This document shows, piece by piece, positions 1-64,000 of a stretch of 64,000 bases of DNA. The position numbers and the translations under genes were made by a program. A model generated the notes under the pieces. It was given only the letters and a program-made list of their open reading frames with translations, did not search any database and was not told the origin of the DNA. Each line of letters begins with the position of its first letter. Positions within the stretch are counted from its first letter, which is position 1. The stretch comes from Alphaproteobacteria bacterium (lineage in GTDB: Bacteria; Pseudomonadota; Alphaproteobacteria; JAQWUY01): assembly GCA_029250225.1 (NCBI GenBank), contig JAQWUY010000010.1, positions 5,209-69,208 on the forward strand, read 5' to 3'.

Positions 1-935
1 TTGTTCTCGATACAATCCCATATATTAGATTCAATTTTCAAGTTATATAATTTATTACATTCTTGAATACAGGTTGGGCTAGTGACATTAATTTCTGTTA
101 AATAATCACCGATTACATCAATTCCAACAAATAGTAATCCTTTTTCTTTTAAATAAGGGGCTATTGTTGAACATATTAGTTTGTCATTTTCGCTTAAAGA
201 TGCCTTTTCGTGTTTTCCCCCAATATGTAAGTTGGCACGAGCTTCACCATCAGCTGGAACTCTGTTAATACATGCCTTGGGTTCGCCATTTACAAGGATA
301 ATTCTTTTATCCCCATTCCTTACCTGAGGTAAATATTTTTGCACAATGATTGGTTCGCGATTTTTTTCAAAAAACATTGATAATAAAGATGATATATTGT
401 CATCGTTTTCTTTGATATGGAAAACTCCATCTCCGCCATTACCGTACAAAGGTTTAATTATTATTTCTTTGTGCTTGGCTCTAAATTCTTTTACCATATT
501 TGGCGTTCTAGTAATCATTGTTGGTGCGCAAATATCTTGGTAGTATGTGGTTAATAATTTTTCAGGAGCATTGCGAATAGCACTAGGGTTATTAAATATT
601 TTAACTTTATCTTTTACTAAATCTAACAGGTGCGTATTTGTAATGTAACTCATATCAAATGGTGGATCTTGGCGAATCCATATCACATCTAAATCATCAA
701 GTTTTACAATTTCAGGCTTTTCCAGCCATTTATAATGATTGCCAACTTCGTATTTTAAATCTAATCTTCGCATATTTGCAAATACATTGCCGTCTTCGTA
801 GTATAAATCATCTACACCGTAGTGATATAATTCATAACCACGATTAATTGCTTCTAGGGCTAATATAAAACTTGAATCAGATTTTATATTAATACTTTCG
901 ATAGCATCCATTTGTAATGCGCATTTTTTTGTCAT
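1..935 (-). CDS. gshB: Glutathione synthetase (runs off the window start; absent from the ORF track)
   Basis: Manual translation from ATG at 935: MTKKCALQMDAIESINIKSDSS...IRQDPPFDMSY...KPLYGNGG...GDKRII...RANLHIGG...EINVTSPT, which are GshB motifs. It follows rsmI-yraN. Confidence 0.95.
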   Translation of the reverse strand, partial: MTKKCALQMDAIESINIKSDSSFILALEAINRGYELYHYGVDDLYYEDGNVFANMRRLDLKYEVGNHYKWLEKPEIVKLDDLDVIWIRQDPPFDMSYITNTHLLDLVKDKVKIFNNPSAIRNAPEKLLTTYYQDICAPTMITRTPNMVKEFRAKHKEIIIKPLYGNGGDGVFHIKENDDNISSLLSMFFEKNREPIIVQKYLPQVRNGDKRIILVNGEPKACINRVPADGEARANLHIGGKHEKASLSENDKLICSTIAPYLKEKGLLFVGIDVIGDYLTEINVTSPTCIQECNKLYNLKIESNIWDCIEN

Positions 936-988
936 TCTAATATTCCTAGTTTTTATGAATGGTAAATATACCATATTTTACAATAAAA

Positions 989-1360
989 TTACATTTCTTG
1001 CCAAGCATTTTTAATGTGTTTTATATTAAATCCACTTATTAAAACAGCATCAAAACGAATTTTTTCGGTTTTATATTCTCGCATAATCCACTTTGCCGAA
1101 TTAATCAATCTTTTTTGTTGATTGTTAGATATACTGTACATAGCTGATTCATTATTTTTTCTATATTTCACCTCAACTATTACAAAAACTTCCTTTTTTT
1201 TGGTTAATATGTCAATTTCACCAATAGGTATTTTATATCGCCATTTTATTATGCGGTAGCCTTTAAATATTAAATATATACAAGTTAATATTTCTGCAAA
1301 TAATCCTATTTTATAATTACGATTTGAATTATTTTTTGGCAATTTCAACAACCCTTGCAT
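989..1360 (-). CDS. yraN: YraN family (UPF0102) nuclease-like protein
   Basis: GLFAE...GYRII..R...GEIDIL...IVEVKYR...RFDAV motifs. Start uncertain (ATG 1360 or TTG 1342). Confidence 0.88.
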   Translation of the reverse strand: MQGLLKLPKNNSNRNYKIGLFAEILTCIYLIFKGYRIIKWRYKIPIGEIDILTKKKEVFVIVEVKYRKNNESAMYSISNNQQKRLINSAKWIMREYKTEKIRFDAVLISGFNIKHIKNAWQEM

Positions 1361-2156
1361 ATATTTTACTTTTAGGAATACCTGTTTCAAGGGCAACTGC
1401 AACTGCTGTATCTTTTACTGACATATTTTCTAGTGATTTAATTATCATATTGTCAATTTCGGTATCTGTGAATTCAACACTAGATATATTAATTAGCAAA
1501 ACAAATTCGCCTTTTTCAGGAATATCATTAGTTTCTATTTCAGATACATTACCGCGGATAAACTGTTCAAATTTTTTTGTTAACTCTCGACCAATTGCGA
1601 TATTAGCATTAGGCTGATTTTTTTTAATTTCATTAATAGTATTTCTTATGCGCTTCGGACTTTCGAAATATAAAACTGTTCCCATATTACTATTTAATGA
1701 TTTTAATTCATTTTGCAGAGCTATTTTTTTATTTGGTAAAAAACCTTTGAATGTAAATACATCGGTTGGTAACCCTGCTCCCATTATTGCGGTTATAGTA
1801 GATGAAGCACCCGGAATAGGAATAACTTTAAATTCTTGTTGGCAAATATATTCAACCAGTTTGTATCCAGGGTCATTAACAAGCGGTGAACCAGCATCGG
1901 ATATTAATGCCACGGATTTACCGTTTTTCAATTCTTGTAAAATCTTGGGGCGCATCTTTTCACCGTTGTGGTCGTGATAACTAATTACTTTTGTTTTAAT
2001 ATCGTAATGCTTTAAAAGTTTTGAAGAATTTCTTGTATCTTCGCAAGCTATAATATCAACATTGTTTAATATTGATACAGCACGATATGTAATATCCGCT
2101 AAATTACCAATTGGTGTTGCCACTATATATAAAGCATTTTCAATTTCATTATGCAT
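1329..2156 (-). CDS. rsmI: 16S rRNA (cytidine1402-2'-O)-methyltransferase
   Basis: LYIVATPIGNLADIT, ACEDTR, ISDAGSPLVNDPG, FESPKR, RELTKKFE. Confidence 0.96.
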   Translation of the reverse strand: MHNEIENALYIVATPIGNLADITYRAVSILNNVDIIACEDTRNSSKLLKHYDIKTKVISYHDHNGEKMRPKILQELKNGKSVALISDAGSPLVNDPGYKLVEYICQQEFKVIPIPGASSTITAIMGAGLPTDVFTFKGFLPNKKIALQNELKSLNSNMGTVLYFESPKRIRNTINEIKKNQPNANIAIGRELTKKFEQFIRGNVSEIETNDIPEKGEFVLLINISSVEFTDTEIDNMIIKSLENMSVKDTAVAVALETGIPKSKIYARVVEIAKK

Positions 2157-2206
2157 TTAATTACTCTTTTCTTTACATATTTTTTAATTGCAATTACTAT
2201 AAGTAT

Positions 2207-3331
2207 ATGAACAATAAACTTATAAATAAAATTATTAAACCATTATACACTATTGTAATCATATTACATATGTTTTTTTTCAGCTATGCACAAGCAAACC
2301 AACAAAAAAATATTGTTGGAGTTTTATTGCCAACCACAGGGCAAAACCAAGGAATTGGTAATGTAATCAAAAAGTCTGTGATAATGGCTACATATAAATT
2401 TGCACCAACAAATGTTGTTGTAAAGTTTTATGACACAAAAAGTACAAAATCCGGTACGGTAGAGGCATATTCGCAAGCTTTAAAAGACAATGTAAAAATT
2501 ATAGTCGGGCCAATTTCTAGCAAAAATACAGATATAATACGCTCTAATCAAACATATGGAATACCTATTTTATCATTATCAAACAATACAGATTCAGCTA
2601 GTAGCGGTATATTTACAACTGGATACAGTCCACAATCACAAGGGGCTGGAATAGTAAGGATTATTGAATATTTACAAAGAGAGCGAGTAATTGCAATTAT
2701 TCCTAGAAATACATTCGGTTCTTTAATTGAATCCGGATTATCACAAGCACAATGGGGAATAATTACAAATGTTTATTATTATGATCCAAATAAATATAAT
2801 TACTCTGATTTAGTTAAAACAATTGTTGAAGACCGTGAATATTATAATTATGACGCTATACTATTGCCCGATAGTAATCCAAAAAACATAAAAATATTAT
2901 CATCTCAACTATCTTATTATGATGCTTTTAATATAATTGAAAAAGAAAAAGACAAAAAAATATTTCTTATTGGTGGTTTAGGTTGGGATAAAATTGGTGA
3001 AACCCACAAAGAACCAGGATTATTAAACGGTTATTACCTTGCCCACCCAAAATCGCAAAAGAGCGAAGAATTTAATCAAGAATATAAAAAATTATATGGG
3101 TTTATTCCACCTTACATTGCAAATCTTGCATACGATATGACCGCACTTGCCATTATTTCAGCAACCGCACCTAATCCACAAAAAAAATTGATGCAAGAGC
3201 AAGGATATAAAGGAATATCAGGCACTTTCAAAATGTCGAGTTATGGTAATGTAGAACGAATTTATGACATAAAAAAAGTCTTCCGCGATAGAACCAAAAA
3301 AATATTACAAGTAAAAACCAATAGTCGTTAA
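2207..3331 (+). CDS. LppC/LpoA-like periplasmic-binding-fold protein (putative penicillin-binding protein activator)
   Basis: Signal-peptide-like N-terminus, VGVLLPTTG, IIVGPI, LAYD, GYKGISGTF. Divergent from rsmI as is usual for this family. Start moved to ATG 2207. Confidence 0.75.
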   Translation: MNNKLINKIIKPLYTIVIILHMFFFSYAQANQQKNIVGVLLPTTGQNQGIGNVIKKSVIMATYKFAPTNVVVKFYDTKSTKSGTVEAYSQALKDNVKIIVGPISSKNTDIIRSNQTYGIPILSLSNNTDSASSGIFTTGYSPQSQGAGIVRIIEYLQRERVIAIIPRNTFGSLIESGLSQAQWGIITNVYYYDPNKYNYSDLVKTIVEDREYYNYDAILLPDSNPKNIKILSSQLSYYDAFNIIEKEKDKKIFLIGGLGWDKIGETHKEPGLLNGYYLAHPKSQKSEEFNQEYKKLYGFIPPYIANLAYDMTALAIISATAPNPQKKLMQEQGYKGISGTFKMSSYGNVERIYDIKKVFRDRTKKILQVKTNSR

Positions 3332-3411
3332 TATAGTTATTGATAAATAGCTAAAAATCTTATAGTATCGCGCACATAATAAATTAACAAAAAAATATAA
3401 GGAATTTTATT

Positions 3412-4083
3412 ATGGATAATATGGATAATGTTTTCACAACAGTAGCTATTCAAATTGTAATAATGGCAATTACATACCTCGTTTTCAAAAGATATATCGA
3501 AAAATACAAGTACAATAGATCAATATCATTAAATAAAAATAATCTTTTCAACGAAAAGAAAATTCTTGTCTGTGAAGGTATATGGGAAAGAATAGTAGAT
3601 TTAGAAATAGAATTATCCGGATTTCTTTGTCCTTGTAAATCAATACCAAATTTTAAAGAATTATCAGATGAGAAAATTAGAAAAACATTAAAATCAGATA
3701 ATTTTTCTGCAAAAGATACTGAATATCTTTTGAAATCTAATGATAAAGAGAAAGTATATTCTGATCATAAATATGTAGAAGAATTAAATTCAATTATGAA
3801 TAAATTGCACGATTTTATAAGTTTCTATAACAAGAAGAAAATATTTTTACTACCAACATATAAAAATAAAATAAGCAAATTAATCACTAGTACCGCTGAT
3901 ATAACAGCATCATTACAAGATAAATCAACAATAAAAAATCGCGATAATGATATAACTCAAAAAAAATGTAAAGAAGATATAAAATTAAGTAAGTTAGAGA
4001 TAAAAGAACTGGAAAAATCAATAAAAGTTCTAATCAAAGAAATTGAAGAAATAACACAACAAAAACTATTCCCAAGTCATTAA
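3412..4083 (+). CDS. Hypothetical protein with N-terminal membrane anchor and charged helical body
   Basis: 223-aa ORF with AAGGA upstream, one hydrophobic segment near the N-terminus and no recognisable motif. Confidence 0.65.
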   Translation: MDNMDNVFTTVAIQIVIMAITYLVFKRYIEKYKYNRSISLNKNNLFNEKKILVCEGIWERIVDLEIELSGFLCPCKSIPNFKELSDEKIRKTLKSDNFSAKDTEYLLKSNDKEKVYSDHKYVEELNSIMNKLHDFISFYNKKKIFLLPTYKNKISKLITSTADITASLQDKSTIKNRDNDITQKKCKEDIKLSKLEIKELEKSIKVLIKEIEEITQQKLFPSH

Positions 4084-4094
4084 AAATAATAATA

Positions 4095-5234
4095 TTAATT
4101 CAATATATAGCTAAGGACACTATTTAAAGTTAGTCTGCCTTTTTGTGTTGTTTTTAATCTTTCTTGGAATTCAATCAATCCTTTGTCTATGGCTACTTTT
4201 AATCTTTCCATATCTAGCACATATTCAAATCCGGCGCCTGTTATTGATTTTATTTTTTGTTCTGACACACCTTCTTTTAATCTTAATCCCATTAAAATAG
4301 TTTCAATAGCTTGTTCTTTTTTATCAATGATATCATTTTCAAAATATGAGCTATCTTTCAACCATTTTTCAGGGTTGCTATGGCAAGCTGTACCATATTT
4401 ATTACCGTTTATATCGGTAATACGACCGTGTGCCCCTGCCCCGATACCTATGTAATCATCATAACCCCAATAAAGTTTATTATGCTTGCTTTCATCACCG
4501 GAAATAGAATAATTAGAAACCTCGTAAGCATCATAACCAAGTTCAGATAAATAATTATTTGTAAATACATACATATCAGCGGACAATTCATCGTTAGGCA
4601 TAATTATTTCACCTTTATCAAAACGACGCTTAAACACTGTTCCATCTTCAATTGTAAGTTGGTATAAAGATATATGGCCACCTATATTTTTAACTGCTTG
4701 TAAAAGTTCTAGGCGCCATTGTTCAATTGTTTGATTAGGACGACAATATATCATATCAAATGACCATCTAGAAAAATGTTTTTGAGCAATTTCAACTGCT
4801 TGTAAAGCTTCGGCTGAATTATGTTCTCGCCCTAAATATTGTAATGCATCATCGTTTAAAGATTGCACCCCCAAGGAAACACGATTTACACCGGCAATTT
4901 TAAAATCATTAAATTTCTTGCTTTCCACGGAAGTAGGGTTTGCTTCAAGAGTTATTTCAATATCGTTTGTAAATCCGAATAATTCATTAGCTTTATCAAT
5001 TATTTTTTCTACCATTATTGCCGGCATTAATGATGGTGTCCCACCGCCAAAAAATATACTTGTTAATGGTTTGGGATTTATTCTAGTTGCGGTTTTTTCT
5101 AGGTCTCGCATATATGCATCTGTATATTGTTCTACATCAATAGGATTCTTGCGAACATGAGAATTAAAGTCACAATACGGACATTTTTTTTTACAAAATG
5201 GGTAATGAACATATAGTCCAAGTTTATTATGCAA
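4095..5234 (-). CDS. hemW: Radical SAM heme chaperone HemW
   Basis: LYVHYPFCKKKCPYCDFNS, FFGGGTPS, EANP, YEVSNY, HNKLYW. Lies downstream of rdgB. Confidence 0.93.
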   Translation of the reverse strand: MHNKLGLYVHYPFCKKKCPYCDFNSHVRKNPIDVEQYTDAYMRDLEKTATRINPKPLTSIFFGGGTPSLMPAIMVEKIIDKANELFGFTNDIEITLEANPTSVESKKFNDFKIAGVNRVSLGVQSLNDDALQYLGREHNSAEALQAVEIAQKHFSRWSFDMIYCRPNQTIEQWRLELLQAVKNIGGHISLYQLTIEDGTVFKRRFDKGEIIMPNDELSADMYVFTNNYLSELGYDAYEVSNYSISGDESKHNKLYWGYDDYIGIGAGAHGRITDINGNKYGTACHSNPEKWLKDSSYFENDIIDKKEQAIETILMGLRLKEGVSEQKIKSITGAGFEYVLDMERLKVAIDKGLIEFQERLKTTQKGRLTLNSVLSYILN

Positions 5235-5826
5235 AACAAAATTCTTTCATTTTTCTAAATGCATCGCTACGATGACTAATCAAATGTTTTTGTTGCGGTT
5301 CCATTTCACCAAAGGTAATATCATAACCATCGGGAATAAATATTGGATCATAACCAAATCCCTTGTTTCCTCTGGGTGGGAAGGTAAGTTGACCGTGGAC
5401 TTCACCCCTAAAAACTAATTCTTGTTTAGTAATAGGATTTACAATAGCCAAACAACAAACAAAAAAAGCTGACATATCAGTTACTTTCCTGTCATTTAAT
5501 TCGTCATTAATTCTTTGTATTGCTAGGTTAAAATCTTTCTTAGCACCTGCGTATCTTGCCGAATAAATACCTGGTTTATTATCTAGCCCGACTACACATA
5601 AACCACTATCATCAGCAAGTGATACTTTAGTGCTTGCCTTTGCACTATGCCTTGCTTTTAATAATGCATTATCTTCGAATGTAAGCCCATCTTCCACAGG
5701 TTCACAAATGTTATAATCGCTTGCAATTGAAACGATACAACCGTATGGTTTAACGAGCGAAGATATTTCAGGGATTTTACCCTTGTTATGCGTTGCAATA
5801 ACTATTTCAGTATTATTCAATTGCAT
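5227..5826 (-). CDS. rdgB: Non-canonical purine NTP pyrophosphatase
   Basis: ATHNKGK, ADDSGL, PGIYSARY, GFGYDPIF, SHR. Confidence 0.96.
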   Translation of the reverse strand: MQLNNTEIVIATHNKGKIPEISSLVKPYGCIVSIASDYNICEPVEDGLTFEDNALLKARHSAKASTKVSLADDSGLCVVGLDNKPGIYSARYAGAKKDFNLAIQRINDELNDRKVTDMSAFFVCCLAIVNPITKQELVFRGEVHGQLTFPPRGNKGFGYDPIFIPDGYDITFGEMEPQQKHLISHRSDAFRKMKEFCFA

Positions 5827-6523
5827 ATTTTAATGCCTGTTTCTGAATTTGAATTATCTCTTCACACCCTTTTCGAGCTAAACTAAATAACTCATTAAAT
5901 TTTTCCGGAGCAAAAGAATATTTCTCTGCCGTTGTTTGAATTTCAACAATATTACCGCTTTGTGTTAATACAAAATTTGCATCAACTTCTGCCGATGAAT
6001 CTTGTTCGTAATCCAAATCTAGTACACATTTACCATCAACAACCCCACAAGAAATTGCAGATAGGTTATCAACTATAAATTCTTTACTAACAATAGCATT
6101 TTTCAGCATATATTTTTGTACTAACATCAAAGCAACCCAAGCACCGGTAATACTAGCCGTTCTTGTCCCGCCATCTGCTTGAATAACATCGCAATCTATT
6201 CTAACTTGATTTTCACCCATTTTTTCAAAATCAACAACAGACCTTAATGACCTGCCTATTAATCTTTGTATTTCTTGGGTTCGTCCAGATTCAGCACTTT
6301 TTTTACGATTCATTCTTTCGTGTGTTGAACGGGGTAACATTCCATATTCAGCCGTGACCCAACCAGTCCCAGTCCCCCTTAAAAAAGGCGGAACTCTTGT
6401 TTCAACAGTTGCATTACAAAGTACAGTGGTATTACCAAATTTAATTAAGCAAGAACCCTCCGCATACGGTGTATAATCAGTTATAATTTCAATTTTGCGA
6501 AGTTCGTTATTTTTTCTTGTCAT
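5813..6523 (-). CDS. rph: Ribonuclease PH
   Basis: GWVTAEYGMLPRST, EIQRLIGRSLR, QADGGTRTASITG. Confidence 0.97.
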   Translation of the reverse strand: MTRKNNELRKIEIITDYTPYAEGSCLIKFGNTTVLCNATVETRVPPFLRGTGTGWVTAEYGMLPRSTHERMNRKKSAESGRTQEIQRLIGRSLRSVVDFEKMGENQVRIDCDVIQADGGTRTASITGAWVALMLVQKYMLKNAIVSKEFIVDNLSAISCGVVDGKCVLDLDYEQDSSAEVDANFVLTQSGNIVEIQTTAEKYSFAPEKFNELFSLARKGCEEIIQIQKQALKYAIE

Positions 6524-6550
6524 ATTATTACTTTCCTATTTTTTTTATTA

Positions 6551-9370
6551 TTATTTCCAAACTTTATTAATGCTAGAATCAACGACTAGTGGAACTGATA
6601 AATACAACCAATCTGTATGAGAATTTTCCATTATAGTTTTAATTTTATCTTGATAATTTTCAACTTTATCTTCATCAACTTCAAATATTAATTCATCGTG
6701 AACTTGTAATAATAATTTTATATCTTCCTTGTTATGGATTTCGTTGTAAATTTTTATCATTGCATTTTTAATTATATCTGCGGAAGTTCCCTGTATAGGT
6801 GAATTAATCGCTTGACGGTGTGCGTGTCCCCTTAGAGCTGAGTTATTACTGCTTGCATCAGGTAAATGAATCTTTCGCCCGAATATTGTTTCTACATAGC
6901 CTTTTTCATCTGAATATTGTTTTGTATTTTCCATATACATACGAATACCTGGAAATGCCTTGAAATAACTATCTATAAAATCTTTTGCCTGAGTCCTTGA
7001 ACATCCTGCTTGTCTTGCTAGTCCGTAGGGCGAAACGCCATATATAATGCCAAAATTTATTACTTTTGCCCTTCTACGCATATCACTATCAACTTCATCA
7101 ATGCCGAACATAGATTTAGCTGTTGAAGTATGAATATCACCGCCATCATTAAAAATTTTTATCATTTCTTCATCGCCTGATATATGTGCAACTAGTCTAA
7201 GTTCGATTTGACTATAATCTAGGCTTAAAAATACTTTGCCTTTATCAGCAACGAAACATTCGCGAATTTTTTTACCATCAATACCTTTTACCGGAATGTT
7301 TTGTAAATTAGGATCTGATGATGACAACCTGCCTGTTGTTGTACCCGCCATATTAAAAGAAGTATGGACTCGATTTGTTTTTAAACTGATTTGATTTTGT
7401 AATGCATCAGTATAAGTTGATTTTAATTTTGAGTACTGGCGATATCTTAGTATATCTTCGATAATTGGATCTTCATCATAAATTGATTCCAAAACATCAG
7501 AACTAGTAGAATATCCACCCAATTTAGTTTTTTTACCGCCACTAATTCCCATTTTTTCAAATAATAATTCAGATAATTGTTTAGGACTTGCCACATTAAA
7601 ATCATCCATACCGTGTTTTATTGCAATATCCAAGACTTTTTGTTTTGTCGTCTCAATTTTTTTACCAAATTCTTTTGATAATAAAATAAGTTTTTCCCTG
7701 TCAACTTTTATACCTGAATTTTCCATATTAGCAATTACAGGTATTAAAGGACGCTCCAAATTTTCATAAACTGAAACAACAGAATTAACAACTATTTGAT
7801 TTTTTAATAATTTGTGTAGCCTTAATGTTATATCTGCATCTTCGCAAGCATAATCAGTTGCTTTTTCTATGTCAGCTTGTGAAAATAGTATTTGTTTTTT
7901 ACCTTTACCGCAAACATCTTCGAATTTTATACAATCGTGATCAAGGTAGCGTTTAGCCAAATCATTCATATTATGTTTTGCACGCCCACTGTCAACACAA
8001 CAAGATAACAACATTGTATCGTCAAAAGGCTTTATATCTAAGCCTATTTTTTTAAGTATTGAAATGTCATATTTAATATTTTGTCCAACTTTTAAAATAC
8101 TGCTATCCAACAAAATTGGTTTTAATATTTCCACTACTTTATCAACTGGAATCTGTTCAAATGATTGAACATCATCTTGAACTGGTTCAGTAAACAAATC
8201 ATCTTGTTCTAAATTTTCACCGCTCGAATGATTTATTGGTATGTAACAAGCTTTACCATATTCATAAGACATTGAAATTCCAACAATATCGGAATCTACT
8301 ATGTGTAATCCCGTTGTTTCCGTGTCAATAGAAAGTATACCAGCTGTTTTTACGCCTGAAAGCCATTTTGTAAGTTCATCAGTAGTATGAATTGAAACAT
8401 ATTTGGTTTTTACTTTATCAAAAACAGAATTAGTTAAATTTATTTTTTCTTTTAAATTTTTAGATTCATTTTTATCTTGTGAGTCTTTTACTTCTTCATC
8501 TTTTATTAATTCAGTATCTGAATCTAATTTTGATAATAATCTTTTAAAGTTATTTTCTAGTAAAAATTCTTTTAATTCAGATTTATCATATTTTTTACGA
8601 GTAAAGTGTTCTAGCCCAACTTCGATTGGAACATCATTTTTTAATGTAACTAGTTTTTTTGACATTCGAGCATCATCAGCATAATCAATTAAATTTTGAC
8701 GGCGTTTATTTTGTTTAATTGTGTGAGCATTTGCTAACAAATTTTCTAAGTCACCAAATTCTTCTATCAATTGTGAAGCTGTTTTTATACCTATTCCAGC
8801 TACACCAGGAATATTATCAGAACTATCACCTGCTAAGGATTGTACATCAACAACTTGTTCTGGATAAACACCGAATTTTTCAAATACTCTTTCACGATCA
8901 ATGGTAATATTTTTCATTGCATCGAACATAGTAATATTATCATTAACTAATTGCATTAAATCTTTATCTGATGAAATTATACTAACCTCAGCCCCCATAT
9001 CATCAGCCATTTTCGCATATGTAGCTATTAAATCGTCAGCTTCATAATTATCCATTTCAACCATAGGGATATTGTACGCCTTACAAGCTTGCCTTATAAG
9101 TTTAAACTGTGGGATTAAATTTTCAGGTGCATCATCGCGATTTGCCTTGTAAGCGGGATATATTTCGTTTCTGAAATTGCGTCTTGCTTTATCAAAAATA
9201 ACGGCGACTAAATCAGCGTCTGTTTGGTTTATCAATTTATTTATCATTGTACAAAAACCATAAACAGCATTTGTTGGTGTCCCATCTTCGCGGTTCATTA
9301 ATGGATAACCATAATAAGCACGAAAAATAAATCCTGAACCATCAATGAGGTATAAATGTTTTGGTTGCAT
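6551..9370 (-). CDS. polA: DNA polymerase I
   Basis: 5'-3' exonuclease (LIDGSGFIFRAY, EADD, GDSSDNIPG), 3'-5' exonuclease (DTETTG) and polymerase motifs DYSQIELR, AKVINFGIIYG, QVHDEL. Confidence 0.98.
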   Translation of the reverse strand: MQPKHLYLIDGSGFIFRAYYGYPLMNREDGTPTNAVYGFCTMINKLINQTDADLVAVIFDKARRNFRNEIYPAYKANRDDAPENLIPQFKLIRQACKAYNIPMVEMDNYEADDLIATYAKMADDMGAEVSIISSDKDLMQLVNDNITMFDAMKNITIDRERVFEKFGVYPEQVVDVQSLAGDSSDNIPGVAGIGIKTASQLIEEFGDLENLLANAHTIKQNKRRQNLIDYADDARMSKKLVTLKNDVPIEVGLEHFTRKKYDKSELKEFLLENNFKRLLSKLDSDTELIKDEEVKDSQDKNESKNLKEKINLTNSVFDKVKTKYVSIHTTDELTKWLSGVKTAGILSIDTETTGLHIVDSDIVGISMSYEYGKACYIPINHSSGENLEQDDLFTEPVQDDVQSFEQIPVDKVVEILKPILLDSSILKVGQNIKYDISILKKIGLDIKPFDDTMLLSCCVDSGRAKHNMNDLAKRYLDHDCIKFEDVCGKGKKQILFSQADIEKATDYACEDADITLRLHKLLKNQIVVNSVVSVYENLERPLIPVIANMENSGIKVDREKLILLSKEFGKKIETTKQKVLDIAIKHGMDDFNVASPKQLSELLFEKMGISGGKKTKLGGYSTSSDVLESIYDEDPIIEDILRYRQYSKLKSTYTDALQNQISLKTNRVHTSFNMAGTTTGRLSSSDPNLQNIPVKGIDGKKIRECFVADKGKVFLSLDYSQIELRLVAHISGDEEMIKIFNDGGDIHTSTAKSMFGIDEVDSDMRRRAKVINFGIIYGVSPYGLARQAGCSRTQAKDFIDSYFKAFPGIRMYMENTKQYSDEKGYVETIFGRKIHLPDASSNNSALRGHAHRQAINSPIQGTSADIIKNAMIKIYNEIHNKEDIKLLLQVHDELIFEVDEDKVENYQDKIKTIMENSHTDWLYLSVPLVVDSSINKVWK

Positions 9371-9520
9371 ATGTAAAATCCCACTAGCTTCTTTAAAATA
9401 TTACTTTTGTTAATTATAAAATAAGGTACTATAAATTTAAAATTTATGCTATATTTAACTAGTAAAAAAGATATTTTTTATATATATTGCGGTTAAATAA
9501 TTTTATTAGGTGATATTTTA

Positions 9521-10450
9521 ATGACAAATATAAAAAATGCAATAGAAATAACGAATATAAAAAAGTATTTCAAATCAGGCTCTGAATATAATAAAAAAGC
9601 TTTAAAAGGTTTCGATTTAAATATTCCAAAGGGCTGTATGTTTGGTTTGCTTGGCCCAAATGGTGCCGGCAAATCAACCCTAATCAACATATTATGTGGA
9701 TTAACAATAAAAACATCAGGAAATGTAAAAATATGGGGTATAGATATTGACGATGACCACAGAAATGCAAAAAATGCAATTGGTATCGTTCCGCAAGAAT
9801 TTGTTACTGACCCATTTTTTGACCCTATGGAATTGTTAGAAATGCACGCTGGTTTATATGGAATAAAAAAACAAAACCGCAAAACCGAAGAAATTTTAAA
9901 ATTAGTTGGTTTATGGGAACAACGACACGCCTATCCACGACAGTTATCCGGTGGTATGAAACGCCGTTTATTAATTGCAAAAGCAATGGTGCATCAACCA
10001 CCTATTTTAGTGCTAGATGAACCAACAGCTGGTGTTGATATCGAACTAAGAAAACAATTGTGGGATAATATAAGACAATTGAATAAAATGGGTACGACTG
10101 TTATACTTACCACACACTACCTAGAAGAAGCACAGGAATTATGTGATTATATCGCAGTAATAGATGACGGTGATTTAATAAAAACAGGTAATGTAAAAGA
10201 ATTATTAAAAAATGAAAACCAAAAAACTATAACCGTCAGTTTGGATAAAAAATTTGACAAAAAACACATTCCAAACTATACAGACCTGATTTCAGTAAAA
10301 AATAATATAATTGAACTATCATTTAAACCTACTGAAACTAACATAGGAAATGTTTTAACTGAATTAAATAATTCAAATTATAATATACAAGATATATCAA
10401 CACAAGAAACAAAACTAGAAGATTTGTTTTTACAACTTACAAATGGGTAA
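9521..10450 (+). CDS. ABC transporter ATP-binding protein (ABC-2 type)
   Basis: GPNGAGKST, LSGGMKRR, LDEPTAGVD, TTHYLEEA. No adjacent permease gene. Confidence 0.9.
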   Translation: MTNIKNAIEITNIKKYFKSGSEYNKKALKGFDLNIPKGCMFGLLGPNGAGKSTLINILCGLTIKTSGNVKIWGIDIDDDHRNAKNAIGIVPQEFVTDPFFDPMELLEMHAGLYGIKKQNRKTEEILKLVGLWEQRHAYPRQLSGGMKRRLLIAKAMVHQPPILVLDEPTAGVDIELRKQLWDNIRQLNKMGTTVILTTHYLEEAQELCDYIAVIDDGDLIKTGNVKELLKNENQKTITVSLDKKFDKKHIPNYTDLISVKNNIIELSFKPTETNIGNVLTELNNSNYNIQDISTQETKLEDLFLQLTNG

Positions 10451-10453
10451 AAA

Positions 10454-10810
10454 ATGAAAAAAGAAATAGATATTTGGCAATTTGTTCGCATTATGGTTGA
10501 AGCTGAAACCAATAAAGAAGGAAAAATATTACTTGATAACTTTGGTGATGCTTGGAATGAAGTAGATGCAAAATTAACCGAATTAGCGGACACTGATATG
10601 CAAGCATATGCAAATATGATGATGTCGCAAAACATAGTACTAGAAACAAATAAAAAAATTAATGAAGCAATGGTTAGTATAATCAGTTCTGTTATTGAAA
10701 AATTAACTAATCAACTAGATAATATTGATACTGAATCTGATGAATTAGCACAAGACCTAGCATTTGAAATACAAGGTCTAGAACAATTAGTTGACGAGTT
10801 ATTAAACTAA
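10454..10810 (+). CDS. Hypothetical acidic protein
   Basis: 118-aa ORF tightly packed between co-oriented neighbours. Confidence 0.65.
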   Translation: MKKEIDIWQFVRIMVEAETNKEGKILLDNFGDAWNEVDAKLTELADTDMQAYANMMMSQNIVLETNKKINEAMVSIISSVIEKLTNQLDNIDTESDELAQDLAFEIQGLEQLVDELLN

Positions 10811-11386
10811 ATGGAAAAAACAATGTATCCTTATAATAAAACTGGATTTTTTGCAATTGGGGTTGAAGGTGTTTCAAAACCAAGAAATGCTGGTGCCATA
10901 TTTCGTACAGCCCACGCATTTAATTCAGATTTTGTTTTTACTGTAAACTCAAAGATAGATATTAAATCTATGTATTCAACGGATACTTCAAAAACATTTA
11001 AAAGTGTTCCGTATTACGATTATGAAACTCCACAAGAAATATCAGTTCCAAAAAACTGTGCAATTGTCGGGGTTGAATTATGTGATGAAGCTGTTGTCTT
11101 GCCCGAATTTTGCCACCCTATGCGATGTGCTTACATATTTGGGCCCGAACGAGGCAGTTTATCAAAAGAAACACAAGAAAAATGTGATTATATGGTTAAA
11201 ATTCCAACTAAATTCTGTATTAATGTTTCAACAGCAGTTGCAATTACAATATATGACCGTATACAATCATTGCATAAATGGTGCCGTCGCCCCTTAACAC
11301 CTAGTGGTAAACCAGAAAAAAACAAACCTCATGTTTCTGGTGGCCCTGTAATTCGTCGTGGGAATAATAAAGGTTATGATTTTTAA
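10811..11386 (+). CDS. TrmH/SpoU family RNA methyltransferase
   Basis: KPRNAGAIFRTA, YIFGPERGSL, IPTKFCINVSTA SPOUT motifs. Confidence 0.9.
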   Translation: MEKTMYPYNKTGFFAIGVEGVSKPRNAGAIFRTAHAFNSDFVFTVNSKIDIKSMYSTDTSKTFKSVPYYDYETPQEISVPKNCAIVGVELCDEAVVLPEFCHPMRCAYIFGPERGSLSKETQEKCDYMVKIPTKFCINVSTAVAITIYDRIQSLHKWCRRPLTPSGKPEKNKPHVSGGPVIRRGNNKGYDF

Positions 11387-11870
11387 AAAATTTTTTATAG
11401 TTGTTATTTCGTTATTTATATTTAATCCTGTCTTTGCTCTTGACAAGGACTTGGGTGTAAGTAAAAGATTCAATATGCATATGTATAAACAAGATGAACA
11501 AACAATATGTAATTTGTATTCATCACCTATTACACAATCAACGCCGTATCGCGGTAAAAATGTGAAATTGCATATTACAAATCGTCCACAAAAAAATCAT
11601 CGTCATAAATTATCAATTAATATGGGAACTAATGTTAATACAAAAAAACCAATGCTGGTAATGATTGATAATAAAAAATATACTTTTTTCGCCCATAAAA
11701 ATTTTATATTCCCATACAATAAAGATGAAAAAAGAATTATAAGAGATATGCGTCGTGCCCGTAAATTAGTAATCAAAATATATGATAATAACGACAAATT
11801 AATAACTGATGAATATTCATTATATGGACTTATTCAAGCAATCTCTGTCATAGATAGGGCTTGCAGATGA
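11376..11870 (+). CDS. Exported protein, possibly invasion-associated locus B (IalB)-like
   Basis: Signal peptide, conserved Cys pair, C-terminal DEYSLYGL...IDRAC pattern. Sits directly upstream of rlmN, as is common in Alphaproteobacteria. Confidence 0.65.
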   Translation: MIFKKFFIVVISLFIFNPVFALDKDLGVSKRFNMHMYKQDEQTICNLYSSPITQSTPYRGKNVKLHITNRPQKNHRHKLSINMGTNVNTKKPMLVMIDNKKYTFFAHKNFIFPYNKDEKRIIRDMRRARKLVIKIYDNNDKLITDEYSLYGLIQAISVIDRACR

Positions 11871-12988
11871 GCAACAAACAATTAAATGATTTTATGCCTG
11901 GTGGCAATATGACCGATAACAAAAAAAACTTTATTGGTATGGATATTGAACAAATAAAGCAAGAAATGGTAATGATAGGTGAAAAACCTTTTCGCGCTAA
12001 GCAAATATATCTTTGGATATATTCAAAAGGTGCAAAATCAATAGATGATATGACAGATTTATCAAAATCATTGAGAGAAAAATTACATCGTAATTATTGT
12101 GTATCAAGGCCGTATATTACAAACCATCAAGTTTCAAAAGATGGAACACAAAAATGGTTACTTAAATACAAAGATGGCAACGAAGCAGAAATGGTATTTA
12201 TTCCCGAATATGATCGCGGTACATTATGTGTATCATCACAAGTTGGTTGCACATTAACCTGTAAGTTTTGTCATACAGGAACACAAAAACTAGTCCGTAA
12301 TCTAGAAATATCAGAAATAACAGGACAAGTAATAATTGCCCGCGATATGCTCGAAGGGTGGCAATTAAACGGTGAGAAGAGAAAACTTACAAACATAGTA
12401 TTTATGGGTATGGGTGAGCCTTTGTACAACACCGATAATATTATTTCATCTTTAAAAATTCTTACCGATAAAAACGGGATTGCAATTTCAAAAAGAAAAA
12501 TAACTGTTTCAACTAGTGGTGTTGCCGATCAACTTGAAAGATTAGGCAGTGAAACTAATGCCTCATTAGCAATTTCATTACACGCACCAGATGATGAAAC
12601 ACGCACAAAAATTATGCCAATAAATAAAAAATACAACTTAGATATTTTAATGGATATTTGTCGTAAATATCCTGAAATTTCTAATACAAATCGTATTACT
12701 TGGGAATATGTAATGTTAAAAGGCGTGAATGATACAAATGAGCACGCAAAACTACTAGCTAAATTAATAAAGGGAATTCCATCAAAAGTTAATTTAATTC
12801 CTTTTAATCCTTGGGATAATAGCCCTTATGAATGTTCTGAACCAGAACAAATACAAAATTTTGCTAAAATATTATTAAAAAATAAAATACCGGCTCCTAT
12901 TCGTAAAACAAGGGGTGAAGATATTATGGCGGCTTGTGGACAATTAAAATCAGAATCTGAACGCATCGGTAAATGGCAAAAGAAGTAA
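11867..12988 (+). CDS. rlmN: Dual-specificity 23S rRNA/tRNA methyltransferase RlmN
   Basis: CVSSQVGCTLTCKFCHTG, FMGMGEPL, ISLHA, NLIPFNP, AACGQL. Start may be 11909. Confidence 0.97.
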   Translation: MSNKQLNDFMPGGNMTDNKKNFIGMDIEQIKQEMVMIGEKPFRAKQIYLWIYSKGAKSIDDMTDLSKSLREKLHRNYCVSRPYITNHQVSKDGTQKWLLKYKDGNEAEMVFIPEYDRGTLCVSSQVGCTLTCKFCHTGTQKLVRNLEISEITGQVIIARDMLEGWQLNGEKRKLTNIVFMGMGEPLYNTDNIISSLKILTDKNGIAISKRKITVSTSGVADQLERLGSETNASLAISLHAPDDETRTKIMPINKKYNLDILMDICRKYPEISNTNRITWEYVMLKGVNDTNEHAKLLAKLIKGIPSKVNLIPFNPWDNSPYECSEPEQIQNFAKILLKNKIPAPIRKTRGEDIMAACGQLKSESERIGKWQKK

Positions 12989-14775
12989 TTTTTTATATGA
13001 AAGATGTATCGGCTGGATACACGAATGAACCTCTATTCAAACAAGTAAATATATTGTTGCATCGTGGTGATTGCTTTACATTAGTCGGCAAAAATGGAAC
13101 TGGTAAATCAAGTTTATTTAATGTAATAGACAAAACCCTTGAAATAGAAAATGGCGAAATATTCCGTTTAGAGCCTCTAACCGTTACCCGCCTCGACCAA
13201 GATCCAAAAAATCCTAAAAAATCCATAACAGCATTACAATACGCTATGTCAATCGGAGATATGGAAAAATATAAAGTTGTCTCGTTATTAAAGGAATTAG
13301 GAATTAATCCTGAAATGGAAGCTTCCACAATGTCAGGTGGACAAATTCGCAAAACCTCGCTAGCTGGTGTAATTGCGTGTCAACCTGATATTTTATTGTT
13401 AGATGAACCAACAAACCACCTTGATTTAAATGCAATTGAGTGGTTAGAAAAAGAAATTAAATCGTTTAATGGTGCGGTAGTTGTAATATCCCACGATCGT
13501 AGATTTTTAAGCAATGTATCAAATGGTGTATTCTGGCTAGAAGACCAAAGCGTAAAAATTTTAAATAAATCTTTTAAATATTTCGAACAATGGCAAGACG
13601 ATGTATACGAACAAGAACAAAAAAAGTTTAATAAGTTACAACAACATATTAAACAAGAAGAAAGATATGCCCTGCGCGGTGTAACAGCAAGGCGAAAACG
13701 CAACCAAGCAAGATTGGAACGATTAAGTAGGCTTAGGCAAGAAAGAAAAAATAGAAAAAATCCACAACAAGCAACAATAATTGCAAGTGACAATAAATCG
13801 GCTTCAAAAATGATATTTGAAACAAAAAATATCTCGAAAAAGTTTGGGGATACTGTAATATGCCAAGATTTTTCATTGCGAGTTTTAAAAGGCGATACTA
13901 TCGGTATTGTTGGTGGAAATGGAACTGGTAAATCAACATTACTTAAATTATTGTTAAAACAAATCAATCCCGATAGCGGACAAATTCGCAAAGCAAAGCA
14001 TCTTGAAATTGCCTATTTTGATCAATACCGCGAACAACTTGATCCAAAACTTACACCATTTGAATTACTAGGCAATGGTGGGCAATACATTAATGTAAAC
14101 GGCAAAGATATTCATATAGTTGGTTATTTAAAAAGATTTTTATTTACCTATGATGAAATTAAATCAAAAATCTCAACCCTATCAGGTGGACAAAAAAATA
14201 GATTATTACTAGCAAAAATATTGGCAAAACAATCTGATGTAATGATACTAGATGAACCAACAAATGATTTAGATATGGATACACTTGATGTATTGGAAGA
14301 TATGCTAGCCTCTTATAATGGTACATTGATAATAGTATCTCACGATCGTGATTTTGTTGGTAGATTATGCTCCGCACTGCTTGTGATGCAAGGCGGTGGA
14401 AAAATTACTGAAATAATTGGGGATTGGGATGATTACATTAGGCAACAAAAAAATGGAAATAGTGTAAAAAAACCATCTGCATTAAAAAAAGAAAAGGTAG
14501 AGTTATCTAGACCAGAACCATTACCGGCAAATGAAAAAAATCAAAAACTATCGCCAAAAGAACAACACGCATTAAAGAACTTGCCTTTGCAAATTGACGA
14601 ACTGAATAAAAATATTGATAAAATGAAAAAAATACTCCAAAATCAAAAATTATATACACAAGATGCTGAAACATTTAGTGCTGTTGCAAATGCACTTGCT
14701 ACATCACAAGATACACTTAGTATTTTAGAAGAACAGTGGTTAAAATTGACAATTAAATCAGAACAGATGAAATGA
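12973..14775 (+). CDS. uup: ABC-F family ATPase, Uup-like
   Basis: Two ABC domains (GKNGTGKS, GGNGTGKST, LDEPTNHLD, LDEPTNDLD), linker GVTARRKRNQ and a C-terminal coiled coil ending LEEQWL. Confidence 0.85.
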   Translation: MAKEVIFYMKDVSAGYTNEPLFKQVNILLHRGDCFTLVGKNGTGKSSLFNVIDKTLEIENGEIFRLEPLTVTRLDQDPKNPKKSITALQYAMSIGDMEKYKVVSLLKELGINPEMEASTMSGGQIRKTSLAGVIACQPDILLLDEPTNHLDLNAIEWLEKEIKSFNGAVVVISHDRRFLSNVSNGVFWLEDQSVKILNKSFKYFEQWQDDVYEQEQKKFNKLQQHIKQEERYALRGVTARRKRNQARLERLSRLRQERKNRKNPQQATIIASDNKSASKMIFETKNISKKFGDTVICQDFSLRVLKGDTIGIVGGNGTGKSTLLKLLLKQINPDSGQIRKAKHLEIAYFDQYREQLDPKLTPFELLGNGGQYINVNGKDIHIVGYLKRFLFTYDEIKSKISTLSGGQKNRLLLAKILAKQSDVMILDEPTNDLDMDTLDVLEDMLASYNGTLIIVSHDRDFVGRLCSALLVMQGGGKITEIIGDWDDYIRQQKNGNSVKKPSALKKEKVELSRPEPLPANEKNQKLSPKEQHALKNLPLQIDELNKNIDKMKKILQNQKLYTQDAETFSAVANALATSQDTLSILEEQWLKLTIKSEQMK

Positions 14776-16130
14776 AATATACTAACACGAACTTTATCAA
14801 ACTAACATTTCCCCCTGTGCTTTTACAATTGATTGAGTTCGGCTCAATGTTTATTGATTCAGCTATGATTGGAAACTACGATCCTATTAGTTTTGGTGCA
14901 ACTTCTCTGTCGGGAATGATTTTCTATTTTATATTTACATTATTTTTTGGAATTATGATGATGATTGGACCATTAATTGGTCAAGCAAGGGGTGCTAATA
15001 ATAATGAATTAATCGCTAAAAATGTTAGCAGTGGTATTTGGATTGGTATAATATTTGCGATTATTTTATTCATTATATTTTCATATATAGTGGAAATAGT
15101 AGCTATATTTAATTTTTCTGATGACATAATAACTGTAATGCGAGATTTTATTGCGGGGAAAAAATACAGTGTATTAATATTTGTTGCAATGCCATTTAGA
15201 TATTTTTTAGTTAACCAAGGAATATTTAGACAAATTATATTTTTAAGTATGATGGTATTTCCATTAAATATATTATTTAATTATGTATTTATATACGGTT
15301 ATGGATTTATACCTGAAATGGGAATCTACGGAGCTGGAATTGCCACATCTATTTCTGTTATTATAAGCAGTGTATTATTATGCATATTTGCAAGTAATTA
15401 TGCACAAAAGCAAGGTATAAAAATTTATCATAAATTTTTTAAGATAGATTTTCAAATATTTAAAAGAATATTAAAATATGGAATACCTACCGGTATTGCC
15501 CTAGGTCTTGAAACATTATTATTTACAACATCAAATATTTATGTAGCATACTTTGATAAATATTCAATTTCAGCATTTGCTGTTACATTTCAAATCTGGA
15601 ATATATGTTATGCTATTGTACTTGGTTTTTCCGAAGGTGTGGCAATTTTAGTCGCTAAGTCAGCGGGCGAAAAAAACATAAATGATATTATTCAAATCAT
15701 AAAACAAGCTGTTATTAAAATGGCAATTATATTGTTGTTATTGTGCTTATGGTATTATTATACATCAAATTATATATTCGAATTTATGCTAGATACTAAT
15801 AACTCTGCTTATCCAATGATAGTTAAAATTGCCGATGATTTAAAATATTTAATTATAGTTGCAATAATGGTTGAATGCACAGTACACTTACCAACAAAGC
15901 TACTACAAAGTATAAATGATACTAAATATATTCCAATAGCACAATTCATAGGATATATATTAATAGGTGTAAGTAGTGGATATATATTATGTTTTATATA
16001 TGATTTTAAAAACGAAGGTATTTATATATCTATGATTTTAGGTATAATTACAACTTCGCTAATTTTAATTACAAGAATAATATATTCACTAAACAAAAAA
16101 CGAATATTTAAATATGTGGAAACAAAATGA
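14772..16130 (+). CDS. MATE family efflux transporter
   Basis: About 12 hydrophobic segments with IDSAMIG, LIGQARGA, PEMGIYGAGIAT. Confidence 0.88.
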   Translation: MKYTNTNFIKLTFPPVLLQLIEFGSMFIDSAMIGNYDPISFGATSLSGMIFYFIFTLFFGIMMMIGPLIGQARGANNNELIAKNVSSGIWIGIIFAIILFIIFSYIVEIVAIFNFSDDIITVMRDFIAGKKYSVLIFVAMPFRYFLVNQGIFRQIIFLSMMVFPLNILFNYVFIYGYGFIPEMGIYGAGIATSISVIISSVLLCIFASNYAQKQGIKIYHKFFKIDFQIFKRILKYGIPTGIALGLETLLFTTSNIYVAYFDKYSISAFAVTFQIWNICYAIVLGFSEGVAILVAKSAGEKNINDIIQIIKQAVIKMAIILLLLCLWYYYTSNYIFEFMLDTNNSAYPMIVKIADDLKYLIIVAIMVECTVHLPTKLLQSINDTKYIPIAQFIGYILIGVSSGYILCFIYDFKNEGIYISMILGIITTSLILITRIIYSLNKKRIFKYVETK

Positions 16131-16798
16131 TAAACTTTATAGAAAAACCAAGTCCAAGTTACAACAGTCGTGGAAATTTTAAAATTGATAAAATAATAAT
16201 TCATTATACAGATATGCCATCTTGTGAAGCATCATTAGATCGTATGTGTGATAAAAAAAATGAAGTTTCAGCACATTACTTAATCGATACCGACGGCACA
16301 ATATACCATCTAGTAAACGAACAAGACCGAGCTTGGCACGCAGGTGTTGCATTATGGCAAGGCGACGATAATATAAATTCAACTAGCATAGGTATTGAAC
16401 TAGAAAACAAAGGGCAACGATACGGATATGAAGATTTTCCAAATATACAAATAAATGCATTAATTGAATTAATCAAAGATATTAAAACAAGATACAAAAT
16501 TGCAAAACAAAATATATTGGGGCACAGCGATGTTGCTCCGGATCGTAAAATTGACCCAGATTATAAATTTCCTTGGAAAAAATTAGCTGAACAGAATTTA
16601 TGTATCGATCCAAAACCAACACATACAGACATAGATTTATTAGATTTGTTAGAAATGATAGGATATGATTTATCAAATACACAAAATGCCATAAAAGCAT
16701 TTCAACGACGATATCGCCCTAACAAAATTGATGGTATAGGTGATGATGAATGCACAGAACTTGCTATGGGAATTATACTAGAAACAGAGAAAATATAG
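16127..16798 (+). CDS. N-acetylmuramoyl-L-alanine amidase (AmpD/AmiD type) with C-terminal peptidoglycan-binding segment
   Basis: IIIHYT, VSAHYLI, RAWHAG, SIGIELEN, GHSDVAPDRKIDP, AFQRRYRP. Confidence 0.92.
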   Translation: MINFIEKPSPSYNSRGNFKIDKIIIHYTDMPSCEASLDRMCDKKNEVSAHYLIDTDGTIYHLVNEQDRAWHAGVALWQGDDNINSTSIGIELENKGQRYGYEDFPNIQINALIELIKDIKTRYKIAKQNILGHSDVAPDRKIDPDYKFPWKKLAEQNLCIDPKPTHTDIDLLDLLEMIGYDLSNTQNAIKAFQRRYRPNKIDGIGDDECTELAMGIILETEKI

Positions 16799-16814
16799 AA
16801 TAAGATTTACTTTA

Positions 16815-17990
16815 TTAAATTTTTTCAATTTGTTTTGCATATAATAGGCAATCTTGTTTTTTCGGCTTGAAATTATTTGTAACCCACCACGCTTCAACTG
16901 CTTTTAATAAAGAGCCTAATTTTGCACCTTTTGGAACACCCAACTCAATTAAATCATTACCAGTAATTGGAAACTTTTGTTTTATGAAGTCAGTTCTTTG
17001 TGCAACAATTTTATAAAGTTTTTCATTTTTTAACAAGCTTGCCGATAAAACGATATGATAATCATAATAATATAAAAACTTATCTAGCATTTGTGGCGTA
17101 AATGTACGGTCTTTATATACTTTAAAAATATTTTGTATTGATTTTTTTTCTTTATTAGATAATTTCCAAACATTACAAATCGTTATAGCTGTGTCGTAGT
17201 TTCCATCACTAAGTGCAATAATTTTTGCGATATAATCATTGCTACTAGTCAATAATTTATTAAATAACGGTAATTCTGATTTTATAGGCATTGGAATTAT
17301 TGATTGTAATATTCCTGTGTCTCGCATTTTATAAATTATACTTGTATTAAAGTTTTTAGATTGTAATATTTTAATCATCTCTTGCGATATTCTTTCAAAA
17401 GATAAATTTTTAATTAATGAGGAATTGTTTTTACATACCAAATATGTTTCTTCATCAATCTTAAATTCTGTTATAACAGCAAACCTAAATAATCTTAGTA
17501 TACGCAGTGCATCTTCTTTTATTCGTTTTTCTGCACTTCCTACAAATACTATTTTTTTGTTTTTCAAATCATCTAAACCATTATGATAATCATATAATTT
17601 TCCGTCTTTATCAGCGTATATCGCATTAATCGTAAAATCTCGGCGAATACTATCTTCTTGCCAGTTATGCGTATACTCAACAACCGCTTTTCTACCATCT
17701 GTGGAAATATCTTTTCTCAGAGAAGTTATTTCAAATAAACTTTTATTTACTTTTACCGTAATTGTGCCAAAATCTATGCCCGTAGGAATTACTTTTAATC
17801 CATCATCTTTAAAAATATTAGTAGCCTTATCCGGTAATATGTTGATTGATAAATCAATATCATTAACAGGTTCTTTTAATAAAATATTTCTTATTGCACC
17901 GCCAACAATCCTTATTTCAGCATTATTTTTTGAAGCGATATCAAATAATATTTGTAAATCTTTATTTTTTGGTATTTTTATTTTATTCAT
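16815..17990 (-). CDS. cca: CCA-adding tRNA nucleotidyltransferase
   Basis: VGGAIRN, DIDL, RRDFTINA, EDALRILR, FPITGNDLI. Confidence 0.9.
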   Translation of the reverse strand: MNKIKIPKNKDLQILFDIASKNNAEIRIVGGAIRNILLKEPVNDIDLSINILPDKATNIFKDDGLKVIPTGIDFGTITVKVNKSLFEITSLRKDISTDGRKAVVEYTHNWQEDSIRRDFTINAIYADKDGKLYDYHNGLDDLKNKKIVFVGSAEKRIKEDALRILRLFRFAVITEFKIDEETYLVCKNNSSLIKNLSFERISQEMIKILQSKNFNTSIIYKMRDTGILQSIIPMPIKSELPLFNKLLTSSNDYIAKIIALSDGNYDTAITICNVWKLSNKEKKSIQNIFKVYKDRTFTPQMLDKFLYYYDYHIVLSASLLKNEKLYKIVAQRTDFIKQKFPITGNDLIELGVPKGAKLGSLLKAVEAWWVTNNFKPKKQDCLLYAKQIEKI

Positions 17991-18525
17991 TTATTTTTCC
18001 CAAAGAAAATGATTCACCTTGTGATTTTATAACTAATTCATCGCCAACTAAATTAGCCTCGTTACACAATTGATAAAACACATTTCTATTTAATCTTGCA
18101 TGCAATCCATCACGAATATATACATACGGATTTGGCTCTTTCGTTTTTTTATCTGTTTCGACCCATATTTTATTATCAGAACCAGCAGTTATCCACCAAT
18201 CAAGAGTCGTTCTAAATTGTATAACTTGCCTATCAGTACCAGCATTTTTAATATCCATTTCCACAACAAAAAAAGGAGCATCTTCTACTTCTATCTTGCC
18301 CTTTTCATTGGGTGTAACAAGCCAATACCCTTGCTCATCTTTTTGTAAAGCAACTGCGAACAATTGGCATAGTTTTTTTCGCCCAACCGGAGTACCCTTG
18401 TAAAACCAAGAGCCATCTTTCTTAATGACAAAATCAAACGAACCGCAACTATCAGGCCATTCAAAACCTGATAGTCCAGTCCCCTTTTCCATCATTTCTT
18501 TAAGATCAGGCCTTGTCAAATTCAA
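17983..18525 (-). CDS. DUF1285 family protein
   Basis: CG.FDFVIKKDGSWFYKGTP, YWLVTPNEK, VEDAPF, PYVYIRDGLHARLNRNVFYQL. Start uncertain. Confidence 0.85.
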   Translation of the reverse strand: MNLTRPDLKEMMEKGTGLSGFEWPDSCGSFDFVIKKDGSWFYKGTPVGRKKLCQLFAVALQKDEQGYWLVTPNEKGKIEVEDAPFFVVEMDIKNAGTDRQVIQFRTTLDWWITAGSDNKIWVETDKKTKEPNPYVYIRDGLHARLNRNVFYQLCNEANLVGDELVIKSQGESFSLGKINE

Positions 18526-19495
18526 TGTCCTTTATTAAATCTTTTGGATCTACCAATAATCTAGCCCCCATATGACTAATAACACTAGATGCTAGTCTTA
18601 TACCAATTTCAAGACAATTATTAATACTGTATCCTTGTGATAATCCGTATAAAAATCCACCCGCGAATTGGTCACCTGCACCCGTTGTATCAACAACATT
18701 TACAACCTTAGCATCAGCACTATACACTTGGTTATTTACACAACAAACAGCGCCTTTTTCACCTTTTGTAATTACTGCTGTATCAACAAATTTATTAATA
18801 TTGTTAATACAATAATCTATGTCATCGTTTTGCATTAAATGCTTTATTTCTTCTTCATTGGCAAATAATATATCGACTTTATTTTTTACAAAATCAAATA
18901 ATTCAATTCTGTGTCTTTCCACAACAAATATATCAGATAATGTAAAAGCAATTTTTGTATTACTTGCTTTTAATGTAGTTCCTAATTTATCAAAACAATT
19001 CCTAGCATTATCAGAATCAAATAAATAACCCTCTAAATATATTATTTTTGCGTGTTCTAAATTATCAAAATCTAAATCTTTATCACTTAGTTCAACTGAT
19101 GCGCCCAAATACGTTGCCATTGTTCTTTGCCCGTCTGGTGATACGATAACAGTACAATTACCAGATGGTGTTTGTGATTTATCACGTCCCAAAAAGTCGA
19201 TGTTTAATTCATTCATATTTTTAACGAATGATTCACCCATTGTATCGTTACCAACACGGCCAATAAAAGCTGATTTACCACCCAACGCAGAAAATCCAGT
19301 CATTGAATTTGCAACTGAGCCACCACCTTTGATTTCAGTATCTACTAGTTTTTCAAAAATGTTTTTAGCAATTTGTGAATCAACAAGAGCCATTGTCCCT
19401 TTTTCTAAATTATTCTCGGAAATAATTTCTTCTTCACATTTACCTAAACAATCCACCAATGCATTGCCTATTCCTAATAAATCATACTTCATCAT
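18506..19495 (-). CDS. PfkB family kinase (adenosine kinase-like)
   Basis: GIGNALVD, GGSVANS, DGQRTMATYLG, DTTGAGDQFAGGF. Confidence 0.92.
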   Translation of the reverse strand: MMKYDLLGIGNALVDCLGKCEEEIISENNLEKGTMALVDSQIAKNIFEKLVDTEIKGGGSVANSMTGFSALGGKSAFIGRVGNDTMGESFVKNMNELNIDFLGRDKSQTPSGNCTVIVSPDGQRTMATYLGASVELSDKDLDFDNLEHAKIIYLEGYLFDSDNARNCFDKLGTTLKASNTKIAFTLSDIFVVERHRIELFDFVKNKVDILFANEEEIKHLMQNDDIDYCINNINKFVDTAVITKGEKGAVCCVNNQVYSADAKVVNVVDTTGAGDQFAGGFLYGLSQGYSINNCLEIGIRLASSVISHMGARLLVDPKDLIKDIEFDKA

Positions 19496-19593
19496 AAACC
19501 CTCTCGTTTTTACTTGATTTTTAAATGATAATATAATTATTATATTAAAAATTATTAAAGATAAACAATTAAATAATAATAAGGGAAAATATT

Positions 19594-20877
19594 ATGTCTT
19601 TAAGTGCAAAAATCGAACAGATAATGTTAAAACCTAGAATATTAGTTATGTTAGTTCTAGGATTTTCAGCAGGTATTCCACTATTAATGGTTTTTTCTAC
19701 GCTATCAGCTTGGTTAAAAGAAGCAGGCGTATCAAGGGCAGAAATAGGTTTCGCTAGTTGGGTGGGGCTTGCATATGGTTTCAAATATATATGGTCACCG
19801 TTGGTTGATAAACTAAAAATTCCATATCTTACAAATTTACTAGGTCGCCGTCGTTCGTGGATGTTAATTTCCCAAATTGGTGTGATTATAGGGATAGTGG
19901 GTATGGCACATTCAGACCCTAAATACACATTAACTTATTCTATTATATTTGCTGTGGTTTTATCTTTTTGTTCGGCAACACAAGACATTGTAATTGATGC
20001 ATTTCGTATTGATAGCGGTGAACAAGACGAACAAGCAATTATGGCTGCCCTTTATGTTTATGGATACAGAGCGGCAATGTTATTAAGTGGTGCAGGTGTT
20101 TTATACCTTTCCGATACTGGGGCTGGTTATGATTATGAAGCTTGGAGAGCAGCATATACATATATGGCAATAACAATTTTACCGTGTACAATGTTTGTAT
20201 TGTTTTTTTTAAAAGAACCAAAAATAGAAATAAAAGAATACGAAAATATAAATGATTTTATTAATCAAGCATTTATTGAACCTTTCGCTGATTTCTTTGA
20301 AAGATACGGTAGAAATTTCTTAATATTACTTGGAATTGCAATAACATTCCGTATCAGTGACATATTAATGTCAGTTATGGCAAACCCTTTTTATTTAGAA
20401 ATGGGTTTTACTAAAACAGAAATAGCATTTGCTGTAAAAACATTTGGTTTTTGGATGACAATTATTGGCCTTGGTGTCGGTGGTTTATTATTATCATTAG
20501 TAGGAATGCGTAATACTTTAATATTTATCGCTTTATTAGCGGCAGGTTCAAATCTATTATTTTCTGTAATTAGTGTGATAGGAAATAATTTAAGTTTTCT
20601 TGTGTTTACTATTATGTTTGATAACCTAGCATCAGGTATGGCAGGAACTGTTTTTATTGCCTTTCTATCATCAATTGTAAACAAAGAGTACTCCGCAACT
20701 CAATATGCCCTATTATCATCACTTATTATTTTAATCCCAAAATTTATTGCTGGTTATTCAGGAGTTATCGTTGATAATATTGGTTATTTTTGGTTCTGGA
20801 TATCTACTGCACTAGCCGGAATACCAGCTATAATATTAATTATTATGGGCTCAAAATTACTAAATATTAATAAATAA
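19594..20877 (+). CDS. ampG: AmpG muropeptide MFS permease
   Basis: LGFSAGIPL, KYIWSPLVD, GRRRSWML, SATQDIVIDAFRI, ATQYALLSS. Confidence 0.93.
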   Translation: MSLSAKIEQIMLKPRILVMLVLGFSAGIPLLMVFSTLSAWLKEAGVSRAEIGFASWVGLAYGFKYIWSPLVDKLKIPYLTNLLGRRRSWMLISQIGVIIGIVGMAHSDPKYTLTYSIIFAVVLSFCSATQDIVIDAFRIDSGEQDEQAIMAALYVYGYRAAMLLSGAGVLYLSDTGAGYDYEAWRAAYTYMAITILPCTMFVLFFLKEPKIEIKEYENINDFINQAFIEPFADFFERYGRNFLILLGIAITFRISDILMSVMANPFYLEMGFTKTEIAFAVKTFGFWMTIIGLGVGGLLLSLVGMRNTLIFIALLAAGSNLLFSVISVIGNNLSFLVFTIMFDNLASGMAGTVFIAFLSSIVNKEYSATQYALLSSLIILIPKFIAGYSGVIVDNIGYFWFWISTALAGIPAIILIIMGSKLLNINK

Positions 20878-20945
20878 TTGAAAAGTAAAATTTAATCTGT
20901 TATAAGAAATAAAAATAAAATCTTAATTTATAAAGGGTGAACAAA

Positions 20946-21470
20946 ATGAATCTTGATAAAATATCCGCAGGTCGTGATATACCTAATGATTTAAATGTAA
21001 TAATTGAAATTCCAGAAGGTAGTAATGTAAAATACGAAATCGAAAAAGAAAGCGGTGCCGTAGTGGTTGACCGTTTCGTTGCAATGCCAATGTATTATCC
21101 TGCAAACTACGGATTTATCAATGAAACACTAGCTGATGATGGTGACCCAACAGATGTACTAGTAATAACTCCTCAACCAATTGCGCCAGGTTCAGTTATT
21201 CGTTGTCGTCCAATCGGTATCCTTAATATGGAAGATGAAAGCGGTATTGATGAAAAAGTTATCGCTGTTCCACATACAAAAGTATGTAAAATATATGACA
21301 ATATAAAAGAAATGGAAGACTTGCCAAAACTATTAGTTGACCAAATTAAAGCTTTCTTTGAAACTTACAAAAACCTAGAAGATGACAAATGGGTTAAAGT
21401 TACTGGTTGGGAAAACTCAGAGTCTGCAAAACAAAAAATTAAAAGACACGCCAAACAATATAAAGGCTAA
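20946..21470 (+). CDS. ppa: Inorganic pyrophosphatase (family I)
   Basis: [37 protein letters not shown]. Confidence 0.97.
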
Positions 21471-21487
21471 TTTTTAATATCAAACCC

Positions 21488-21522
21488 AAAAACCCCATAA
21501 TTTAATTTATGGGGTTTTTTTT
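21488..21522 (+). terminator. Intrinsic terminator after ppa
   Basis: AAAAACCCCATAA-loop-TTATGGGGTTTTTTTT. It would insulate the downstream lysis promoter from ppa transcription. Confidence 0.88.
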
Positions 21523-21562
21523 ATTACCTATAAACAATTAATATAAAAAAGTTATTTTTTTG

Positions 21563-21591
21563 TTGACAAGATAAGAATAATATCCTATTTA
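21563..21591 (+). promoter_or_regulatory. Putative sigma70 promoter of the lysis operon with an embedded 18-bp operator-like box
   Basis: TTGACA at 21563-21568, 17-nt spacer, weak -10 TATTTA. Box ATAAGAATAATATCCTAT at 21571-21588 matches the capsid promoter box at 17/18 positions. Confidence 0.75.
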
Positions 21592-21601
21592 TATAAACAA
21601 T

Positions 21602-21652
21602 AAACACCACAAGTGTATTCAAAATATGGATTCACTTAGTGGTGTTTTTTTT
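21602..21652 (+). terminator. Leader hairpin plus T-tract between the promoter and the first lysis gene (putative attenuator)
   Basis: AAACACCAC-AAGTG...CACTT-A-GTGGTGTTT followed by a T run. Confidence 0.7.
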
Positions 21653-21708
21653 ATTTCAAAAAAATTAACAAGTCAAATAGCCTTAACTAACTAAGGAAGG
21701 AATAATTA

Positions 21709-22032
21709 ATGCAAATATTTAATGGAAATATAACATTTGGCACAGATGTAATAACGTGGATAGTATTTATTGAAATACCGATCTTTATTGCATTTATGAC
21801 ATACATAATAAAACAAAAAGAGACAATGAATAAGAATATAGATTTAGTAAAAATAAATATGGAAAAAAGATATCGTTATTTAAATGAAAAGATAAATAAT
21901 TATAAATTGGAAGTAGCAAAAAAATACGCTTCGGTTTCATATTTAAAAGACGTAGAAAATCGCTTAACCAATCATTTAATTCGTATAGAAGAAAAACTAG
22001 ATAATAAATTAACGAGGTTAGAAAATGAGTAA
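21709..22032 (+). CDS. Membrane-anchored coiled-coil protein, first gene of the phage-like lysis operon
   Basis: SD AAGGAAGG, one TM helix (ITWIVFIEIPIFIAFMTYII), then a coiled-coil segment ending RIEEKLD. Overlaps the endolysin start. Confidence 0.75.
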   Translation: MQIFNGNITFGTDVITWIVFIEIPIFIAFMTYIIKQKETMNKNIDLVKINMEKRYRYLNEKINNYKLEVAKKYASVSYLKDVENRLTNHLIRIEEKLDNKLTRLENE

Positions 22033-22486
22033 TTTGGATTTATTTATGAAACAAGTTTCTGATAACGAAGAACAACAAAATCATATCGATATTATGGCAC
22101 GAACGATATGGGGTGAAGCAAGAGGCGAAGGATTAAAAGGTATGGAAGCTGTTGGTTTTGTCATAATGAATAGATATAAAATATCGAAAATTAAAGGTAA
22201 ATTTTGGTGGGGTAATAACATTAGTGAAATATGTAAAAAGCCTTATCAATTTTCTTGTTGGAATAAAAAAGATGTAAATTACGAAAAATTAATTAATTTA
22301 ACAACTGATGATAAATTATTTACAACAGCAAAAAGAATCGCATCAAAACTAGTTCGTCTTAATAATAATCGTGATATAACAAATTGTGCTGACCATTATC
22401 ATACATTTAATACGAGACCGAATTGGCTTGATGTTGATAAAGTAGTTGCAAATATTGGCAATCATATTTTTTACAAACTATCATAA
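22025..22486 (+). CDS. Cell wall hydrolase, SleB/Hydrolase_2 family (putative endolysin)
   Basis: MARTIWGEARGE, AVGFVIMNR, YQFSCWN, ADHYH, IGNHIFY. No signal peptide. Confidence 0.92.
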   Translation: MSNLDLFMKQVSDNEEQQNHIDIMARTIWGEARGEGLKGMEAVGFVIMNRYKISKIKGKFWWGNNISEICKKPYQFSCWNKKDVNYEKLINLTTDDKLFTTAKRIASKLVRLNNNRDITNCADHYHTFNTRPNWLDVDKVVANIGNHIFYKLS

Positions 22487-22503
22487 ACTAGGGAAAACAA
22501 ACA

Positions 22504-22950
22504 ATGCTTACAAATATATTGTTAAAAACAGGTTTCCCTATATTAATTGATATAGTTAAAAACACTCTATTAAAAAGTAATGATGAAATAGCACAATCTG
22601 CGGGTAAACAATTAGATAAAATAACTAAATTACCAACAAATAAAGAATTATTACAATCAATAACAGAAATTGAAAAACGAGATAGTGAAAAAATAGGGCA
22701 AATAAATACATCACTTCGAACTGAGGTATTATCGCAAGATAAATATGTAAGGCGAATGAGACCTACATTTGGCTATATAATGGCTATTTCTTGGTTTATA
22801 CAAATGACAATAATAGCAATATCTGTAATTACTAACCCGCAAATATCAGGGGAAATAATTAGTTCTTTTGCAGAACTTAGTGTTATGTGGTCGGTTGGAT
22901 TATCTGTGCTAGGTGTTTATGTTTATAAACGAAGTGGCGAAAAAAAATAA
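22504..22950 (+). CDS. Holin resembling the GTA-type 3TM holin family
   Basis: INTSLRTEVLSQDKYVRRMRPTFGY followed by two C-terminal hydrophobic helices and the basic tail LGVYVYKRSGEKK. Adjacent to the endolysin. Confidence 0.82.
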   Translation: MLTNILLKTGFPILIDIVKNTLLKSNDEIAQSAGKQLDKITKLPTNKELLQSITEIEKRDSEKIGQINTSLRTEVLSQDKYVRRMRPTFGYIMAISWFIQMTIIAISVITNPQISGEIISSFAELSVMWSVGLSVLGVYVYKRSGEKK

Positions 22951-22987
22951 TACTATTAAATAAAAAAATGTGGTATAGAATTAAGCT

Positions 22988-24043
22988 ATGAATATAAATA
23001 ACATTGCACTAAATTTTTTAAAATTAATAACCCCTGAAACTGCTCATAACATTACAATTAAAATGTTAAAAAACGGTATATATTTTAAACCTTTTTACAA
23101 AGACGACAAAATATTAAAAACCGAGCTTTGGGGCAAGAAATTTCCAAATCCAGTTGGTTTATCAGCAGGATTTGATAAAAATGGTGAATGTTATAATGCT
23201 ATGCTAGATTTAGGAATGGGGTTTTGTGAAATTGGTTCCGTAACCCCATTGCCACAACAAGGCAACCCTAAACCACGATTATTTAGATTGCCAAAAGACG
23301 GCGCAGTAATAAATAGGTTTGGATTTAACAATCTAGGCATTGATTATGTATATGAACAATTAAAAAAACCGCGTCGTGGAATTGTAGGAATAAACCTAGG
23401 TAAAAACAAGACCACTGCTGACCCAATAATTGATTTCGTCAAAGGTTGTAAAAAATTATCACCCTTAGCAGATTACTTAGTTATAAATGTTTCATCACCC
23501 AATACACCTGGGTTAAGAACATTACAAGGACAAAAAGAATTAACTGATATATTATCAAATGTTCAAAAAACAAGGGATAAAGAGTGTGGTAAAAATCCAC
23601 CACCACTATTAGTAAAAATTGCTCCTGATTTAAATGAACAAGATTTAAATGATATTGCACAAGTTGCGAAAAAATTAAAAATTGATGGTATTATTATCTC
23701 TAATACCACACTAGATAGACCAAATAATTTACATCATAAAGATACTCTTAATGAAGCCGGTGGTTTATCGGGGAAACCTCTATTTAAAAAATCTACTGAA
23801 ATGCTTGCAAAAATGTATAAACTCACTGACGGGAAAATTCCTTTAATAGGTGTTGGTGGAATATCATCAGGAGAAGAAGCATACGAAAAAATATGTAATG
23901 GTGCTTCACTAGTCCAACTCTATTCAGCACTTGTTTATGGTGGTGCTGGATTAATAACAGATATCAAAAAAGATTTAGTAAAAATATTAAAGCAAAATGG
24001 ATTTGAAAATATTAGTCAAGCTGTTGGAAGTAAAGTAAAATGA
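22988..24043 (+). CDS. pyrD: Quinone-dependent dihydroorotate dehydrogenase
   Basis: PETAH, NPVGLSAGFDKNG, GNPKPRLFRL, NVSSPNTPGLR, GGLSGKPL. Confidence 0.97.
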   Translation: MNINNIALNFLKLITPETAHNITIKMLKNGIYFKPFYKDDKILKTELWGKKFPNPVGLSAGFDKNGECYNAMLDLGMGFCEIGSVTPLPQQGNPKPRLFRLPKDGAVINRFGFNNLGIDYVYEQLKKPRRGIVGINLGKNKTTADPIIDFVKGCKKLSPLADYLVINVSSPNTPGLRTLQGQKELTDILSNVQKTRDKECGKNPPPLLVKIAPDLNEQDLNDIAQVAKKLKIDGIIISNTTLDRPNNLHHKDTLNEAGGLSGKPLFKKSTEMLAKMYKLTDGKIPLIGVGGISSGEEAYEKICNGASLVQLYSALVYGGAGLITDIKKDLVKILKQNGFENISQAVGSKVK

Positions 24044-24852
24044 TAATAAATAATATATCTGAAATAATCCAAAAATATGATACTTTCATACTCGATCAAT
24101 GGGGTGTGTTACACAATGGTGGAAATGCATTTGAGCACGCTGTTGAAACACTAAATTTATTAAAAGAAAATAACAAAAAAGTTGTTATATTATCTAATTC
24201 AGGCAAACAAAAACACAACAGTTATATTAGGTTGTCTGAATCTGGAATAAATCGTGATTTATACCTTGATGTAATGACATCAGGCGAACATATGTTACAT
24301 AATTTTAAAAATGGTATGTTTGACAAATTAGGAAAAAACCCAACTTTTTATGATTGGGATAATGATTTTACGATTATGGAAATTTTAGGTTTTAAAAACA
24401 CTGACATTAATACATCTGATTTCATATTATGTTGTGGCGTAGAAAGAGGAGATGCAGAAAAATATATTGAAGATTTAAAAATTGCAAAAGCAAGAAATCT
24501 TGAATTAATCGTTTCTAATCCAGACATAGTAGCAATGAATAAACAAGGCAAATTAAAAGATTGCCCTGGTGCCATTGCGAAATTGTATAAAGAAATGGGT
24601 GGAAAAGTTCATTGGTTTGGAAAACCACAACCAGAAATTTACGAATTATGTTATAAAATGGCTAATGGTTGGAATAATGCTGTTGCTGTTGGTGATAGCC
24701 TTGAACACGATATAAAAGGCGCAATAAAAGCAAATATAGATTCCGTATTTATTACAAGTGGAATACACAAGGAACAAATATCAAAAACAAATCTTGATAA
24801 TGCAATCAAAAAATACGGTCAAAAACCAACATACTCACTAGAATGGTTTTAA
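24040..24852 (+). CDS. HAD-superfamily class IIA hydrolase
   Basis: LDQWGVLHNG, LSNS, NPD, GKP, VGDSLEHDIKGA. Confidence 0.9.
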   Translation: MIINNISEIIQKYDTFILDQWGVLHNGGNAFEHAVETLNLLKENNKKVVILSNSGKQKHNSYIRLSESGINRDLYLDVMTSGEHMLHNFKNGMFDKLGKNPTFYDWDNDFTIMEILGFKNTDINTSDFILCCGVERGDAEKYIEDLKIAKARNLELIVSNPDIVAMNKQGKLKDCPGAIAKLYKEMGGKVHWFGKPQPEIYELCYKMANGWNNAVAVGDSLEHDIKGAIKANIDSVFITSGIHKEQISKTNLDNAIKKYGQKPTYSLEWF

Positions 24853-24871
24853 AATTTTAATTTAATATATT

Positions 24872-25582
24872 TTATGGTTTTTTAGCTAATCTATTACTAG
24901 CTGTTTCAATATCTTGTTGTAGTTTTTTCATAAATTGCTCTTTGCTTAAACCTGGTTTTATCTCAGGCAAAAACTCCATTGTGACACGACCTTTTTTGCC
25001 ATTCCACAATCCTCTATTCCAATATAAACCTGTATTTAATGCAACTGGTACAACAGGTATATTTAATTCACTATATAATATGTAAACACCCTGTTTATAT
25101 GCAGGTTCTGAACCTAATGGGCGACGAGTCCCTTCTGGGAAAATAGATAGAACACAATCTCTTTCATATATTTTTTTTGACTCTTGAATCATTTTTATAA
25201 CTGAATCACGCCCCTTCGAACGATCAATTGGAACCATTCCTGAACGCCAAAAATATAATCCAAGAATTGGTATATACATCAATGTTTTTTTCATTATCCA
25301 AACACTATTTTGTATAACAGCAGCAAACCAAAATGCTTCATAAGTTGATTGATGTTTTAATACATATATAACTGGATGTTTTGCAATATTTTCAGTACCA
25401 ATAATACGGCGTTTAAATCCGAATATAAAATCATTAACATTCACAAATATAATACAATAAATACTGCATATTTTACGCACATATTTCTTCGGCAAGAATA
25501 AAACCCAAAACATAAAAATTAAAAACGCAAAAATAGTTAATGCGAACATAAAGTAATATAAGGATATTTTAAATATTTTCAT
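24872..25582 (-). CDS. plsC: 1-acyl-sn-glycerol-3-phosphate acyltransferase
   Basis: KHQSTYE, PIDR, IFPEGTR, VPVALNTG. Confidence 0.9.
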   Translation of the reverse strand: MKIFKISLYYFMFALTIFAFLIFMFWVLFLPKKYVRKICSIYCIIFVNVNDFIFGFKRRIIGTENIAKHPVIYVLKHQSTYEAFWFAAVIQNSVWIMKKTLMYIPILGLYFWRSGMVPIDRSKGRDSVIKMIQESKKIYERDCVLSIFPEGTRRPLGSEPAYKQGVYILYSELNIPVVPVALNTGLYWNRGLWNGKKGRVTMEFLPEIKPGLSKEQFMKKLQQDIETASNRLAKKP

Positions 25583-25603
25583 AAAGTTATTTTTACCACA
25601 ATA

Positions 25604-27091
25604 TTACAAAACTGTAAAATCATTTTGTGCTTTTGTTGGTTCGACTCCCCTATTCCACTTTGCTAATGTTTTACCGTTATAAGAACGGTTAAATCGCGTA
25701 GGTTCAAAATTTAAGCAATGAGAAACAGCATCTATCATATCATCTTTATTATTTTTTTCTGTTGGTTTAAAATCGCTTAGTTGTTCTAAAAACCCAGTTT
25801 TTATAATTTTTTTATTTATATACAAATGTTGAGCATCTAAAACACTATCAAATGCTGACATTATTCGATTATTTTTTATTTGTTTAGATGTAAAGGGAAG
25901 CACTGAAAGTTTTATATTTTTATTATCAAGTATTGATTTTAATAATTCTGGTAAAAATTTTCCCACTCCATTACTTTCTAAATTTATGCTAGGTAAATAA
26001 TTCCTTGTCGCAAAATCAATTACACTCAAACATTGCGAACGAGCAGGATCAATATTAGAGTATTTATTAACATCTATTTTTTCTAAATCTTGTAAATAAT
26101 ATTTACCATCATCACCTGTAAATACACACGCAATAACACTATCATCCCCACCAATGCTTCCATAAGATGGATCCCAAGAAGCAGAAACTGAATTCATTTT
26201 TACTCCATTAATGGATAATACAAATTTATTATTTTGATAAGATATCTCAATATTTCCATCGTATATTTTCACTTGTGATGAATTTAATCTAGACTCACTC
26301 GGATTCACACATTGTAATTGCATTTGTGAATTAAACTTTTCTTCTCCATGTCTAATTTTTAATAATTTTATTTCTTTTTCCGAAAATCGTTCTGCCCAAG
26401 ACGATTTACCTTTTTCATTTATTATAGGTATTTCAAGGCGATTAAAACCATATAAAAACGGTGATATGTCACCTATTTTATCTTTGCGATATATAGAATA
26501 ATAATTATGAGGTGTGCCAACATATAACTGCATTCCATTAGGAACTAGAATATAGTCAACTTCTCCTAATCTCTGCCTTAAACTTTCTCTCTTTGAAGCA
26601 GTTGCAGAAGTATTTGGAACTTCTACATCATCACATATTATTATATCTGCTCTACTTCCCGTAATATTTCCAAGTATTCCTTCGGCTGTCATTGAAGGGT
26701 CTCGTAATTCCATATCACGATTTACAGTAAAACAATTGCCCGCCCATTGTTCTGCTTTTTTAGGCTTTAAGTTTTTAGTTAATTCGTGTCTTTCAATAAT
26801 TCTTTTTACAGTTCGCACCATTTTTCTTGCTAAGTCGCTTTCCGCAGATATAACCATAATTCTAATACTGGGATTTAAATATAATACCCAAGCGCAAAAC
26901 AATCCAACCATAGTCGATTTACCTGCTCCACGAAATGCCATAAGTAGTGCTTTTTCATTCCCATCTATCCAACTTTTATGTAAAAAAGAAATAATTTTTT
27001 TATGAATATTTGGGGTAATAAAGTTTTGATTTTTATTCCACATTTCAACAAATTGTAAAAAATTTTTTTGATCTGGTAAAAAATTCCGCAT
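25604..27091 (-). CDS. terL: Phage terminase large subunit (T7 gp19-like)
   Basis: Walker A AFRGAGKST, GSRADIIICDDVE (Walker B), VGTPH, nuclease SWDPS, LESNG, DDMIDA. Uninterrupted 495-aa ORF. Confidence 0.93.
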   Translation of the reverse strand: MRNFLPDQKNFLQFVEMWNKNQNFITPNIHKKIISFLHKSWIDGNEKALLMAFRGAGKSTMVGLFCAWVLYLNPSIRIMVISAESDLARKMVRTVKRIIERHELTKNLKPKKAEQWAGNCFTVNRDMELRDPSMTAEGILGNITGSRADIIICDDVEVPNTSATASKRESLRQRLGEVDYILVPNGMQLYVGTPHNYYSIYRKDKIGDISPFLYGFNRLEIPIINEKGKSSWAERFSEKEIKLLKIRHGEEKFNSQMQLQCVNPSESRLNSSQVKIYDGNIEISYQNNKFVLSINGVKMNSVSASWDPSYGSIGGDDSVIACVFTGDDGKYYLQDLEKIDVNKYSNIDPARSQCLSVIDFATRNYLPSINLESNGVGKFLPELLKSILDNKNIKLSVLPFTSKQIKNNRIMSAFDSVLDAQHLYINKKIIKTGFLEQLSDFKPTEKNNKDDMIDAVSHCLNFEPTRFNRSYNGKTLAKWNRGVEPTKAQNDFTVL

Positions 27092-27122
27092 TTATGCCCT
27101 TTCTTATTATTTATGAGTTTCA

Positions 27123-27155
27123 ATATTTGTAGGCGAAAAAATCACCTACAAATAT
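27123..27155 (-). promoter_or_regulatory. 14-bp stem hairpin in the intergenic space upstream of terL
   Basis: Minus strand ATATTTGTAGGTGA-TTTTT-TCGCCTACAAATAT with one G-U pair and no clear U-tract. Confidence 0.6.
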
Positions 27156-27167
27156 ATTCTCTAACAA

Positions 27168-27461
27168 TTATGATTTAGGATATTTATTTTTTATTTCTAT
27201 TATTTTATCTTTCCATTTAGTCGTACCGTTAACTAAATCATGATAAATCAAATCTAGTTGTTCTGATATTTCAGGATATTCAGCTTGTCTTTCTTCTATG
27301 TAATTTATTTCTGTTATAGGTTTGACAATTTTACCGTTTTTTATTGTATCTCCTATATTGGCATCAGCTAAATAACCAACTGCCGAAATACCTCCTTGGA
27401 CTTCACCAACCACAATATTTTCAACTATATTATTTTTAATAATTAAATATTTATCACTCAT
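27168..27461 (-). CDS. Phage tail-fibre-associated small protein (assembly chaperone-like)
   Basis: C-terminal YIEERQAEYPEISEQLDLIYHD...WKDKIIEIKNKYPK is a pattern typical of small genes following phage tail fibres. Start overlaps the fibre stop codon. Confidence 0.7.
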   Translation of the reverse strand: MSDKYLIIKNNIVENIVVGEVQGGISAVGYLADANIGDTIKNGKIVKPITEINYIEERQAEYPEISEQLDLIYHDLVNGTTKWKDKIIEIKNKYPKS

Positions 27462-28822
27462 TATACATAATCAACTTCTATATATCCATTTGAACCCGTA
27501 TTGCCGTTGAAACCATATCCCAGATGACCATTATCATCTTTTCCTGCTAAACCACCAGCACCTACTATATAATCAAATACATCACCCGATGATAATACTT
27601 TTATAGCTTTAACTAAACCACCGTTTCTACCGTCTTGAGCGTATTTAAAATCATGTGATCCACCACCAGCACCATTACCGCCACCGCCGGCTATAACCAT
27701 TCCTCCAGAACCAGAAGCTCCTGTTTGACCAGCTGTATCATTTTCATATGCTCCTTTACCACCTCGACCACCATAAGCAGTAATGTGTAAAGAATAGATT
27801 GATGTATTGCCACCTCGACCACCGTGATTTCTTCTTTGTCTTTTCCAGCCGTGACCACCACCGCCGCCGCCGCCGGCAAGTTTAAATAAAACTTTTCCAG
27901 CAGGTAATTCTATATGATTTTTATTACTAGGCATCGTTCCGGTTGTTGATGATGATTGATCTGCTAACGACCAAACATTCGAAGGATTAATATTGTTAGG
28001 TAGTGAACCATCTGTATTTCGCACAAAAAACTTACCACTTTTTTGAGTAAATATTGATGTAGGTAAAGCTCCGCTTATACCCGAAATATCTGCTTTATTT
28101 TTAAAATCTTCATTAGAGACATTTGATAAATTTTTTCCTGCATAAATTTCATTCATTTCATCAACTAAGCCAGAAACCAACAATTTACTTTTAAAATCTT
28201 CATTAGAGACATTTGATAAATTTTTTCCTGCATAAATTTCATTCATTTCATTGTATTTAGTTTCTAATATTCTACGATTTCGCGTTGTAATATCAGCATT
28301 ATTTTTAGCATCGATAGAAAATCTCTCGGCCTGTAAAGTAGATTGAGATAAATCTTTATAAATTTTTGTTCTACCTAAACTATCAAAACCAAGTATACTA
28401 TTTGATCGTTTTTTTGCAGTTGGTAAAATCATATTCATATCATCATCTGATAAAGGTGTACGAATACTATCCTTAGAATATCTACCTACTTGTTGTAATA
28501 ACATTATAATTCTATCAAATTCTTCATTAATTACACTGGCACGAAAATCCTCGTTTTCTCTGAATATAGTTTGACGATTATAAGTCATATGACGATAAAT
28601 CGTAATACGAGTTCCAACACTAAGTGGTTGTGATAAATCAATATGTCCGCCAATTGTTTCTTTTAATATTGTGACTGTATAATTATTAAGCTCAATACCA
28701 TCTGATGTAATAACTTTAATATCTTGTTTATTTAAAACAGGAAAATTAAACTCAAACCTTGTTTTTTGCTCATCACCATCATTAATAGTATAATTTACTC
28801 TTGGGTTTAATCTTGATGTCAT
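27461..28822 (-). CDS. Podovirus-type tail fibre protein
   Basis: N-terminal anchor (DGDEQKTRFEFNFPV...DIKV...ITIYR...INEEFDRIIMLLQQ) resembles the T7 gp17-type attachment domain. It has central NLSNV repeats and a Gly-rich C-terminal domain. Confidence 0.85.
   Translation of the reverse strand: MTSRLNPRVNYTINDGDEQKTRFEFNFPVLNKQDIKVITSDGIELNNYTVTILKETIGGHIDLSQPLSVGTRITIYRHMTYNRQTIFRENEDFRASVINEEFDRIIMLLQQVGRYSKDSIRTPLSDDDMNMILPTAKKRSNSILGFDSLGRTKIYKDLSQSTLQAERFSIDAKNNADITTRNRRILETKYNEMNEIYAGKNLSNVSNEDFKSKLLVSGLVDEMNEIYAGKNLSNVSNEDFKNKADISGISGALPTSIFTQKSGKFFVRNTDGSLPNNINPSNVWSLADQSSSTTGTMPSNKNHIELPAGKVLFKLAGGGGGGGHGWKRQRRNHGGRGGNTSIYSLHITAYGGRGGKGAYENDTAGQTGASGSGGMVIAGGGGNGAGGGSHDFKYAQDGRNGGLVKAIKVLSSGDVFDYIVGAGGLAGKDDNGHLGYGFNGNTGSNGYIEVDYV
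28099..28251. repeat. Exact 63-bp direct repeat with 90-bp period inside the tail fibre gene
   Basis: 28099-28161 is identical to 28189-28251 and encodes EMNEIYAGKNLSNVSNEDFK twice in frame. Confidence 0.95.
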
Positions 28823-29154
28823 TATTTACCATCACTCATTTTTTTTACAGTTTTAGCGAATAAATTAATTCTATTTAATATATTACCGCCACTACCTGCT
28901 CGATTGTAAAAAGGTTGTTTTATAAATTTATTTATTTTACCTAATTGCCTATTATAGGTTCTGCCTGTGTAACCATCGGCATATTGCCTAGCACGGCGAA
29001 AGGCAAGATTTCGCCTAACTTCTTGTTTTTGTTCTCTATATTTTTTTTCATTTAATATATTTTGTTTTTTTATTTCTCTATCATTTCGATCTTCTTGCCT
29101 ATCCATTTCATCATATTGAAGTGCAAGTGTTATCATTGGTAATGCTTCTGCCAT
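28822..29154 (-). CDS. Hypothetical virion-operon protein (possible internal/ejection protein)
   Basis: 110 aa with SD AAAGGA, translationally coupled to the fibre gene. It follows the nozzle gene, the position of podovirus internal virion proteins. Confidence 0.6.
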   Translation of the reverse strand: MAEALPMITLALQYDEMDRQEDRNDREIKKQNILNEKKYREQKQEVRRNLAFRRARQYADGYTGRTYNRQLGKINKFIKQPFYNRAGSGGNILNRINLFAKTVKKMSDGK

Positions 29155-29204
29155 TTTTTAATTCCTTTCTATTAAATTATTTAAAAAATCTATATATTAT
29201 TTCT

Positions 29205-30842
29205 TTAATTAATCGAAACATCTGTTTTAATTGATAATATTGTAATTGGTAATGGACTATCACCTGATATATTCCACAAACTATCGCTACTATAATTTTG
29301 CCAACCTAGTATACTGATTGATTTATCACCGCTAAACAAAGAAATTGGTTTATTTAAAATTCCCTGTCCGAATTTTTGAAAAGATAATGTATTTGTTCTA
29401 CCGCCAACCTCAATTTTTAATGATGCAGTATTCTTTAATCGGATTGTAATATTGCGAATTCTTATTTTTCTGCCTGTTTGTTCACTAGATAAAGGTAATG
29501 ATTTAATTGTATGTTTATATTTATAACCCAAGAATATTTTGTTAGCTTTATTATTTAAATCAATGATTCCATTATTAACTACAACTTCTTTGTGTAAAAT
29601 ATTATCAGCAACTAACATTGCTTTTTTACCATTAAAGGTATCAAAACCACTAAATTGAAAAGCTGGTTCTTCTGTTTTTTTTATAATACAGCAATCCATT
29701 AATACCTCTTTTGAAAAAACCTCTAAGAAATATTGCTCTGCTCTTTTCACAACAGTGTAAATGTAATCTTTATTAGTTCCAACACTTATATATTGTCCAT
29801 CTGTTTCATATGATGACCACGCTGAAACACCTTCAACATAATCATTATTTAAAACAGCCATAGTTCCATCTTTTTTGACACAAAATAACCTATTATGTTT
29901 GAAACTAAATGCAATATCAGTAATATCTTTTGTCAAATGCTTTGATATCGATACAATTGGACAAGCCTTATAATTTAAAGACATATTTTCGTTTTGTTTA
30001 AAAGAATAAATATTATTACAATCTGAATTTACAAATAAAACTTCATCTTTTGTATCAACTACATTAATATTTGAATTTCTTGGTGAACCTATCGTAGTAT
30101 ATTTTTTCGCTAAAATTTTATTTGGCGTTATTGGGCTACCCTCAATAATCCATTCACCAGAATTTGTAAATAATATTAAATAAGAACTACAATACAAATT
30201 AGATATAAAATCATTACCCGTTGATAATAATTTAATATCTATTCCTTCATCATCTAAACTTTCTCCTAACGAAAAATCACTTTCTGAACCAGATCTAGAA
30301 AACCATATACGATTAGGATGCTCCTTTGTACCAGCAATAACTATACGACCTTGGAAAAAACCTATAGTTTTTGGATAACCACTTGAAGAATTAAATAAAT
30401 TATCTTCAAATCCTGAAAAATTAGTATCTTCTATGGAAAAAATATTATCTTGATAAGATATTCTTTTTATTGGATAATCACCAGAACAAATCCATAATGA
30501 ATTATTGTTTTCACTAAAAAATAAATTTTTCAATTTTGATTTAGGAAAAGGAGTAATAAGTTGCGTTATTTTACTTTTCCCCTTGTATATATCAACTTTT
30601 CTATCGTGAAAAACAGCCAAATAATCATCTTCTTGTACAGAAAAATTAATTAATCTTGCCTCGGTTGGTAATTCACCCAATAAAACAGAACCACTTCTTC
30701 TAATTACACCACCTGTATTTAAAACATTAACATTTATTAATTTACTTGCTCCATTATTATAAGTTTCTAAATCACCACGGCCATATAAATCAGATGTTAC
30801 TTCACCGCTGGTAAATGATGTTTTTAAAATTATTTGTTTCAT
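29205..30842 (-). CDS. Podovirus tail tubular protein B / nozzle-like protein
   Basis: N-terminal SFTSGEV...GRGDL..Y..G.....NV.....GGVIRRSGS, YPKTIGFFQGRIVIAG, IWFSRSG...F, VSAWS, PLPITILSI. Confidence 0.82.
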   Translation of the reverse strand: MKQIILKTSFTSGEVTSDLYGRGDLETYNNGASKLINVNVLNTGGVIRRSGSVLLGELPTEARLINFSVQEDDYLAVFHDRKVDIYKGKSKITQLITPFPKSKLKNLFFSENNNSLWICSGDYPIKRISYQDNIFSIEDTNFSGFEDNLFNSSSGYPKTIGFFQGRIVIAGTKEHPNRIWFSRSGSESDFSLGESLDDEGIDIKLLSTGNDFISNLYCSSYLILFTNSGEWIIEGSPITPNKILAKKYTTIGSPRNSNINVVDTKDEVLFVNSDCNNIYSFKQNENMSLNYKACPIVSISKHLTKDITDIAFSFKHNRLFCVKKDGTMAVLNNDYVEGVSAWSSYETDGQYISVGTNKDYIYTVVKRAEQYFLEVFSKEVLMDCCIIKKTEEPAFQFSGFDTFNGKKAMLVADNILHKEVVVNNGIIDLNNKANKIFLGYKYKHTIKSLPLSSEQTGRKIRIRNITIRLKNTASLKIEVGGRTNTLSFQKFGQGILNKPISLFSGDKSISILGWQNYSSDSLWNISGDSPLPITILSIKTDVSIN

Positions 30843-31387
30843 AATCTAACATCCGTTAAAATATTGAAATCAAGATTGGTATTCATTTCCTGAGATGCAT
30901 CAACAAGTCTAGCTTGCTTGAATTCATTTTCATATCTTCTAAATAAAAATTCTGTTCTTGTTGTACTATCTGTTAAAGGCAAACATATTTCAGCACATAT
31001 TCTAAAAACTAATACATTGTCAAAATAAGGCGGGAAATTTTCTTCCTCTGGACGGAAAATATAATCGACTTCAATATTTTGTGTTGTTGTAATTAAAATA
31101 TTATTATGTATTTGGTATTGATTAGCATTTACTTTTAATATTCTTAGACAATCTGCTGGCAATGAAAAATTATATAACCCTTTATCATCAACATTTAATA
31201 ATTGTAATCTTTTTGTTTTTATTGCAAATCGCCATTGATACGATGATAATAATCCATCGCGTATACCATCATAACTTTCTTTTAGAACCATTGCCTCAGA
31301 TGTATTTTCATTAAATCCTTGGATTGGTGTTACACCTATACTTACTAAAGCACGATTTACTAAATCAATTTTATTTTTTGCCATCAT
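30839..31387 (-). CDS. Podovirus tail tubular protein A / head-tail adaptor-like protein
   Basis: IDLVNRALVSIGVTPI, YD..RD.LL..YQWRFA, F.LPADCLRI, FPPYF, ARLVDASQ. SD AAAGGA supports ATG 31387 or 31384. Confidence 0.82.
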   Translation of the reverse strand: MMAKNKIDLVNRALVSIGVTPIQGFNENTSEAMVLKESYDGIRDGLLSSYQWRFAIKTKRLQLLNVDDKGLYNFSLPADCLRILKVNANQYQIHNNILITTTQNIEVDYIFRPEEENFPPYFDNVLVFRICAEICLPLTDSTTRTEFLFRRYENEFKQARLVDASQEMNTNLDFNILTDVRL

Positions 31388-31397
31388 TATTCCTTTC

Positions 31398-31427
31398 AAA
31401 AAAAAGCCCCCGAATGATTACGGGGGC
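31398..31427 (-). terminator. Strong intrinsic terminator between the capsid genes and tail genes
   Basis: Minus strand GCCCCCG-TAATCATT-CGGGGGC-TTTTTTTT. Confidence 0.9.
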
Positions 31428-31452
31428 AAGTTTATTAATAATTAATGTATAA

Positions 31453-31710
31453 TTAATCTGTGTCAGATACCGGCAATGCAAGCGGATCTTTAGTATCAAC
31501 AACACCATTATCATTTGTTGCAACAGATACAAAACCAACTTTATCAAGTGCTGAAACAATAATCATATCACCTACACGAAGCATTTCATTAGCACTGTTT
31601 AGGTAACCTTGTGTATCAACATCATCAATATTATCAGTTGTTTTTAAATGCCATAATGTAAAACCATTTGCATATGCTAATACTGATAAATCTGTAATTT
31701 TAAACGCCAT
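31453..31710 (-). CDS. Small protein co-transcribed with the capsid gene (candidate decoration/cement protein)
   Basis: 85 aa, strong SD GGAGG, LSVLAYANGFTLWH...GYLN.ANEMLRVGDMI. Lies between the capsid gene and the terminator. Confidence 0.75.
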   Translation of the reverse strand: MAFKITDLSVLAYANGFTLWHLKTTDNIDDVDTQGYLNSANEMLRVGDMIIVSALDKVGFVSVATNDNGVVDTKDPLALPVSDTD

Positions 31711-31721
31711 ATTTTACCTCC

Positions 31722-32561
31722 TTACTCTGCACATTCCATTTTAACAATACCATCGGTATCAATCACACCGGCACCTTGGCTCATCATATTATTGATAAAG
31801 AAAGATGCACGGTCACCGTGCCACGAAACATCAGTTTTTACATTACTACCTGATGCATGAGCAATAGAATTCTTGTGATACCAGTAACATTGTCTTGCTC
31901 CACTCTTAAGTGTTAAACCACTGTGTGGCAACCATAATGTTCCTAACCACCTTTTAGCTTGCGTTGTCTTCCAAGGTAAATCTTCTTTCCCAATGTATTC
32001 AGAATTTGCAAATTCTTTTATTTCCATTAGATCAGACCACTGCTTCCAACCAACAATCGCATACCTTTCACCATCATCAGCAACATCTTTTTCGCCTAAT
32101 TTTTCAAATGCTGATAATACTTTTTGTTTTGTTAAACCTTCTGATGATTTATATCCTGTTTTATTTACAGTAGTTGTATCAATCGATGCATTACTATCAA
32201 GTGCATTAATTATAAGTTCATCAGTTTTACGACCTAATGCATATGCACCCGCATTTGCAACTACCCTTTTTTCATCGTGGTTTATTTTTAATTCATCTAA
32301 TTTATCTAACCAATCACCTGCATAGTAATCATACAAAGATATTTCAATCGGTGTATGATTAATATTCATTACTGGAACTTGTCCATTACGAGATTTAATC
32401 CCCGCAGAACCCTTGCCAACGGCTTGAAAAGTTGTTGATGAACCTCTTACATTATTACGCGTGCGAACTGTTGTTCTTAGTTTAGAACCTGTGCGTTGAT
32501 ACGCCTGATGTACTTCTGCTTCAAAAGAGCGAATAAACGATAATTCAAGATTTTTACTCAT
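31722..32561 (-). CDS. Phage major capsid protein (podovirus type)
   Basis: FIRSFEAEVHQAYQRTGSKLRTTVR, DWLDKLDELK, AYALGRKTDELII, WSDLMEIKEFANSEYIG, MSQGAGVID. First gene of the virion operon, SD AAAGGA. Confidence 0.87.
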   Translation of the reverse strand: MSKNLELSFIRSFEAEVHQAYQRTGSKLRTTVRTRNNVRGSSTTFQAVGKGSAGIKSRNGQVPVMNINHTPIEISLYDYYAGDWLDKLDELKINHDEKRVVANAGAYALGRKTDELIINALDSNASIDTTTVNKTGYKSSEGLTKQKVLSAFEKLGEKDVADDGERYAIVGWKQWSDLMEIKEFANSEYIGKEDLPWKTTQAKRWLGTLWLPHSGLTLKSGARQCYWYHKNSIAHASGSNVKTDVSWHGDRASFFINNMMSQGAGVIDTDGIVKMECAE

Positions 32562-32622
32562 TTCTTAAATCCTTTCTTAATTATTATAATTCTTAGAGAA
32601 TAAATATTTTGATTACCCAAAT

Positions 32623-32651
32623 AAAAAAACACCCAGTAAAAATGGATGTTT
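32623..32651 (-). terminator. Leader hairpin plus T-tract upstream of the capsid gene (putative attenuator)
   Basis: Minus strand AAACATCCA-TTTTTAC-TGGGTGTTT-TTTT, a 9-bp stem with one G-U pair. Confidence 0.62.
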
Positions 32652-32770
32652 AAAAAAGGTCAATAATATTTATGTAAAGACTATGGGCTGTAAAAGTTAT
32701 CCATAAAAAACATTTAAATGATTAAAATATAATATATTTTAGATACACCTTCTGCATGTTTTCAAAATAT

Positions 32771-32799
32771 GTTATATAGGATTTTATTCTTATTGTCAA
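32771..32799 (-). promoter_or_regulatory. Putative sigma70 promoter of the virion operon with an embedded 18-bp operator-like box
   Basis: Minus strand TTGACA-17 nt-TATAAC. The spacer is occupied by ATAAGAATAAAATCCTAT (32793-32776). Confidence 0.8.
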
Positions 32800-32807
32800 T
32801 AGAAAAG

Positions 32808-33116
32808 TTAATCTTTGCGGTAAAAATATCTCTTCTGATGAAAAAATACTCTATGGAATAATCGTATTGAAATTATTGCCATAAACAAATAATAAATATT
32901 ATATTCATATATGTAAGGACTTATAATTAATGATTTTTCTTGCGCAACTAGAATATTTGTTCCATCAATTATTAAATAGATAAATACAAATAATAAAAAA
33001 TTTAAAAATGAATTATTTGTTAAGAAAGATTCATTCTTAAATGCACCTGCAAATAAAAGAGAGTAAAATAAAGAAGTACTTAAATACCAAAAGTTTTGTT
33101 GTAAAAATTCAACCAT
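32808..33116 (-). CDS. Hypothetical small membrane protein
   Basis: 102 aa with three hydrophobic segments and a basic C-terminus. Confidence 0.55.
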   Translation of the reverse strand: MVEFLQQNFWYLSTSLFYSLLFAGAFKNESFLTNNSFLNFLLFVFIYLIIDGTNILVAQEKSLIISPYIYEYNIYYLFMAIISIRLFHRVFFHQKRYFYRKD

Positions 33117-33267
33117 AATAATTTCTCAAAGCTATATTAATACAACCAAGAATAGCATTTATATAATAATATGTCAAACCGGCATAAAGACACTTTATAG
33201 TCTTGACTTAAATAAATAAAAACCTTATGCTTATCTTTAAGTTTTTAGTTTTAGTTCTACAATCATA

Positions 33268-34257
33268 ATGGCTGAAAAGTTGGCAACACAAATCAAATCA
33301 CAATATCTATATGACAAAGTAAAAGATGTGTATTCCCTTGACGATTGGGAGTATATGGAACCTTTGATTGCTAGAATTAACCAATTAAAAAAAGAAAAAA
33401 ATGCTGTAATATTGGCACACAACTATATGACACCTGATATATATCATTGTGTCTCTGATATTGTTGGTGATAGCCTTGCCCTTGCCATCGAAGCAAAAAA
33501 AGTTGAATCTGATATAATAGTAATGGCCGGTGTTCATTTTATGGCGGAAACATCAAAAATTTTAAGTCCAGAGAAAAAAGTTCTTATACCTGATGATAAG
33601 GCTGGTTGTTCACTTGCCTCTTCTATAACCGGTGCTGATGTTCGTAAACTTAAACAACTTTATCCGGGGCGTCCTGTAATTACATATGTAAACACAACAG
33701 CAGATGTAAAAGCGGAAACTGATATTTGCTGTACATCTGGTAATGTAGAAAAAATAGTTAGATCACTGGGTGTTGATGAAGTTATATTAATTCCTGATAA
33801 ATACCTAGCTGGAAATGTTGAAAAAGCAACAGGCATCAGATGTATTACTTGGGATGATGGTTCTTGTGAAGTACACGAATTATTTACAGTTGATGAAATG
33901 AAAACACTACGAAAAAGTGACCCTGATTTAAAAATAATTGCTCATCCGGAATGCCCAAAAGAAGTGGTAGCAGAAGCTGATTTTGCCGGTTCAACAGCGG
34001 GTATGATTAATTATGTTGTTGATAATCAACCCGAAAAAGTTGCACTAATTACAGAATGTTCAATGAGCCACAATATCGCAAAACAAGCCCCTAATACAAA
34101 ATTTATGGGAATGTGTCGTATGTGCCCACATATGAAAAAAATAACGCTAGAAAATATAGTTAAATGCCTAGAACAAGAAACCATCGAAGTATACCTTGAT
34201 GATGAAATAATTCAAAAAGCATATGGTTCAGTACAAAGAATGCTTGAAAGAAGCTAA
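33268..34257 (+). CDS. nadA: Quinolinate synthase
   Basis: ILAHNY, GDSL, GVHFMAET, AGCSLA, YVNT, CEVH, AHPEC, CPHMK. Confidence 0.97.
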   Translation: MAEKLATQIKSQYLYDKVKDVYSLDDWEYMEPLIARINQLKKEKNAVILAHNYMTPDIYHCVSDIVGDSLALAIEAKKVESDIIVMAGVHFMAETSKILSPEKKVLIPDDKAGCSLASSITGADVRKLKQLYPGRPVITYVNTTADVKAETDICCTSGNVEKIVRSLGVDEVILIPDKYLAGNVEKATGIRCITWDDGSCEVHELFTVDEMKTLRKSDPDLKIIAHPECPKEVVAEADFAGSTAGMINYVVDNQPEKVALITECSMSHNIAKQAPNTKFMGMCRMCPHMKKITLENIVKCLEQETIEVYLDDEIIQKAYGSVQRMLERS

Positions 34258-35735
34258 TGAATAATATTGAGTGCGATATAGTTATTGTTGGAACCGGCAT
34301 TGCTGGATTGAGTTGTGCATTAGGTTTTCAAGACAATACAAAAATAATTATAATATCAAATAATAACCCAGGAAAAAGTGGCTCAACTAGATTTGCTCAA
34401 GGCGGAATAGCTTTTTCTGAAAATGACGGTGAATCAACAAAAGCACATATATACGATACTATTAATGCAGGTTCTGGTATGTGTGATAAAACAGCTGTCC
34501 ACCACTTTATCGAACAATCTAATAAAACAATAAAATGGCTAGAAAAACAAGGAGTGAACTTCGACAAGAGAGAAGACGGAACCATACAAAAAGGACTCGA
34601 AGGTGGTCATTCTGAAAATCGTATCGCGCACATAGGCGGTGATGCTACCGGAATCGGAATCATAAATGCTTTATTTGAAAAAATATCTAGCAAAGATAAT
34701 ATATCGTTTATTAAAGGTGAATTATCAGCATTATTAACAGATGATAATAATACTGTTTGTGGAATTGAAGCAGAAGGCTTTACAATAAAATCGTCATCTG
34801 TAATTTTTGCAACAGGTGGTGGTTGCGGAATATTCGGCGATAGAACCGCACCTGAGCAACCTTTATCTGCTTTTGAGTTAGCATTACAAGCAGGTACAAA
34901 AGCAACAGATATGGAATTTTTCCAATACCACCCAACCGCACTTGATTTACCACTTGAAGTAACGGTGCAAATTCCAAGACTTCCACTTATAACCGAAGCA
35001 ATTCGTGGTGCAGGTGCATTATTAAAAGTTGGAAAAAATCTAATGCAAATTAACCACGAAATGGGTTCACTTGCACCCAGAGATGTGGTAAGTCGTGCTG
35101 TTTTTGAAAATCGTCAACAAGGAAAAAGAGTGTATTTAGACACATCTAGTATACAAAATTTTTCATCAATATTTCCAACTATCGCAAATATATGCAAACA
35201 GTATGATATCGATTATAACAAAATCCCAATCCGAACCGCGGTGCATTATCAAATAGGTGGCATAAAAACAGATGTAAATGGTAGAACTTGTGTTGACGGA
35301 TTATATGTAATTGGCGAAGCATCATCAACCGGTCTACACGGAGCAAATCGCTTAGCATCGAATTCTTTACTAGAAGCCTCAATTATGGGTAAAACTTGTG
35401 CTGAAACGATACAAAAATCAAATATTCGTGGTGGAATAATAAAAAGACGAATTATAAGTAAAAAAGATTCAACACAATCTACCGTAAGGGATATAAACAA
35501 TCGCTCGCTAGGAATAATTCGCAATCACGATACACTAAAAGATGCAATAATAACATTATCAACATTACCACAAACACCTAATGTAATAGCTAGTTTAATG
35601 TCTAATTTATTCGCATTAAGGCGAACTGAAAGCGTAGGTTCGCATTATAGAAGTGATTACCTAGAAACAAAAAGAATGCCACGACAACATATGAACTTAG
35701 ATGAATTCAAAGAAGAAATAAGACAGGTTATTTAA
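34257..35735 (+). CDS. nadB: L-aspartate oxidase
   Basis: VGTGIAGL, AQGGIA, EGGHS, QYHPT, LITEAIRG, LAPRDVVSRA, GLHGANRLASNSLLE. Confidence 0.95.
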   Translation: MNNIECDIVIVGTGIAGLSCALGFQDNTKIIIISNNNPGKSGSTRFAQGGIAFSENDGESTKAHIYDTINAGSGMCDKTAVHHFIEQSNKTIKWLEKQGVNFDKREDGTIQKGLEGGHSENRIAHIGGDATGIGIINALFEKISSKDNISFIKGELSALLTDDNNTVCGIEAEGFTIKSSSVIFATGGGCGIFGDRTAPEQPLSAFELALQAGTKATDMEFFQYHPTALDLPLEVTVQIPRLPLITEAIRGAGALLKVGKNLMQINHEMGSLAPRDVVSRAVFENRQQGKRVYLDTSSIQNFSSIFPTIANICKQYDIDYNKIPIRTAVHYQIGGIKTDVNGRTCVDGLYVIGEASSTGLHGANRLASNSLLEASIMGKTCAETIQKSNIRGGIIKRRIISKKDSTQSTVRDINNRSLGIIRNHDTLKDAIITLSTLPQTPNVIASLMSNLFALRRTESVGSHYRSDYLETKRMPRQHMNLDEFKEEIRQVI

Positions 35736-35736
35736 A

Positions 35737-36555
35737 ATGAATATCACAGAAATAGTAAAATCAGCCATACAGGAAGATATAAAAGATATAGGCGATATTA
35801 CCGCAAATAGCTTACTTCCTGAAAATCACAAATCACAAGCTAGAATTTTTGCAAAACAAAATGGTGTTTGTGCTGGAATAAAGTACGCAGTTGAAACATT
35901 AAAGCAATTTAATTTAGATTTTACTGTTAATAAAAATGATGGCGATATATTAAACATTGGTGATACTATAATTACAATATCAGGAACAACAAGAAATATA
36001 TTAACCACTGAACGAACAATACTTAATTTTATAGGTCATTTATCAGGGGTTGCAACTACAACAAACAAGGCTGTAAAAATCGCAAAACCGCACAATGTAA
36101 TTATTGCCTGTACTCGCAAAACAACCCCTGGGTTACGAGATGCTGAAAAATATGCTGTAAAATCAGGCGGAGGTGATACACATCGCTTTGGTTTATACGA
36201 TGCGGTAATGATAAAAGACAATCATTTGCTAGCACACCCAAATATTATTGAAGCCACAAAAATTGTTCAACAAAAACAACCAAATGTTAAAATAGAAGTA
36301 GAAGTTGATACAATACAACAGTTAGAACAAGTATTAAGTGTAAATCCAGATGTTATATTACTAGATAATATGAAACCAGAAATAGTAAAAAAATGTGTTT
36401 CTATCAATGATACAAAAACATTACTAGAAGCATCAGGAAATATAAATTTAGATAACCTAGAACAGTATTGCAAAACTGGGGTTGATATTATATCAATGGG
36501 CTGGTTAACACATTCTGCAAAAAATCTTGATGTGTCTTTGGAATTAACAAATTAA
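35737..36555 (+). CDS. nadC: Nicotinate-nucleotide diphosphorylase (carboxylating)
   Basis: GDIT, TRKTTPGLR, HRFGL, IKDNH, EVEVD, LLDN, EASG. Confidence 0.97.
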   Translation: MNITEIVKSAIQEDIKDIGDITANSLLPENHKSQARIFAKQNGVCAGIKYAVETLKQFNLDFTVNKNDGDILNIGDTIITISGTTRNILTTERTILNFIGHLSGVATTTNKAVKIAKPHNVIIACTRKTTPGLRDAEKYAVKSGGGDTHRFGLYDAVMIKDNHLLAHPNIIEATKIVQQKQPNVKIEVEVDTIQQLEQVLSVNPDVILLDNMKPEIVKKCVSINDTKTLLEASGNINLDNLEQYCKTGVDIISMGWLTHSAKNLDVSLELTN

Positions 36556-36617
36556 TATTTTAAATTTTATAAACAATTTTTATTGAAAAATAACCTTTTT
36601 TTTAGTAGTTTATCGCT

Positions 36618-38420
36618 ATGACTGATTTATCTCTTATTCGCAACTTTTCGATTGTTGCACACATTGACCACGGAAAATCCACATTAGCCGATCGACTTAT
36701 TCAAATTTGTGGCGGATTATCCGAACGCGAAATGTCTGGGCAAGTTCTCGATAGTATGGATTTGGAACGCGAACGCGGTATTACAATTAAGGCTCAAACT
36801 TGCCGATTATTATACAAAGCGAAAGATGGTAAACAATACACTTTAAACCTTATTGACACACCAGGGCATGTGGATTTTTCATACGAAGTTTCTCGCTCCC
36901 TATCAGCCTGCGAAGGTGCATTGTTAATTGTTGATGCCTCACAAGGTGTAGAAGCTCAAACCCTAGCAAATGTATATTTAGCAATTGAAGCTGATTTAGA
37001 TTTATTCCCAGTACTAAACAAAATTGATTTACCCGCTGCTGAACCAGAACGCATAAAACAACAAATAGAAGATGTAATCGGCATAGATACTGAAAATGCT
37101 ATCGCAATATCTGCAAAAACTGGCGTTGGGATAGAAGAAACCCTAGAATCAATTGTGACACAGTTACCTCCCCCTGTTGGTAACATAGATTCTGAATTAC
37201 AAGCTTTATTAGTAGATAGTTGGTATGATTCTTATCTAGGGGTTGTGATTTTAGTTCGCATAAAAAACGGTGTATTAAAAAAAGGTGACAAAATAAGAAT
37301 GATGTCCACAGGTGCATCTTATCCTGTTGACCGTGTGGGGATTATGACACCAAAAGGTGTTATGGTTAATAAATTATCGGCCGGTGAAATTGGTTTTATT
37401 ACTGCATCAATAAAATCTGTAAAAGATTGTAATGTGGGTGATACAATTACCTTAGATCGTAAACCTTGCACAGAAATGCTAGATGGATTTCAACCATCTG
37501 TACCTGTTGTTTTCTGTGGATTATTCCCAACTGACCAAGGACAATTTGAATTATTAAGAGATAGCTTAGAAAAACTATCTTTAAACGATTCATCTTTCCA
37601 TTTTGAACAAGAAGGCTCAGCTGCTTTGGGGCTTGGTTTCCGTTGTGGATTTTTGGGAATGTTGCACCTAGAAATTATTCAAGAGCGCCTAAGCCGTGAA
37701 TTTGACCTAGATTTAATTACAACGGCTCCATCTGTAGTATATAAATTTGAATTAACAAATGGGGGAAAAATGGAAATACACAATCCAGTTGATTTCCCAG
37801 ATGTATCATCGATAAAGGTAATTGAAGAGCCTTGGATTAAAGCAACAATTATGGTTCCTGATGAATATTTAGGTTCAGTATTAACACTATGCACAGATAA
37901 ACGCGGGCGTCAAATTAACTTAACATATGTCGGTTCAAGGGCGATGGTAGTTTATTCATTACCACTTAATGAAGTTGTATTTGATTTTTACGACAAATTA
38001 AAATCAGCAACAAAAGGATATGCATCATTTGATTATGAACAAACCGGATACGAAGAAGGTAAGTTGGTAAGAGTACAAATTCTTGTAAATGGTGAAAGTG
38101 TTGATTCCTTATCAATGATTGTTCACGAAACACAAGCTGAATACCGAGGTCGTCGTATGTGCGAAAGATTAAAAGACTTAATTCCAAGACATCTGTTTAA
38201 AATACCGATTCAAGCAGCAATTGGTGGAAAAATTATTGCTCGTGAAACTATTGCAGCAATGCGAAAAGATGTAACAGCAAAATGTTATGGTGGTGATGTA
38301 AGCAGAAAGCGTAAACTTCTAGATAAGCAAAAAGAAGGTAAAAAACGAATGCGCCAATTTGCTAATGTTGATATTCCACAATCTGTGTTCCTTGATGCAT
38401 TAAAAATGGACGATGAATAA
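36618..38420 (+). CDS. lepA: Translation elongation factor 4
   Basis: [45 protein letters not shown]. Confidence 0.98.
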
Positions 38421-38457
38421 ACATAAATTTTCAATAAATTAATTGTTTATCATTATA

Positions 38458-39252
38458 TTATTTTTTGATTTTATGTAGTTTTTTAGTTTTATAATTTATC
38501 ATAAAATTTAAAAAGAAATTAGATTTAATCATCAACATTCTACAAAATTTACTAAATTTTAATTTATTACTTTTTATATATATATTATAATCAACTCCTA
38601 TTTCACTATCAACATCCTGCAAACCTACAATATTTGGAAATATGACATATAAATTATGACCACTAACAATTATATCACCTGTAATCATATCAGCAACATA
38701 ACAAACCTTAGGTGAATTTAAATCAATCATCTTTTGCGCACCTTGCTTTGTGATATAATATGCATGTGCGCCACCTGATGAAGCATAACTCTTACCCATC
38801 CTGCAAGTAGTATTATTAACTTTAAAAGGTAGTTTTTTTAACATTAACCAAGAAAAAAACTTCTGTGTCCTTAAAAATTTGCGACAGACTGACCCTAGTA
38901 AAATAATATCTACATTTTTAGGCTTAAAGTTTTTATATGTATTTAAAAATAATTCAATATTTTCATCAATAAAAACATCATCTTCAAAAACTAACATTTC
39001 TGGTATATTTTCGCTTACCATTTTCTGATACAAAGCTTTATGGCTTAATGCACATCCTACCTGTGCTCTGGTAAGCTTAAAAGCAAGTTGTTTTGCCTTG
39101 TTGTCATCATACAAATCTTTTATTTGTGAATCTGATAATTTTCTACCATCAACAGCATCAAAAAATTCAAAATCAATACTATATTTCTCAAAATTCTTAA
39201 CAATATTTTTCCTACGCATGGAATTAGGTATACTTACAACATAAATCTTCAT
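38458..39252 (-). CDS. Glycosyltransferase family 25
   Basis: IYVVS....RR, FEFFDAVDG, GCALSH, VFEDD, AHAYYIT..GA. Confidence 0.9.
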   Translation of the reverse strand: MKIYVVSIPNSMRRKNIVKNFEKYSIDFEFFDAVDGRKLSDSQIKDLYDDNKAKQLAFKLTRAQVGCALSHKALYQKMVSENIPEMLVFEDDVFIDENIELFLNTYKNFKPKNVDIILLGSVCRKFLRTQKFFSWLMLKKLPFKVNNTTCRMGKSYASSGGAHAYYITKQGAQKMIDLNSPKVCYVADMITGDIIVSGHNLYVIFPNIVGLQDVDSEIGVDYNIYIKSNKLKFSKFCRMLMIKSNFFLNFMINYKTKKLHKIKK

Positions 39253-39330
39253 AACTTAAATTATATAAATTAATAAAAATATAATGTCAACATTATAATG
39301 TCAAAATATAATATCATTATTTTTAAAATC

Positions 39331-39359
39331 TTGACTATTTTTAAAAAAAATATTATAAA
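39331..39359 (+). promoter_or_regulatory. Putative sigma70 promoter of rnpB
   Basis: TTGACT-17 nt-TATAAA, ending just before the RNase P P1 helix. Confidence 0.7.
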
Positions 39360-39365
39360 AACTCC

Positions 39366-39724
39366 ATAGGTAGCGGTGCAATTACATTGTTATGGGGGAA
39401 ATCCCTTACAATGAGGAAAGTCCGGGCTGTCCAACAAACGATACCAGTTAACGGCTGGCGGGGGTAACCCTAGGGAAAGTGGCACAGAAAGCAAACCACC
39501 TTGATTTATCAAGGTAAGGGTGAAAGGGTGTGGTAAGAGCACACCGCGTTGTTAGTAATAACAATGGCAGGCTAAACCCTATTGACAGCAACGCCTAAGG
39601 TCAGTATATGTGGGGGTGTTGGCGAAACATATACACATTGACTACGGGGGCAAGAGGTAAACAGTGATGTTTATCCCAGATGAATGATTGCGTAATAACA
39701 GAATCCGGCTTACAAGCTACCTAT
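39366..39724 (+). ncRNA. rnpB: RNase P RNA (bacterial type A)
   Basis: GAGGAAAGTCCGGGC, ACAGAAAGCAAACC, GGGTGAAAGGGTGTGGTAAGAGCACACC, AGATGAATG, ACAGAATCCGGCTTA. The termini ATAGGTAGC and GCTACCTAT pair as P1. Confidence 0.96.
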
Positions 39725-40338
39725 TTCTTATTATATAAATTTTTAAAATTGATAGCTGTTTCAGTTATATCTTGGGTTTCAAATAAACCACTTATAACTG
39801 CTATGCCATCACTACCATTATCAATTAAAGCTTTGGCATTATTTAATGTAATGCCCCCTATTGCCACACAAGGAATTAATATTTTATCACGCAATGCTTT
39901 AAACCCATCAACACCTATTGGTTTGCCGGCGTTTGATTTTGTACCTGTTTCGTAAACCGCTCCGATACCGACATAATCAACCACTGAAACATCTAGATTT
40001 TTTAATTCTTGCATATTACCAACAGATAAACCAATGATTGCTGAATTACCTAAATAATCCCTAGCTGATTTTGCTTTCATATCGTTTTGTCCTAAATGAA
40101 CACCATCAGCATCAACGGTTTTTGCTACATCGACAGCATCGTTTATTATTAGTGGGATATTATGTGGGGTAATGATTTCTTGTAATGAACCTGCTTGTTT
40201 TATCATATCAAGTGTTTCAATATTTTTTGGGCGGTATTGTAATACATCAATCCCGCCGGCAACAGCTTTTTCAACTTTGTCGAGCATAGTTTGTGTATCC
40301 CACCTATAATCTGTGATTGCGTAGAGATTGTATCGCAT
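39721..40338 (-). CDS. thiE: Thiamine-phosphate synthase
   Basis: LYAITD, QYRPK, IIND, GVHLGQND, TGTK, AIGGI, GIAVIS. Confidence 0.95.
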   Translation of the reverse strand: MRYNLYAITDYRWDTQTMLDKVEKAVAGGIDVLQYRPKNIETLDMIKQAGSLQEIITPHNIPLIINDAVDVAKTVDADGVHLGQNDMKAKSARDYLGNSAIIGLSVGNMQELKNLDVSVVDYVGIGAVYETGTKSNAGKPIGVDGFKALRDKILIPCVAIGGITLNNAKALIDNGSDGIAVISGLFETQDITETAINFKNLYNKK

Positions 40339-40340
40339 TA

Positions 40341-40997
40341 TTATTTCTCCATTCCCATATCCCAAAAGCCGATTTCGAGTTCTGTTGCTTTTTTAAATAT
40401 ATGTTTTTGTTTTTCAATTTCATCTTGACTTATACCATCATAAACTTTTGACATAAAGCTTTTAAATTCTTCGCCTTTTTGTATAAATTCATTACTACAA
40501 TAAACATCAATCCACGATTTATAAGGATTATTTTCTTTGTTTGTATTCTTGTCAGTAATAATTCTTTTGCCAATTTCTGCATAACCAATGGCACAAGGGG
40601 CAAGAGCTGTTATCATATCTATGTAAGAACCATTTTTACCAAAATCTATTACATAATCAGTGTATGCTTTATTATTTGTGTGTTGTTTTGTTGCGAAAAC
40701 TTGTTCTTTTGATATATTCCAATCAGCACAATATGATATATGCAGTTCAATTTCACCATCTAATAAATCTCGTAAATTTTTATAGGCAAATTCCCTTTCG
40801 CTAATATTTTTTGCATTATGCACAGCATACTCCCAAGCTTTTGAATATTCCATTAAAAAAAGGTAATCTTGGCATAAATAATGTTGAAAATTCTTAATGG
40901 GTAGTGTTCCTAATTTTAATTTTTCAACAAATTCGTGGTTTGTGTATTCATACCATTGCTTAGCACAATTATTCATTAATATTTCGAAATTAATCAT
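40341..40997 (-). CDS. tenA: TenA family thiaminase II / aminopyrimidine aminohydrolase
   Basis: HEFV..L..GTL, YLCQDYLFL, EIELH, LAPCAIGYAEIG, YKSWIDVY, LEIGFWDM. Confidence 0.93.
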   Translation of the reverse strand: MINFEILMNNCAKQWYEYTNHEFVEKLKLGTLPIKNFQHYLCQDYLFLMEYSKAWEYAVHNAKNISEREFAYKNLRDLLDGEIELHISYCADWNISKEQVFATKQHTNNKAYTDYVIDFGKNGSYIDMITALAPCAIGYAEIGKRIITDKNTNKENNPYKSWIDVYCSNEFIQKGEEFKSFMSKVYDGISQDEIEKQKHIFKKATELEIGFWDMGMEK

Positions 40998-41049
40998 TTT
41001 AAATCCATTTTAACAATTTTTTTATTATATTGTATATTTATCAATTAAC

Positions 41050-41991
41050 CTACTGTTTAAGTGGATTAATTGTATAAGTATCAATTGGGGGCAATTTTTT
41101 ATCGACAAGTTTATTATCGTATAAAAATTCAGCATTTTTTTTATATATTTCCTTGTTTAAATATGCAGTATCATCGGCAAGTAAAGGATAGGTTAAATCC
41201 CAAATTTGTTTGTTTAATTTATTATCTAGAGTATCTAGTTTATATTTCTTAAATTCATTCCAAGCTTTTTCAGGATTATTTTTAATATAAAGGACTGCTT
41301 TTTGAATTGAACGAACTATTTTTTTAGTTGTATTTGAACTAGCATTTGTTTTATTTGTGATTAATATTAATTCTTCGTAATTAGGTAAACCATTTTCTTC
41401 TGGATAAAATGCTTTGCCCTCAATCCCATATTTCCTTAATTCAGGTATATTAAAGTTTCTAGGCCCACCAACAACCGCATCAACTTTTTTTGTAACTAAT
41501 GATTGAGAAATCTGCCAATTAATATTAACCAATTCAACATCATCTAAGGTTAGGCCGTTGTATTCCAACATTGTTTTAATCATAGCTTCACTAACTCCAC
41601 CACTAATGGGAAAACCTATTTTTTTACCTTTTAAATCTACTATTTTGTTAATACCGTTCCCCTCTATGGTCATCATTGTATTAAGGGGTTGTCCAACAAT
41701 TGTCCCAACTCTAACATTTTTAAATCCTAAAACAGATTGCATTTGCAGTGAATTTTGATAATGTACTGCATAATCAATTTTACCTAATGAAACTAATTTA
41801 GGTGGTAGTGCAGGATCGGACGGTTCTATAAAATTAACATCTAGCCCTTGTTCTTTAAAATATCCCTTTTGTTTTGCGATTATCAGGCTTGCGTGGTCTG
41901 GGTTTACAAACCATTCGAGCATAAAAACAACTTTTTTGGCATATACATCATTAAAAAATAATAAGCTTAATAATATTATAATTTTCCTCAT
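41050..41991 (-). CDS. ABC substrate-binding protein, NMT1/THI5 (ThiY-like, HMP precursor uptake)
   Basis: LEWFVNPDHA, GYFKEQGLDV, EPSDP, DLKGKKIG, YEELI. Lies in a thiamine operon. Confidence 0.88.
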   Translation of the reverse strand: MRKIIILLSLLFFNDVYAKKVVFMLEWFVNPDHASLIIAKQKGYFKEQGLDVNFIEPSDPALPPKLVSLGKIDYAVHYQNSLQMQSVLGFKNVRVGTIVGQPLNTMMTIEGNGINKIVDLKGKKIGFPISGGVSEAMIKTMLEYNGLTLDDVELVNINWQISQSLVTKKVDAVVGGPRNFNIPELRKYGIEGKAFYPEENGLPNYEELILITNKTNASSNTTKKIVRSIQKAVLYIKNNPEKAWNEFKKYKLDTLDNKLNKQIWDLTYPLLADDTAYLNKEIYKKNAEFLYDNKLVDKKLPPIDTYTINPLKQ

Positions 41992-42762
41992 TTAACATTT
42001 CTTTCTTAAATCGTCATTATCCCAATGAATAGTTTTTCGTACTAACCAATCAACAAAATAATAAAGAAACAATGACATAACAACCAAAACAACCAAAGCA
42101 CCGAACATATCATCAGTTTGCATTCTTGCATTAGAATATAACATACGATAACCAAGTCCAGCAGAAGCACCAACCCACTCACCGACTATTGCACTAATTG
42201 GAGCAAAAGCAGCTGCCACCCTTAATCCAGAACCTAGCGCAGGTAATGCCGATCGACATCTTACTTTAAATAAAGTAGTAATATTATTAGCACCCATAGT
42301 TTTTGCAATATCTAAGTAACCCTTTTTTGTTTGTCTTAATCCATCATAAAATGCTGTGGTAACTGGAAAAAATATAATTATCGTAGACATTACAACTTTT
42401 GGAGCAAGATCAAAGCCAAGCCATAACACTAATATAGGAGCAATTGCATAAATAGGTATAGCTTGACTTACAACAAGCATAGGTAACATAACACTACGAA
42501 AACTTTTAAAGATTTGTAATAACAAGCCATTGATTATGCCTAATAAAGAACCAAATATCATTCCTAAAATAATTTCTATTCCTGTTATTTTTGCATCTTG
42601 GAATAAAATAGAATATTTATTTACTAATACATCGCCCACTAAAATAGGTGATGGTAGTAAAAACTCAGGTATTTTAAAAAATACAACTAAGCCTTGCCAA
42701 AAAATTAGAAAAATTAAAATTCCCCAAAATATTTTTACTAATTTTAACATATTATTATACAT
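41992..42762 (-). CDS. ABC permease (ThiX-like)
   Basis: LLPSP, QAIPIYAIAPILVLWLG, FFPV, AIVGEWVGASAGLG. Confidence 0.88.
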   Translation of the reverse strand: MYNNMLKLVKIFWGILIFLIFWQGLVVFFKIPEFLLPSPILVGDVLVNKYSILFQDAKITGIEIILGMIFGSLLGIINGLLLQIFKSFRSVMLPMLVVSQAIPIYAIAPILVLWLGFDLAPKVVMSTIIIFFPVTTAFYDGLRQTKKGYLDIAKTMGANNITTLFKVRCRSALPALGSGLRVAAAFAPISAIVGEWVGASAGLGYRMLYSNARMQTDDMFGALVVLVVMSLFLYYFVDWLVRKTIHWDNDDLRKKC

Positions 42763-43462
42763 ATGATTTCTCTAACATTTGCCATAATTTTTTACTAGCT
42801 TGAATTGTTTCATCACTATTAAAATTTCTGGGGGCTGGTTGTTTTAAAGATACACCTTTTTTTAAATATGGTGCTTCACCTATCATAACAAAAACTTCAT
42901 CGCTAAGGCGTGTACTTTCCATCACATCGTGAGTTACCATTACAACAGTTTTATCAGTTAACATTTCATAAAATAAATTTTGGCAATCTCTTTTCGTCAT
43001 TGCATCTAGTGCTGAAAAAGGTTCGTCCATTAATATCAAATCTGCATCTATCATCAAAGTTCGAACTAATGCAACTCTTTGTTTTTGCCCACCGGATAAT
43101 TGATTTGGGTATTGGTTTAATTTATTTCTTATACCGACTTTATTTAATAATCTTTTTGCTTTATTTATTTCATCTGTTGTAGGTTTTTTATTTTTTAGTG
43201 TAATCGGTAACAAGATATTATCAAGAACATTAAGCCAAGGATACAATAAATCTTCTTGTCCCATCCAAGCCACCTTAAAATTATTGTTTACGATACCTGT
43301 GATATGACCAAAATTATCAAGTCCTGCTATGATACGAATTAATGTTGATTTTCCAACTCCACTTTCACCAAGTATTGAAACCCAAGAACCTTTTTTAAAT
43401 GGCAAAGAAATATCTTTAAACAAAAACTTACCATTATGTTTAAGGCTTACATTTTTTAACAT
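42755..43462 (-). CDS. ABC ATP-binding protein (ThiZ-like)
   Basis: GESGVGKST, LSGGQKQR, MDEPFSALD. ATG overlaps the thiD stop codon. Confidence 0.88.
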   Translation of the reverse strand: MLKNVSLKHNGKFLFKDISLPFKKGSWVSILGESGVGKSTLIRIIAGLDNFGHITGIVNNNFKVAWMGQEDLLYPWLNVLDNILLPITLKNKKPTTDEINKAKRLLNKVGIRNKLNQYPNQLSGGQKQRVALVRTLMIDADLILMDEPFSALDAMTKRDCQNLFYEMLTDKTVVMVTHDVMESTRLSDEVFVMIGEAPYLKKGVSLKQPAPRNFNSDETIQASKKLWQMLEKSYV

Positions 43463-44268
43463 TACCAAACCTTGTAAAAATGATTTATTGGACCGGAACC
43501 TGAACCTATATCAAGTTCATCAGACCTTGCAACAGCACCAGCAATATAATTTTTTGCATTTTGCACTGATGTTTTAATATCGTTTCCTTTCGCAACAAAA
43601 CTAGCAATAGCCGAAGACATAGAACAACCCGTACCGTGGGTGTTTTTAGTATTAATTCGTGGAGAAGTCATAGAAATTATATCACTTCCATCGTAATATA
43701 AATCGTGTAATACATCACCTTGCATATGTCCACCTTTTAATAAAACAGATTTTGCTCCCAACTTTAATAATTCAACACAATAATCTTCCATATCTTGTAA
43801 ATTAGGTTGAGTTGTTTTATTTAAAAGAACCATTGCCTCAGGTATATTCGGAGTAATAATATCAGAAGAAGGAATAAGACGCTGTTTTAAAGCATCAACT
43901 CCTTCCTCATTTAATAATTTACAACCAGACTTAGAAATCATAACCGGATCAAGTACAATATTTTTAGCCCCTAGTGATCTTAGAGCCGATGCAACCGCAA
44001 ATGTTAATTCAGGTGTTCCTAACATTCCTATTTTAACCGCATCAATATCTAAGTCATCGTAAACTGTTTCAATTTGCTCAATAACAAATTCAGGCGAAAC
44101 AGGAAATATAGAACGAACTTCACGAGTATTTTGTGCTGTTAATGCTGTGATAACTGATGCACCATATACACCAAGTGCAGACATTACTTTTAAATCGGCT
44201 TGTATACCGGCGCCACCGCCACTATCAGAACCAGCAATAGTTAAGCACACAGGTATTTTTTGTTTCAT
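43462..44268 (-). CDS. thiD: Hydroxymethylpyrimidine/phosphomethylpyrimidine kinase
   Basis: LTIAGSDSGGGAGIQADLK, TALTAQNT, KIGML, DPVM, TPNIPEA, THGTGC. Confidence 0.97.
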   Translation of the reverse strand: MKQKIPVCLTIAGSDSGGGAGIQADLKVMSALGVYGASVITALTAQNTREVRSIFPVSPEFVIEQIETVYDDLDIDAVKIGMLGTPELTFAVASALRSLGAKNIVLDPVMISKSGCKLLNEEGVDALKQRLIPSSDIITPNIPEAMVLLNKTTQPNLQDMEDYCVELLKLGAKSVLLKGGHMQGDVLHDLYYDGSDIISMTSPRINTKNTHGTGCSMSSAIASFVAKGNDIKTSVQNAKNYIAGAVARSDELDIGSGSGPINHFYKVW

Positions 44269-44272
44269 ATTA

Positions 44273-44361
44273 CCATTCCCTTCGTAAGTATTAACTAACA
44301 GGTTCAACGGGTAAGGAATAAAATAAAATCATCCTATCTCAACAAATATGTACCCCGATGG
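44273..44361 (-). promoter_or_regulatory. TPP riboswitch
   Basis: Minus strand CCATCGGGGTAC...TGAGA...ACCCGTTGAACCTG..GTTAATAC..CGAAGGGAATGG immediately before the thiD ATG. The SD lies within the aptamer 3' strand. Confidence 0.9.
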
Positions 44362-44434
44362 AATTAAAATTATGCTATACAAAAAAGAAAATTAAGTAAA
44401 GACTTTTTTTGAAATTAATTGTATAAAATAAATT

Positions 44435-45646
44435 ATGGATAAAATTCAAAAATACGATGTTCAAATAGTTGGTGGCGGTCTTGCAGGATTAAGTTTAGCT
44501 CTTGCACTTGGTAAAAATAATATAAAAACTCTGTTGATTGACAACCTAGAAGATCCAAACAAAACAAATAAAACAGATGGTCGCACAACTGCACTTATGG
44601 AAAGTTCCGTAAACTACCTAGATAACTTAGGCATTTGGAAAAATATAAAACAAAATTCTTGTAAAATTTCTTGTATGCGAATTATAAATATTGTACCACC
44701 TAATAAAATATCAGACGAAGTTATATTTGAATCCAATAAAATTGGTATTAATGCACTAGCTTATAATATTGATAATCATATTTTAAGAACTGAACTTTGT
44801 AATGAAATTAGTAAATTTAAATCTATTAAACATTTATTTAATTCGAAATGTAAAAATGCTATACAAAAAAATGACGGTTGGGTTGTTAATACTGATAAAG
44901 GCAAATACAGTGCTAAGTTAACAATTGGTGCCGATGGTCGCAGTTCAACAATTCGCAAATGTGCAGGAATTAATTTTAAAAAGAAAGATTACAATCAATC
45001 AGCTATCGTATTTAATATAAATCACACACAAAATACTAATAACACATCAACAGAATTTATGTATCCAGAAGGTGCATTTACATTTGTACCGATGGGGAAA
45101 AATAAATCAGCCATCGTATGGGTTGAACAAACAGACCAAGTAAACAAACTTATATTAAATAACAAATTGTTAAAACAAAAATTTATTCAAAAATCACAAA
45201 AAATGTTCGGAGAAATTGAAATACTTACAAAACCAAAATCATTTCCTCTAAGCAAAATAATTGCCGAAACTAATATATCCGACAAATTATGTTTAATAGG
45301 TGAAGCTCATCACGGCATAACACCTGTTGCAGCACAAGGACTTAACTTATCTCTGAGAGATAGCGCCATACTAGCTGAATTAATAATAAAAAACAAAGAT
45401 GATGATTTTAACAAAATATTAATATCATATAATAAAAAAAGATTAAAAGACATCAAAACAAGAATTATCGGAACAGATATATTTCATAATTTTTCAAGAT
45501 TTTCAAATCCTATATCAATAGGAATAAAATCAATAGCTACAAATATATTAAATCGAATGCCACAAGCAAAGAACCAACTAATGAAATTGGGGTTGTCATT
45601 TCCTGATGGGTTGCCAAATATGATGAGAAAAAACAATAAAATATAA
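44435..45646 (+). CDS. FAD-dependent ubiquinone biosynthesis hydroxylase (UbiH/UbiL family)
   Basis: IVGGGLAG, DGRTTAL, GADGRSSTIR, IGEAHH..TPVAAQGLNLSLRD. Confidence 0.88.
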   Translation: MDKIQKYDVQIVGGGLAGLSLALALGKNNIKTLLIDNLEDPNKTNKTDGRTTALMESSVNYLDNLGIWKNIKQNSCKISCMRIINIVPPNKISDEVIFESNKIGINALAYNIDNHILRTELCNEISKFKSIKHLFNSKCKNAIQKNDGWVVNTDKGKYSAKLTIGADGRSSTIRKCAGINFKKKDYNQSAIVFNINHTQNTNNTSTEFMYPEGAFTFVPMGKNKSAIVWVEQTDQVNKLILNNKLLKQKFIQKSQKMFGEIEILTKPKSFPLSKIIAETNISDKLCLIGEAHHGITPVAAQGLNLSLRDSAILAELIIKNKDDDFNKILISYNKKRLKDIKTRIIGTDIFHNFSRFSNPISIGIKSIATNILNRMPQAKNQLMKLGLSFPDGLPNMMRKNNKI

Positions 45647-45670
45647 AAAAAAGGGCAGTATTACCGCCCT
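45645..45670 (-). terminator. Intrinsic terminator after the 45696-46070 gene
   Basis: Minus strand AGGGCGGT-AAT-ACTGCCCT followed by a T run. Confidence 0.8.
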
Positions 45671-45695
45671 AAAGTTACAGGAGAGTTTAAAAGTA

Positions 45696-46070
45696 TTAAT
45701 ATCCACCACCTTTTCCGCCACTGCGACCGCCTTTACTGCGACCACCACTACGGCCACTTTTCTTGCCACCACTTGACTTAGATGACTTCATTCGACTGTT
45801 TTGACGGGGTTTTTTAGGTGATTTATTTTCATCTGTTTTAAAGACAGGAGCTTTTGATTTTTTCTTCTCCATGTCTTTTTCAACAGCAAGTTTATCTTTA
45901 CTTAACTTGCTATCTTTACTTGCATCTAATCCACCGAAATTAGATTTTGAAACTTTATTATTGCCAATTACTAAATTTAAATTTCCAATTTTTTTGGAAT
46001 TTTTTTCTTGAGCATAAGAAGGTAAAGTAATTGATGTTACTAATAATATAATAGTTAATAATTTATTCAT
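45696..46070 (-). CDS. Hypothetical exported protein with basic Gly/Ser/Lys/Arg-rich tail
   Basis: SD GGGAG, signal peptide ending SYA-Q, low-complexity C-terminus, own terminator. Confidence 0.75.
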   Translation of the reverse strand: MNKLLTIILLVTSITLPSYAQEKNSKKIGNLNLVIGNNKVSKSNFGGLDASKDSKLSKDKLAVEKDMEKKKSKAPVFKTDENKSPKKPRQNSRMKSSKSSGGKKSGRSGGRSKGGRSGGKGGGY

Positions 46071-46262
46071 AATGCTCCCTATTTTTTATTTTTTAATCTA
46101 ACATCATTTCTGATTATTACACTATCTTAAATAAAAAATCAACACTTAAAGTATAATATTTTTAATTAAATTACAACCATAAGTATTATCACATATATTA
46201 TATTGTTAATTTGTAATCTTTTTTTCTTGATAAAAAATTAAGTATTATTTAGAATAATTTTT

Positions 46263-47456
46263 ATGGATATCTCAGAAGTTGTAAAAAAATCAAAAACGAA
46301 CCAGTTTTTATTAGGTTTATTGTTTGGAAATATTAAACATTCAAATAATTCTAATGAGTTTTACGTTTATTCAAAATATAAAAATAATTCTGTTATATTA
46401 TCAAAACGAGAAATGACTGATTCCGAAAAAAAGTTAACACATACTTCATTAGAACAAAAAACAGAACTTACTTGGCTTTCGAAAAGCAATAAAAAACAAT
46501 TAATCCCATCAGACATTAAAAATTACAATCATTTATTTGTATTTAAAAACTCTAACAATCTAACATATATCAATATTTACAATGAACTTTTAACTAATGT
46601 TAGATCTCTCGATATTGATATAAAAGAATTTTTTGCCGGTTTTTTTTCTTGTCGAGCTTCAATAGACAAAAGTAGCAAATCAATCACCATTGATTACTGG
46701 TATGACTCTGATTATGAGCTAGAAACCAAAACCAGAGCATTATTAAATTCACTTCCTTTAAGTGATATATCAGCTGTATTTCCTATTAATTTTAGGGAGC
46801 TTCAGAAAGATCAGATAGAAGGAGCAAATAGAGAAACTCAATTTAGAATGAAAGCAAATTGGTTTTTTAACAAGTCGTATTTAATAAATCCATACAAACA
46901 AGAATGCCTAAAAAAAATAGCAAATAATATGGGTGATTTTAAACCAAGTAATACAATCCCAGATTTATTAAGTAGGGTAAAAAGGTTTTCAGAAATAATT
47001 TATTCTCAAAATAAATTAAGTGAAGAAGATATAGAAAAATACAGATCAAATATAGGCTTAGATCCCGATTCAAATATTGAAAATATAAGAGATAAAAAAC
47101 TCATTAATCTTGCTTGGGGTATATTACCTGATAAATGTGCTGGGTGTAATGAAAAATATCAAATAACGGATAGAACTTTTCCAAGTAAGACGAGAGACGG
47201 GAGATATTATTTAGAAATACATCATATAATATCTCTCGGTGACAACAAGGAATTAGATACTGAATTTAATTTGTCAAAATTATGTCCTGCTTGCCATACA
47301 TCATTAAGGAAGGGAAGAGCAAGCGAAGAATATCAGAAAGAAGTTATCAGCAATATATTAAATTACTCTGAAACAGACACCGAATCAATTAAATGTTATT
47401 TAGACATTTCAGATAATGAACAAGTTATTAAATCTATTCAACAAAGATTACTATAA
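46263..47456 (+). CDS. Putative Type IIS restriction endonuclease with C-terminal HNH domain
   Basis: CAGC...YLEIHHII...NLSKLCPACH (Cys-flanked HNH). Convergent with two DNA methyltransferase genes. Confidence 0.8.
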   Translation: MDISEVVKKSKTNQFLLGLLFGNIKHSNNSNEFYVYSKYKNNSVILSKREMTDSEKKLTHTSLEQKTELTWLSKSNKKQLIPSDIKNYNHLFVFKNSNNLTYINIYNELLTNVRSLDIDIKEFFAGFFSCRASIDKSSKSITIDYWYDSDYELETKTRALLNSLPLSDISAVFPINFRELQKDQIEGANRETQFRMKANWFFNKSYLINPYKQECLKKIANNMGDFKPSNTIPDLLSRVKRFSEIIYSQNKLSEEDIEKYRSNIGLDPDSNIENIRDKKLINLAWGILPDKCAGCNEKYQITDRTFPSKTRDGRYYLEIHHIISLGDNKELDTEFNLSKLCPACHTSLRKGRASEEYQKEVISNILNYSETDTESIKCYLDISDNEQVIKSIQQRLL

Positions 47457-48167
47457 AATCATACGAGATTTAGCTATGTCAAAATATTTTTTATCTTTTT
47501 CAATTCCAATAAAATTTCTACCTAATTTCTGACAGGCAACACCAGTCGTGCCACTACCCATAAAACAATCTAATACAGTTTCGCCTTTATTAGTATGTAT
47601 TTTTATAATTTCTTGCATTATTTTCAAACTTTTTTGAGTTGGATGTTCTGTTCTTTCTATCCCTGACACAATTGAAGATTGGAAAAAACTTCTTAAATAT
47701 GGTTTGTTACTTGGTCTATTGAATACCCACTTTGAATTCTTATTGACTCCCCATATAGCAAATTCCATATCTTGAACATAACGACGATCTCTATTTCTTG
47801 GCATAGGGTTAGACTTTTGCCAAACCAAAATATCTTTAATCTCAATATTATTGAGTTCCAATCTTTCAATTATATAACTTAAATTTCTATAAGAATTGAA
47901 AATTATAATACTTCCATTAGGTGATAATAAACTTATATATTTATCGATCCAACTAAGTAAATCAAAATTCTTGTCCCATTCACCAAAGTCAACTCCGTGT
48001 CTATCAGCAGAATACATTGTATTGAAATTATTATCTTTTGATATATTATAGGGCGGATCTGTTATTATATGATCCACAGTAATACTGTCATTTTGTAGAT
48101 TATCAAAAATCTTGTAAGAATCTCCACAATAAATATTGATATTATAATTTAAGAAATTTTCTTGCAA
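47451..48167 (-). CDS. Beta-class amino (N6-adenine) DNA methyltransferase
   Basis: TDPPY precedes HPTQK and DCFMGSGTTG. TTG start with SD AGGAG. From memory it closely resembles H. pylori M1.HpyAVI. Confidence 0.92.
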   Translation of the reverse strand: MQENFLNYNINIYCGDSYKIFDNLQNDSITVDHIITDPPYNISKDNNFNTMYSADRHGVDFGEWDKNFDLLSWIDKYISLLSPNGSIIIFNSYRNLSYIIERLELNNIEIKDILVWQKSNPMPRNRDRRYVQDMEFAIWGVNKNSKWVFNRPSNKPYLRSFFQSSIVSGIERTEHPTQKSLKIMQEIIKIHTNKGETVLDCFMGSGTTGVACQKLGRNFIGIEKDKKYFDIAKSRMIL

Positions 48168-49206
48168 TTTCTTCTCCTATTGCTTTTGATAATAATGGCG
48201 GAACGGCATTTCCAATTTGTTTACAAATTTCTGTTTTTTTACCATAAAAAATAAAGCTATCATTAAAACTTTGTATTCTAGCAGCCTCGCGCATAGTTAT
48301 AGATCTGTTTAAAAATGGATGAGAGTTTTTACCATTTGATGGTGTGTCAAATCTTGTATCAATAGTTGGAGAAGGTTTATCCCACTCTAATCTACCCCAA
48401 GTAGTCGAAAATTTTTGTTTTCCGTGCATTTCAATTGGTAAAAACTCTTTTCCTTTTTCGGGAGGAATCATAGATAATTTTTCTAATGCTACATTAGAGT
48501 GATTAGTTGCAATGTGATTATATAAATATTCACTGTCTTTTAATTGTTCTTGATATTTTGAACTAGTTTCTTTTTTATAATCTTGCTTAAACTCACCTTC
48601 ACCTGATTTTAAAAAAGCTAAATCGTATATTGCATCTTTCACAGTTTTAATTTCTTTAATTTTATTAGGTGAAATTTTATCTATTTTTTTCTTAGTTACA
48701 ATTATTATTGCTCTATATCTATTTTGTGGAACACCAAAATCGACAGCATTAAAGACATCATATTGAATATTGTAACCTAATTTCTTACATTTCCTCTCTA
48801 TTTGGGAAATAAAAAAACCATCTGAACTAGTTAGTAACTCTTTAACATTTTCAATCACAAAAATTTCAGGAGATATTTTTTCTACAAAATTAAAATACTC
48901 CATAAAAAGGTAGTTTCTTTCATCTTCTAACCCTCTTTTTTTTCCTTTTAAGCTAAAACCTTGGCAAGGTGGCCCTCCAATAATCATATTTATTTTATTT
49001 TCTTTTGCTAATTCAATTATGCTATTAAATTGTTTTTTATTTTTAACATCAGCTTCTATTGTATATGAATCTGGAAAATTAGTGGCAAAAGTTTTTAGCG
49101 CATCAGTATTAAAATCAACACCTATTTTAGTTTCAAATTGTTTTACAGATTCAAAACCATATGACATACCTCCGCAACCACAAAATAAGTCTAATATCTT
49201 AAACAT
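48142..49206 (-). CDS. C5-cytosine DNA methyltransferase
   Basis: DLFCGCGG, GGPPCQGFS, ENV, PQNRYR, REAARIQSF, QIGNAVPP. Start set at ATG 49206. Confidence 0.95.
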   Translation of the reverse strand: MFKILDLFCGCGGMSYGFESVKQFETKIGVDFNTDALKTFATNFPDSYTIEADVKNKKQFNSIIELAKENKINMIIGGPPCQGFSLKGKKRGLEDERNYLFMEYFNFVEKISPEIFVIENVKELLTSSDGFFISQIERKCKKLGYNIQYDVFNAVDFGVPQNRYRAIIIVTKKKIDKISPNKIKEIKTVKDAIYDLAFLKSGEGEFKQDYKKETSSKYQEQLKDSEYLYNHIATNHSNVALEKLSMIPPEKGKEFLPIEMHGKQKFSTTWGRLEWDKPSPTIDTRFDTPSNGKNSHPFLNRSITMREAARIQSFNDSFIFYGKKTEICKQIGNAVPPLLSKAIGEEIARKFLKL

Positions 49207-49400
49207 TCTAATTCCCATAATACTATTTATAGCACAATATACTATTAGAAATAAAGTATCAAAATAAATTATGTATTTATTTTGATAATATAATTCTGTC
49301 AATAAAAAATAATTTTAATTACTATAAAATCAAGATAATGTGAACGAAGACTAGATATAACTAGGCGAGCAAACATTATCTCGATAATATTCAATTAAAA

Positions 49401-51506
49401 TTATTTTTCTTTACCTGTTTTTTGGTCAACAGCTTTCATAGATAATTTAACTTTACCGCGTTCGAAACCAATACATTTTACGAAAACTTCATCGCCTTCT
49501 CTTACAACATCAGTTGTGTTTTCTGTACGAGAATTTTGTAATTCAGAAATATGTACTAAGCCATCACTATTAGGTAAGAAATTAACAAATGCACCAAAAT
49601 CCATACATTTAACAACTTTACCTTTATAAATAGCGCCTACTTCTGGTTCAGCAACTATATCTTCAACCCAACTACGAGCTTTCTTCAATGAATTACCATC
49701 AACAGCTGAAATACGAATTGTACCATCTTCTTCAATATCGATTTTTGCACCTGTTGTTTCAGTAATCTCACGAATTACCTTACCACCAGAACCAATTACT
49801 TCACGAATTTTATCGACTTTAATTTTGAATGTTTCCATTTTTGGTGCATAATCTGATACTTCTGTGCTAGCCGTTGAAATTGTTTTTTCCATTTCACCCA
49901 ATATATGATTACGACCATCTTTTGCTTGTTCAAGAGCTGTTTTCATAATATCGAATGTTATAGATGTAATTTTGATATCCATTTGTAATGCAGTAATACC
50001 ATCTTTTGTACCAGCTACTTTAAAGTCCATATCACCTAAGTGGTCTTCATCGCCCATAATATCAGATAATACAGCAAAATCATCACCTTCTTTAATCAAT
50101 CCCATAGCAATACCGGCACAAGGTTGTTTCAATGGAACACCTGCATCCATTAATGACATAGATGAACCACAAACCGAAGCCATAGAAGAAGAACCATTAG
50201 ATTCAGTTATTTCAGATACTACACGAATAGTATAAGGGAAATCTTCTTTGTTTGGCATTAATGGATTAATTGCACGCCACGCTAGTTTACCGTGACCAAT
50301 TTCACGACGACCTGTTGAACCCATTCTACCAACTTCACCAACAGAATAAGGCGGGAAATTGTAATGTAACATAAATGCTTCTTTTGCTAAACCGTCAAGA
50401 CTATCAACCATTTGCTCATCAACAGAAGTTCCAAGTGTTGCAACAACTAAAGCTTGAGTTTCTCCGCGGGTAAACAAAGAAGAACCGTGTGTACGCTTTA
50501 ACAAGCCCGTTTCTGTTTCTATTTGACGAACATCTGATAAACCGCGTCCATCAATTCGTTTTGATGTAGATAATATGTTACCGCGAACAATATCTGCTTC
50601 TATTTTTTTAAGCATTCCACCAACTTTTACGAAGCTAATTTCTTCACCGAATTTTTCTTCAATTGCTGTAATTGCATTTTCTTTTGCTAAACTAATTGCA
50701 GAAACTCTTTCTTGTTTACTAACTATTTTGTATGCTTTTTCTAAGTCAGCTTTTACAATTTTTTCTAGTTCAGCTTTTACATCTGCTTCCCAAGATTCAG
50801 ATTCTGGTAATTCCCATTTTTCTTTTGATGCTTCTTTGGCAAAATCGTTAATTAAATCAATAATATCTTGATATGCTTTTGCTCCAAATTCAACTGCACC
50901 TAACATAATTTCTTCTGATAGTTGAGATGCTTCAGATTCAACCATCAAAACACCTTCTTTTGTACCTGCTACGACTAAGTCAAGGTCAAGTCCCGCAATT
51001 TCTTTCATTGCTGGGTTAAGTATGTAATCACCGCCTTTGTAGCCAACCCTAGCACATCCAACCGGTCCCATAAATGGAACACCAGAAATAGAAAGGGCTG
51101 CCGATACACCAATCATAGCTGTAACATCAGATTCATTTTCTAAATCGTGCTCAATAACTGTTGCAACAACTTGTGTTTCATTTTTGAACTTTTCACCAAA
51201 CAACGGGCGAATTGGTCTATCAATTAATCTTGAAATTAATGTTTCTCTTTCAGTTGGTCTTGCTTCGCGACGGAAAAATCCACCTGGTATTTTACCAGAT
51301 GCATAGTATTTTTCCTGATAATTAACAGTTAGTGGAAAAAAATCAACATCTGGATTTGCAGTCTTTGCAGATGTTGCATTACACATAACAGTAGTTCCAC
51401 CATAAGTAACAATAACTGAACCACCAGCTTGACGGGCGATTTTACCAGTTTCAATTGTTAATGTTTTACCACCCCATTCAATAGATTTTTTTACAATATT
51501 AAACAT
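49401..51506 (-). CDS. pnp: Polyribonucleotide nucleotidyltransferase
   Basis: [44 protein letters not shown], followed by KH and S1 domains. Confidence 0.98.
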
Positions 51507-51677
51507 ATTTTTTTTATTCCTTTTTTGTCTTGTCGCAGAATCCATTTCCACGATTTTTTTCTAATCTTTAATCCTATTATAGATTTCCAAATGATAGATA
51601 CCACAAAACAACAAAAAAAGCCAATTTAAAAACAATAAGTTTCAATATTATTTATGGATTATAATAAATGAAAAATT

Positions 51678-51710
51678 AAACCCAATGAAATATAAAAAAT
51701 CATTGGGTTT
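51678..51710 (-). terminator. Hairpin between rpsO and pnp
   Basis: 11-bp inverted repeat AAACCCAATGA...TCATTGGGTTT. Confidence 0.65.
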
Positions 51711-51736
51711 AAAAGTTAGTAGATTTAAATCAAATC

Positions 51737-52006
51737 TTATCGGCGTAAACCTAATTTTTTGATTAAATCTTGGTAACGAGTTTCAGATTTCTTTTTAAGA
51801 TAACCTAATAAACTACGGCGTTGACCTACCATAGATAATAATCCACGACGAGAGTGGAAATCTTTGTGGTTTTCTTTCATATGTTCTGTAATTGCATTAA
51901 TTCGATGCGTTAAGATAGCAACTTGTACTTCTGGTGAACCAGTATCATTTTCTGCTTTACCAAATTCTTTAACAATTTCAGCCTTTTTTTCTGTTGTAAT
52001 AGACAT
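51737..52006 (-). CDS. rpsO: 30S ribosomal protein S15
   Basis: [28 protein letters not shown]. Confidence 0.98.
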
Positions 52007-52007
52007 T

Positions 52008-52940
52008 TCAATTTTCCTTTTTCAGTACCGGTTTATTAAATACCCTTACTGGTTTTAACATTCCATCAACAACACGACCAAATCCGTATATGTGTGTAGT
52101 TGTTGAAATTACTAACAAATCATAGTTAGCATATTCAGCAAGGTGCGAACCACCAAAAGATTGTCCAGATTGAAACTTTCCAGCCTTCTTGTCCGCGACA
52201 GTCAACACCGGGATACCGTCCAGCGAAGACTCTATTGATAATACTAAATCATCAATTTCAGTGTATTTATGCGTTATTTCTTGGAATTTTGCAAGCGTTA
52301 ATGCATTTTTTAAGTCATAAACACCAACGCGAGTTCTGCGAAGTGAAGTCAAATAACCAACACTACCTAGTGATTTTGCGATATCTGCACCAAGAGTACG
52401 AACATAAGTTCCCTTGCCACAAATTACCTTGAAAACCGCTGATTTGCTTGATTCCCACTCTATAAACTGTAAATCTTTTATTAAAACTTTTCGTTCTGGG
52501 ATATCGAAATCTTGACCTTGTCTTGCCAAATCATAGGCTCTTTTACCATCGATTTTTATAGCACTGTATGCAGGTGGAATCTGAGTTATTTCGCCAATAA
52601 ATCTTGGTAATATGTCTAAAATCTGCTGTTTTGTTGGAATCATATCACTGGTTTGTGTGACTATTCCTTCTGTATCCAAGGTATCTGTTGTTTTTCCAAA
52701 TTCAAGTGTAAAAACATATTCTTTTTCCGCATCTTGAATAAATTGTATTGTTTTAGTACCAAGTCCCAAAGCAATAGGTAAAATACCGCTAGCAAACGGG
52801 TCAAGAGTGCCGGCGTGTCCAACTTTTTGTGCATTTAATGACTTTTTGACTTTTGAAACAACAGGAGTTGAGCCTATACCCACAGGTTTATCTATTATTA
52901 CCCAACCATCGATGGCAACAACTTTTGTATTTTTACCCAT
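52008..52940 (-). CDS. truB: tRNA pseudouridine(55) synthase
   Basis: [44 protein letters not shown]. Confidence 0.97.
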
Positions 52941-52945
52941 TGGTA

Positions 52946-53326
52946 TTAATCTTCACGGTTTTTAGTTTTATTTAACAAATGAGTTATTTCTTGGGCATAA
53001 TCAAAAGATTTATCTAGCTTAAAAACAATTTTTGGATGAACTCGTAAATCAATAGTTTTTGCTACATAATGTTTAAATTGATTGGCATTACGATTTAATG
53101 CGAATATTATTCTTTCGCCATCATCTTGACCTAATGCTATTGCATAAACAACAGCATTACGCAAATCAGGCGATATAGAAACTTCTGTAACAGAAACTAC
53201 AATACCCTTTAAATCATCATCATACAAATCACCACGAAAAATCATATCACTAATTGCTTGGCGAACTTGTTCACCTACTCTTAGTTGGCGTTGCGATGGT
53301 GGTTTTCCAGCTCTATTTTTTGTCAT
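52946..53326 (-). CDS. rbfA: Ribosome-binding factor A
   Basis: RQLRVGEQVR, VTEVSISPDLRNAVVY, P...FKLDKSFD. Confidence 0.95.
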   Translation of the reverse strand: MTKNRAGKPPSQRQLRVGEQVRQAISDMIFRGDLYDDDLKGIVVSVTEVSISPDLRNAVVYAIALGQDDGERIIFALNRNANQFKHYVAKTIDLRVHPKIVFKLDKSFDYAQEITHLLNKTKNRED

Positions 53327-53330
53327 TTAA

Positions 53331-55739
53331 TTATATTTGTCGTTGTTTTTCAACTTTTTCAAAGCATTCAACAACATCACCTTCTTTAATATCGTCATAA
53401 TTTTCAAACATCATACCACATTCGTAATTTTGTTTTACTTCTTTGGCATCATTTTTTTCACGTTTTAATTGTTTTAATGAACCTTCGTAAATAACAACAT
53501 CATCTCGTAACAAGCGAACACCAGCCCCTCGTTTTACGATACCACTATTTACATAACAACCGGCAATATTACCAAGTTTTGTTACTTTAAATACTTGGCG
53601 AATTTCAGCATAACCTATCAAGTTTTCACTAATTTCTGGTGCTAACATACCACTAAGCATTTGTTTTACATCATCAATCAAATCATAAATAATTGAATAA
53701 TATCTTAAATCTTGATTATTCTTTTCAGCTAAATCACGAGCCTGAGAATTAGCACGAACATTAAAACCAAATATCAAGCCATTCATTGATGAAGCCAAAC
53801 TAACATCTGACTCTGTTATACCACCTGTACCTGAATGAACAACATTTACTTTTATTTCATCATTATCAAATTTTGAAACCGAGCTTTTTATTGCTTCAAC
53901 CGAACCTTGAGTATCAGCCTTAATAATAATTGGCAATTCTTTGATTTGACCTTGCTTGATTTGAGCAAATATATCGTCTATTGAACCTTTACTAGCAGAA
54001 ACAATATTTTTTTCTTCTAGTTCTTTTTTAATACGATATTCTGTAATTTGTCTAGCCTGTGCTTCATTTTCAACAACAACAAATTCATCACCTGCTTGCG
54101 GTGCACCGTTCCAACCAAGTACCTCTACTGGTAAAGATGGGCCTGCATCTTTTTGGTTTTTACCTTTATCATTGATAATAGATCTAACACGACCCCACTG
54201 TGTACCGGCAACAAAAATTTGTCCATTTCTTAATGTACCTTTTTGAATTAAAACAGTTGCAACAGAACCACGACCTTTTTCCATTTTTGCTTCCACAATG
54301 TGTCCGCGAGGATTTGCATTTGGATTTGCTTTTAATTCCAATAAATCAGATTGTAACAAGATAGCTTCTTCTAACTTATCAAGGTTTTTACGAAGTTTTG
54401 CTGACACTTCAACTGCCAACACTTCACCACCGAAATGTTCAGTTTGCACACTGTGTTCTAATAGTTGTGTTTGGACTTTTTGTGCATCTGCTCCTTCTAC
54501 ATCAATTTTATTGATTGCTACAATAATAGGAACATTTGCAGCTTGTGCGTGATTAATTGCCTCTATCGTTTGTGGCATAATACCATCATTGGCGGCAACA
54601 ACAAGTACAACTATATCAGTAACATTCGCACCCCTTTGACGCATTTGCGTAAATGCTTCGTGACCTGGTGTATCCAAGAAAGAAATTGAACGCCCATTCG
54701 ATAGTGTAACATTATAGGCACCTATGTGTTGAGTAATTCCACCAGCTTCACCACTCACAACATCAGTTTCCCTTAGTGCATCAAGTAATGAAGTTTTACC
54801 GTGGTCAACATGACCCATAATTGTTACAACTGGCGCACGAGTTTCTAGTGTTTCAGGTGCATCATTTTCATCACTTATCAAAATATCTTCTACATCACTT
54901 TCAGAAACGCGTGTAAATTTATGTCCGAATTCACTAACGATTAATTCAGCAGTATCAGCATCAATTTGTTGGATTGAATTTGCCATAATTCCCAATTTCA
55001 TTAATTCTTTAATTACATCAGCTGTTCTTTCAGCCATTCTGTTAGCTAAATCACCGACTGTAATAGTTTCAGGAATAACAACTTCGCGAACAATTTTTTC
55101 TTTGCTCATTAATGCCTCACGAGCTTTAATTTTTTCTTTTTCACGGCGACGACGTACACTTGCAAGTGATGGACCCGCTGGTGTATCAAAATTTTCATCT
55201 GATTCAGTTAGTGCATCAGCAACTGTAAACTTAGTTTTTTGACGGCGTTCTGGTTCACCTTTTCTAGCTTTTTTCGGAGCTTTGAATTTTTCTTTTTCCT
55301 TTTCAACGCTATCTTTGGTGTTTTTAACAACAGGATTTACAACAGGCGGTGAAACATTATTGCTTTCAGCCGGTTTATCTGATGATGTTTTTTGTTCAAC
55401 AGATTTTTTAACTGTTTCTGTTTCTTTTTGACGGCGTTCTGCCATTTCTTTGCGTTTATCTGCTTCTTCTTTAAGCCTTGTTTGTTCTTGTGAACGGATT
55501 ACAGCATCTTCCGCATCTTTTCTTAATTTTTTAGAAACATCACCTGCATTTTCTAATATTTTCATTTTTCTTTTAATATCAGAATTATTTTTTTTATCTT
55601 CGTTTCCAGTATTTTTGATCGGAGATGTTTTTTTAACACCCAATCCGCCAATAGTTATAGGTTTTTTGGCAATAGGTTTGCCACCTATTGTCCTACCACC
55701 TATTGACAATGGTTTTTTTATATTTTTATCATCACTCAT
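53331..55739 (-). CDS. infB: Translation initiation factor IF-2
   Basis: MGHVDHGKTSLLD, GGITQHIGAY, DTPGHEAF, NKID. Confidence 0.98.
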   Translation of the reverse strand: MSDDKNIKKPLSIGGRTIGGKPIAKKPITIGGLGVKKTSPIKNTGNEDKKNNSDIKRKMKILENAGDVSKKLRKDAEDAVIRSQEQTRLKEEADKRKEMAERRQKETETVKKSVEQKTSSDKPAESNNVSPPVVNPVVKNTKDSVEKEKEKFKAPKKARKGEPERRQKTKFTVADALTESDENFDTPAGPSLASVRRRREKEKIKAREALMSKEKIVREVVIPETITVGDLANRMAERTADVIKELMKLGIMANSIQQIDADTAELIVSEFGHKFTRVSESDVEDILISDENDAPETLETRAPVVTIMGHVDHGKTSLLDALRETDVVSGEAGGITQHIGAYNVTLSNGRSISFLDTPGHEAFTQMRQRGANVTDIVVLVVAANDGIMPQTIEAINHAQAANVPIIVAINKIDVEGADAQKVQTQLLEHSVQTEHFGGEVLAVEVSAKLRKNLDKLEEAILLQSDLLELKANPNANPRGHIVEAKMEKGRGSVATVLIQKGTLRNGQIFVAGTQWGRVRSIINDKGKNQKDAGPSLPVEVLGWNGAPQAGDEFVVVENEAQARQITEYRIKKELEEKNIVSASKGSIDDIFAQIKQGQIKELPIIIKADTQGSVEAIKSSVSKFDNDEIKVNVVHSGTGGITESDVSLASSMNGLIFGFNVRANSQARDLAEKNNQDLRYYSIIYDLIDDVKQMLSGMLAPEISENLIGYAEIRQVFKVTKLGNIAGCYVNSGIVKRGAGVRLLRDDVVIYEGSLKQLKREKNDAKEVKQNYECGMMFENYDDIKEGDVVECFEKVEKQRQI

Positions 55740-56323
55740 TAACATTCTCCATCAAAGTACATTTTTAATCTTATCATCTCTATATTTAGTATATCTGATA
55801 TACCACACTTTTTTATTCCTGCATAGGTGACATTTTCACTAGCAAAAACTTTGTTTAATTCCTGTTTTTTCAAAAAAGTGTAAAATGGTAATTCAAACAT
55901 TCTACACATACCAGAAATTTTATTTTTCCCATCACTGTCATCACTAGCACAAATAACCAAAGCGCATTTTTGTGACTTTAATAGTTCTTTTACCTTCTCA
56001 AAACCATTTATTGCCATACCTGAACGCCTTGCCAAGGAAATTATTTCAAAAATTCTTTTTCTTAACATAACTTCACAGGTATTTACCAAGTCTTGTTTTA
56101 CAACAACCGATTTCTTAGCCGACTTAGAAAAAATATTCTTTTCGACAGCTTGTGTAATTAATTCTTTGTTACAATCAACCCACATTCCTCGACCTGGTAA
56201 ATTTCCCTTTATATCAACAACAACATTATTATTAGGGTCAACAACAAACCTAATCATATGTTTTTTAAGTTTAATATTACGACTTACAATACAACAGCGT
56301 TTTAATTCCTCTGTTTTTTTCAT
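55739..56323 (-). CDS. YlxR/DUF448 plus L7Ae-like RNA-binding protein
   Basis: RCCIVSR, MIRFVVDP, LPGRGMWV, LARRSG...GFEKV. Lies between nusA and infB. Confidence 0.9.
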   Translation of the reverse strand: MKKTEELKRCCIVSRNIKLKKHMIRFVVDPNNNVVVDIKGNLPGRGMWVDCNKELITQAVEKNIFSKSAKKSVVVKQDLVNTCEVMLRKRIFEIISLARRSGMAINGFEKVKELLKSQKCALVICASDDSDGKNKISGMCRMFELPFYTFLKKQELNKVFASENVTYAGIKKCGISDILNIEMIRLKMYFDGEC

Positions 56324-56361
56324 ATTTTTTCCTAAATAATAATATTTAGTTAGAACATAAA

Positions 56362-57888
56362 CTATTCTTCGCCTTGCTCGTCCTCGTCAAACCAACCAGC
56401 ACTTTGTCTTGCTTGCAATATAATATTAGCAGATTCATCTTCTGTAATACCTAGTTCAGCCAAGAACTCAGTAAGTTCATCTGATGATAAGTCAGCTAAA
56501 TCATCTAGTGTTTTAATATCATTTTCTGCTAGCTTAACAATAGCAATACCGCCACCTAAGAAATCAACAAGATCTTGCTCAACATTTAATTCATTAATTG
56601 TTTTTTCAACTTGTTTAGTTTCATTTTCTATGTGTTTTTTAGCATTTTCTTGTAACGATTTAGCTGTTGCTTCATTAATGCCTTCTATTTCCATTAATTC
56701 TTCAACTGTTATTACAGCAAATTCTTCGACAGAAGTGAAACCTTCTTTTACTAATAATAAAGCCATAACATCGTCAACACCAAGTATAGTTTTAAATATT
56801 TCAGAACGAACCTTATATTTTTCTTCATTACGCTTTTGAGATTCTTGCTCGGTAATAAGATCTAGATCCATTTTCAACATTTTACTTGCCAAACGAACAT
56901 TTTGCCCACGGCGTCCAATAGCTAATGATAATTGACTTTCATCTACAACTACTTCTACTTTTTCACTAGCATCATCAATAATTACCTGTGAAACTTGTGC
57001 TGGTTGTAAAGCTTTTTTCACCAACGATTCAGTAGCTTCAGTGTATTCAATAATATCAATTTTTTCACCTATTAATTCTGATACTACTTGTTGAACTCTC
57101 GAACCACGCATACCAACACACGAACCAACAGGATCCATTCCAGCTTCATTTGCTCGCACACAAATTTTAGCACGACTTCCTGGGTCTCTTGCAACAGATA
57201 ATATTTCTATTGCTCCTTCTTCTATTTCAGGAACTTCTTGACGGAATAAAGCCACCAAAAATTCTGGATGCGTTCTAGATACAAAAATCTGCGGGCCTCT
57301 TTGTTCACGGCGAACATCATATAAATATGCACGCACATTATCACCACGGCGTAGGTTTTCTCGTCCTATGCTTTCATCACGAGTCATAACAGCCTCTGCC
57401 ATACCTAAGTCTATAGTAATATTATTATATTCAACTCGCTTAACCGTACCTGAAACAATTTCACCTACACGGTCTTTGTAATCATTGTATTGCTTATCTC
57501 GCTCTGCATCACGGACTTTTTGTACGATTACTTGTTTTGCTGTTTGTGCTGCAATTCTTCCGAATTCAATTGGTGGTAATTCATCAATAATGAATTCACC
57601 AACATTTAAATTAGGGTGTGAAACTTTTGCACCTGCAAGAGTAATTTGTGTCATATCATTTTCTATGTCATCTTCGGTAGCAACAATTTCCGTATATCTT
57701 GCTAGGTCAACATAACCATTTTCACGATTAATTTTTGCACGAATATCAAATTCTAACCCGTACTTAGATGTTGCTGCCCTTTGAATTGCTGATTCAAGAG
57801 CCTCTATGACTTGTGATACTTCAATACCTTTTTCACGAGCAACTGTACTAGCTATCGTAAGCATATCTGTGCGATTTGAATGTTCCAT
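56362..57888 (-). CDS. nusA: Transcription termination/antitermination factor NusA
   Basis: FGRIAAQTAKQVI, SRTHPEF, ARDPGSRAKI, LAIGRRGQNVRLAS. Confidence 0.98.
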   Translation of the reverse strand: MEHSNRTDMLTIASTVAREKGIEVSQVIEALESAIQRAATSKYGLEFDIRAKINRENGYVDLARYTEIVATEDDIENDMTQITLAGAKVSHPNLNVGEFIIDELPPIEFGRIAAQTAKQVIVQKVRDAERDKQYNDYKDRVGEIVSGTVKRVEYNNITIDLGMAEAVMTRDESIGRENLRRGDNVRAYLYDVRREQRGPQIFVSRTHPEFLVALFRQEVPEIEEGAIEILSVARDPGSRAKICVRANEAGMDPVGSCVGMRGSRVQQVVSELIGEKIDIIEYTEATESLVKKALQPAQVSQVIIDDASEKVEVVVDESQLSLAIGRRGQNVRLASKMLKMDLDLITEQESQKRNEEKYKVRSEIFKTILGVDDVMALLLVKEGFTSVEEFAVITVEELMEIEGINEATAKSLQENAKKHIENETKQVEKTINELNVEQDLVDFLGGGIAIVKLAENDIKTLDDLADLSSDELTEFLAELGITEDESANIILQARQSAGWFDEDEQGEE

Positions 57889-57915
57889 TTTCAACTCCTT
57901 TTAGTTTTTATACTA

Positions 57916-58425
57916 CTATTTATTTATAGCTTCTACTTCTTGGCTACAAAATTTAATTAATTCATCAGTTAGAATAAGTTTTGCGAAAAATATGTTATTA
58001 AAATCAATATTTTCACTATTATTATCAACAACTAATGTAATTACATCATTATCAATTCCTTCAATAATTCCACGATAACGACGGCGACCTGTTTCAGTTT
58101 GTGTTTTTAATTCAACTTTAACCTCAAAACCAACAAATTTTTCCCAATCTTGGTGACGAACCAAAGGGCGGTCAATACCTGGTGTTGATACTTCCAAGTT
58201 ATAAGCTGTTTGAATAGGATCTTCAACATCTAAAATTGCTGAAATGCTACGCGATGCATTTTCACAATCATTTACATCAACCGGAGTCCCATCTAAGCGA
58301 TCAACCATTATTTGTAAAACCTTGTCATCACCACCCATAATACGGATACTTACAACCCACAAACCAATGTCAGTAAGGGTTGGCGATATTAAGTTTTTTA
58401 TTTTTTCATTAATTGTACTCATCAT
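57916..58425 (-). CDS. rimP: Ribosome maturation factor RimP
   Basis: DCENASRSISAILDVEDPI, YNLEVSTPGIDRPL. Confidence 0.96.
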   Translation of the reverse strand: MMSTINEKIKNLISPTLTDIGLWVVSIRIMGGDDKVLQIMVDRLDGTPVDVNDCENASRSISAILDVEDPIQTAYNLEVSTPGIDRPLVRHQDWEKFVGFEVKVELKTQTETGRRRYRGIIEGIDNDVITLVVDNNSENIDFNNIFFAKLILTDELIKFCSQEVEAINK

Positions 58426-58434
58426 TATCTCACT

Positions 58435-58467
58435 AAAAAAGGCGGATTTGAGAACAAATCCACCCTT
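58435..58467 (-). terminator. rimP leader terminator hairpin (probable NusA autoregulation site)
   Basis: Minus strand GGTGGATTTG-TTCT-CAAATCCGCC-TTTTTT just before the rimP start, downstream of TTGACT-17 nt-TAATAT (58520-58492). Confidence 0.78.
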
Positions 58468-58547
58468 AAAATTCATTATTAAGTTGATAAAATATTAATA
58501 TAATTCTAGTATAAAGTCAAGGGAATATATAATATAAGTGGAATAAA

Positions 58548-59936
58548 ATGACAAAAAGTATAATTTGGTTTAGAAACGATTTAAGAATAAAAGATAACCC
58601 TGCTTTGCACGATGCAGTGAAAAATGGGGAAATATTAGCTATATATATCTATGATAGTAATGAATCCATAGGCCAAGCATCTAAATATTGGTTACATAAC
58701 TCCTTAAAATCGTTAAATAAGGATTTGAATAATAAATTAAATGTTTATTCAGGTAAGCCCTTACAAATATTAAATAAATTAATTAAAAAATTTGATATAA
58801 CAAACATTTATTGGAATAGGTGTTATGACCCATATTCCATTAAGCGAGATAGTGAAATAAAAACAAAAATTAAAAAACAAGAAATAGAAATTAAAAGTTA
58901 TAACGGATCGTTATTATTTGAACCTTGGGAGATTAAAAAGGGTAATAATGATTTTTACAAAATATTTACACCGTTTTACAAAAGTTGTATTACTAATATT
59001 TTACAGCCAAATCCCCCTATCAAAAATAAAACTCCAAAAAAATATATAAATGATAAAAATAGTTTAAATATTGATGATTTAAAATTATTGCCAAAAAAAG
59101 ATTGGTATAAAAAATTCGATAAAATATGGAATATTAGCGAAAAATCAGCCCACAAAAAACTTGATAGCTTTATAAAAAACAAATTAAGTAATTATAAAAA
59201 TGGGCGAGACTTTCCCGCATTGAATAATGTCTCGGAATTATCACCATACTTACATTTTGGGCTAATATCGCCACACCAAGTATTTCACAAGATAAATAGT
59301 TTACGAAAAAGTGAACAAACAGAACATTTTATACGAGAATTAATTTGGCGTGAATTTTCTTATTATCAATTATATCACCAACCACAAATAATTAATAGAA
59401 ATCTGCGCCCAAAATTTAATAATTTTAAGTGGGCTAATAGCGATAAATTATTGCAATCTTGGCAACAAGGAAAAACTGGAATTCCAATAGTTGATGCCGG
59501 TATGCGTCAATTATGGCAAACTGGATATATGCATAATCGTGTGCGAATGATTGTCGGTTCTTTCCTAGTAAAAAATCTAAGATTACATTGGAAGCACGGT
59601 GCTGAATGGTTTTATGACAAATTACTTGATGCCGATATTGCAAGTAATAGTGCATCTTGGCAATGGGTAGCTGGGACTGGTATAGATTCATCACCTTATT
59701 TCAGAATATTTAATCCAATCACACAATCACAGAAATTTGATAAAGATGGTGAATATATTCGCAAGTATGTTCCTGAACTATCAAAGATACCAAATAAATA
59801 CTTATTTGAGCCATACATTACCCCAGATGATATTTTAAAAAAATGTAATATAAAAATGGGTGAAACATACCCAATGCCGGTCGTAGATTTAAAAGAATCT
59901 AGAAAAAAAGCATTGGATTGCTTTAAAAAATTATAA
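58548..59936 (+). CDS. phrB: Deoxyribodipyrimidine photolyase
   Basis: WFRNDLRIKDNPAL, FTPFY, SELSPYLHFG, RELIWREF, TGIPIVDAGMRQLWQTGYMHNRVRM, WQWVAG, YFRIFNP. Confidence 0.93.
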   Translation: MTKSIIWFRNDLRIKDNPALHDAVKNGEILAIYIYDSNESIGQASKYWLHNSLKSLNKDLNNKLNVYSGKPLQILNKLIKKFDITNIYWNRCYDPYSIKRDSEIKTKIKKQEIEIKSYNGSLLFEPWEIKKGNNDFYKIFTPFYKSCITNILQPNPPIKNKTPKKYINDKNSLNIDDLKLLPKKDWYKKFDKIWNISEKSAHKKLDSFIKNKLSNYKNGRDFPALNNVSELSPYLHFGLISPHQVFHKINSLRKSEQTEHFIRELIWREFSYYQLYHQPQIINRNLRPKFNNFKWANSDKLLQSWQQGKTGIPIVDAGMRQLWQTGYMHNRVRMIVGSFLVKNLRLHWKHGAEWFYDKLLDADIASNSASWQWVAGTGIDSSPYFRIFNPITQSQKFDKDGEYIRKYVPELSKIPNKYLFEPYITPDDILKKCNIKMGETYPMPVVDLKESRKKALDCFKKL

Positions 59937-59963
59937 ATAATAAGATATTTAAACCTAATTTAT

Positions 59964-60593
59964 TTAATATTCTATTCCTAGCTGTGCTTTCACATCATCT
60001 CTGAAATGATGTTTTACCATTTCCATTTCAGTTGTAAGATCTGACAACTCTATAATATCATCGTGAGCCTTGCGACCTGTTAGGACAATGTGTAAATCTT
60101 CGCGTTTATTTTTTAAAGTATTTTTAACATCTTCTAAATCAATATAATCATATTTTAGCACTATGTTTATTTCATCTAAGATAACCATTTTAATTTCTGG
60201 ATTATTTATTAATGATTTTGCTTCATTCCAAGCAATGTTAGCTAGTTCAATATCGCGATCTCGGTTTTGAGTTTTCCAAGTAAAACCTTCGCCCATCGCT
60301 TTTATTGTACATAATTCAGGAAAGTGATTTAAAACTTTTGTTTCACCAGTTGACCACGCACCTTTTACGAATTGTATTATGCCAATTTTCATATCGTTAC
60401 CAATAGCGCGAATTGCAAGCCCCATCGCAGCCGTAGTCTTGCCCTTGCCTTTACCTGTATGAACCATTATCAGGCCTTTTTCTTTAGTTTTACGAGCTAG
60501 CATTTTATCGCGAGCGCTATCTTTTCGTGCCATTTTTTGATTATGGCGTTCTGTTTTTTCAGTCTCACTTAAATTTGCATATTTATGATTCAT
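59964..60593 (-). CDS. cobO: Cob(I)yrinic acid a,c-diamide adenosyltransferase
   Basis: HTGKGKGKTTAAMG, IQFVKG, MGEGFTW, LDEIN, LTGR, GIEY. Confidence 0.95.
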   Translation of the reverse strand: MNHKYANLSETEKTERHNQKMARKDSARDKMLARKTKEKGLIMVHTGKGKGKTTAAMGLAIRAIGNDMKIGIIQFVKGAWSTGETKVLNHFPELCTIKAMGEGFTWKTQNRDRDIELANIAWNEAKSLINNPEIKMVILDEINIVLKYDYIDLEDVKNTLKNKREDLHIVLTGRKAHDDIIELSDLTTEMEMVKHHFRDDVKAQLGIEY

Positions 60594-63500
60594 TGCTTTC
60601 CCCTAATAAAGATTCTAGTAATTGTTGTGTACTATTTTTTAATTGTCTATCCCATAATCCACGATTTATTGCATCTTGAAATTTATTTAATATATCTTGG
60701 TATGCTTGAAAATTATTTTCAATCAAAAAATTCCGTACTGTTTCATTTTCTATATAAGCATCAAATAATTGTTCAAAATGATGATTATCAACGACTTTCG
60801 CCGTTGCTGAAAAAGCGTATAAATAATCAACAGTTGCAGATATTTCAAATGCCCCCTTATAACCGTGCTTCATAATAGAATTTATCCATTTAGGATTAGA
60901 TGCCCTAGCCCTTACAATTCGCGATATTTCTTCGTTCAATGTACGCACTTTGGGATTTTCAATTCTTGAATGATCATTATGATAAAGAATTGGGTTTTTT
61001 CCACTATAATGGCGAACAGCACTCGCCATACCGCCTTGAAATTGATAATAATCATCACTATCTAGGATATCGTGTTCGCGGTTATCTTGGTTATGCAATA
61101 CAGCTTGAACACTTCGCAACCTATGAATAAATACATCTTTGTTATAATAACCATCAAGACCGCCACCATAAGCATAAGCACCCCATTCAATGTATGTTTG
61201 TGCTAAATCAAGGTCACTTTCCCATATTCCTTCGTCCATCAATGCCTGCATACCAGCCCCATAGGCACCTGGTTTTGAACCAAAAACCCTTGCCCCTGCA
61301 AGAAGTTCAGGATTTTCATAATCTGCATATTTTTTTAAATCTTTGTCAAATCTTTGTTTTATTGGATTATCGAAATAAGATTCATCTAGGGTTGCAACTT
61401 TTCGTACTACTGAATCAACTAGATCCATTAAACCGCTAAATGCATCACGGAAAAAACCTGATACTCTTAAAACTACATCAACTCTTGGGCGACCCAGTAC
61501 AGAAACAGGTAATATTTCAAATCCTTTTACTTTACCTGTTGTATTATCCCAAACAGGTTTTGCCCCTATCAAAGATAATACCTGAGCGATATCATCTCCG
61601 CCCGTGCGCATATTTGCCGTTCCCCAAGCAGAAACAGCCATATTAGTTGGATATTCTCCGTTATCACTAACATATCTATCAATTACCATTTGAGCAGATT
61701 TCCAACCCAATTTCCAAGCACTTTGGGTTGGCAAAACACGAGTATCAACACTATAAAAATTTTTACCTGTGGGCAATACATCAATTCGCCCCCTTGTAGG
61801 TGCGCCAGAAGAACCTGATTTTACAAAACCACCATTTAATCCGTGTAATAAACTATTAATTTCATTACCACCGCAACTATCAATTAATTTCGATATATTA
61901 GTGTTGATTTCATTATAAACTATATTAGTTTTCACACCGCAAACTTTAACTTTATTATCTAGTAAATCCATTGCATATTGTTCTATTCGCTCAACAGTAT
62001 CACCATTCGTTCGCCAATTACCTAACTTTGCATATTGTAATTCAATGGGCTTTTTACCGTTATACTCTTTGCCCATTTCGCATTCTAATGGGTCAATATT
62101 AATTCCAAAATCACTAGCTATTGATTGCACTAACGAAGCATTTTTCCCGTTGCCATCATTACGAACAACGCGGGTTAATGCTATTAACAAATCTCGCCTT
62201 TGGTTGCCTGTTGGTGATGTCCCGAATATATGTAATCCATCGCGAATTTGTAATTCTTTTAATTCACATAAATATGCATCTAGTTTTTCTAGATTATTAT
62301 CATTTAACACTCTATCGGATAATCCAATCTCTTTACTAATTCCTGATTTGTAAGCTAAATCAAATATATCTTGTTTTAAAATATTTGTTCGCCTTGTGTC
62401 CATTGTACTAGCATTAAACAATTCATCTATTAATCGTTCAAGGTTTTTCATATCACCGTATGTTTCAGCCCTTGTTAAAGGCGGTGTTAAGTGGTCTATT
62501 ATAACGCTGTGTGTTCTGCGTTTTGCTTGTGTTCCTTCGCCGGGGTCATTAACGATAAATGGATAAAAATGTGGTATCGCTCCCAATACGCAATTGGGAA
62601 AACAGCTATCTGATAATGCATTTGCTTTTCCTGGTAACCATTCTAAATTGCCGTGCTTACCCATATGTATTACGGCATCAATACGGCTTTGTAAAAATGC
62701 ATAAAATGCTAAGTATCCGTGGGGTGGAACAAGATCAGCATCGTGATATGTTTTTACAGGATCTATATTATATCCTCTGGCTGGTTGTATTCCCAAATAT
62801 AAATTATTTAATTTAACAAGTGGTAAATTAAAATGTTTCTTACATTTATCATAAAAAGGGTCATTTTCATAACTACCCCATTGTTTATTTATTAATTCTA
62901 GTGAATTTTTATTAAAATCTTGTAAATAATTTTCGTATTCATCAACAGATAAAACGACATCACTTGTTTTATCATTATCAGCATTAGTTTTACTAGCTTT
63001 AACATAATTAATTAAATCATTACCATTTTTAAAATTATGCTGGATATTGTAACCTTGTTCTTGTAATGAATTTAAAATATTCAAACAACCCGCTGGTGTA
63101 TCAAGCCCAACACCATTGGCAATTCTTGAATCCTTGTTTGGATAATTAGCAAAAACAATCGATATTATTTTATCTTCATTATTTTTAATCTTTAAATTAA
63201 TGTATTTTCTAGCTAACCTAGCAACCCAAGAACAATGTTCTTGCACTGGTTCATACTTAACAATATCTGCCTGAATATTTTTATCTTTGTGTGCTGAATT
63301 TTTAAATGAAACAGCTCTTGTAATAACACGACCATCAACCTCTGGTAATGCAACATTCATTGCAACATCTTGCGGTGATAATCCATTTATATTATCTTGC
63401 CAAGCTTGTTTCGATAAGCCAGCAAATATAATTTGAAAAACCGGACTATCGATAATATCGTAAGGTGAATATATTTTATTATTGCCACTAGGTGACTTAA

Positions 63501-64000
63501 TAGCAAACCCTGTGCCGTTTAAAATTAAATGAGCGTCAATGTCTAATAAAATATCTTGAACTATTTTTGCCGAAACATCGTCTTTTAATGACGAAGTATA
63601 AATAGGTACAGCATTTAAACCTTGTTTTTCTAGGTTATCACACAAAACATCAATAACATCTGTGTTAGCTGATTGCATTAAAGCACGGTAAAAAACAATA
63701 GCTACACTTTTATTATTAGTATCAAAACTAGGTATATCATTTGCATTGCTATATTGATTTGATTTATAATATATACCTGATTTTAATAGTGGTTGAGCAG
63801 AAATATAATCAGTATAATGATTATTAATTATACTAGACAAATTAATTAAAAAGTTTTCTTTATTACCAACACCACCCTCTACAAAATATGTCCATAAATT
63901 AATATATATTTCTTTCTCAACATTAGATAAATTGAATAATTCAGCATCAAAATTTGAATCCCCAGGCAACAATACTAACTTTATATCATTTTTTTTAGCA
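60583..64000 (-). CDS. cobN: Cobaltochelatase subunit CobN (5' end beyond the window)
   Basis: VALPEVDGR, HMGKHGNLEWLPGK, NDPGEGTQAKRR, IRDGLH, LPTGKNFY, RVSGFFRDAF, NPKWI. The reading frame stays open to the window end. Confidence 0.96.
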   Translation of the reverse strand, partial: AKKNDIKLVLLPGDSNFDAELFNLSNVEKEIYINLWTYFVEGGVGNKENFLINLSSIINNHYTDYISAQPLLKSGIYYKSNQYSNANDIPSFDTNNKSVAIVFYRALMQSANTDVIDVLCDNLEKQGLNAVPIYTSSLKDDVSAKIVQDILLDIDAHLILNGTGFAIKSPSGNNKIYSPYDIIDSPVFQIIFAGLSKQAWQDNINGLSPQDVAMNVALPEVDGRVITRAVSFKNSAHKDKNIQADIVKYEPVQEHCSWVARLARKYINLKIKNNEDKIISIVFANYPNKDSRIANGVGLDTPAGCLNILNSLQEQGYNIQHNFKNGNDLINYVKASKTNADNDKTSDVVLSVDEYENYLQDFNKNSLELINKQWGSYENDPFYDKCKKHFNLPLVKLNNLYLGIQPARGYNIDPVKTYHDADLVPPHGYLAFYAFLQSRIDAVIHMGKHGNLEWLPGKANALSDSCFPNCVLGAIPHFYPFIVNDPGEGTQAKRRTHSVIIDHLTPPLTRAETYGDMKNLERLIDELFNASTMDTRRTNILKQDIFDLAYKSGISKEIGLSDRVLNDNNLEKLDAYLCELKELQIRDGLHIFGTSPTGNQRRDLLIALTRVVRNDGNGKNASLVQSIASDFGINIDPLECEMGKEYNGKKPIELQYAKLGNWRTNGDTVERIEQYAMDLLDNKVKVCGVKTNIVYNEINTNISKLIDSCGGNEINSLLHGLNGGFVKSGSSGAPTRGRIDVLPTGKNFYSVDTRVLPTQSAWKLGWKSAQMVIDRYVSDNGEYPTNMAVSAWGTANMRTGGDDIAQVLSLIGAKPVWDNTTGKVKGFEILPVSVLGRPRVDVVLRVSGFFRDAFSGLMDLVDSVVRKVATLDESYFDNPIKQRFDKDLKKYADYENPELLAGARVFGSKPGAYGAGMQALMDEGIWESDLDLAQTYIEWGAYAYGGGLDGYYNKDVFIHRLRSVQAVLHNQDNREHDILDSDDYYQFQGGMASAVRHYSGKNPILYHNDHSRIENPKVRTLNEEISRIVRARASNPKWINSIMKHGYKGAFEISATVDYLYAFSATAKVVDNHHFEQLFDAYIENETVRNFLIENNFQAYQDILNKFQDAINRGLWDRQLKNSTQQLLESLLGESNES

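What the first reader, a model, noticed from the sequence alone, without database searches (positions are those of the whole stretch)
21563..32799. Candidate domesticated podovirus-derived gene transfer agent split into two co-regulated operons
Seen: an intact virion operon (capsid, 85-aa protein, adaptor, nozzle, 110-aa protein, fibre, chaperone-like protein, TerL) and an intact lysis operon. They face each other across pyrD, a HAD hydrolase and plsC, and are flanked by ppa and nadABC. There is no integrase, repressor, polymerase, primase, att repeat or frameshifted remnant, and base composition looks host-like by eye. Established: GTAs such as RcGTA are replication-less phage gene sets, often dispersed over several loci and host-regulated, and RcGTA is siphovirus-like. 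Inference: this is a short-tailed, podovirus-type GTA-like system distinct from RcGTA, not a decaying prophage.
Basis: partly seen in the sequence, partly recalled or inferred. Interest (0 to 1): 0.92.

Follow-up and report, generated by a model that had tools for sequence, protein, structure and literature searches.

The report
Ancient domesticated podovirus particle gene set
A marine alphaproteobacterium carries a complete short-tailed phage particle, DNA-packaging and lysis gene set with no replication genes, scattered over four chromosomal places and shared by descent with many related bacteria, which makes it a strong candidate for a new kind of gene transfer agent.

Summary
The window holds a lysis operon (21709-22950, +) and a capsid-to-terminase operon (25604-32561, -). 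They are separated by pyrD, a HAD hydrolase and plsC.

The missing parts lie elsewhere in the same 1.2 Mb genome. A T7-type portal sits with three small genes and a CI-like repressor on contig C5. A T7-type scaffold gene sits alone on C11.

Three of the four loci share one promoter. A 6-N6-6 inverted repeat lies between -35 and -10 and occurs only three times in the genome.

The same gene set is single-copy and mostly intact in 65 of 401 sampled genomes of the class, at 49-82% capsid identity. In 80 named Alphaproteobacteria loci the usual order is repressor | portal-scaffold-capsid-tail-terminase-lysis | pyrD.

The nearest true phage capsid is 43% identical and the nearest phage terminase is below 30%. 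dN/dS is 0.15-0.49. None of the 33 genomes with the RcGTA marker has this capsid.

Domestication is well supported. Gene transfer itself is untested. No prior description was found.

The parts
21563..21591 (+). Promoter of the lysis operon: -35 TTGACA (21563-21568), inverted-repeat operator ATAAGA-N6-TCCTAT (21571-21588) in the spacer, -10 TATTTA (21586-21591)
   Evidence: Sequence read. The exact operator occurs 3 times in the 1,197,446-base genome, each right after a TTGACA and upstream of an element gene.
21602..21655 (+). Leader stem-loop followed by a U8 run (intrinsic-terminator-like), between the promoter and the first lysis gene
   Evidence: Fold -20.9 kcal/mol, z -5.4, 0 of 200 shuffles as good. 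A homologous hairpin stands in the capsid leader of the sister species G003.
21709..22032 (+). 107-aa protein with an N-terminal membrane helix and a coiled coil; lysis accessory, spanin-like by position (inferred)
   Evidence: phrog_29007, 2e-24. Found directly after TerL and before the endolysin in 42 of 80 related loci.
22025..22486 (+). Endolysin (cell wall hydrolase)
   Evidence: PF07486, 1.3e-17; phrog_938 endolysin, 1e-21; 44% identical to a gene of Pelagibacter phage Hodr.
22504..22950 (+). Holin of the GTA 3-TM family
   Evidence: PF11351 GTA_holin_3TM, 2.1e-9, above cut-off; phrog_3427 holin.
25604..27091 (-). Large terminase, T7 type
   Evidence: NF033889 termin_lrg_T7, 3.2e-111; phrog_38, 5e-78. 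Walker A/B and nuclease acidic residues are at least 95% conserved in 51 rows with no stops (motif names recalled).
27168..27461 (-). 97-aa protein between fibre and TerL; function unknown, fibre chaperone-like by position (inferred)
   Evidence: phrog_9114, 9e-16, unknown function. Not homologous to the 99-aa protein at this position in relatives.
27461..28822 (-). Tail fibre: T7-like N-terminal adaptor-binding domain with a lineage-specific distal part
   Evidence: phrog_1640 and other tail fibre families match residues 8-123 only. An internal 68-nt duplication lies at 28094-28251.
28822..29154 (-). 110-aa very basic protein; possible small internal virion protein
   Evidence: No family hit. 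The protein at the same position in L073 hits phrog_418, internal virion protein, weakly (E 0.005). It has the highest dN/dS, 0.49.
29205..30842 (-). Nozzle (tail tubular protein B, gp12-like)
   Evidence: phrog_376 tail protein, 1.9e-101. Found in 67 of 80 related loci.
30839..31399 (-). Adaptor (tail tubular protein A, gp11-like)
   Evidence: phrog_394, 4.1e-41. Found in 71 of 80 related loci.
31406..31427 (-). GC-rich hairpin plus T-run between the 85-aa gene and the adaptor gene (attenuator-like)
   Evidence: 7 G-C pairs followed by T8.
31453..31710 (-). 85-aa acidic protein that always follows the capsid gene (decoration or head-completion protein, inferred)
   Evidence: phrog_18004, 8.5e-16. 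Found in 76 of 80 related loci. Homologous position in phage Hodr.
31722..32561 (-). Major capsid protein
   Evidence: PF19821, 3.7e-77. It is the only match in the genome. 49-82% identical in 64 other genomes of 401 sampled.
32627..32651 (-). Terminator-like hairpin in the capsid-operon leader
   Evidence: The homologous second terminator in G003 folds at -30 kcal/mol, z -4.8.
32771..32799 (-). Promoter of the capsid operon: -35 TTGACA (32799-32794), operator ATAAGA-N6-TCCTAT (32793-32776), -10 TATAAC
   Evidence: G003 has the same architecture with variant half-sites.

Best explanation
The two clusters are half of a four-locus, chromosomally fixed, replication-less gene set. It derives from a T7-supergroup podovirus whose nearest living relatives are HTVC010P/Hodr-type pelagiphages.

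The four loci in this genome:
- C5: a CI-like repressor, divergent from c97, c131, portal and c78.
- C11: the scaffold gene, alone.
- Window: a lysis cassette next to pyrD.
- Window: capsid, 85-aa protein, adaptor, nozzle, 110-aa protein, fibre, 97-aa protein and TerL.

Shown:
- The set is intact, single copy and under purifying selection.
- It is inherited with the chromosome across a large part of the Alphaproteobacteria.
- It is repeatedly broken into distant pieces, so it cannot propagate as a phage.

Inferred mechanism:
- A stress signal opens the portal-locus promoter. This is probably SOS, because a LexA box lies between the repressor and c97, and most relatives have a cleavable CI-like repressor.
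- A dedicated factor acts on the shared operator, which lies in the -35/-10 spacer of the scaffold, capsid and lysis promoters. Candidates are the repressor or the conserved c97 or c131 proteins.
- Transcription reads through the leader terminators.
- Proheads assemble on portal and scaffold, and the T7-type TerL fills them with cellular DNA.
- Adaptor, nozzle and fibres are added, and holin and endolysin release short-tailed particles.

On this reading it is a GTA-like element of independent origin from RcGTA.

The confidence given is for the whole statement. Domestication alone I put near 0.9.
For: Completeness:
- Portal PF12236, 5e-72.
- Scaffold PF05396, 2.8e-8, and 29% identical (1e-27) to the gene between portal and capsid in L073.
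- Capsid, tail, TerL and lysis genes.

No autonomy:
- No integrase lies near any locus.
- No phage-type RNA polymerase hit (no positive control).
- No tRNA or att repeat.
- Parts lie more than 1 Mb apart in the closed genomes G002 and G283.
- A host GGDEF-EAL gene sits inside the cluster in Azospirillum.

Vertical descent:
- 65 of 401 sampled genomes, about 42 family codes, have the capsid at 49% identity or more, one copy each. 63 are undisrupted (hand count).
- At least 597 hits in genome contigs.
- Conserved order and a pyrD neighbour: pyrD was found in 34 of 80 loci, many of which are cut by contig ends.
- Capsid tree: 37 label changes against a minimum of 30 and a shuffled mean of 54.4, with 0 of 200 shuffles as low. 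The phage Hodr branch has length 4.09.
- Capsid and pyrD pairwise distances correlate, r 0.58, 0 of 1000 permutations as high.

Selection:
- dN/dS 0.15-0.24 for five genes and 0.49 for p110, against 0.07-0.12 for nadA and nadB.
- Mean pairwise distance is 0.25 for capsid and 0.40 for pyrD.
- TerL catalytic motifs are conserved.

Distance from phages: best phage capsid 43%, best TerL below 30%.

Co-regulation:
- The operator occurs 3 of 3 times in element promoters.
- Leader terminators.
- A LexA box at L003:6266-6280, also present in G003 and in 13 of 34 relatives.

Complementarity with RcGTA: 0 of 33 PF13547-positive genomes have this capsid.

Literature:
- RcGTA large clusters are absent from Rhodospirillales and Micavibrio (PMC5721377 section 3.4).
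- Azospirillum strains release mitomycin-C-induced particles holding random ~10 kb host DNA, and their genes were only guessed (PMC3899980 section 2.8).
Against: - No particle, packaging or transfer data exist for this element.
- No small terminase was identified in G000. The 99-aa protein upstream of TerL in relatives (phrog_31793, unknown function) is missing here and in Azospirillum.
- The large internal (ejection) proteins of the phage relatives are absent, so DNA delivery is unexplained.
- T7-type terminases normally cut at specific concatemer junctions (recalled), so non-specific packaging is assumed, not shown.
- No LexA box stands at the capsid, lysis or scaffold promoters.
- The G000 repressor lacks the serine of the G-D-S-M motif at the aligned position.
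- G002 lacks the repressor and c97 at its portal locus, so the SOS link is weak in this family.
- One close relative, G001 (99% complete), has neither capsid nor portal.
- The variant operator of G003 was found only at its capsid promoter. Matches were 6 against 7 for the control pattern, in a genome that is 83% complete.
- dS is near saturation at 0.9-1.5, so the ratios are rough.
Confidence: 0.58

Rival explanations
1. A PBSX-like defective-phage particle. The set makes particles and lyses the producer, but the selected function is killing or competing with neighbours, releasing DNA or public goods, or defence, not productive gene transfer.
For: This fits the same data: an intact head-tail-lysis set without replication genes, an SOS-type control region, and loss of the large ejection proteins, which would hinder DNA delivery. 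Fibres vary strongly between lineages.
Against: TerL ATPase and nuclease motifs and the portal are as conserved as the capsid, so DNA packaging itself is under selection. ComEC and DprA, the uptake route RcGTA recipients use (recalled), are kept in this 1.2 Mb genome, but both are widespread genes. Sequence cannot separate the two readings.
Confidence: 0.2
2. Remnants of a prophage in decay, kept by chance and without function.
For: The genes are scattered. The repressor catalytic site is degenerate in G000. One congener of G002 has lost the set. Two of 65 capsids are disrupted.
Against: All 16 element genes are intact in a streamlined 1.2 Mb genome. 63 of 65 capsids are undisrupted across about 42 family codes. 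dN/dS is 0.15-0.49. The capsid is better conserved than pyrD. The dispersed pieces kept matched promoters.
Confidence: 0.03
3. A still-mobile element, either a temperate podovirus with an unrecognised replication or integration system, or a helper-dependent satellite, that repeatedly targets the pyrD neighbourhood.
For: A CI-like repressor with a divergent promoter is phage-like. The nearest relatives are true phages. A 5-kb record filed as 'Bacteriophage sp.' carries a 54% identical capsid.
Against: No integrase, att repeat or tRNA. The parts lie 1-1.5 Mb apart in closed genomes. Host genes are interleaved. Capsid divergence tracks taxonomy and the neighbouring pyrD. No replication gene was found among 10 extra ORFs scanned in four relatives.
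Confidence: 0.04
4. The particle genes were co-opted for a function that needs no DNA transfer at all, such as delivering a protein cargo or building a compartment.
For: Two conserved element proteins have confident models but no known fold relatives: c97 (pLDDT 90.9) and c131 (pLDDT 90.2, with invariant His and Cys). They could be cargo or effectors.
Against: The conserved terminase, portal, nozzle and fibres argue for a DNA-filled, receptor-binding virion. c131 has structural relatives only among uncharacterised phage proteins, 6 hits at E<=1e-3.
Confidence: 0.05

Closest known systems
RcGTA-type gene transfer agents (Rhodobacter capsulatus, Caulobacter and relatives)
   Same: Both are replication-less head-tail-packaging-lysis sets fixed in alphaproteobacterial chromosomes, vertically inherited, under purifying selection, and with parts at several loci. 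The holin is of the same Pfam family (PF11351). Leader terminators recall the anti-termination control reported for the Caulobacter GTA (bioRxiv 10.1101/2023.11.12.565669; search listing and abstract start only).
   Different: The ancestor and morphotype differ. This set has a PF19821 capsid, T7-type portal, scaffold, TerL, adaptor and nozzle, not the HK97-type capsid and siphovirus tail. G000 has no PF05065 and no PF13547 match. The distributions did not overlap: 0 of 33 against 99 of 401. A CI-like repressor and a LexA box stand in place of the CtrA/GafA control known for RcGTA (recalled).
HTVC010P/Hodr-type pelagiphages (Pelagibacter phage EXVC031P Hodr, OQ414635.1)
   Same: Nearest free phage: capsid 43%, portal 31%, adaptor 29%, nozzle 27-29%, scaffold 24%, endolysin 44%. 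The order portal-scaffold-capsid-small protein-adaptor-nozzle is the same.
   Different: The phage is a 34 kb circularly permuted genome with about 60 genes, including large proteins after the nozzle. Its terminase does not match at E<=0.01. The element is about 12.5 kb, 15-16 genes, and fixed in the chromosome.
FpGTA of Faecalibacterium prausnitzii
   Same: It is a two-operon GTA-like element judged podovirus-like, with holin and endolysin in the second operon (PMC12946183, passages read).
   Different: It is in Firmicutes, and homology to this set was not tested here. [quoted passage not shown] If so, an alphaproteobacterial one had not been described by January 2026.
Azospirillum 'GTA' particles (Boyer et al. 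2008, as cited in PMC3899980 and PMC3245306)
   Same: Strains of A. lipoferum and Azospirillum sp. B510 release mitomycin-C-induced particles with random ~10 kb host DNA (passages read). Azospirillum genomes, including an A. lipoferum strain (L046), carry this element. Its control region has SOS features.
   Different: The cited authors assigned the particles tentatively to HK97-like terminase-portal-protease-capsid regions. No link to this element has been made or tested. The 2008 paper itself is not held.
PBSX-type defective phages
   Same: These are SOS-induced, chromosomally fixed, and package host DNA without self-transfer (recalled).
   Different: PBSX is myovirus-like, in Bacillus, and acts as a killing particle (recalled). 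No homology was tested.

Membership tests
Gene transfer agent (functional definition) | Phage-derived particle genes in the host chromosome without replication or integration functions | tested here: met
Gene transfer agent (functional definition) | Vertical inheritance with the host and purifying selection | tested here: met
   Kin are not independent and dS is near saturation.
Gene transfer agent (functional definition) | Particles package random host DNA and cannot carry their own gene set | not testable with these tools
   Indirect only: the parts lie on different contigs, or more than 1 Mb apart in closed relatives.
Gene transfer agent (functional definition) | Transfer of packaged DNA to recipient cells | not testable with these tools
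   ComEC and DprA are present in G000, but both genes are widespread.
Gene transfer agent (functional definition) | Production under host regulation | tested here: inconclusive
   A LexA box stands in the repressor-c97 region in G000, G003 and 13 of 34 relatives. None stands at the other three promoters. The factor that binds the shared operator is unknown.
RcGTA-type GTA (Rhodogtaviriformidae) | HK97-type capsid (PF05065) and RcGTA tail/host-attachment genes such as the GTA_TIM domain (PF13547) | tested here: not met
   No match in G000 for either family. The controls rang in Caulobacter.
T7-supergroup podovirus structural module | T7-type portal, scaffold, tail tubular proteins A and B, fibre N-terminus, and T7-type large terminase | tested here: met
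   PF12236, PF05396, phrog_394, phrog_376, phrog_1640, NF033889.
T7-supergroup podovirus (as an autonomous phage) | Own replication/transcription module and one contiguous, packageable genome | tested here: not met
   Four loci on three contigs. No PF00940 match, though that search had no positive control. No replication genes at the loci.
Integrated temperate prophage | Integrase, att repeats, often a tRNA target, patchy strain-level distribution | tested here: not met
   The distribution follows taxonomy.

The most novel reading that the evidence does not exclude
This is a second, ancient gene transfer agent family of the Alphaproteobacteria, derived from a podovirus. It was fixed beside pyrD before the Rhodospirillales-like lineages radiated. 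It occupies exactly the deep-branching groups that lack RcGTA, it is SOS-inducible, and it is the unidentified genetic basis of the ~10 kb random-DNA particles of Azospirillum.
Probability: 0.45. Interest if true: 0.9.

Novelty: new variant of a known kind. Interest (0 to 1): 0.85.

Why it matters
Only a handful of GTA families are known, and the alphaproteobacterial ones described so far are siphovirus-like (RcGTA) or confined to Bartonella.

A second class-wide domesticated particle system of a different morphotype, in the lineages that lack RcGTA large clusters, would have these consequences:
- Capsid-mediated gene exchange could be ancestral or recurrent across most of the class, including abundant marine and plant-associated groups.
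- The Azospirillum GTA, known since 2008 but never pinned to genes, would get a concrete candidate gene set.
- A natural series of one-, two- and four-locus arrangements would be available for studying how a phage genome is dismantled while its parts stay co-regulated.
- It would provide two conserved proteins of unknown fold class (c97, c131), a compact promoter-operator-terminator unit, and cultured carriers in which all of this is directly testable.

Tried and rejected
- Rfam: nothing at the leaders. Only RNase P RNA and a TPP riboswitch were found elsewhere in the window.
- LexA boxes at the capsid, lysis and scaffold promoters: none. The one perfect box in the window lies inside plsC and is chance-level, with 21 matches against 27 expected at up to 1 mismatch.
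- I first labelled the C5 S24 protein 'lexA', and my scripts keep that label. That was wrong. The real LexA is on C14.
- c131 and c97 as small terminase or Q-like antiterminator: both models are confident, but there is no PDB fold match (best E 0.14 and 1.9) and no Pfam, PDB-sequence or NCBIfam match. c131 matches only unnamed phage proteins in BFVD.
- Small terminase: not identified.
- The G003 operator variant elsewhere in G003: not enriched, 6 matches against 7 for the control.
- Expression: no RNA holder is listed for the stretch. Contigs of two runs that are only guessed to be RNA cover parts of the holin, TerL, nozzle-fibre and capsid genes at 90-99% likeness. This cannot show transcription.
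- Complex prediction, the search for homologous proteins, the search of protein representatives and the protein atlas were not used.
- Literature: eight searches (plus in-paper finds) gave no description of this element. PMC9254644 (part 1 of 4 read) concerns RcGTA-like head genes, not this set. PMC10386132 holds none of my six terms. Subscription journals and supplements were not visible, so a prior description cannot be excluded. Boyer et al. 2008 could not be read.

Full report
**What is in the window**

On the + strand lie three lysis genes:
- a 107-aa membrane/coiled-coil protein (21709-22032, phrog_29007);
- an endolysin (22025-22486, PF07486);
- a holin of the GTA_holin_3TM family (22504-22950, PF11351, 2e-9).

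The host genes pyrD, a HAD hydrolase and plsC follow.

On the - strand lies the virion operon:
- major capsid protein (31722-32561, PF19821, 4e-77);
- an 85-aa protein;
- adaptor (phrog_394);
- nozzle (phrog_376, 2e-101);
- a basic 110-aa protein;
- a fibre whose first ~120 residues match T7-like fibre N-termini;
- a 97-aa protein;
- a T7-type large terminase (NF033889, 3e-111).

The flanks are ppa and nadABC. Base composition is that of the surroundings. The window has no tRNA and no att-like flanking repeat.

**The missing parts exist elsewhere**

The genome (G000) is 1,197,446 bases in 48 contigs and is scored 100% complete. It has exactly one T7-type portal match (PF12236, about 1e-72), an intact gene on contig C5.

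The portal sits in a small operon, c97-c131-portal-c78. This operon is transcribed divergently from a 232-aa HTH plus S24-peptidase protein and lies between host DUF2948 and asd.

A search for the promoter motif shared by the two window operons found a third copy on contig C11. It stands in front of a lone 256-aa gene that matches the T7 capsid assembly (scaffold) family PF05396 (2.8e-8). That gene is flanked by host genes.

The set therefore occupies four loci on three contigs. It has about 16 genes, all intact.

Other whole-genome checks:
- The genome has no HK97-type capsid.
- It has no RcGTA GTA_TIM domain.
- It has only two tyrosine recombinases, both on C32.
- It has no phage-type RNA polymerase match, though that search had no positive control.

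**The set is old and inherited with the chromosome**

The capsid protein was searched in 401 genomes sampled from the class.
- 99 genomes matched at E<=1e-3.
- By my hand count of that table, 65 (G000 included) match at 49-82% identity over the full length.
- These 65 have one copy each and come from about 42 of about 208 family codes.
- 63 are undisrupted. G387 has stops and G162 is split.

The window's own order holds only four genomes. Three have the capsid, and G001 (99% complete) has neither capsid nor portal.

The best 80 are Alphaproteobacteria: Azospirillum and other Azospirillaceae, Rhodospirillaceae, Thalassospiraceae, Aestuariispiraceae, Caenispirillum, Elioraea, a Geminicoccaceae bin, Micavibrio, and many unnamed bins.

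tblastn of all G000 element proteins against these 80 loci shows one recurrent order:

repressor(-) | c97-like, c131, portal, [scaffold], capsid, 85-aa, adaptor, nozzle, fibre, TerL, 107-aa, endolysin, holin | pyrD, HAD

Counts of 80 loci, many of which are cut by contig ends:

| gene | loci |
|---|---|
| capsid | 80 |
| 85-aa protein | 76 |
| adaptor | 71 |
| nozzle | 67 |
| fibre | 56 |
| TerL | 52 |
| portal | 43 |
| 107-aa protein | 42 |
| c131 | 35 |
| repressor | 34 |
| pyrD | 34 |
| endolysin | 22 |
| holin | 12 |
| HAD | 12 |
| c97 | 4 |

In the compact relative L073 the whole element is about 12.5 kb. Its scaffold lies between portal and capsid.

About 20 loci have a full 10 kb upstream flank but no portal in it. 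Where I checked, the portal lies far away:
- G002: capsid at 1.286 Mb, portal at 0.214 Mb, on one closed chromosome.
- G283: capsid at 2.214 Mb, portal at 0.718 Mb.
- G358: capsid and portal on different contigs.

Arrangements within the family:
- G003, the sister species, keeps repressor-c97-c131-portal-c78-scaffold together.
- G002 has murA-DUF2948-c131-portal-c78-scaffold and no repressor.
- G000 has moved the scaffold gene away.

In Azospirillum a host GGDEF-EAL signalling gene sits between scaffold and capsid. I scanned 10 extra ORFs from four relatives. None was a replication or integration gene, and 5 had no family match.

**Relation to phages, and selection**

Against 50,697 phage records:
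- The best true phage capsid is Pelagibacter phage Hodr at 43%. Other pelagiphages and Vibrio phages are near 28-30%.
- A 5-kb unannotated record from a faecal virome reaches 54%.
- The best phage TerL is below 30%.

Chromosomal relatives share 61-67% for capsid and 39-49% for TerL across families.

Hodr has the same portal-scaffold-capsid-small protein-adaptor-nozzle order. It also has large proteins after the nozzle, and a terminase that does not match at E<=0.01.

In a 111-row capsid tree the chromosomal copies form a shallow clade, and Hodr sits on a branch of length 4.09. Taxon labels need 37 changes against a minimum of 30. The shuffled mean is 54.4, and 0 of 200 shuffles were as low. 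This was a quick tree, and kin share labels.

Pairwise capsid distances correlate with those of the neighbouring pyrD (Spearman 0.58, 25 genomes, 0 of 1000 permutations as high). The capsid is the slower of the two, with mean distance 0.25 against 0.40.

Nei-Gojobori dN/dS between G000 and G003:

| gene | dN/dS |
|---|---|
| capsid | 0.15 |
| adaptor | 0.17 |
| fibre | 0.22 |
| 85-aa protein | 0.23 |
| nozzle | 0.24 |
| 110-aa protein | 0.49 |
| nadA (host) | 0.07 |
| nadB (host) | 0.12 |

dS is 0.9-1.5, so these ratios are rough.

In 51 TerL rows the Walker A, Walker B and acidic nuclease residues are at least 95% conserved, and no row has a stop. The motif names are recalled.

**Regulation**

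The inverted repeat ATAAGA-N6-TCCTAT occurs exactly three times in the genome. Roughly 0.6 would be expected from base composition, by my own estimate. Each copy starts 0-3 bases after a TTGACA, so it fills the -35/-10 spacer of the scaffold, lysis and capsid promoters.

G003 has the same layout at its capsid promoter, with changed half-sites. I did not find that variant at other G003 loci. That genome is 83% complete.

Between promoter and first gene there are terminator-like hairpins:
- Lysis leader: -20.9 kcal/mol, z -5.4.
- G003 capsid leader: a homologous hairpin plus a second terminator.
- G000 capsid leader: keeps the second terminator.

A further hairpin separates the capsid and 85-aa genes from the tail genes. 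No Rfam family matches.

The protein beside the portal operon is not LexA. The true LexA is on C14. Its homologue in L073 matches phage repressor families: phrog_4 at 5e-30, and a CI-like family.

26 of 32 relatives keep the G-[DE]-S-M motif. G000 has lost the serine at the aligned position.

A perfect GTTC-N7-GTTC LexA box lies between the repressor and c97 in G000 and in G003. An exact box lies in the same intergenic region in 13 of 34 relatives. About 0.02 per locus would be expected by chance, by my estimate.

An SOS-type trigger at the portal locus is therefore likely ancestral. How the signal reaches the other promoters is inferred, not shown.

Two proteins are conserved in this position across the relatives:
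- c97 is a four-helix protein (pLDDT 90.9). Its alignment extends upstream of its TTG start codon.
- c131 (pLDDT 90.2) has invariant Arg-His and Cys residues.

Neither has a Pfam match or a PDB fold relative. c131 resembles only unnamed phage proteins.

**Comparison with known systems**

The element behaves like an RcGTA-type agent: replication-less, chromosomally fixed, dispersed, selected, and with the same holin family. It fails membership because it lacks the HK97 capsid and RcGTA tail genes and has a different ancestor.

The two systems did not co-occur in the sample. None of the 33 PF13547-positive genomes is among the 99 with any capsid match (lists compared by eye).

Shakya et al. [quoted passage not shown] They find only small clusters in Rhodospirillales, Rickettsiales, Micavibrio and SAR116 (section 3.4 passage).

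A 2026 paper calls the Faecalibacterium FpGTA the first GTA-like element of podovirus-like morphology (passages).

Two Azospirillum genome papers cite evidence for mitomycin-C-induced particles with random ~10 kb host DNA. They only guess at the genes (passages). The original 2008 paper is not held.

My searches found no description of the present element. Subscription journals and supplements were out of reach.

**Verdict**

Domestication of a T7-supergroup podovirus particle, packaging and lysis set is well supported; I put it near 0.9. It is vertically inherited across a large part of the Alphaproteobacteria, and in this genome it is split into four co-regulated loci.

That it works as a gene transfer agent is the best single reading, about 0.5-0.6. 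A PBSX-like killer or lysis particle is the main rival.

Open points are the small terminase, the lost ejection proteins, the factor that binds the shared operator, and all particle-level evidence.

Noticed in passing
L003:6377-6424 (G000 contig C5): The alignment of c97 with 20 homologues covers the conserved F-x4-E-A-x2-W N-terminal motif. In G000 that motif lies upstream of the first ATG/GTG/TTG of the frame. The gene probably starts at a non-canonical codon, such as the ATA 9 nt after an AGGAG, or it is N-terminally truncated.
   Followed up: partly
window 32808-33116 (-): A 102-aa hydrophobic ORF with no family match lies between nadA and the capsid promoter. It is conserved at the same place in G003 (41% identity, dN/dS 0.15). 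It has its own promoter-like site and lies outside the capsid operon.
   Followed up: partly
window 28094-28251: Two 68-nt copies, 99% identical and 90 nt apart, lie inside the fibre gene. This is a recent 30-codon duplication in the fibre shaft.
   Followed up: no
window 39366-39728 (+) and 44260-44367 (-): RNase P RNA (266.8 bits) and a TPP riboswitch (59.7 bits). Both are ordinary host features.
   Followed up: no
G000:C14:117593-119529: The true lexA lies directly next to comEC on the opposite strand. dprA lies 13 kb away.
   Followed up: no
L058:6695-9082 and L072:4184-6526: In Azospirillum-type loci a host HAMP-PAS-GGDEF-EAL signalling gene is inserted between the scaffold and capsid genes of the element.
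   Followed up: partly
L003:5484-6182 (-): The G000 copy of the CI-like repressor has S-N-D-Y where 26 of 32 relatives have G-[DE]-S-M, so self-cleavage may be lost. G002 lacks the repressor and c97 at its portal locus altogether.
   Followed up: partly
phage collection record MT838907.1 (H1); loci L047 and L109: A 5,084-base unannotated 'Bacteriophage sp.' record from a faecal virome carries a capsid 54% identical to the window's. It may be a chromosomal fragment recovered from a particle fraction. A record titled Mesoflavibacter (L047) and a Micavibrio bin filed under Bdellovibrionota (L109) group with alphaproteobacterial copies in the capsid tree, so their labels look unreliable.
   Followed up: no
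table: G063, G233 (one family code), G078 (two copies), G365: An intermediate tier of capsid matches at 38-42% identity lies between the conserved chromosomal clade and distant phage-like hits. These could be true prophages or a second domesticated lineage.
   Followed up: no

Follow-up and report, generated by a model that had tools for sequence, protein, structure and literature searches.

Temperate phages such as coliphage 186, with its Tum protein, and the Gifsy phages carry LexA-controlled antirepressor switches, the Q protein of lambda binds between the -35 and -10 elements of PR', and conserved sequences of ~20 bp serve T7-like phages as promoters. Closest to the locus described here is RogA of Caulobacter crescentus, a LexA/cI-like repressor of 213 aa that binds fragments spanning the gafYZ core promoter, where GGAA-N4-TTCC inverted repeats are present (Gozzi et al. 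2022, PMC9632790). According to a second report (PMC11150451), GafY of Caulobacter activates its own gafYZ operon as well as dispersed GTA loci, its element lying far upstream of the -35 and depending on IHF, and CcGTA relies on antitermination by GafZ. For BaGTA, Korotaev et al. (bioRxiv 10.1101/2024.11.20.624540) describe a TTGACA-N17-TATCAT promoter with a Q21-like antiterminator bound at it and a long leader that attenuates transcription.

Here we describe an 18-bp box (ATAAGAATAWWATCCTAT, 16 fixed positions) that, as read from sequence, would most likely be the landing site of one repressor silencing three separated phage-derived gene groups. The box has three exact copies in the whole genome of 1,197,446 bp, compared to a chance level of 0.0 exact copies and 0.25 copies at ≤1 mismatch (means of 20 third-order-Markov genomes). 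Each copy has a perfect TTGACA 0-2 nt ahead of it and phage-type genes downstream. Two copies lie in the window, i.e. the whole 64,000-nucleotide stretch analysed: site 1, ahead of the lysis genes, has a linker (AG) between TTGACA and box, and site 2, ahead of the capsid gene, has none and runs on into ATAAC (Table 1). Site 3 lies on another contig, 40 nt ahead of a lone T7-type scaffold gene. The original prediction was that the first two promoters share one box at 17/18 positions, and our re-reading of both sites agrees, the sole difference being box position 11. Variation among all three copies is confined to positions 10-11, which form the centre of the dyad. The half-sites ATAAGA and TCCTAT (reverse complement ATAGGA) match at 5/6 positions around a core of AGAA-N4-ATCC (positions 4-7 and 12-15), and the box fills the 17-nt spacer between -35 and -10, again as predicted. 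A genome scan against background had been proposed as a check, and the counts above are not those of a motif at background frequency. The looser pattern ATARGA-N6-TCYTAT occurs at four sites (eight strand-counts; simulated mean 1.5, maximum 4), the fourth of which, on contig C19, is an AT palindrome ahead of an unannotated, housekeeping-looking 133-aa ORF and was for these reasons set aside as chance. The closest further match to the box itself (2 mismatches, contig C46) was likewise set aside, since it lies inside coding sequence.

At sites 1 and 2, the final 1-3 bases of the box double as the start of the putative -10 hexamer. These hexamers are weak (3-5/6 consensus) and do not have T at position 6, for which reason a consensus promoter scan did not report the box promoters; the -10 elements were therefore assigned by inspection only, and with hexamers this weak we infer the promoter geometry.

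Table 1. Features of the window and the candidate repressor gene on contig C5.
Feature	Position	Strand	Basis
-35 hexamer TTGACA, lysis-unit promoter (site 1)	21563..21568	+	sequence
18-bp box site 1, ATAAGAATAATATCCTAT, putative RogA-type operator	21571..21588	+	sequence, genome scan
Putative -10 TATTTA, 17-nt spacer; first three bases are the box end	21586..21591	+	by inspection
Leader hairpin + U8, intrinsic-terminator-like, directly after lysis promoter	21602..21652	+	folding
First lysis-unit gene, 107 aa, phrog_29007, function unassigned	21709..22032	+	PHROG match
Cell-wall hydrolase (Hydrolase_2), candidate endolysin	22025..22486	+	domain match
Holin (GTA_holin_3TM)	22504..22950	+	domain match
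Large terminase subunit	25604..27091	-	domain + PHROG matches
Tail-fibre protein, by matches of its N-terminal adaptor to tail-fibre PHROGs	27461..28822	-	PHROG match
Tail tubular protein B-like (phrog_376)	29205..30842	-	PHROG match
Tail tubular protein A-like (phrog_394)	30839..31399	-	PHROG match
Strong GC hairpin + U8, internal terminator between capsid module and tail genes	31406..31427	-	terminator scan
85-aa protein, phrog_18004	31453..31710	-	PHROG match
Major capsid protein (Phage_capsid_2)	31722..32561	-	E 3.7e-77, homologues
Terminator-like hairpin + U7, capsid leader	32620..32651	-	terminator scan (9 pairs), folding
Leader hairpin TATGG-ATAACTTTTACAGC-CCATA with GGAYAAC motif, conserved	32682..32705	-	comparison with relatives
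Putative -10 TATAAC, 17-nt spacer; identical hexamer in G001	32771..32776	-	by inspection
18-bp box site 2, ATAAGAATAAAATCCTAT	32776..32793	-	sequence, genome scan
-35 hexamer TTGACA, capsid-operon promoter (site 2)	32794..32799	-	sequence
LexA/CI-like HTH-S24 repressor candidate	C5:5484-6113	-	Peptidase_S24 domain

The genes behind the boxes belong to a scattered, structural-only T7-like podovirus gene set, whose members (capsid, tail tubular A and B, fibre, TerL, lysis, scaffold and portal) occupy four loci on three contigs and are flanked by host genes (pyrD, HAD, acyltransferase, nadA, cobalamin, dcd, murA). The portal operon lies on a further contig (C5), where it adjoins a divergent LexA/CI-like HTH-S24 gene. 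A 102-aa ORF immediately 5' of the capsid promoter gave no family match. At the loci examined, no replication or integration module adjoins the structural genes; dispersed structural, packaging and lysis genes set apart from replication and integration genes, as found at these loci, are a mark of GTAs, and we regard the element as GTA-like from its genes. Its portal is present in 57 of 301 genomes of the class, mostly as a single copy, and its capsid protein is 52-82% identical to those of 15 relatives, compared to ≤54% for any phage record. The flank synteny of the element is shared with a sister species of the same genus (G001).

The HTH-S24 gene encodes the candidate repressor. This genome has only two S24 proteins, LexA and this ~210-aa protein beside ORF-A, ORF-B and the portal operon; its Peptidase_S24 domain scores 26.9 bits against a cut-off of 23.3, and it aligns over its full length with homologues of 208-215 aa. 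The protein thus has the RogA-like build of ~210 residues, with an HTH at its N-terminus and a LexA/cI-like S24 domain at its C-terminus, and the alignment reveals that the catalytic serine and the FAQAG region are lost. Among seven aligned sequences conservation is best over the first ~75 residues (HTH), and the predicted DNA-binding domain is conserved class-wide; the HTH of the G001 repressor closely resembles that of this genome. All five box-bearing genomes tested carry one homologue each, at 53-57% identity. Homologues are spread across the class (at least 8000 matches), and the best 120 of these carry Bosea- and Chelatococcus-type names only. Solved structures resembling the candidate were limited to LexA/UmuD S24 domains.

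The order repressor, divergent ORF-A, ORF-B, portal recurs in 31 loci, with ORF-A found in 26, ORF-B in 28 and the repressor in at least 17 (tblastn, 1.5-kb flanks). ORF-A was aligned from 24 of its 26 hits (L046 and L065 excluded as short) and ORF-B from 19 of its 28 (L046 and L053 excluded for an in-frame stop, and L050, L052, L056, L059, L065, L067 and L070 also left out). Neither ORF has a Pfam, NCBIfam or PHROG family, and a homologue search with ORF-A found two proteins among seven candidates. Both are modelled confidently (pLDDT 91 for ORF-A and 86 for ORF-B), with no PDB match at E ≤ 0.001 for either and none in BFVD for ORF-A. The intergenic region between repressor and ORF-A contains a LexA box of the form GTTC-N7-GTTC. 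The full box was not found in this genome's repressor/portal intergenic region, which holds half-site-like words only.

Beyond this genome, an exact-box scan of species-representative genomes located, among the 118 matches listed, at least eight boxes ~50 nt 5' of Bac_DnaA_C + DUF6456 (gafY-gafZ) operons in genomes of 65-69% GC and at least two boxes 200-330 nt 5' of T7-like capsid genes of 60% identity. The gafYZ boxes include genomes without a T7-like capsid, and the gafYZ activators and the T7-like element never occur together in one sampled genome. Class-wide, only 3 of 30 gafZ loci have a box-like site within the flanks available. A further 30 loci were fetched by their portal similarity, and not via the box; of the 13 box-like matches there (≤3 mismatches), 10 lie in the short stretch between repressor and ORF-A, some of them in genomes of 60-71% GC.

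Footprinting of orthologous promoters, also proposed at the outset, gave a divided answer. In a metagenome lineage ~23% diverged in its non-coding flanks (112/491 positions), TTGACA and box are kept at all three orthologous promoters and the 2-nt linker varies; these loci were fetched by the box pattern including TTGACA, and the footprint is biased for that reason. The same bias applies to the alignment columns, of which 1/72 vary in the core vs 130/494 in the flanks (Fisher test on loci fetched with the box). Among relatives fetched without the box, the capsid promoter of G001 keeps 14/18 box positions and its lysis genes have no box, and G003, from the same family, retains little beyond a GGAA-like left half. 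Box matches at ≤2 mismatches in G001, G003, G005 and G026 are at control level.

The original prediction that one dimeric repressor encoded elsewhere would unite the separated modules in a single regulon has gained support from the third copy and from the HTH-S24 gene, further from the box at gafYZ, RogA's known target, in other Alphaproteobacteria, and also from the clustering of box-like sites between repressor and ORF-A. Of the additional genes expected to carry the box, the scaffold gene does so and the portal operon does not; the expected CI/S24-type HTH gene exists, divergent from the portal operon, and it too is without a full box. As the suggested barcode for the remaining genes the box is therefore incomplete, since it misses the portal operon and the repressor gene.

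We consider it probable that the box is a RogA-type operator occluding the core promoters of one regulon. A RogA-family repressor encoded on C5 would recognise the box; bound as a dimer to the dyad, with ATAAGA/TCCTAT as its outer part and AGAA-N4-ATCC as its core, it would mask the spacer together with the first bases of the -10 and so deny RNA polymerase access to three TTGACA promoters that would otherwise be strong. Both binding and repression are proposed here from sequence. Repressed in this way would be the lysis unit, the operon for capsid, tail and terminase, and the scaffold gene in its relocated position. For release, we propose an SOS-linked input through the LexA box in the repressor/ORF-A intergenic region; since the repressor has lost its catalytic serine, this would require an antirepressor or reduced synthesis, and not self-cleavage. 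A wider reading we hold only tentatively, as possible rather than probable: that box and LexA/CI-like repressor form the immunity module of an undescribed, structural-only, podovirus-derived T7-like GTA-like element present in about one-fifth of sampled alphaproteobacterial species, that the same pair controls either this element or the gafYZ of RcGTA-type agents, and that it would be an ancient portable switch of two independent phage domestications, receiving an SOS signal through the LexA box between repressor and ORF-A.

An intrinsic terminator-like structure lies between promoter and first gene in two of the three units (sites 1 and 2), which suggests that attenuation may be added as an extra layer. 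The lysis-leader hairpin folds at -20.9 kcal/mol (z -5.9; 0/200 shuffles fold equally well), is unchanged in 4/4 lineage sequences and has a homologue in the capsid leader of G001. The terminator-like hairpin of the capsid leader is less stable (-11.4 kcal/mol, z -2.7) and has a stronger homologue in G001, whose capsid leader contains two such hairpins. By folding, no terminator was found in the scaffold leader (site 3). The conserved TATGG/CCATA stem in the capsid leader is altered on both arms in G001 (TGTGG/CCACA). GGAYAAC-like words were seen by eye to recur in capsid leaders class-wide. An RNA-family search of the window gave nothing at gathering level except RNase P RNA and a TPP riboswitch, both elsewhere in it, and a search of eight capsid loci gave sub-threshold matches only.

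The leader hairpins with their U-tracts, among them the invariant one of the lysis leader and the pair in the G001 capsid leader, together with the further terminator 3' of the capsid module, would also suit a box that loads a processive antiterminator (e.g. ORF-A) at constitutive promoters whose transcripts otherwise stop at the leader terminators. There are precedents in BrrG bound at the BaGTA capsid promoter (bioRxiv 10.1101/2024.11.20.624540) and in GafZ of CcGTA (PMC11150451). We nevertheless think this unlikely: the scaffold leader has no terminator, the identical box stands ahead of gafYZ with leaders of only ~50 nt, GafZ (DUF6456) was not found in this genome, neither the ORF-A nor the ORF-B model resembles a Q protein or any other solved structure (PDB, E ≤ 0.001) and ORF-A has no viral counterpart in BFVD, and the published binder of the gafYZ core promoter (PMC9632790) is a repressor. 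Antitermination would also be compatible with repression, as a second tier. That the box is common to gafYZ and phage-type promoters, and that GafY is an activator in Caulobacter (PMC11150451), could instead point to a spacer-bound activator (MerR-like) or a GafY-like activator common to GTA promoters. Such an activator is very improbable in our estimate, given that tblastn with three gafY-gafZ pairs gave nothing below E 2 in this genome and DUF6456 was not found, that a promoter with a perfect -35 and a 17-nt spacer should need no activator, and that the GafY element, far upstream of the -35 and with IHF, differs from a spacer box.

The likeness of the promoters might also be inherited and not selected, the three being recent copies of one ancestral phage promoter with no dedicated regulator. 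The lysis promoter and leader are indeed paralogous to those of the capsid operon, down to the hairpin shared with the G001 capsid leader, and in G001 and G003 the scaffold gene lies within the portal operon without such a promoter, so that the scaffold promoter of this genome was acquired after relocation. Against copying alone, which we rate as highly improbable, stand the recurrence of the same 18-mer both in 65-69% GC genomes and ahead of capsid genes that share just 60% identity, the decay of the capsid and lysis leaders relative to each other while the box stays at 17/18, and the restriction of site 3 similarity to ~40 bp of promoter. Barely credible is the idea that the box acts as promoter for a T7-type single-subunit RNA polymerase; the T7-like structural genes and the conserved ~20-bp promoters of T7-like phages might speak for it. 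We dropped it mainly because the box goes together with a bacterial -35 in sigma-70 geometry and because gafYZ operons of genomes that have no T7-like capsid carry it too; PF00940 was not found in the genome either, a weak point as the same search matched no control genome.

The literature searched (openly accessible main texts) describes no T7-like GTA-like element in Alphaproteobacteria, nor RogA acting on one, nor this repressor/operator pair wired to a podovirus-derived, GTA-like element. If the proposal is right, one short operator would unite scattered genes that annotation would take for unrelated phage remnants, and would tie them to a regulator family known so far only from RcGTA-type agents. 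An alphaproteobacterial podovirus-derived GTA-like element with a defined regulon would be of interest to the field, and would make testable whether small-genome Alphaproteobacteria produce podovirus-type, GTA-like particles, how a non-self-cleaving repressor is released at a switch with a LexA box and two conserved proteins, and whether RogA-type control is older than two separate phage domestications or passed from one to the other by borrowing.

Set beside the described systems, the locus resembles BrrG/Q control of the BaGTA capsid operon (Korotaev et al., bioRxiv 10.1101/2024.11.20.624540) in its near-consensus TTGACA-N17, in a long leader with a terminator-like hairpin before the capsid genes and, as proposed, in a regulator site that falls on the promoter and in the coordination of separate loci. 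It differs in that one of its three units has no terminator, its capsid genes are T7-like, and searches with the ORF-A and ORF-B models found no Q-like protein. With the 186 Tum and Gifsy switches it has in common a non-cleavable repressor and a LexA box by a small gene divergent from the repressor; unlike in those systems, ORF-A and ORF-B have no known antirepressor activity, and the LexA box may control the repressor gene instead. A putatively dimeric HTH-S24 repressor, dyad operators in core promoters and a divergent repressor/early-operon layout recall lambdoid CI/LexA-type control, whereas the targets here would be late promoters, those of structural and lysis genes, scattered across three contigs or more, the repressor, with Ser and FAQAG region lost, would be unable to self-cleave, and the structural genes, at the loci examined, have neither a replication nor an integration module next to them. 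RogA itself, as described in PMC9632790, differs in its half-sites (GGAA/TTCC vs AGAA/ATCC here, 3/4 bases shared per half) and in its direct target, the gafYZ promoter: gafYZ was not found in this genome, and the box sits directly in the spacer and -10 of T7-like structural and lysis promoters, not on an activator gene. The repressor gene here is also syntenic with the portal operon; its putative kinship to CCNA_00080 is suggested by length, domains, class-wide spread and the box-bearing gafYZ promoters of genomes with one homologue each. As to likenesses, both proteins are LexA/cI-like, with HTH and S24-like domains in ~210 aa and the catalytic residues missing (for RogA, as reported in PMC9632790), the box would, like the RogA site, form an inverted repeat with a 4-nt centre inside a putative core promoter, both repressors would silence a phage-derived, lysis-coupled particle system, and the identical box stands ahead of gafYZ in at least eight other genomes.

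The box is a real feature of the window's two phage-type promoters, far from chance expectation. Its claimed presence at both of them, on opposite strands, was confirmed: the copies are identical at 17 of 18 positions, and each fills the 17-nt spacer and reaches into the putative -10 element (TATTTA and TATAAC, respectively). The dyad symmetry also described in the original prediction holds at five of six positions, with outer hexamers ATAAGA and TCCTAT. Downstream of site 1 lie a 107-aa ORF and genes for a Hydrolase_2 cell-wall hydrolase and a GTA_holin_3TM holin, and downstream of site 2, on the opposite strand, lies the Phage_capsid_2 capsid gene. When the whole assembly (1,197,446 bp, 48 contigs, 31% G+C) was scanned with 16 positions of the box fixed, exactly three occurrences were returned; simulated genomes (n=20, third-order Markov) gave means of 0.0 exact and 0.25 one-mismatch matches, and the closest real match after these three differs at two positions and falls within a coding region. 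The looser pattern proposed originally finds four sites, or eight strand-counts (simulated mean 1.5, maximum 4). Its fourth site, a perfect, pure AT palindrome ~55 nt before an unannotated, housekeeping-looking 133-aa ORF, fits this pattern and not the AGAA/ATCC core, and is probably a chance match.

Coordinates of the features described (window positions unless a contig is named; C numbers, other contigs of the same assembly; L numbers, fetched loci)
Feature	Position	Strand	Sequence or remark
Site 1, lysis-unit promoter	TTGACA 21563-21568; box 21571-21588	+	TTGACA-AG-ATAAGAATAATATCCTAT
Site 2, capsid-operon promoter	TTGACA 32799-32794; box 32793-32776	-	TTGACA-ATAAGAATAAAATCCTAT-ATAAC
Site 3, scaffold promoter	C11		TTGACA-TA-ATAAGAATATTATCCTAT
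Fourth site of looser pattern	C19:29223-29240 (L002 5224-5241)		TTTACA, then directly ATAAGATATATATCTTAT
Repressor gene	C5:5484-6113	-
ORF-A and ORF-B, before portal	C5 (L003 700-1450)
LexA-box-like site, repressor/ORF-A region	C5:6266-6280 (L003 610-624)
Near-identical site just upstream of lexA	C14 ~117534-117548
Terminator-like hairpin before tail genes	31406-31427	-	7-pair, all-GC, then U8
GGAYAAC-like word in capsid leader	32682-32705	-	in hairpin loop
Scaffold homologue of G003 (same family)	G003:C1:216021-216644 (L024)		one in-frame TGA
RNase P RNA	39366-39728	+	266.8 bits
TPP riboswitch	44260-44367	-	59.7 bits

A match upstream of a scaffold gene had been named beforehand as support for a regulon, and the genome scan found one on C11, 40 nt upstream of a lone gene whose 256-aa product matches Phage_T7_Capsid, the T7 scaffold family, among cobalamin-synthesis genes. 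The three box copies vary at positions 10 and 11 only, at the dyad centre. The other genes of this T7-like set are likewise dispersed. The minus-strand operon of the window comprises capsid, an 85-aa protein, tail tubular A- and B-like proteins, a 110-aa ORF, tail fibre, a 97-aa ORF and large terminase, and host genes (pyrD, HAD hydrolase and acyltransferase) interrupt the modules between the lysis genes and the terminase. A T7-type portal gene (Head-tail_con, E 1e-72), preceded by the small conserved ORF-A and ORF-B, forms a fourth locus on C5. No replication or integration genes were seen beside any module, and a genome search for PF00940 found no match, a weak negative. Capsid matches occur in 17 of 61 genomes (the window's own included; two only distant), with 52-82% identity in 15 relatives, compared with at most 54% among 50,697 phage records, where the best record is an unannotated 5-kb fragment. 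Of 301 genomes sampled from the class, 57 have the portal, and the element is contiguous in two of the relatives (G005 and G306). Since the scaffold gene follows the portal in G001 (same genus) and G003 and stands alone only in the window's genome, its box-bearing promoter was gained upon separation from the operon. The element may also be decaying in some lineages, as in-frame stops are present in the scaffold homologue of G003 and, as two TAA codons, in the portal homologue of G256 (L050).

The original prediction placed a CI/S24-type regulator elsewhere in the genome, and C5 does encode a ~210-aa protein that combines an HTH with Peptidase_S24, its gene divergent from ORF-A, ORF-B and portal; this candidate and canonical LexA are the only S24 proteins of the genome. 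A tblastn survey of 31 portal loci (30 fetched by portal similarity, plus that of G001) detected ORF-A in 26, ORF-B in 28 and, within the limit set by the 1.5-kb flanks, the repressor in at least 17, in the constant order repressor, divergent ORF-A, ORF-B, portal. All five box-bearing genomes tested have one strong repressor homologue each (53-57% identity over 209 residues); their second matches reach only 32-36% identity, cover part of the S24 region and probably represent LexA. In the alignment, conservation is highest over the N-terminal ~75 residues, the DNA-binding domain, which fits an operator whose sequence stays the same in genomes between 31% and 69% G+C. Across the class, the portal is preceded by the conserved ORF-A (~108 aa, with the motif EEAWFWF...RPCEP.DI) and ORF-B (131 aa, with RHCF and TCVE motifs), and alignments show that the conserved N-terminus of ORF-A starts without ATG, GTG or TTG. 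Both models are confident (pLDDT 91 and 86, respectively); family and structural matches were sought for the two proteins and none was found.

The G005-, Bosea- and G306-type repressors keep the catalytic serine and the FAQAG cleavage region. In the repressors of the window's genome and of G001 the serine is lost (GDSM aligned to NDY) and the FAQAG region is gone, so that self-cleavage would be unlikely in the former. The motif GTTC-N7-GTTC, which we take to be the alphaproteobacterial LexA box, occurs 16 times in the genome, including one site in the repressor/ORF-A region and a near-identical one at lexA. The former is conserved in G001. Among 26 class loci, 13 have the motif in the repressor/ORF-A region, where 14 of the 17 matches in those loci fall. 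Its occurrence near lexA, together with this conservation, points to a likely SOS input at the repressor/ORF-A junction, which could act on the repressor gene, on ORF-A as a possible antirepressor, or on both.

Phylogenetic footprinting gave evidence for and against conservation of the box. In 30 portal-fetched loci, selected without the box, 13 sequences match it at three or fewer mismatches of 16, and coordinate comparison places ten of them in the short gap that separates the repressor gene from ORF-A or, where a contig ends, immediately upstream of ORF-A; these ten include genomes of 60-71% G+C and a perfect palindrome, ATAAGAATAAGTTCTTAT. The G306 site lies 7 nt upstream of the -35 of the ORF-A promoter, with a half-box in the spacer, and Bosea-type repressor genes have a version with three to four mismatches ~60 nt upstream of their own gene. 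These positions suggest that the box travels with the repressor gene. A metagenome scan added 13 loci that, being fetched with the box itself, are only partly independent evidence. All three orthologous promoters are present in each of two lineages (97-98% and 88-90% nucleotide identity), two of three in a third sample and one in a fourth, and four further matches are not accompanied by element genes. In these sequences TTGACA and the box are fully preserved while the 2-nt linker varies, and the non-coding flanks of the more distant lineage differ at 112 of 491 positions; a fair statement is that, once that lineage was identified by one box site, the other two were also intact.

On the other side, a box in the repressor/ORF-A region of the window's own genome was not borne out, with only half-site-like words there. 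The G001 capsid promoter, TTGACA-TTAGGAAAAAAATCATAT-ATAAC, agrees at 14 of 18 box positions, and no box-type promoter was found upstream of the G001 lysis genes, yet the HTH of the G001 repressor is much like that of the window's genome. G003 retains little beyond a GGAA-like left half, and matches with up to two mismatches in G001, G003, G005 and G026 equal those of a reversed-pattern control. Class-wide, only three of 30 gafZ loci have a box-like site in the flanks covered.

Scanning one genome per prokaryote species with the exact pattern yielded at least 118 matches, and those listed are mostly single matches in unrelated, mainly AT-rich taxa, as chance allows. Eight of the matches listed, in genomes of 65-69% G+C (Bosea, Bradyrhizobiaceae and relatives), lie ~50 nt upstream of an operon of two genes, identified as gafY and gafZ from the Bac_DnaA_C and DUF6456 matches of their products, and follow a TTGCCA-, TTGTCA- or TTGTAA-type -35-like hexamer. 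Two others among those listed (L078 and L138) form TTGAC(T/A)-N2-box 200-330 nt upstream of capsid genes that share 60% identity with that of the window. Exact TTGACA (or TTTACA)-N2-box promoters were also seen with no element gene near (L101, L153, L151, L131, L241/L252, L245 and L251; Alphaproteobacteria and metagenome contigs), several being followed by long stretches with few ORFs. In L101, nadA-like and nadC-like ORFs, named by eye, precede the box, and in the window nadA adjoins the capsid promoter.

The gafYZ association leads to RogA, a 213-aa LexA/cI-like repressor without catalytic residues, which 819 of 1,331 alphaproteobacterial genomes encode. Gozzi et al. 2022 (PMC9632790) report ChIP-seq enrichment of RogA at gafYZ and one other promoter only, and in vitro binding to fragments spanning the gafYZ core promoter, where inverted repeats GGAA-N4-TTCC occur. 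The box shares this geometry, with AGAA-N4-ATCC at its positions 4-7 and 12-15 and a single mismatch in each half. Together with site 3 and the HTH-S24 gene on C5, the original reading of a repressor, operator and regulon with the regulator encoded elsewhere is supported, the box being a putative RogA-type operator that defines the regulon. In the class samples, which comprise related genomes, 36 strong portal matches and 38 DUF6456 matches share no genome. Ten genome checks never found T7-like portal or capsid together with GafZ (DUF6456) either; among them, four Bosea-type genomes with the box at gafYZ have no T7-like capsid and five element-bearing genomes have no DUF6456. On this pattern, a single type of repressor/operator pair seems to be connected either with gafYZ or, directly, with the T7-like element. 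The repressor family and its use in the control of gene transfer agents (GTAs) are known already; its direct wiring to a dispersed podovirus-derived element, not found in the literature searched, would be new. One soybean Bradyrhizobium strain, in which no GTA genes were recognised, is reported to release particles of podovirus-like form, and the DNA in them covers the host genome evenly (bioRxiv 10.1101/2022.05.06.490963).

The leaders may add a second layer. In the lysis leader a hairpin of -20.9 kcal/mol (z -5.9), with U8 behind it, begins a few bases past the expected start, and the capsid leader ends in a 9-pair hairpin and U7. Two terminators are present in the G001 capsid leader, the first homologous to the lysis-leader hairpin of the window; folding of the scaffold leader gave none. 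Another strong hairpin, downstream of the genes for the capsid and the 85-aa protein, resembles an internal terminator, and T7 likewise has one after gene 10. GGAYAAC-like words, noted by eye, recur, often twice, in capsid leaders of relatives with 30 to 72% G+C (L005-L018); in the window's genome and G001 the word lies in a hairpin loop, the stem being changed on both sides. No antiterminator candidate was identified in the window's genome, where DUF6456 is absent and ORF-A and ORF-B have no structural match. BaGTA combines TTGACA-N17-TATCAT with a leader that attenuates transcription and with BrrG, a Q21-like protein bound at the promoter (bioRxiv 10.1101/2024.11.20.624540), and CcGTA employs antitermination by GafZ (PMC11150451); the terminator-bearing leaders of the window's genome resemble these attenuation and antitermination layouts.
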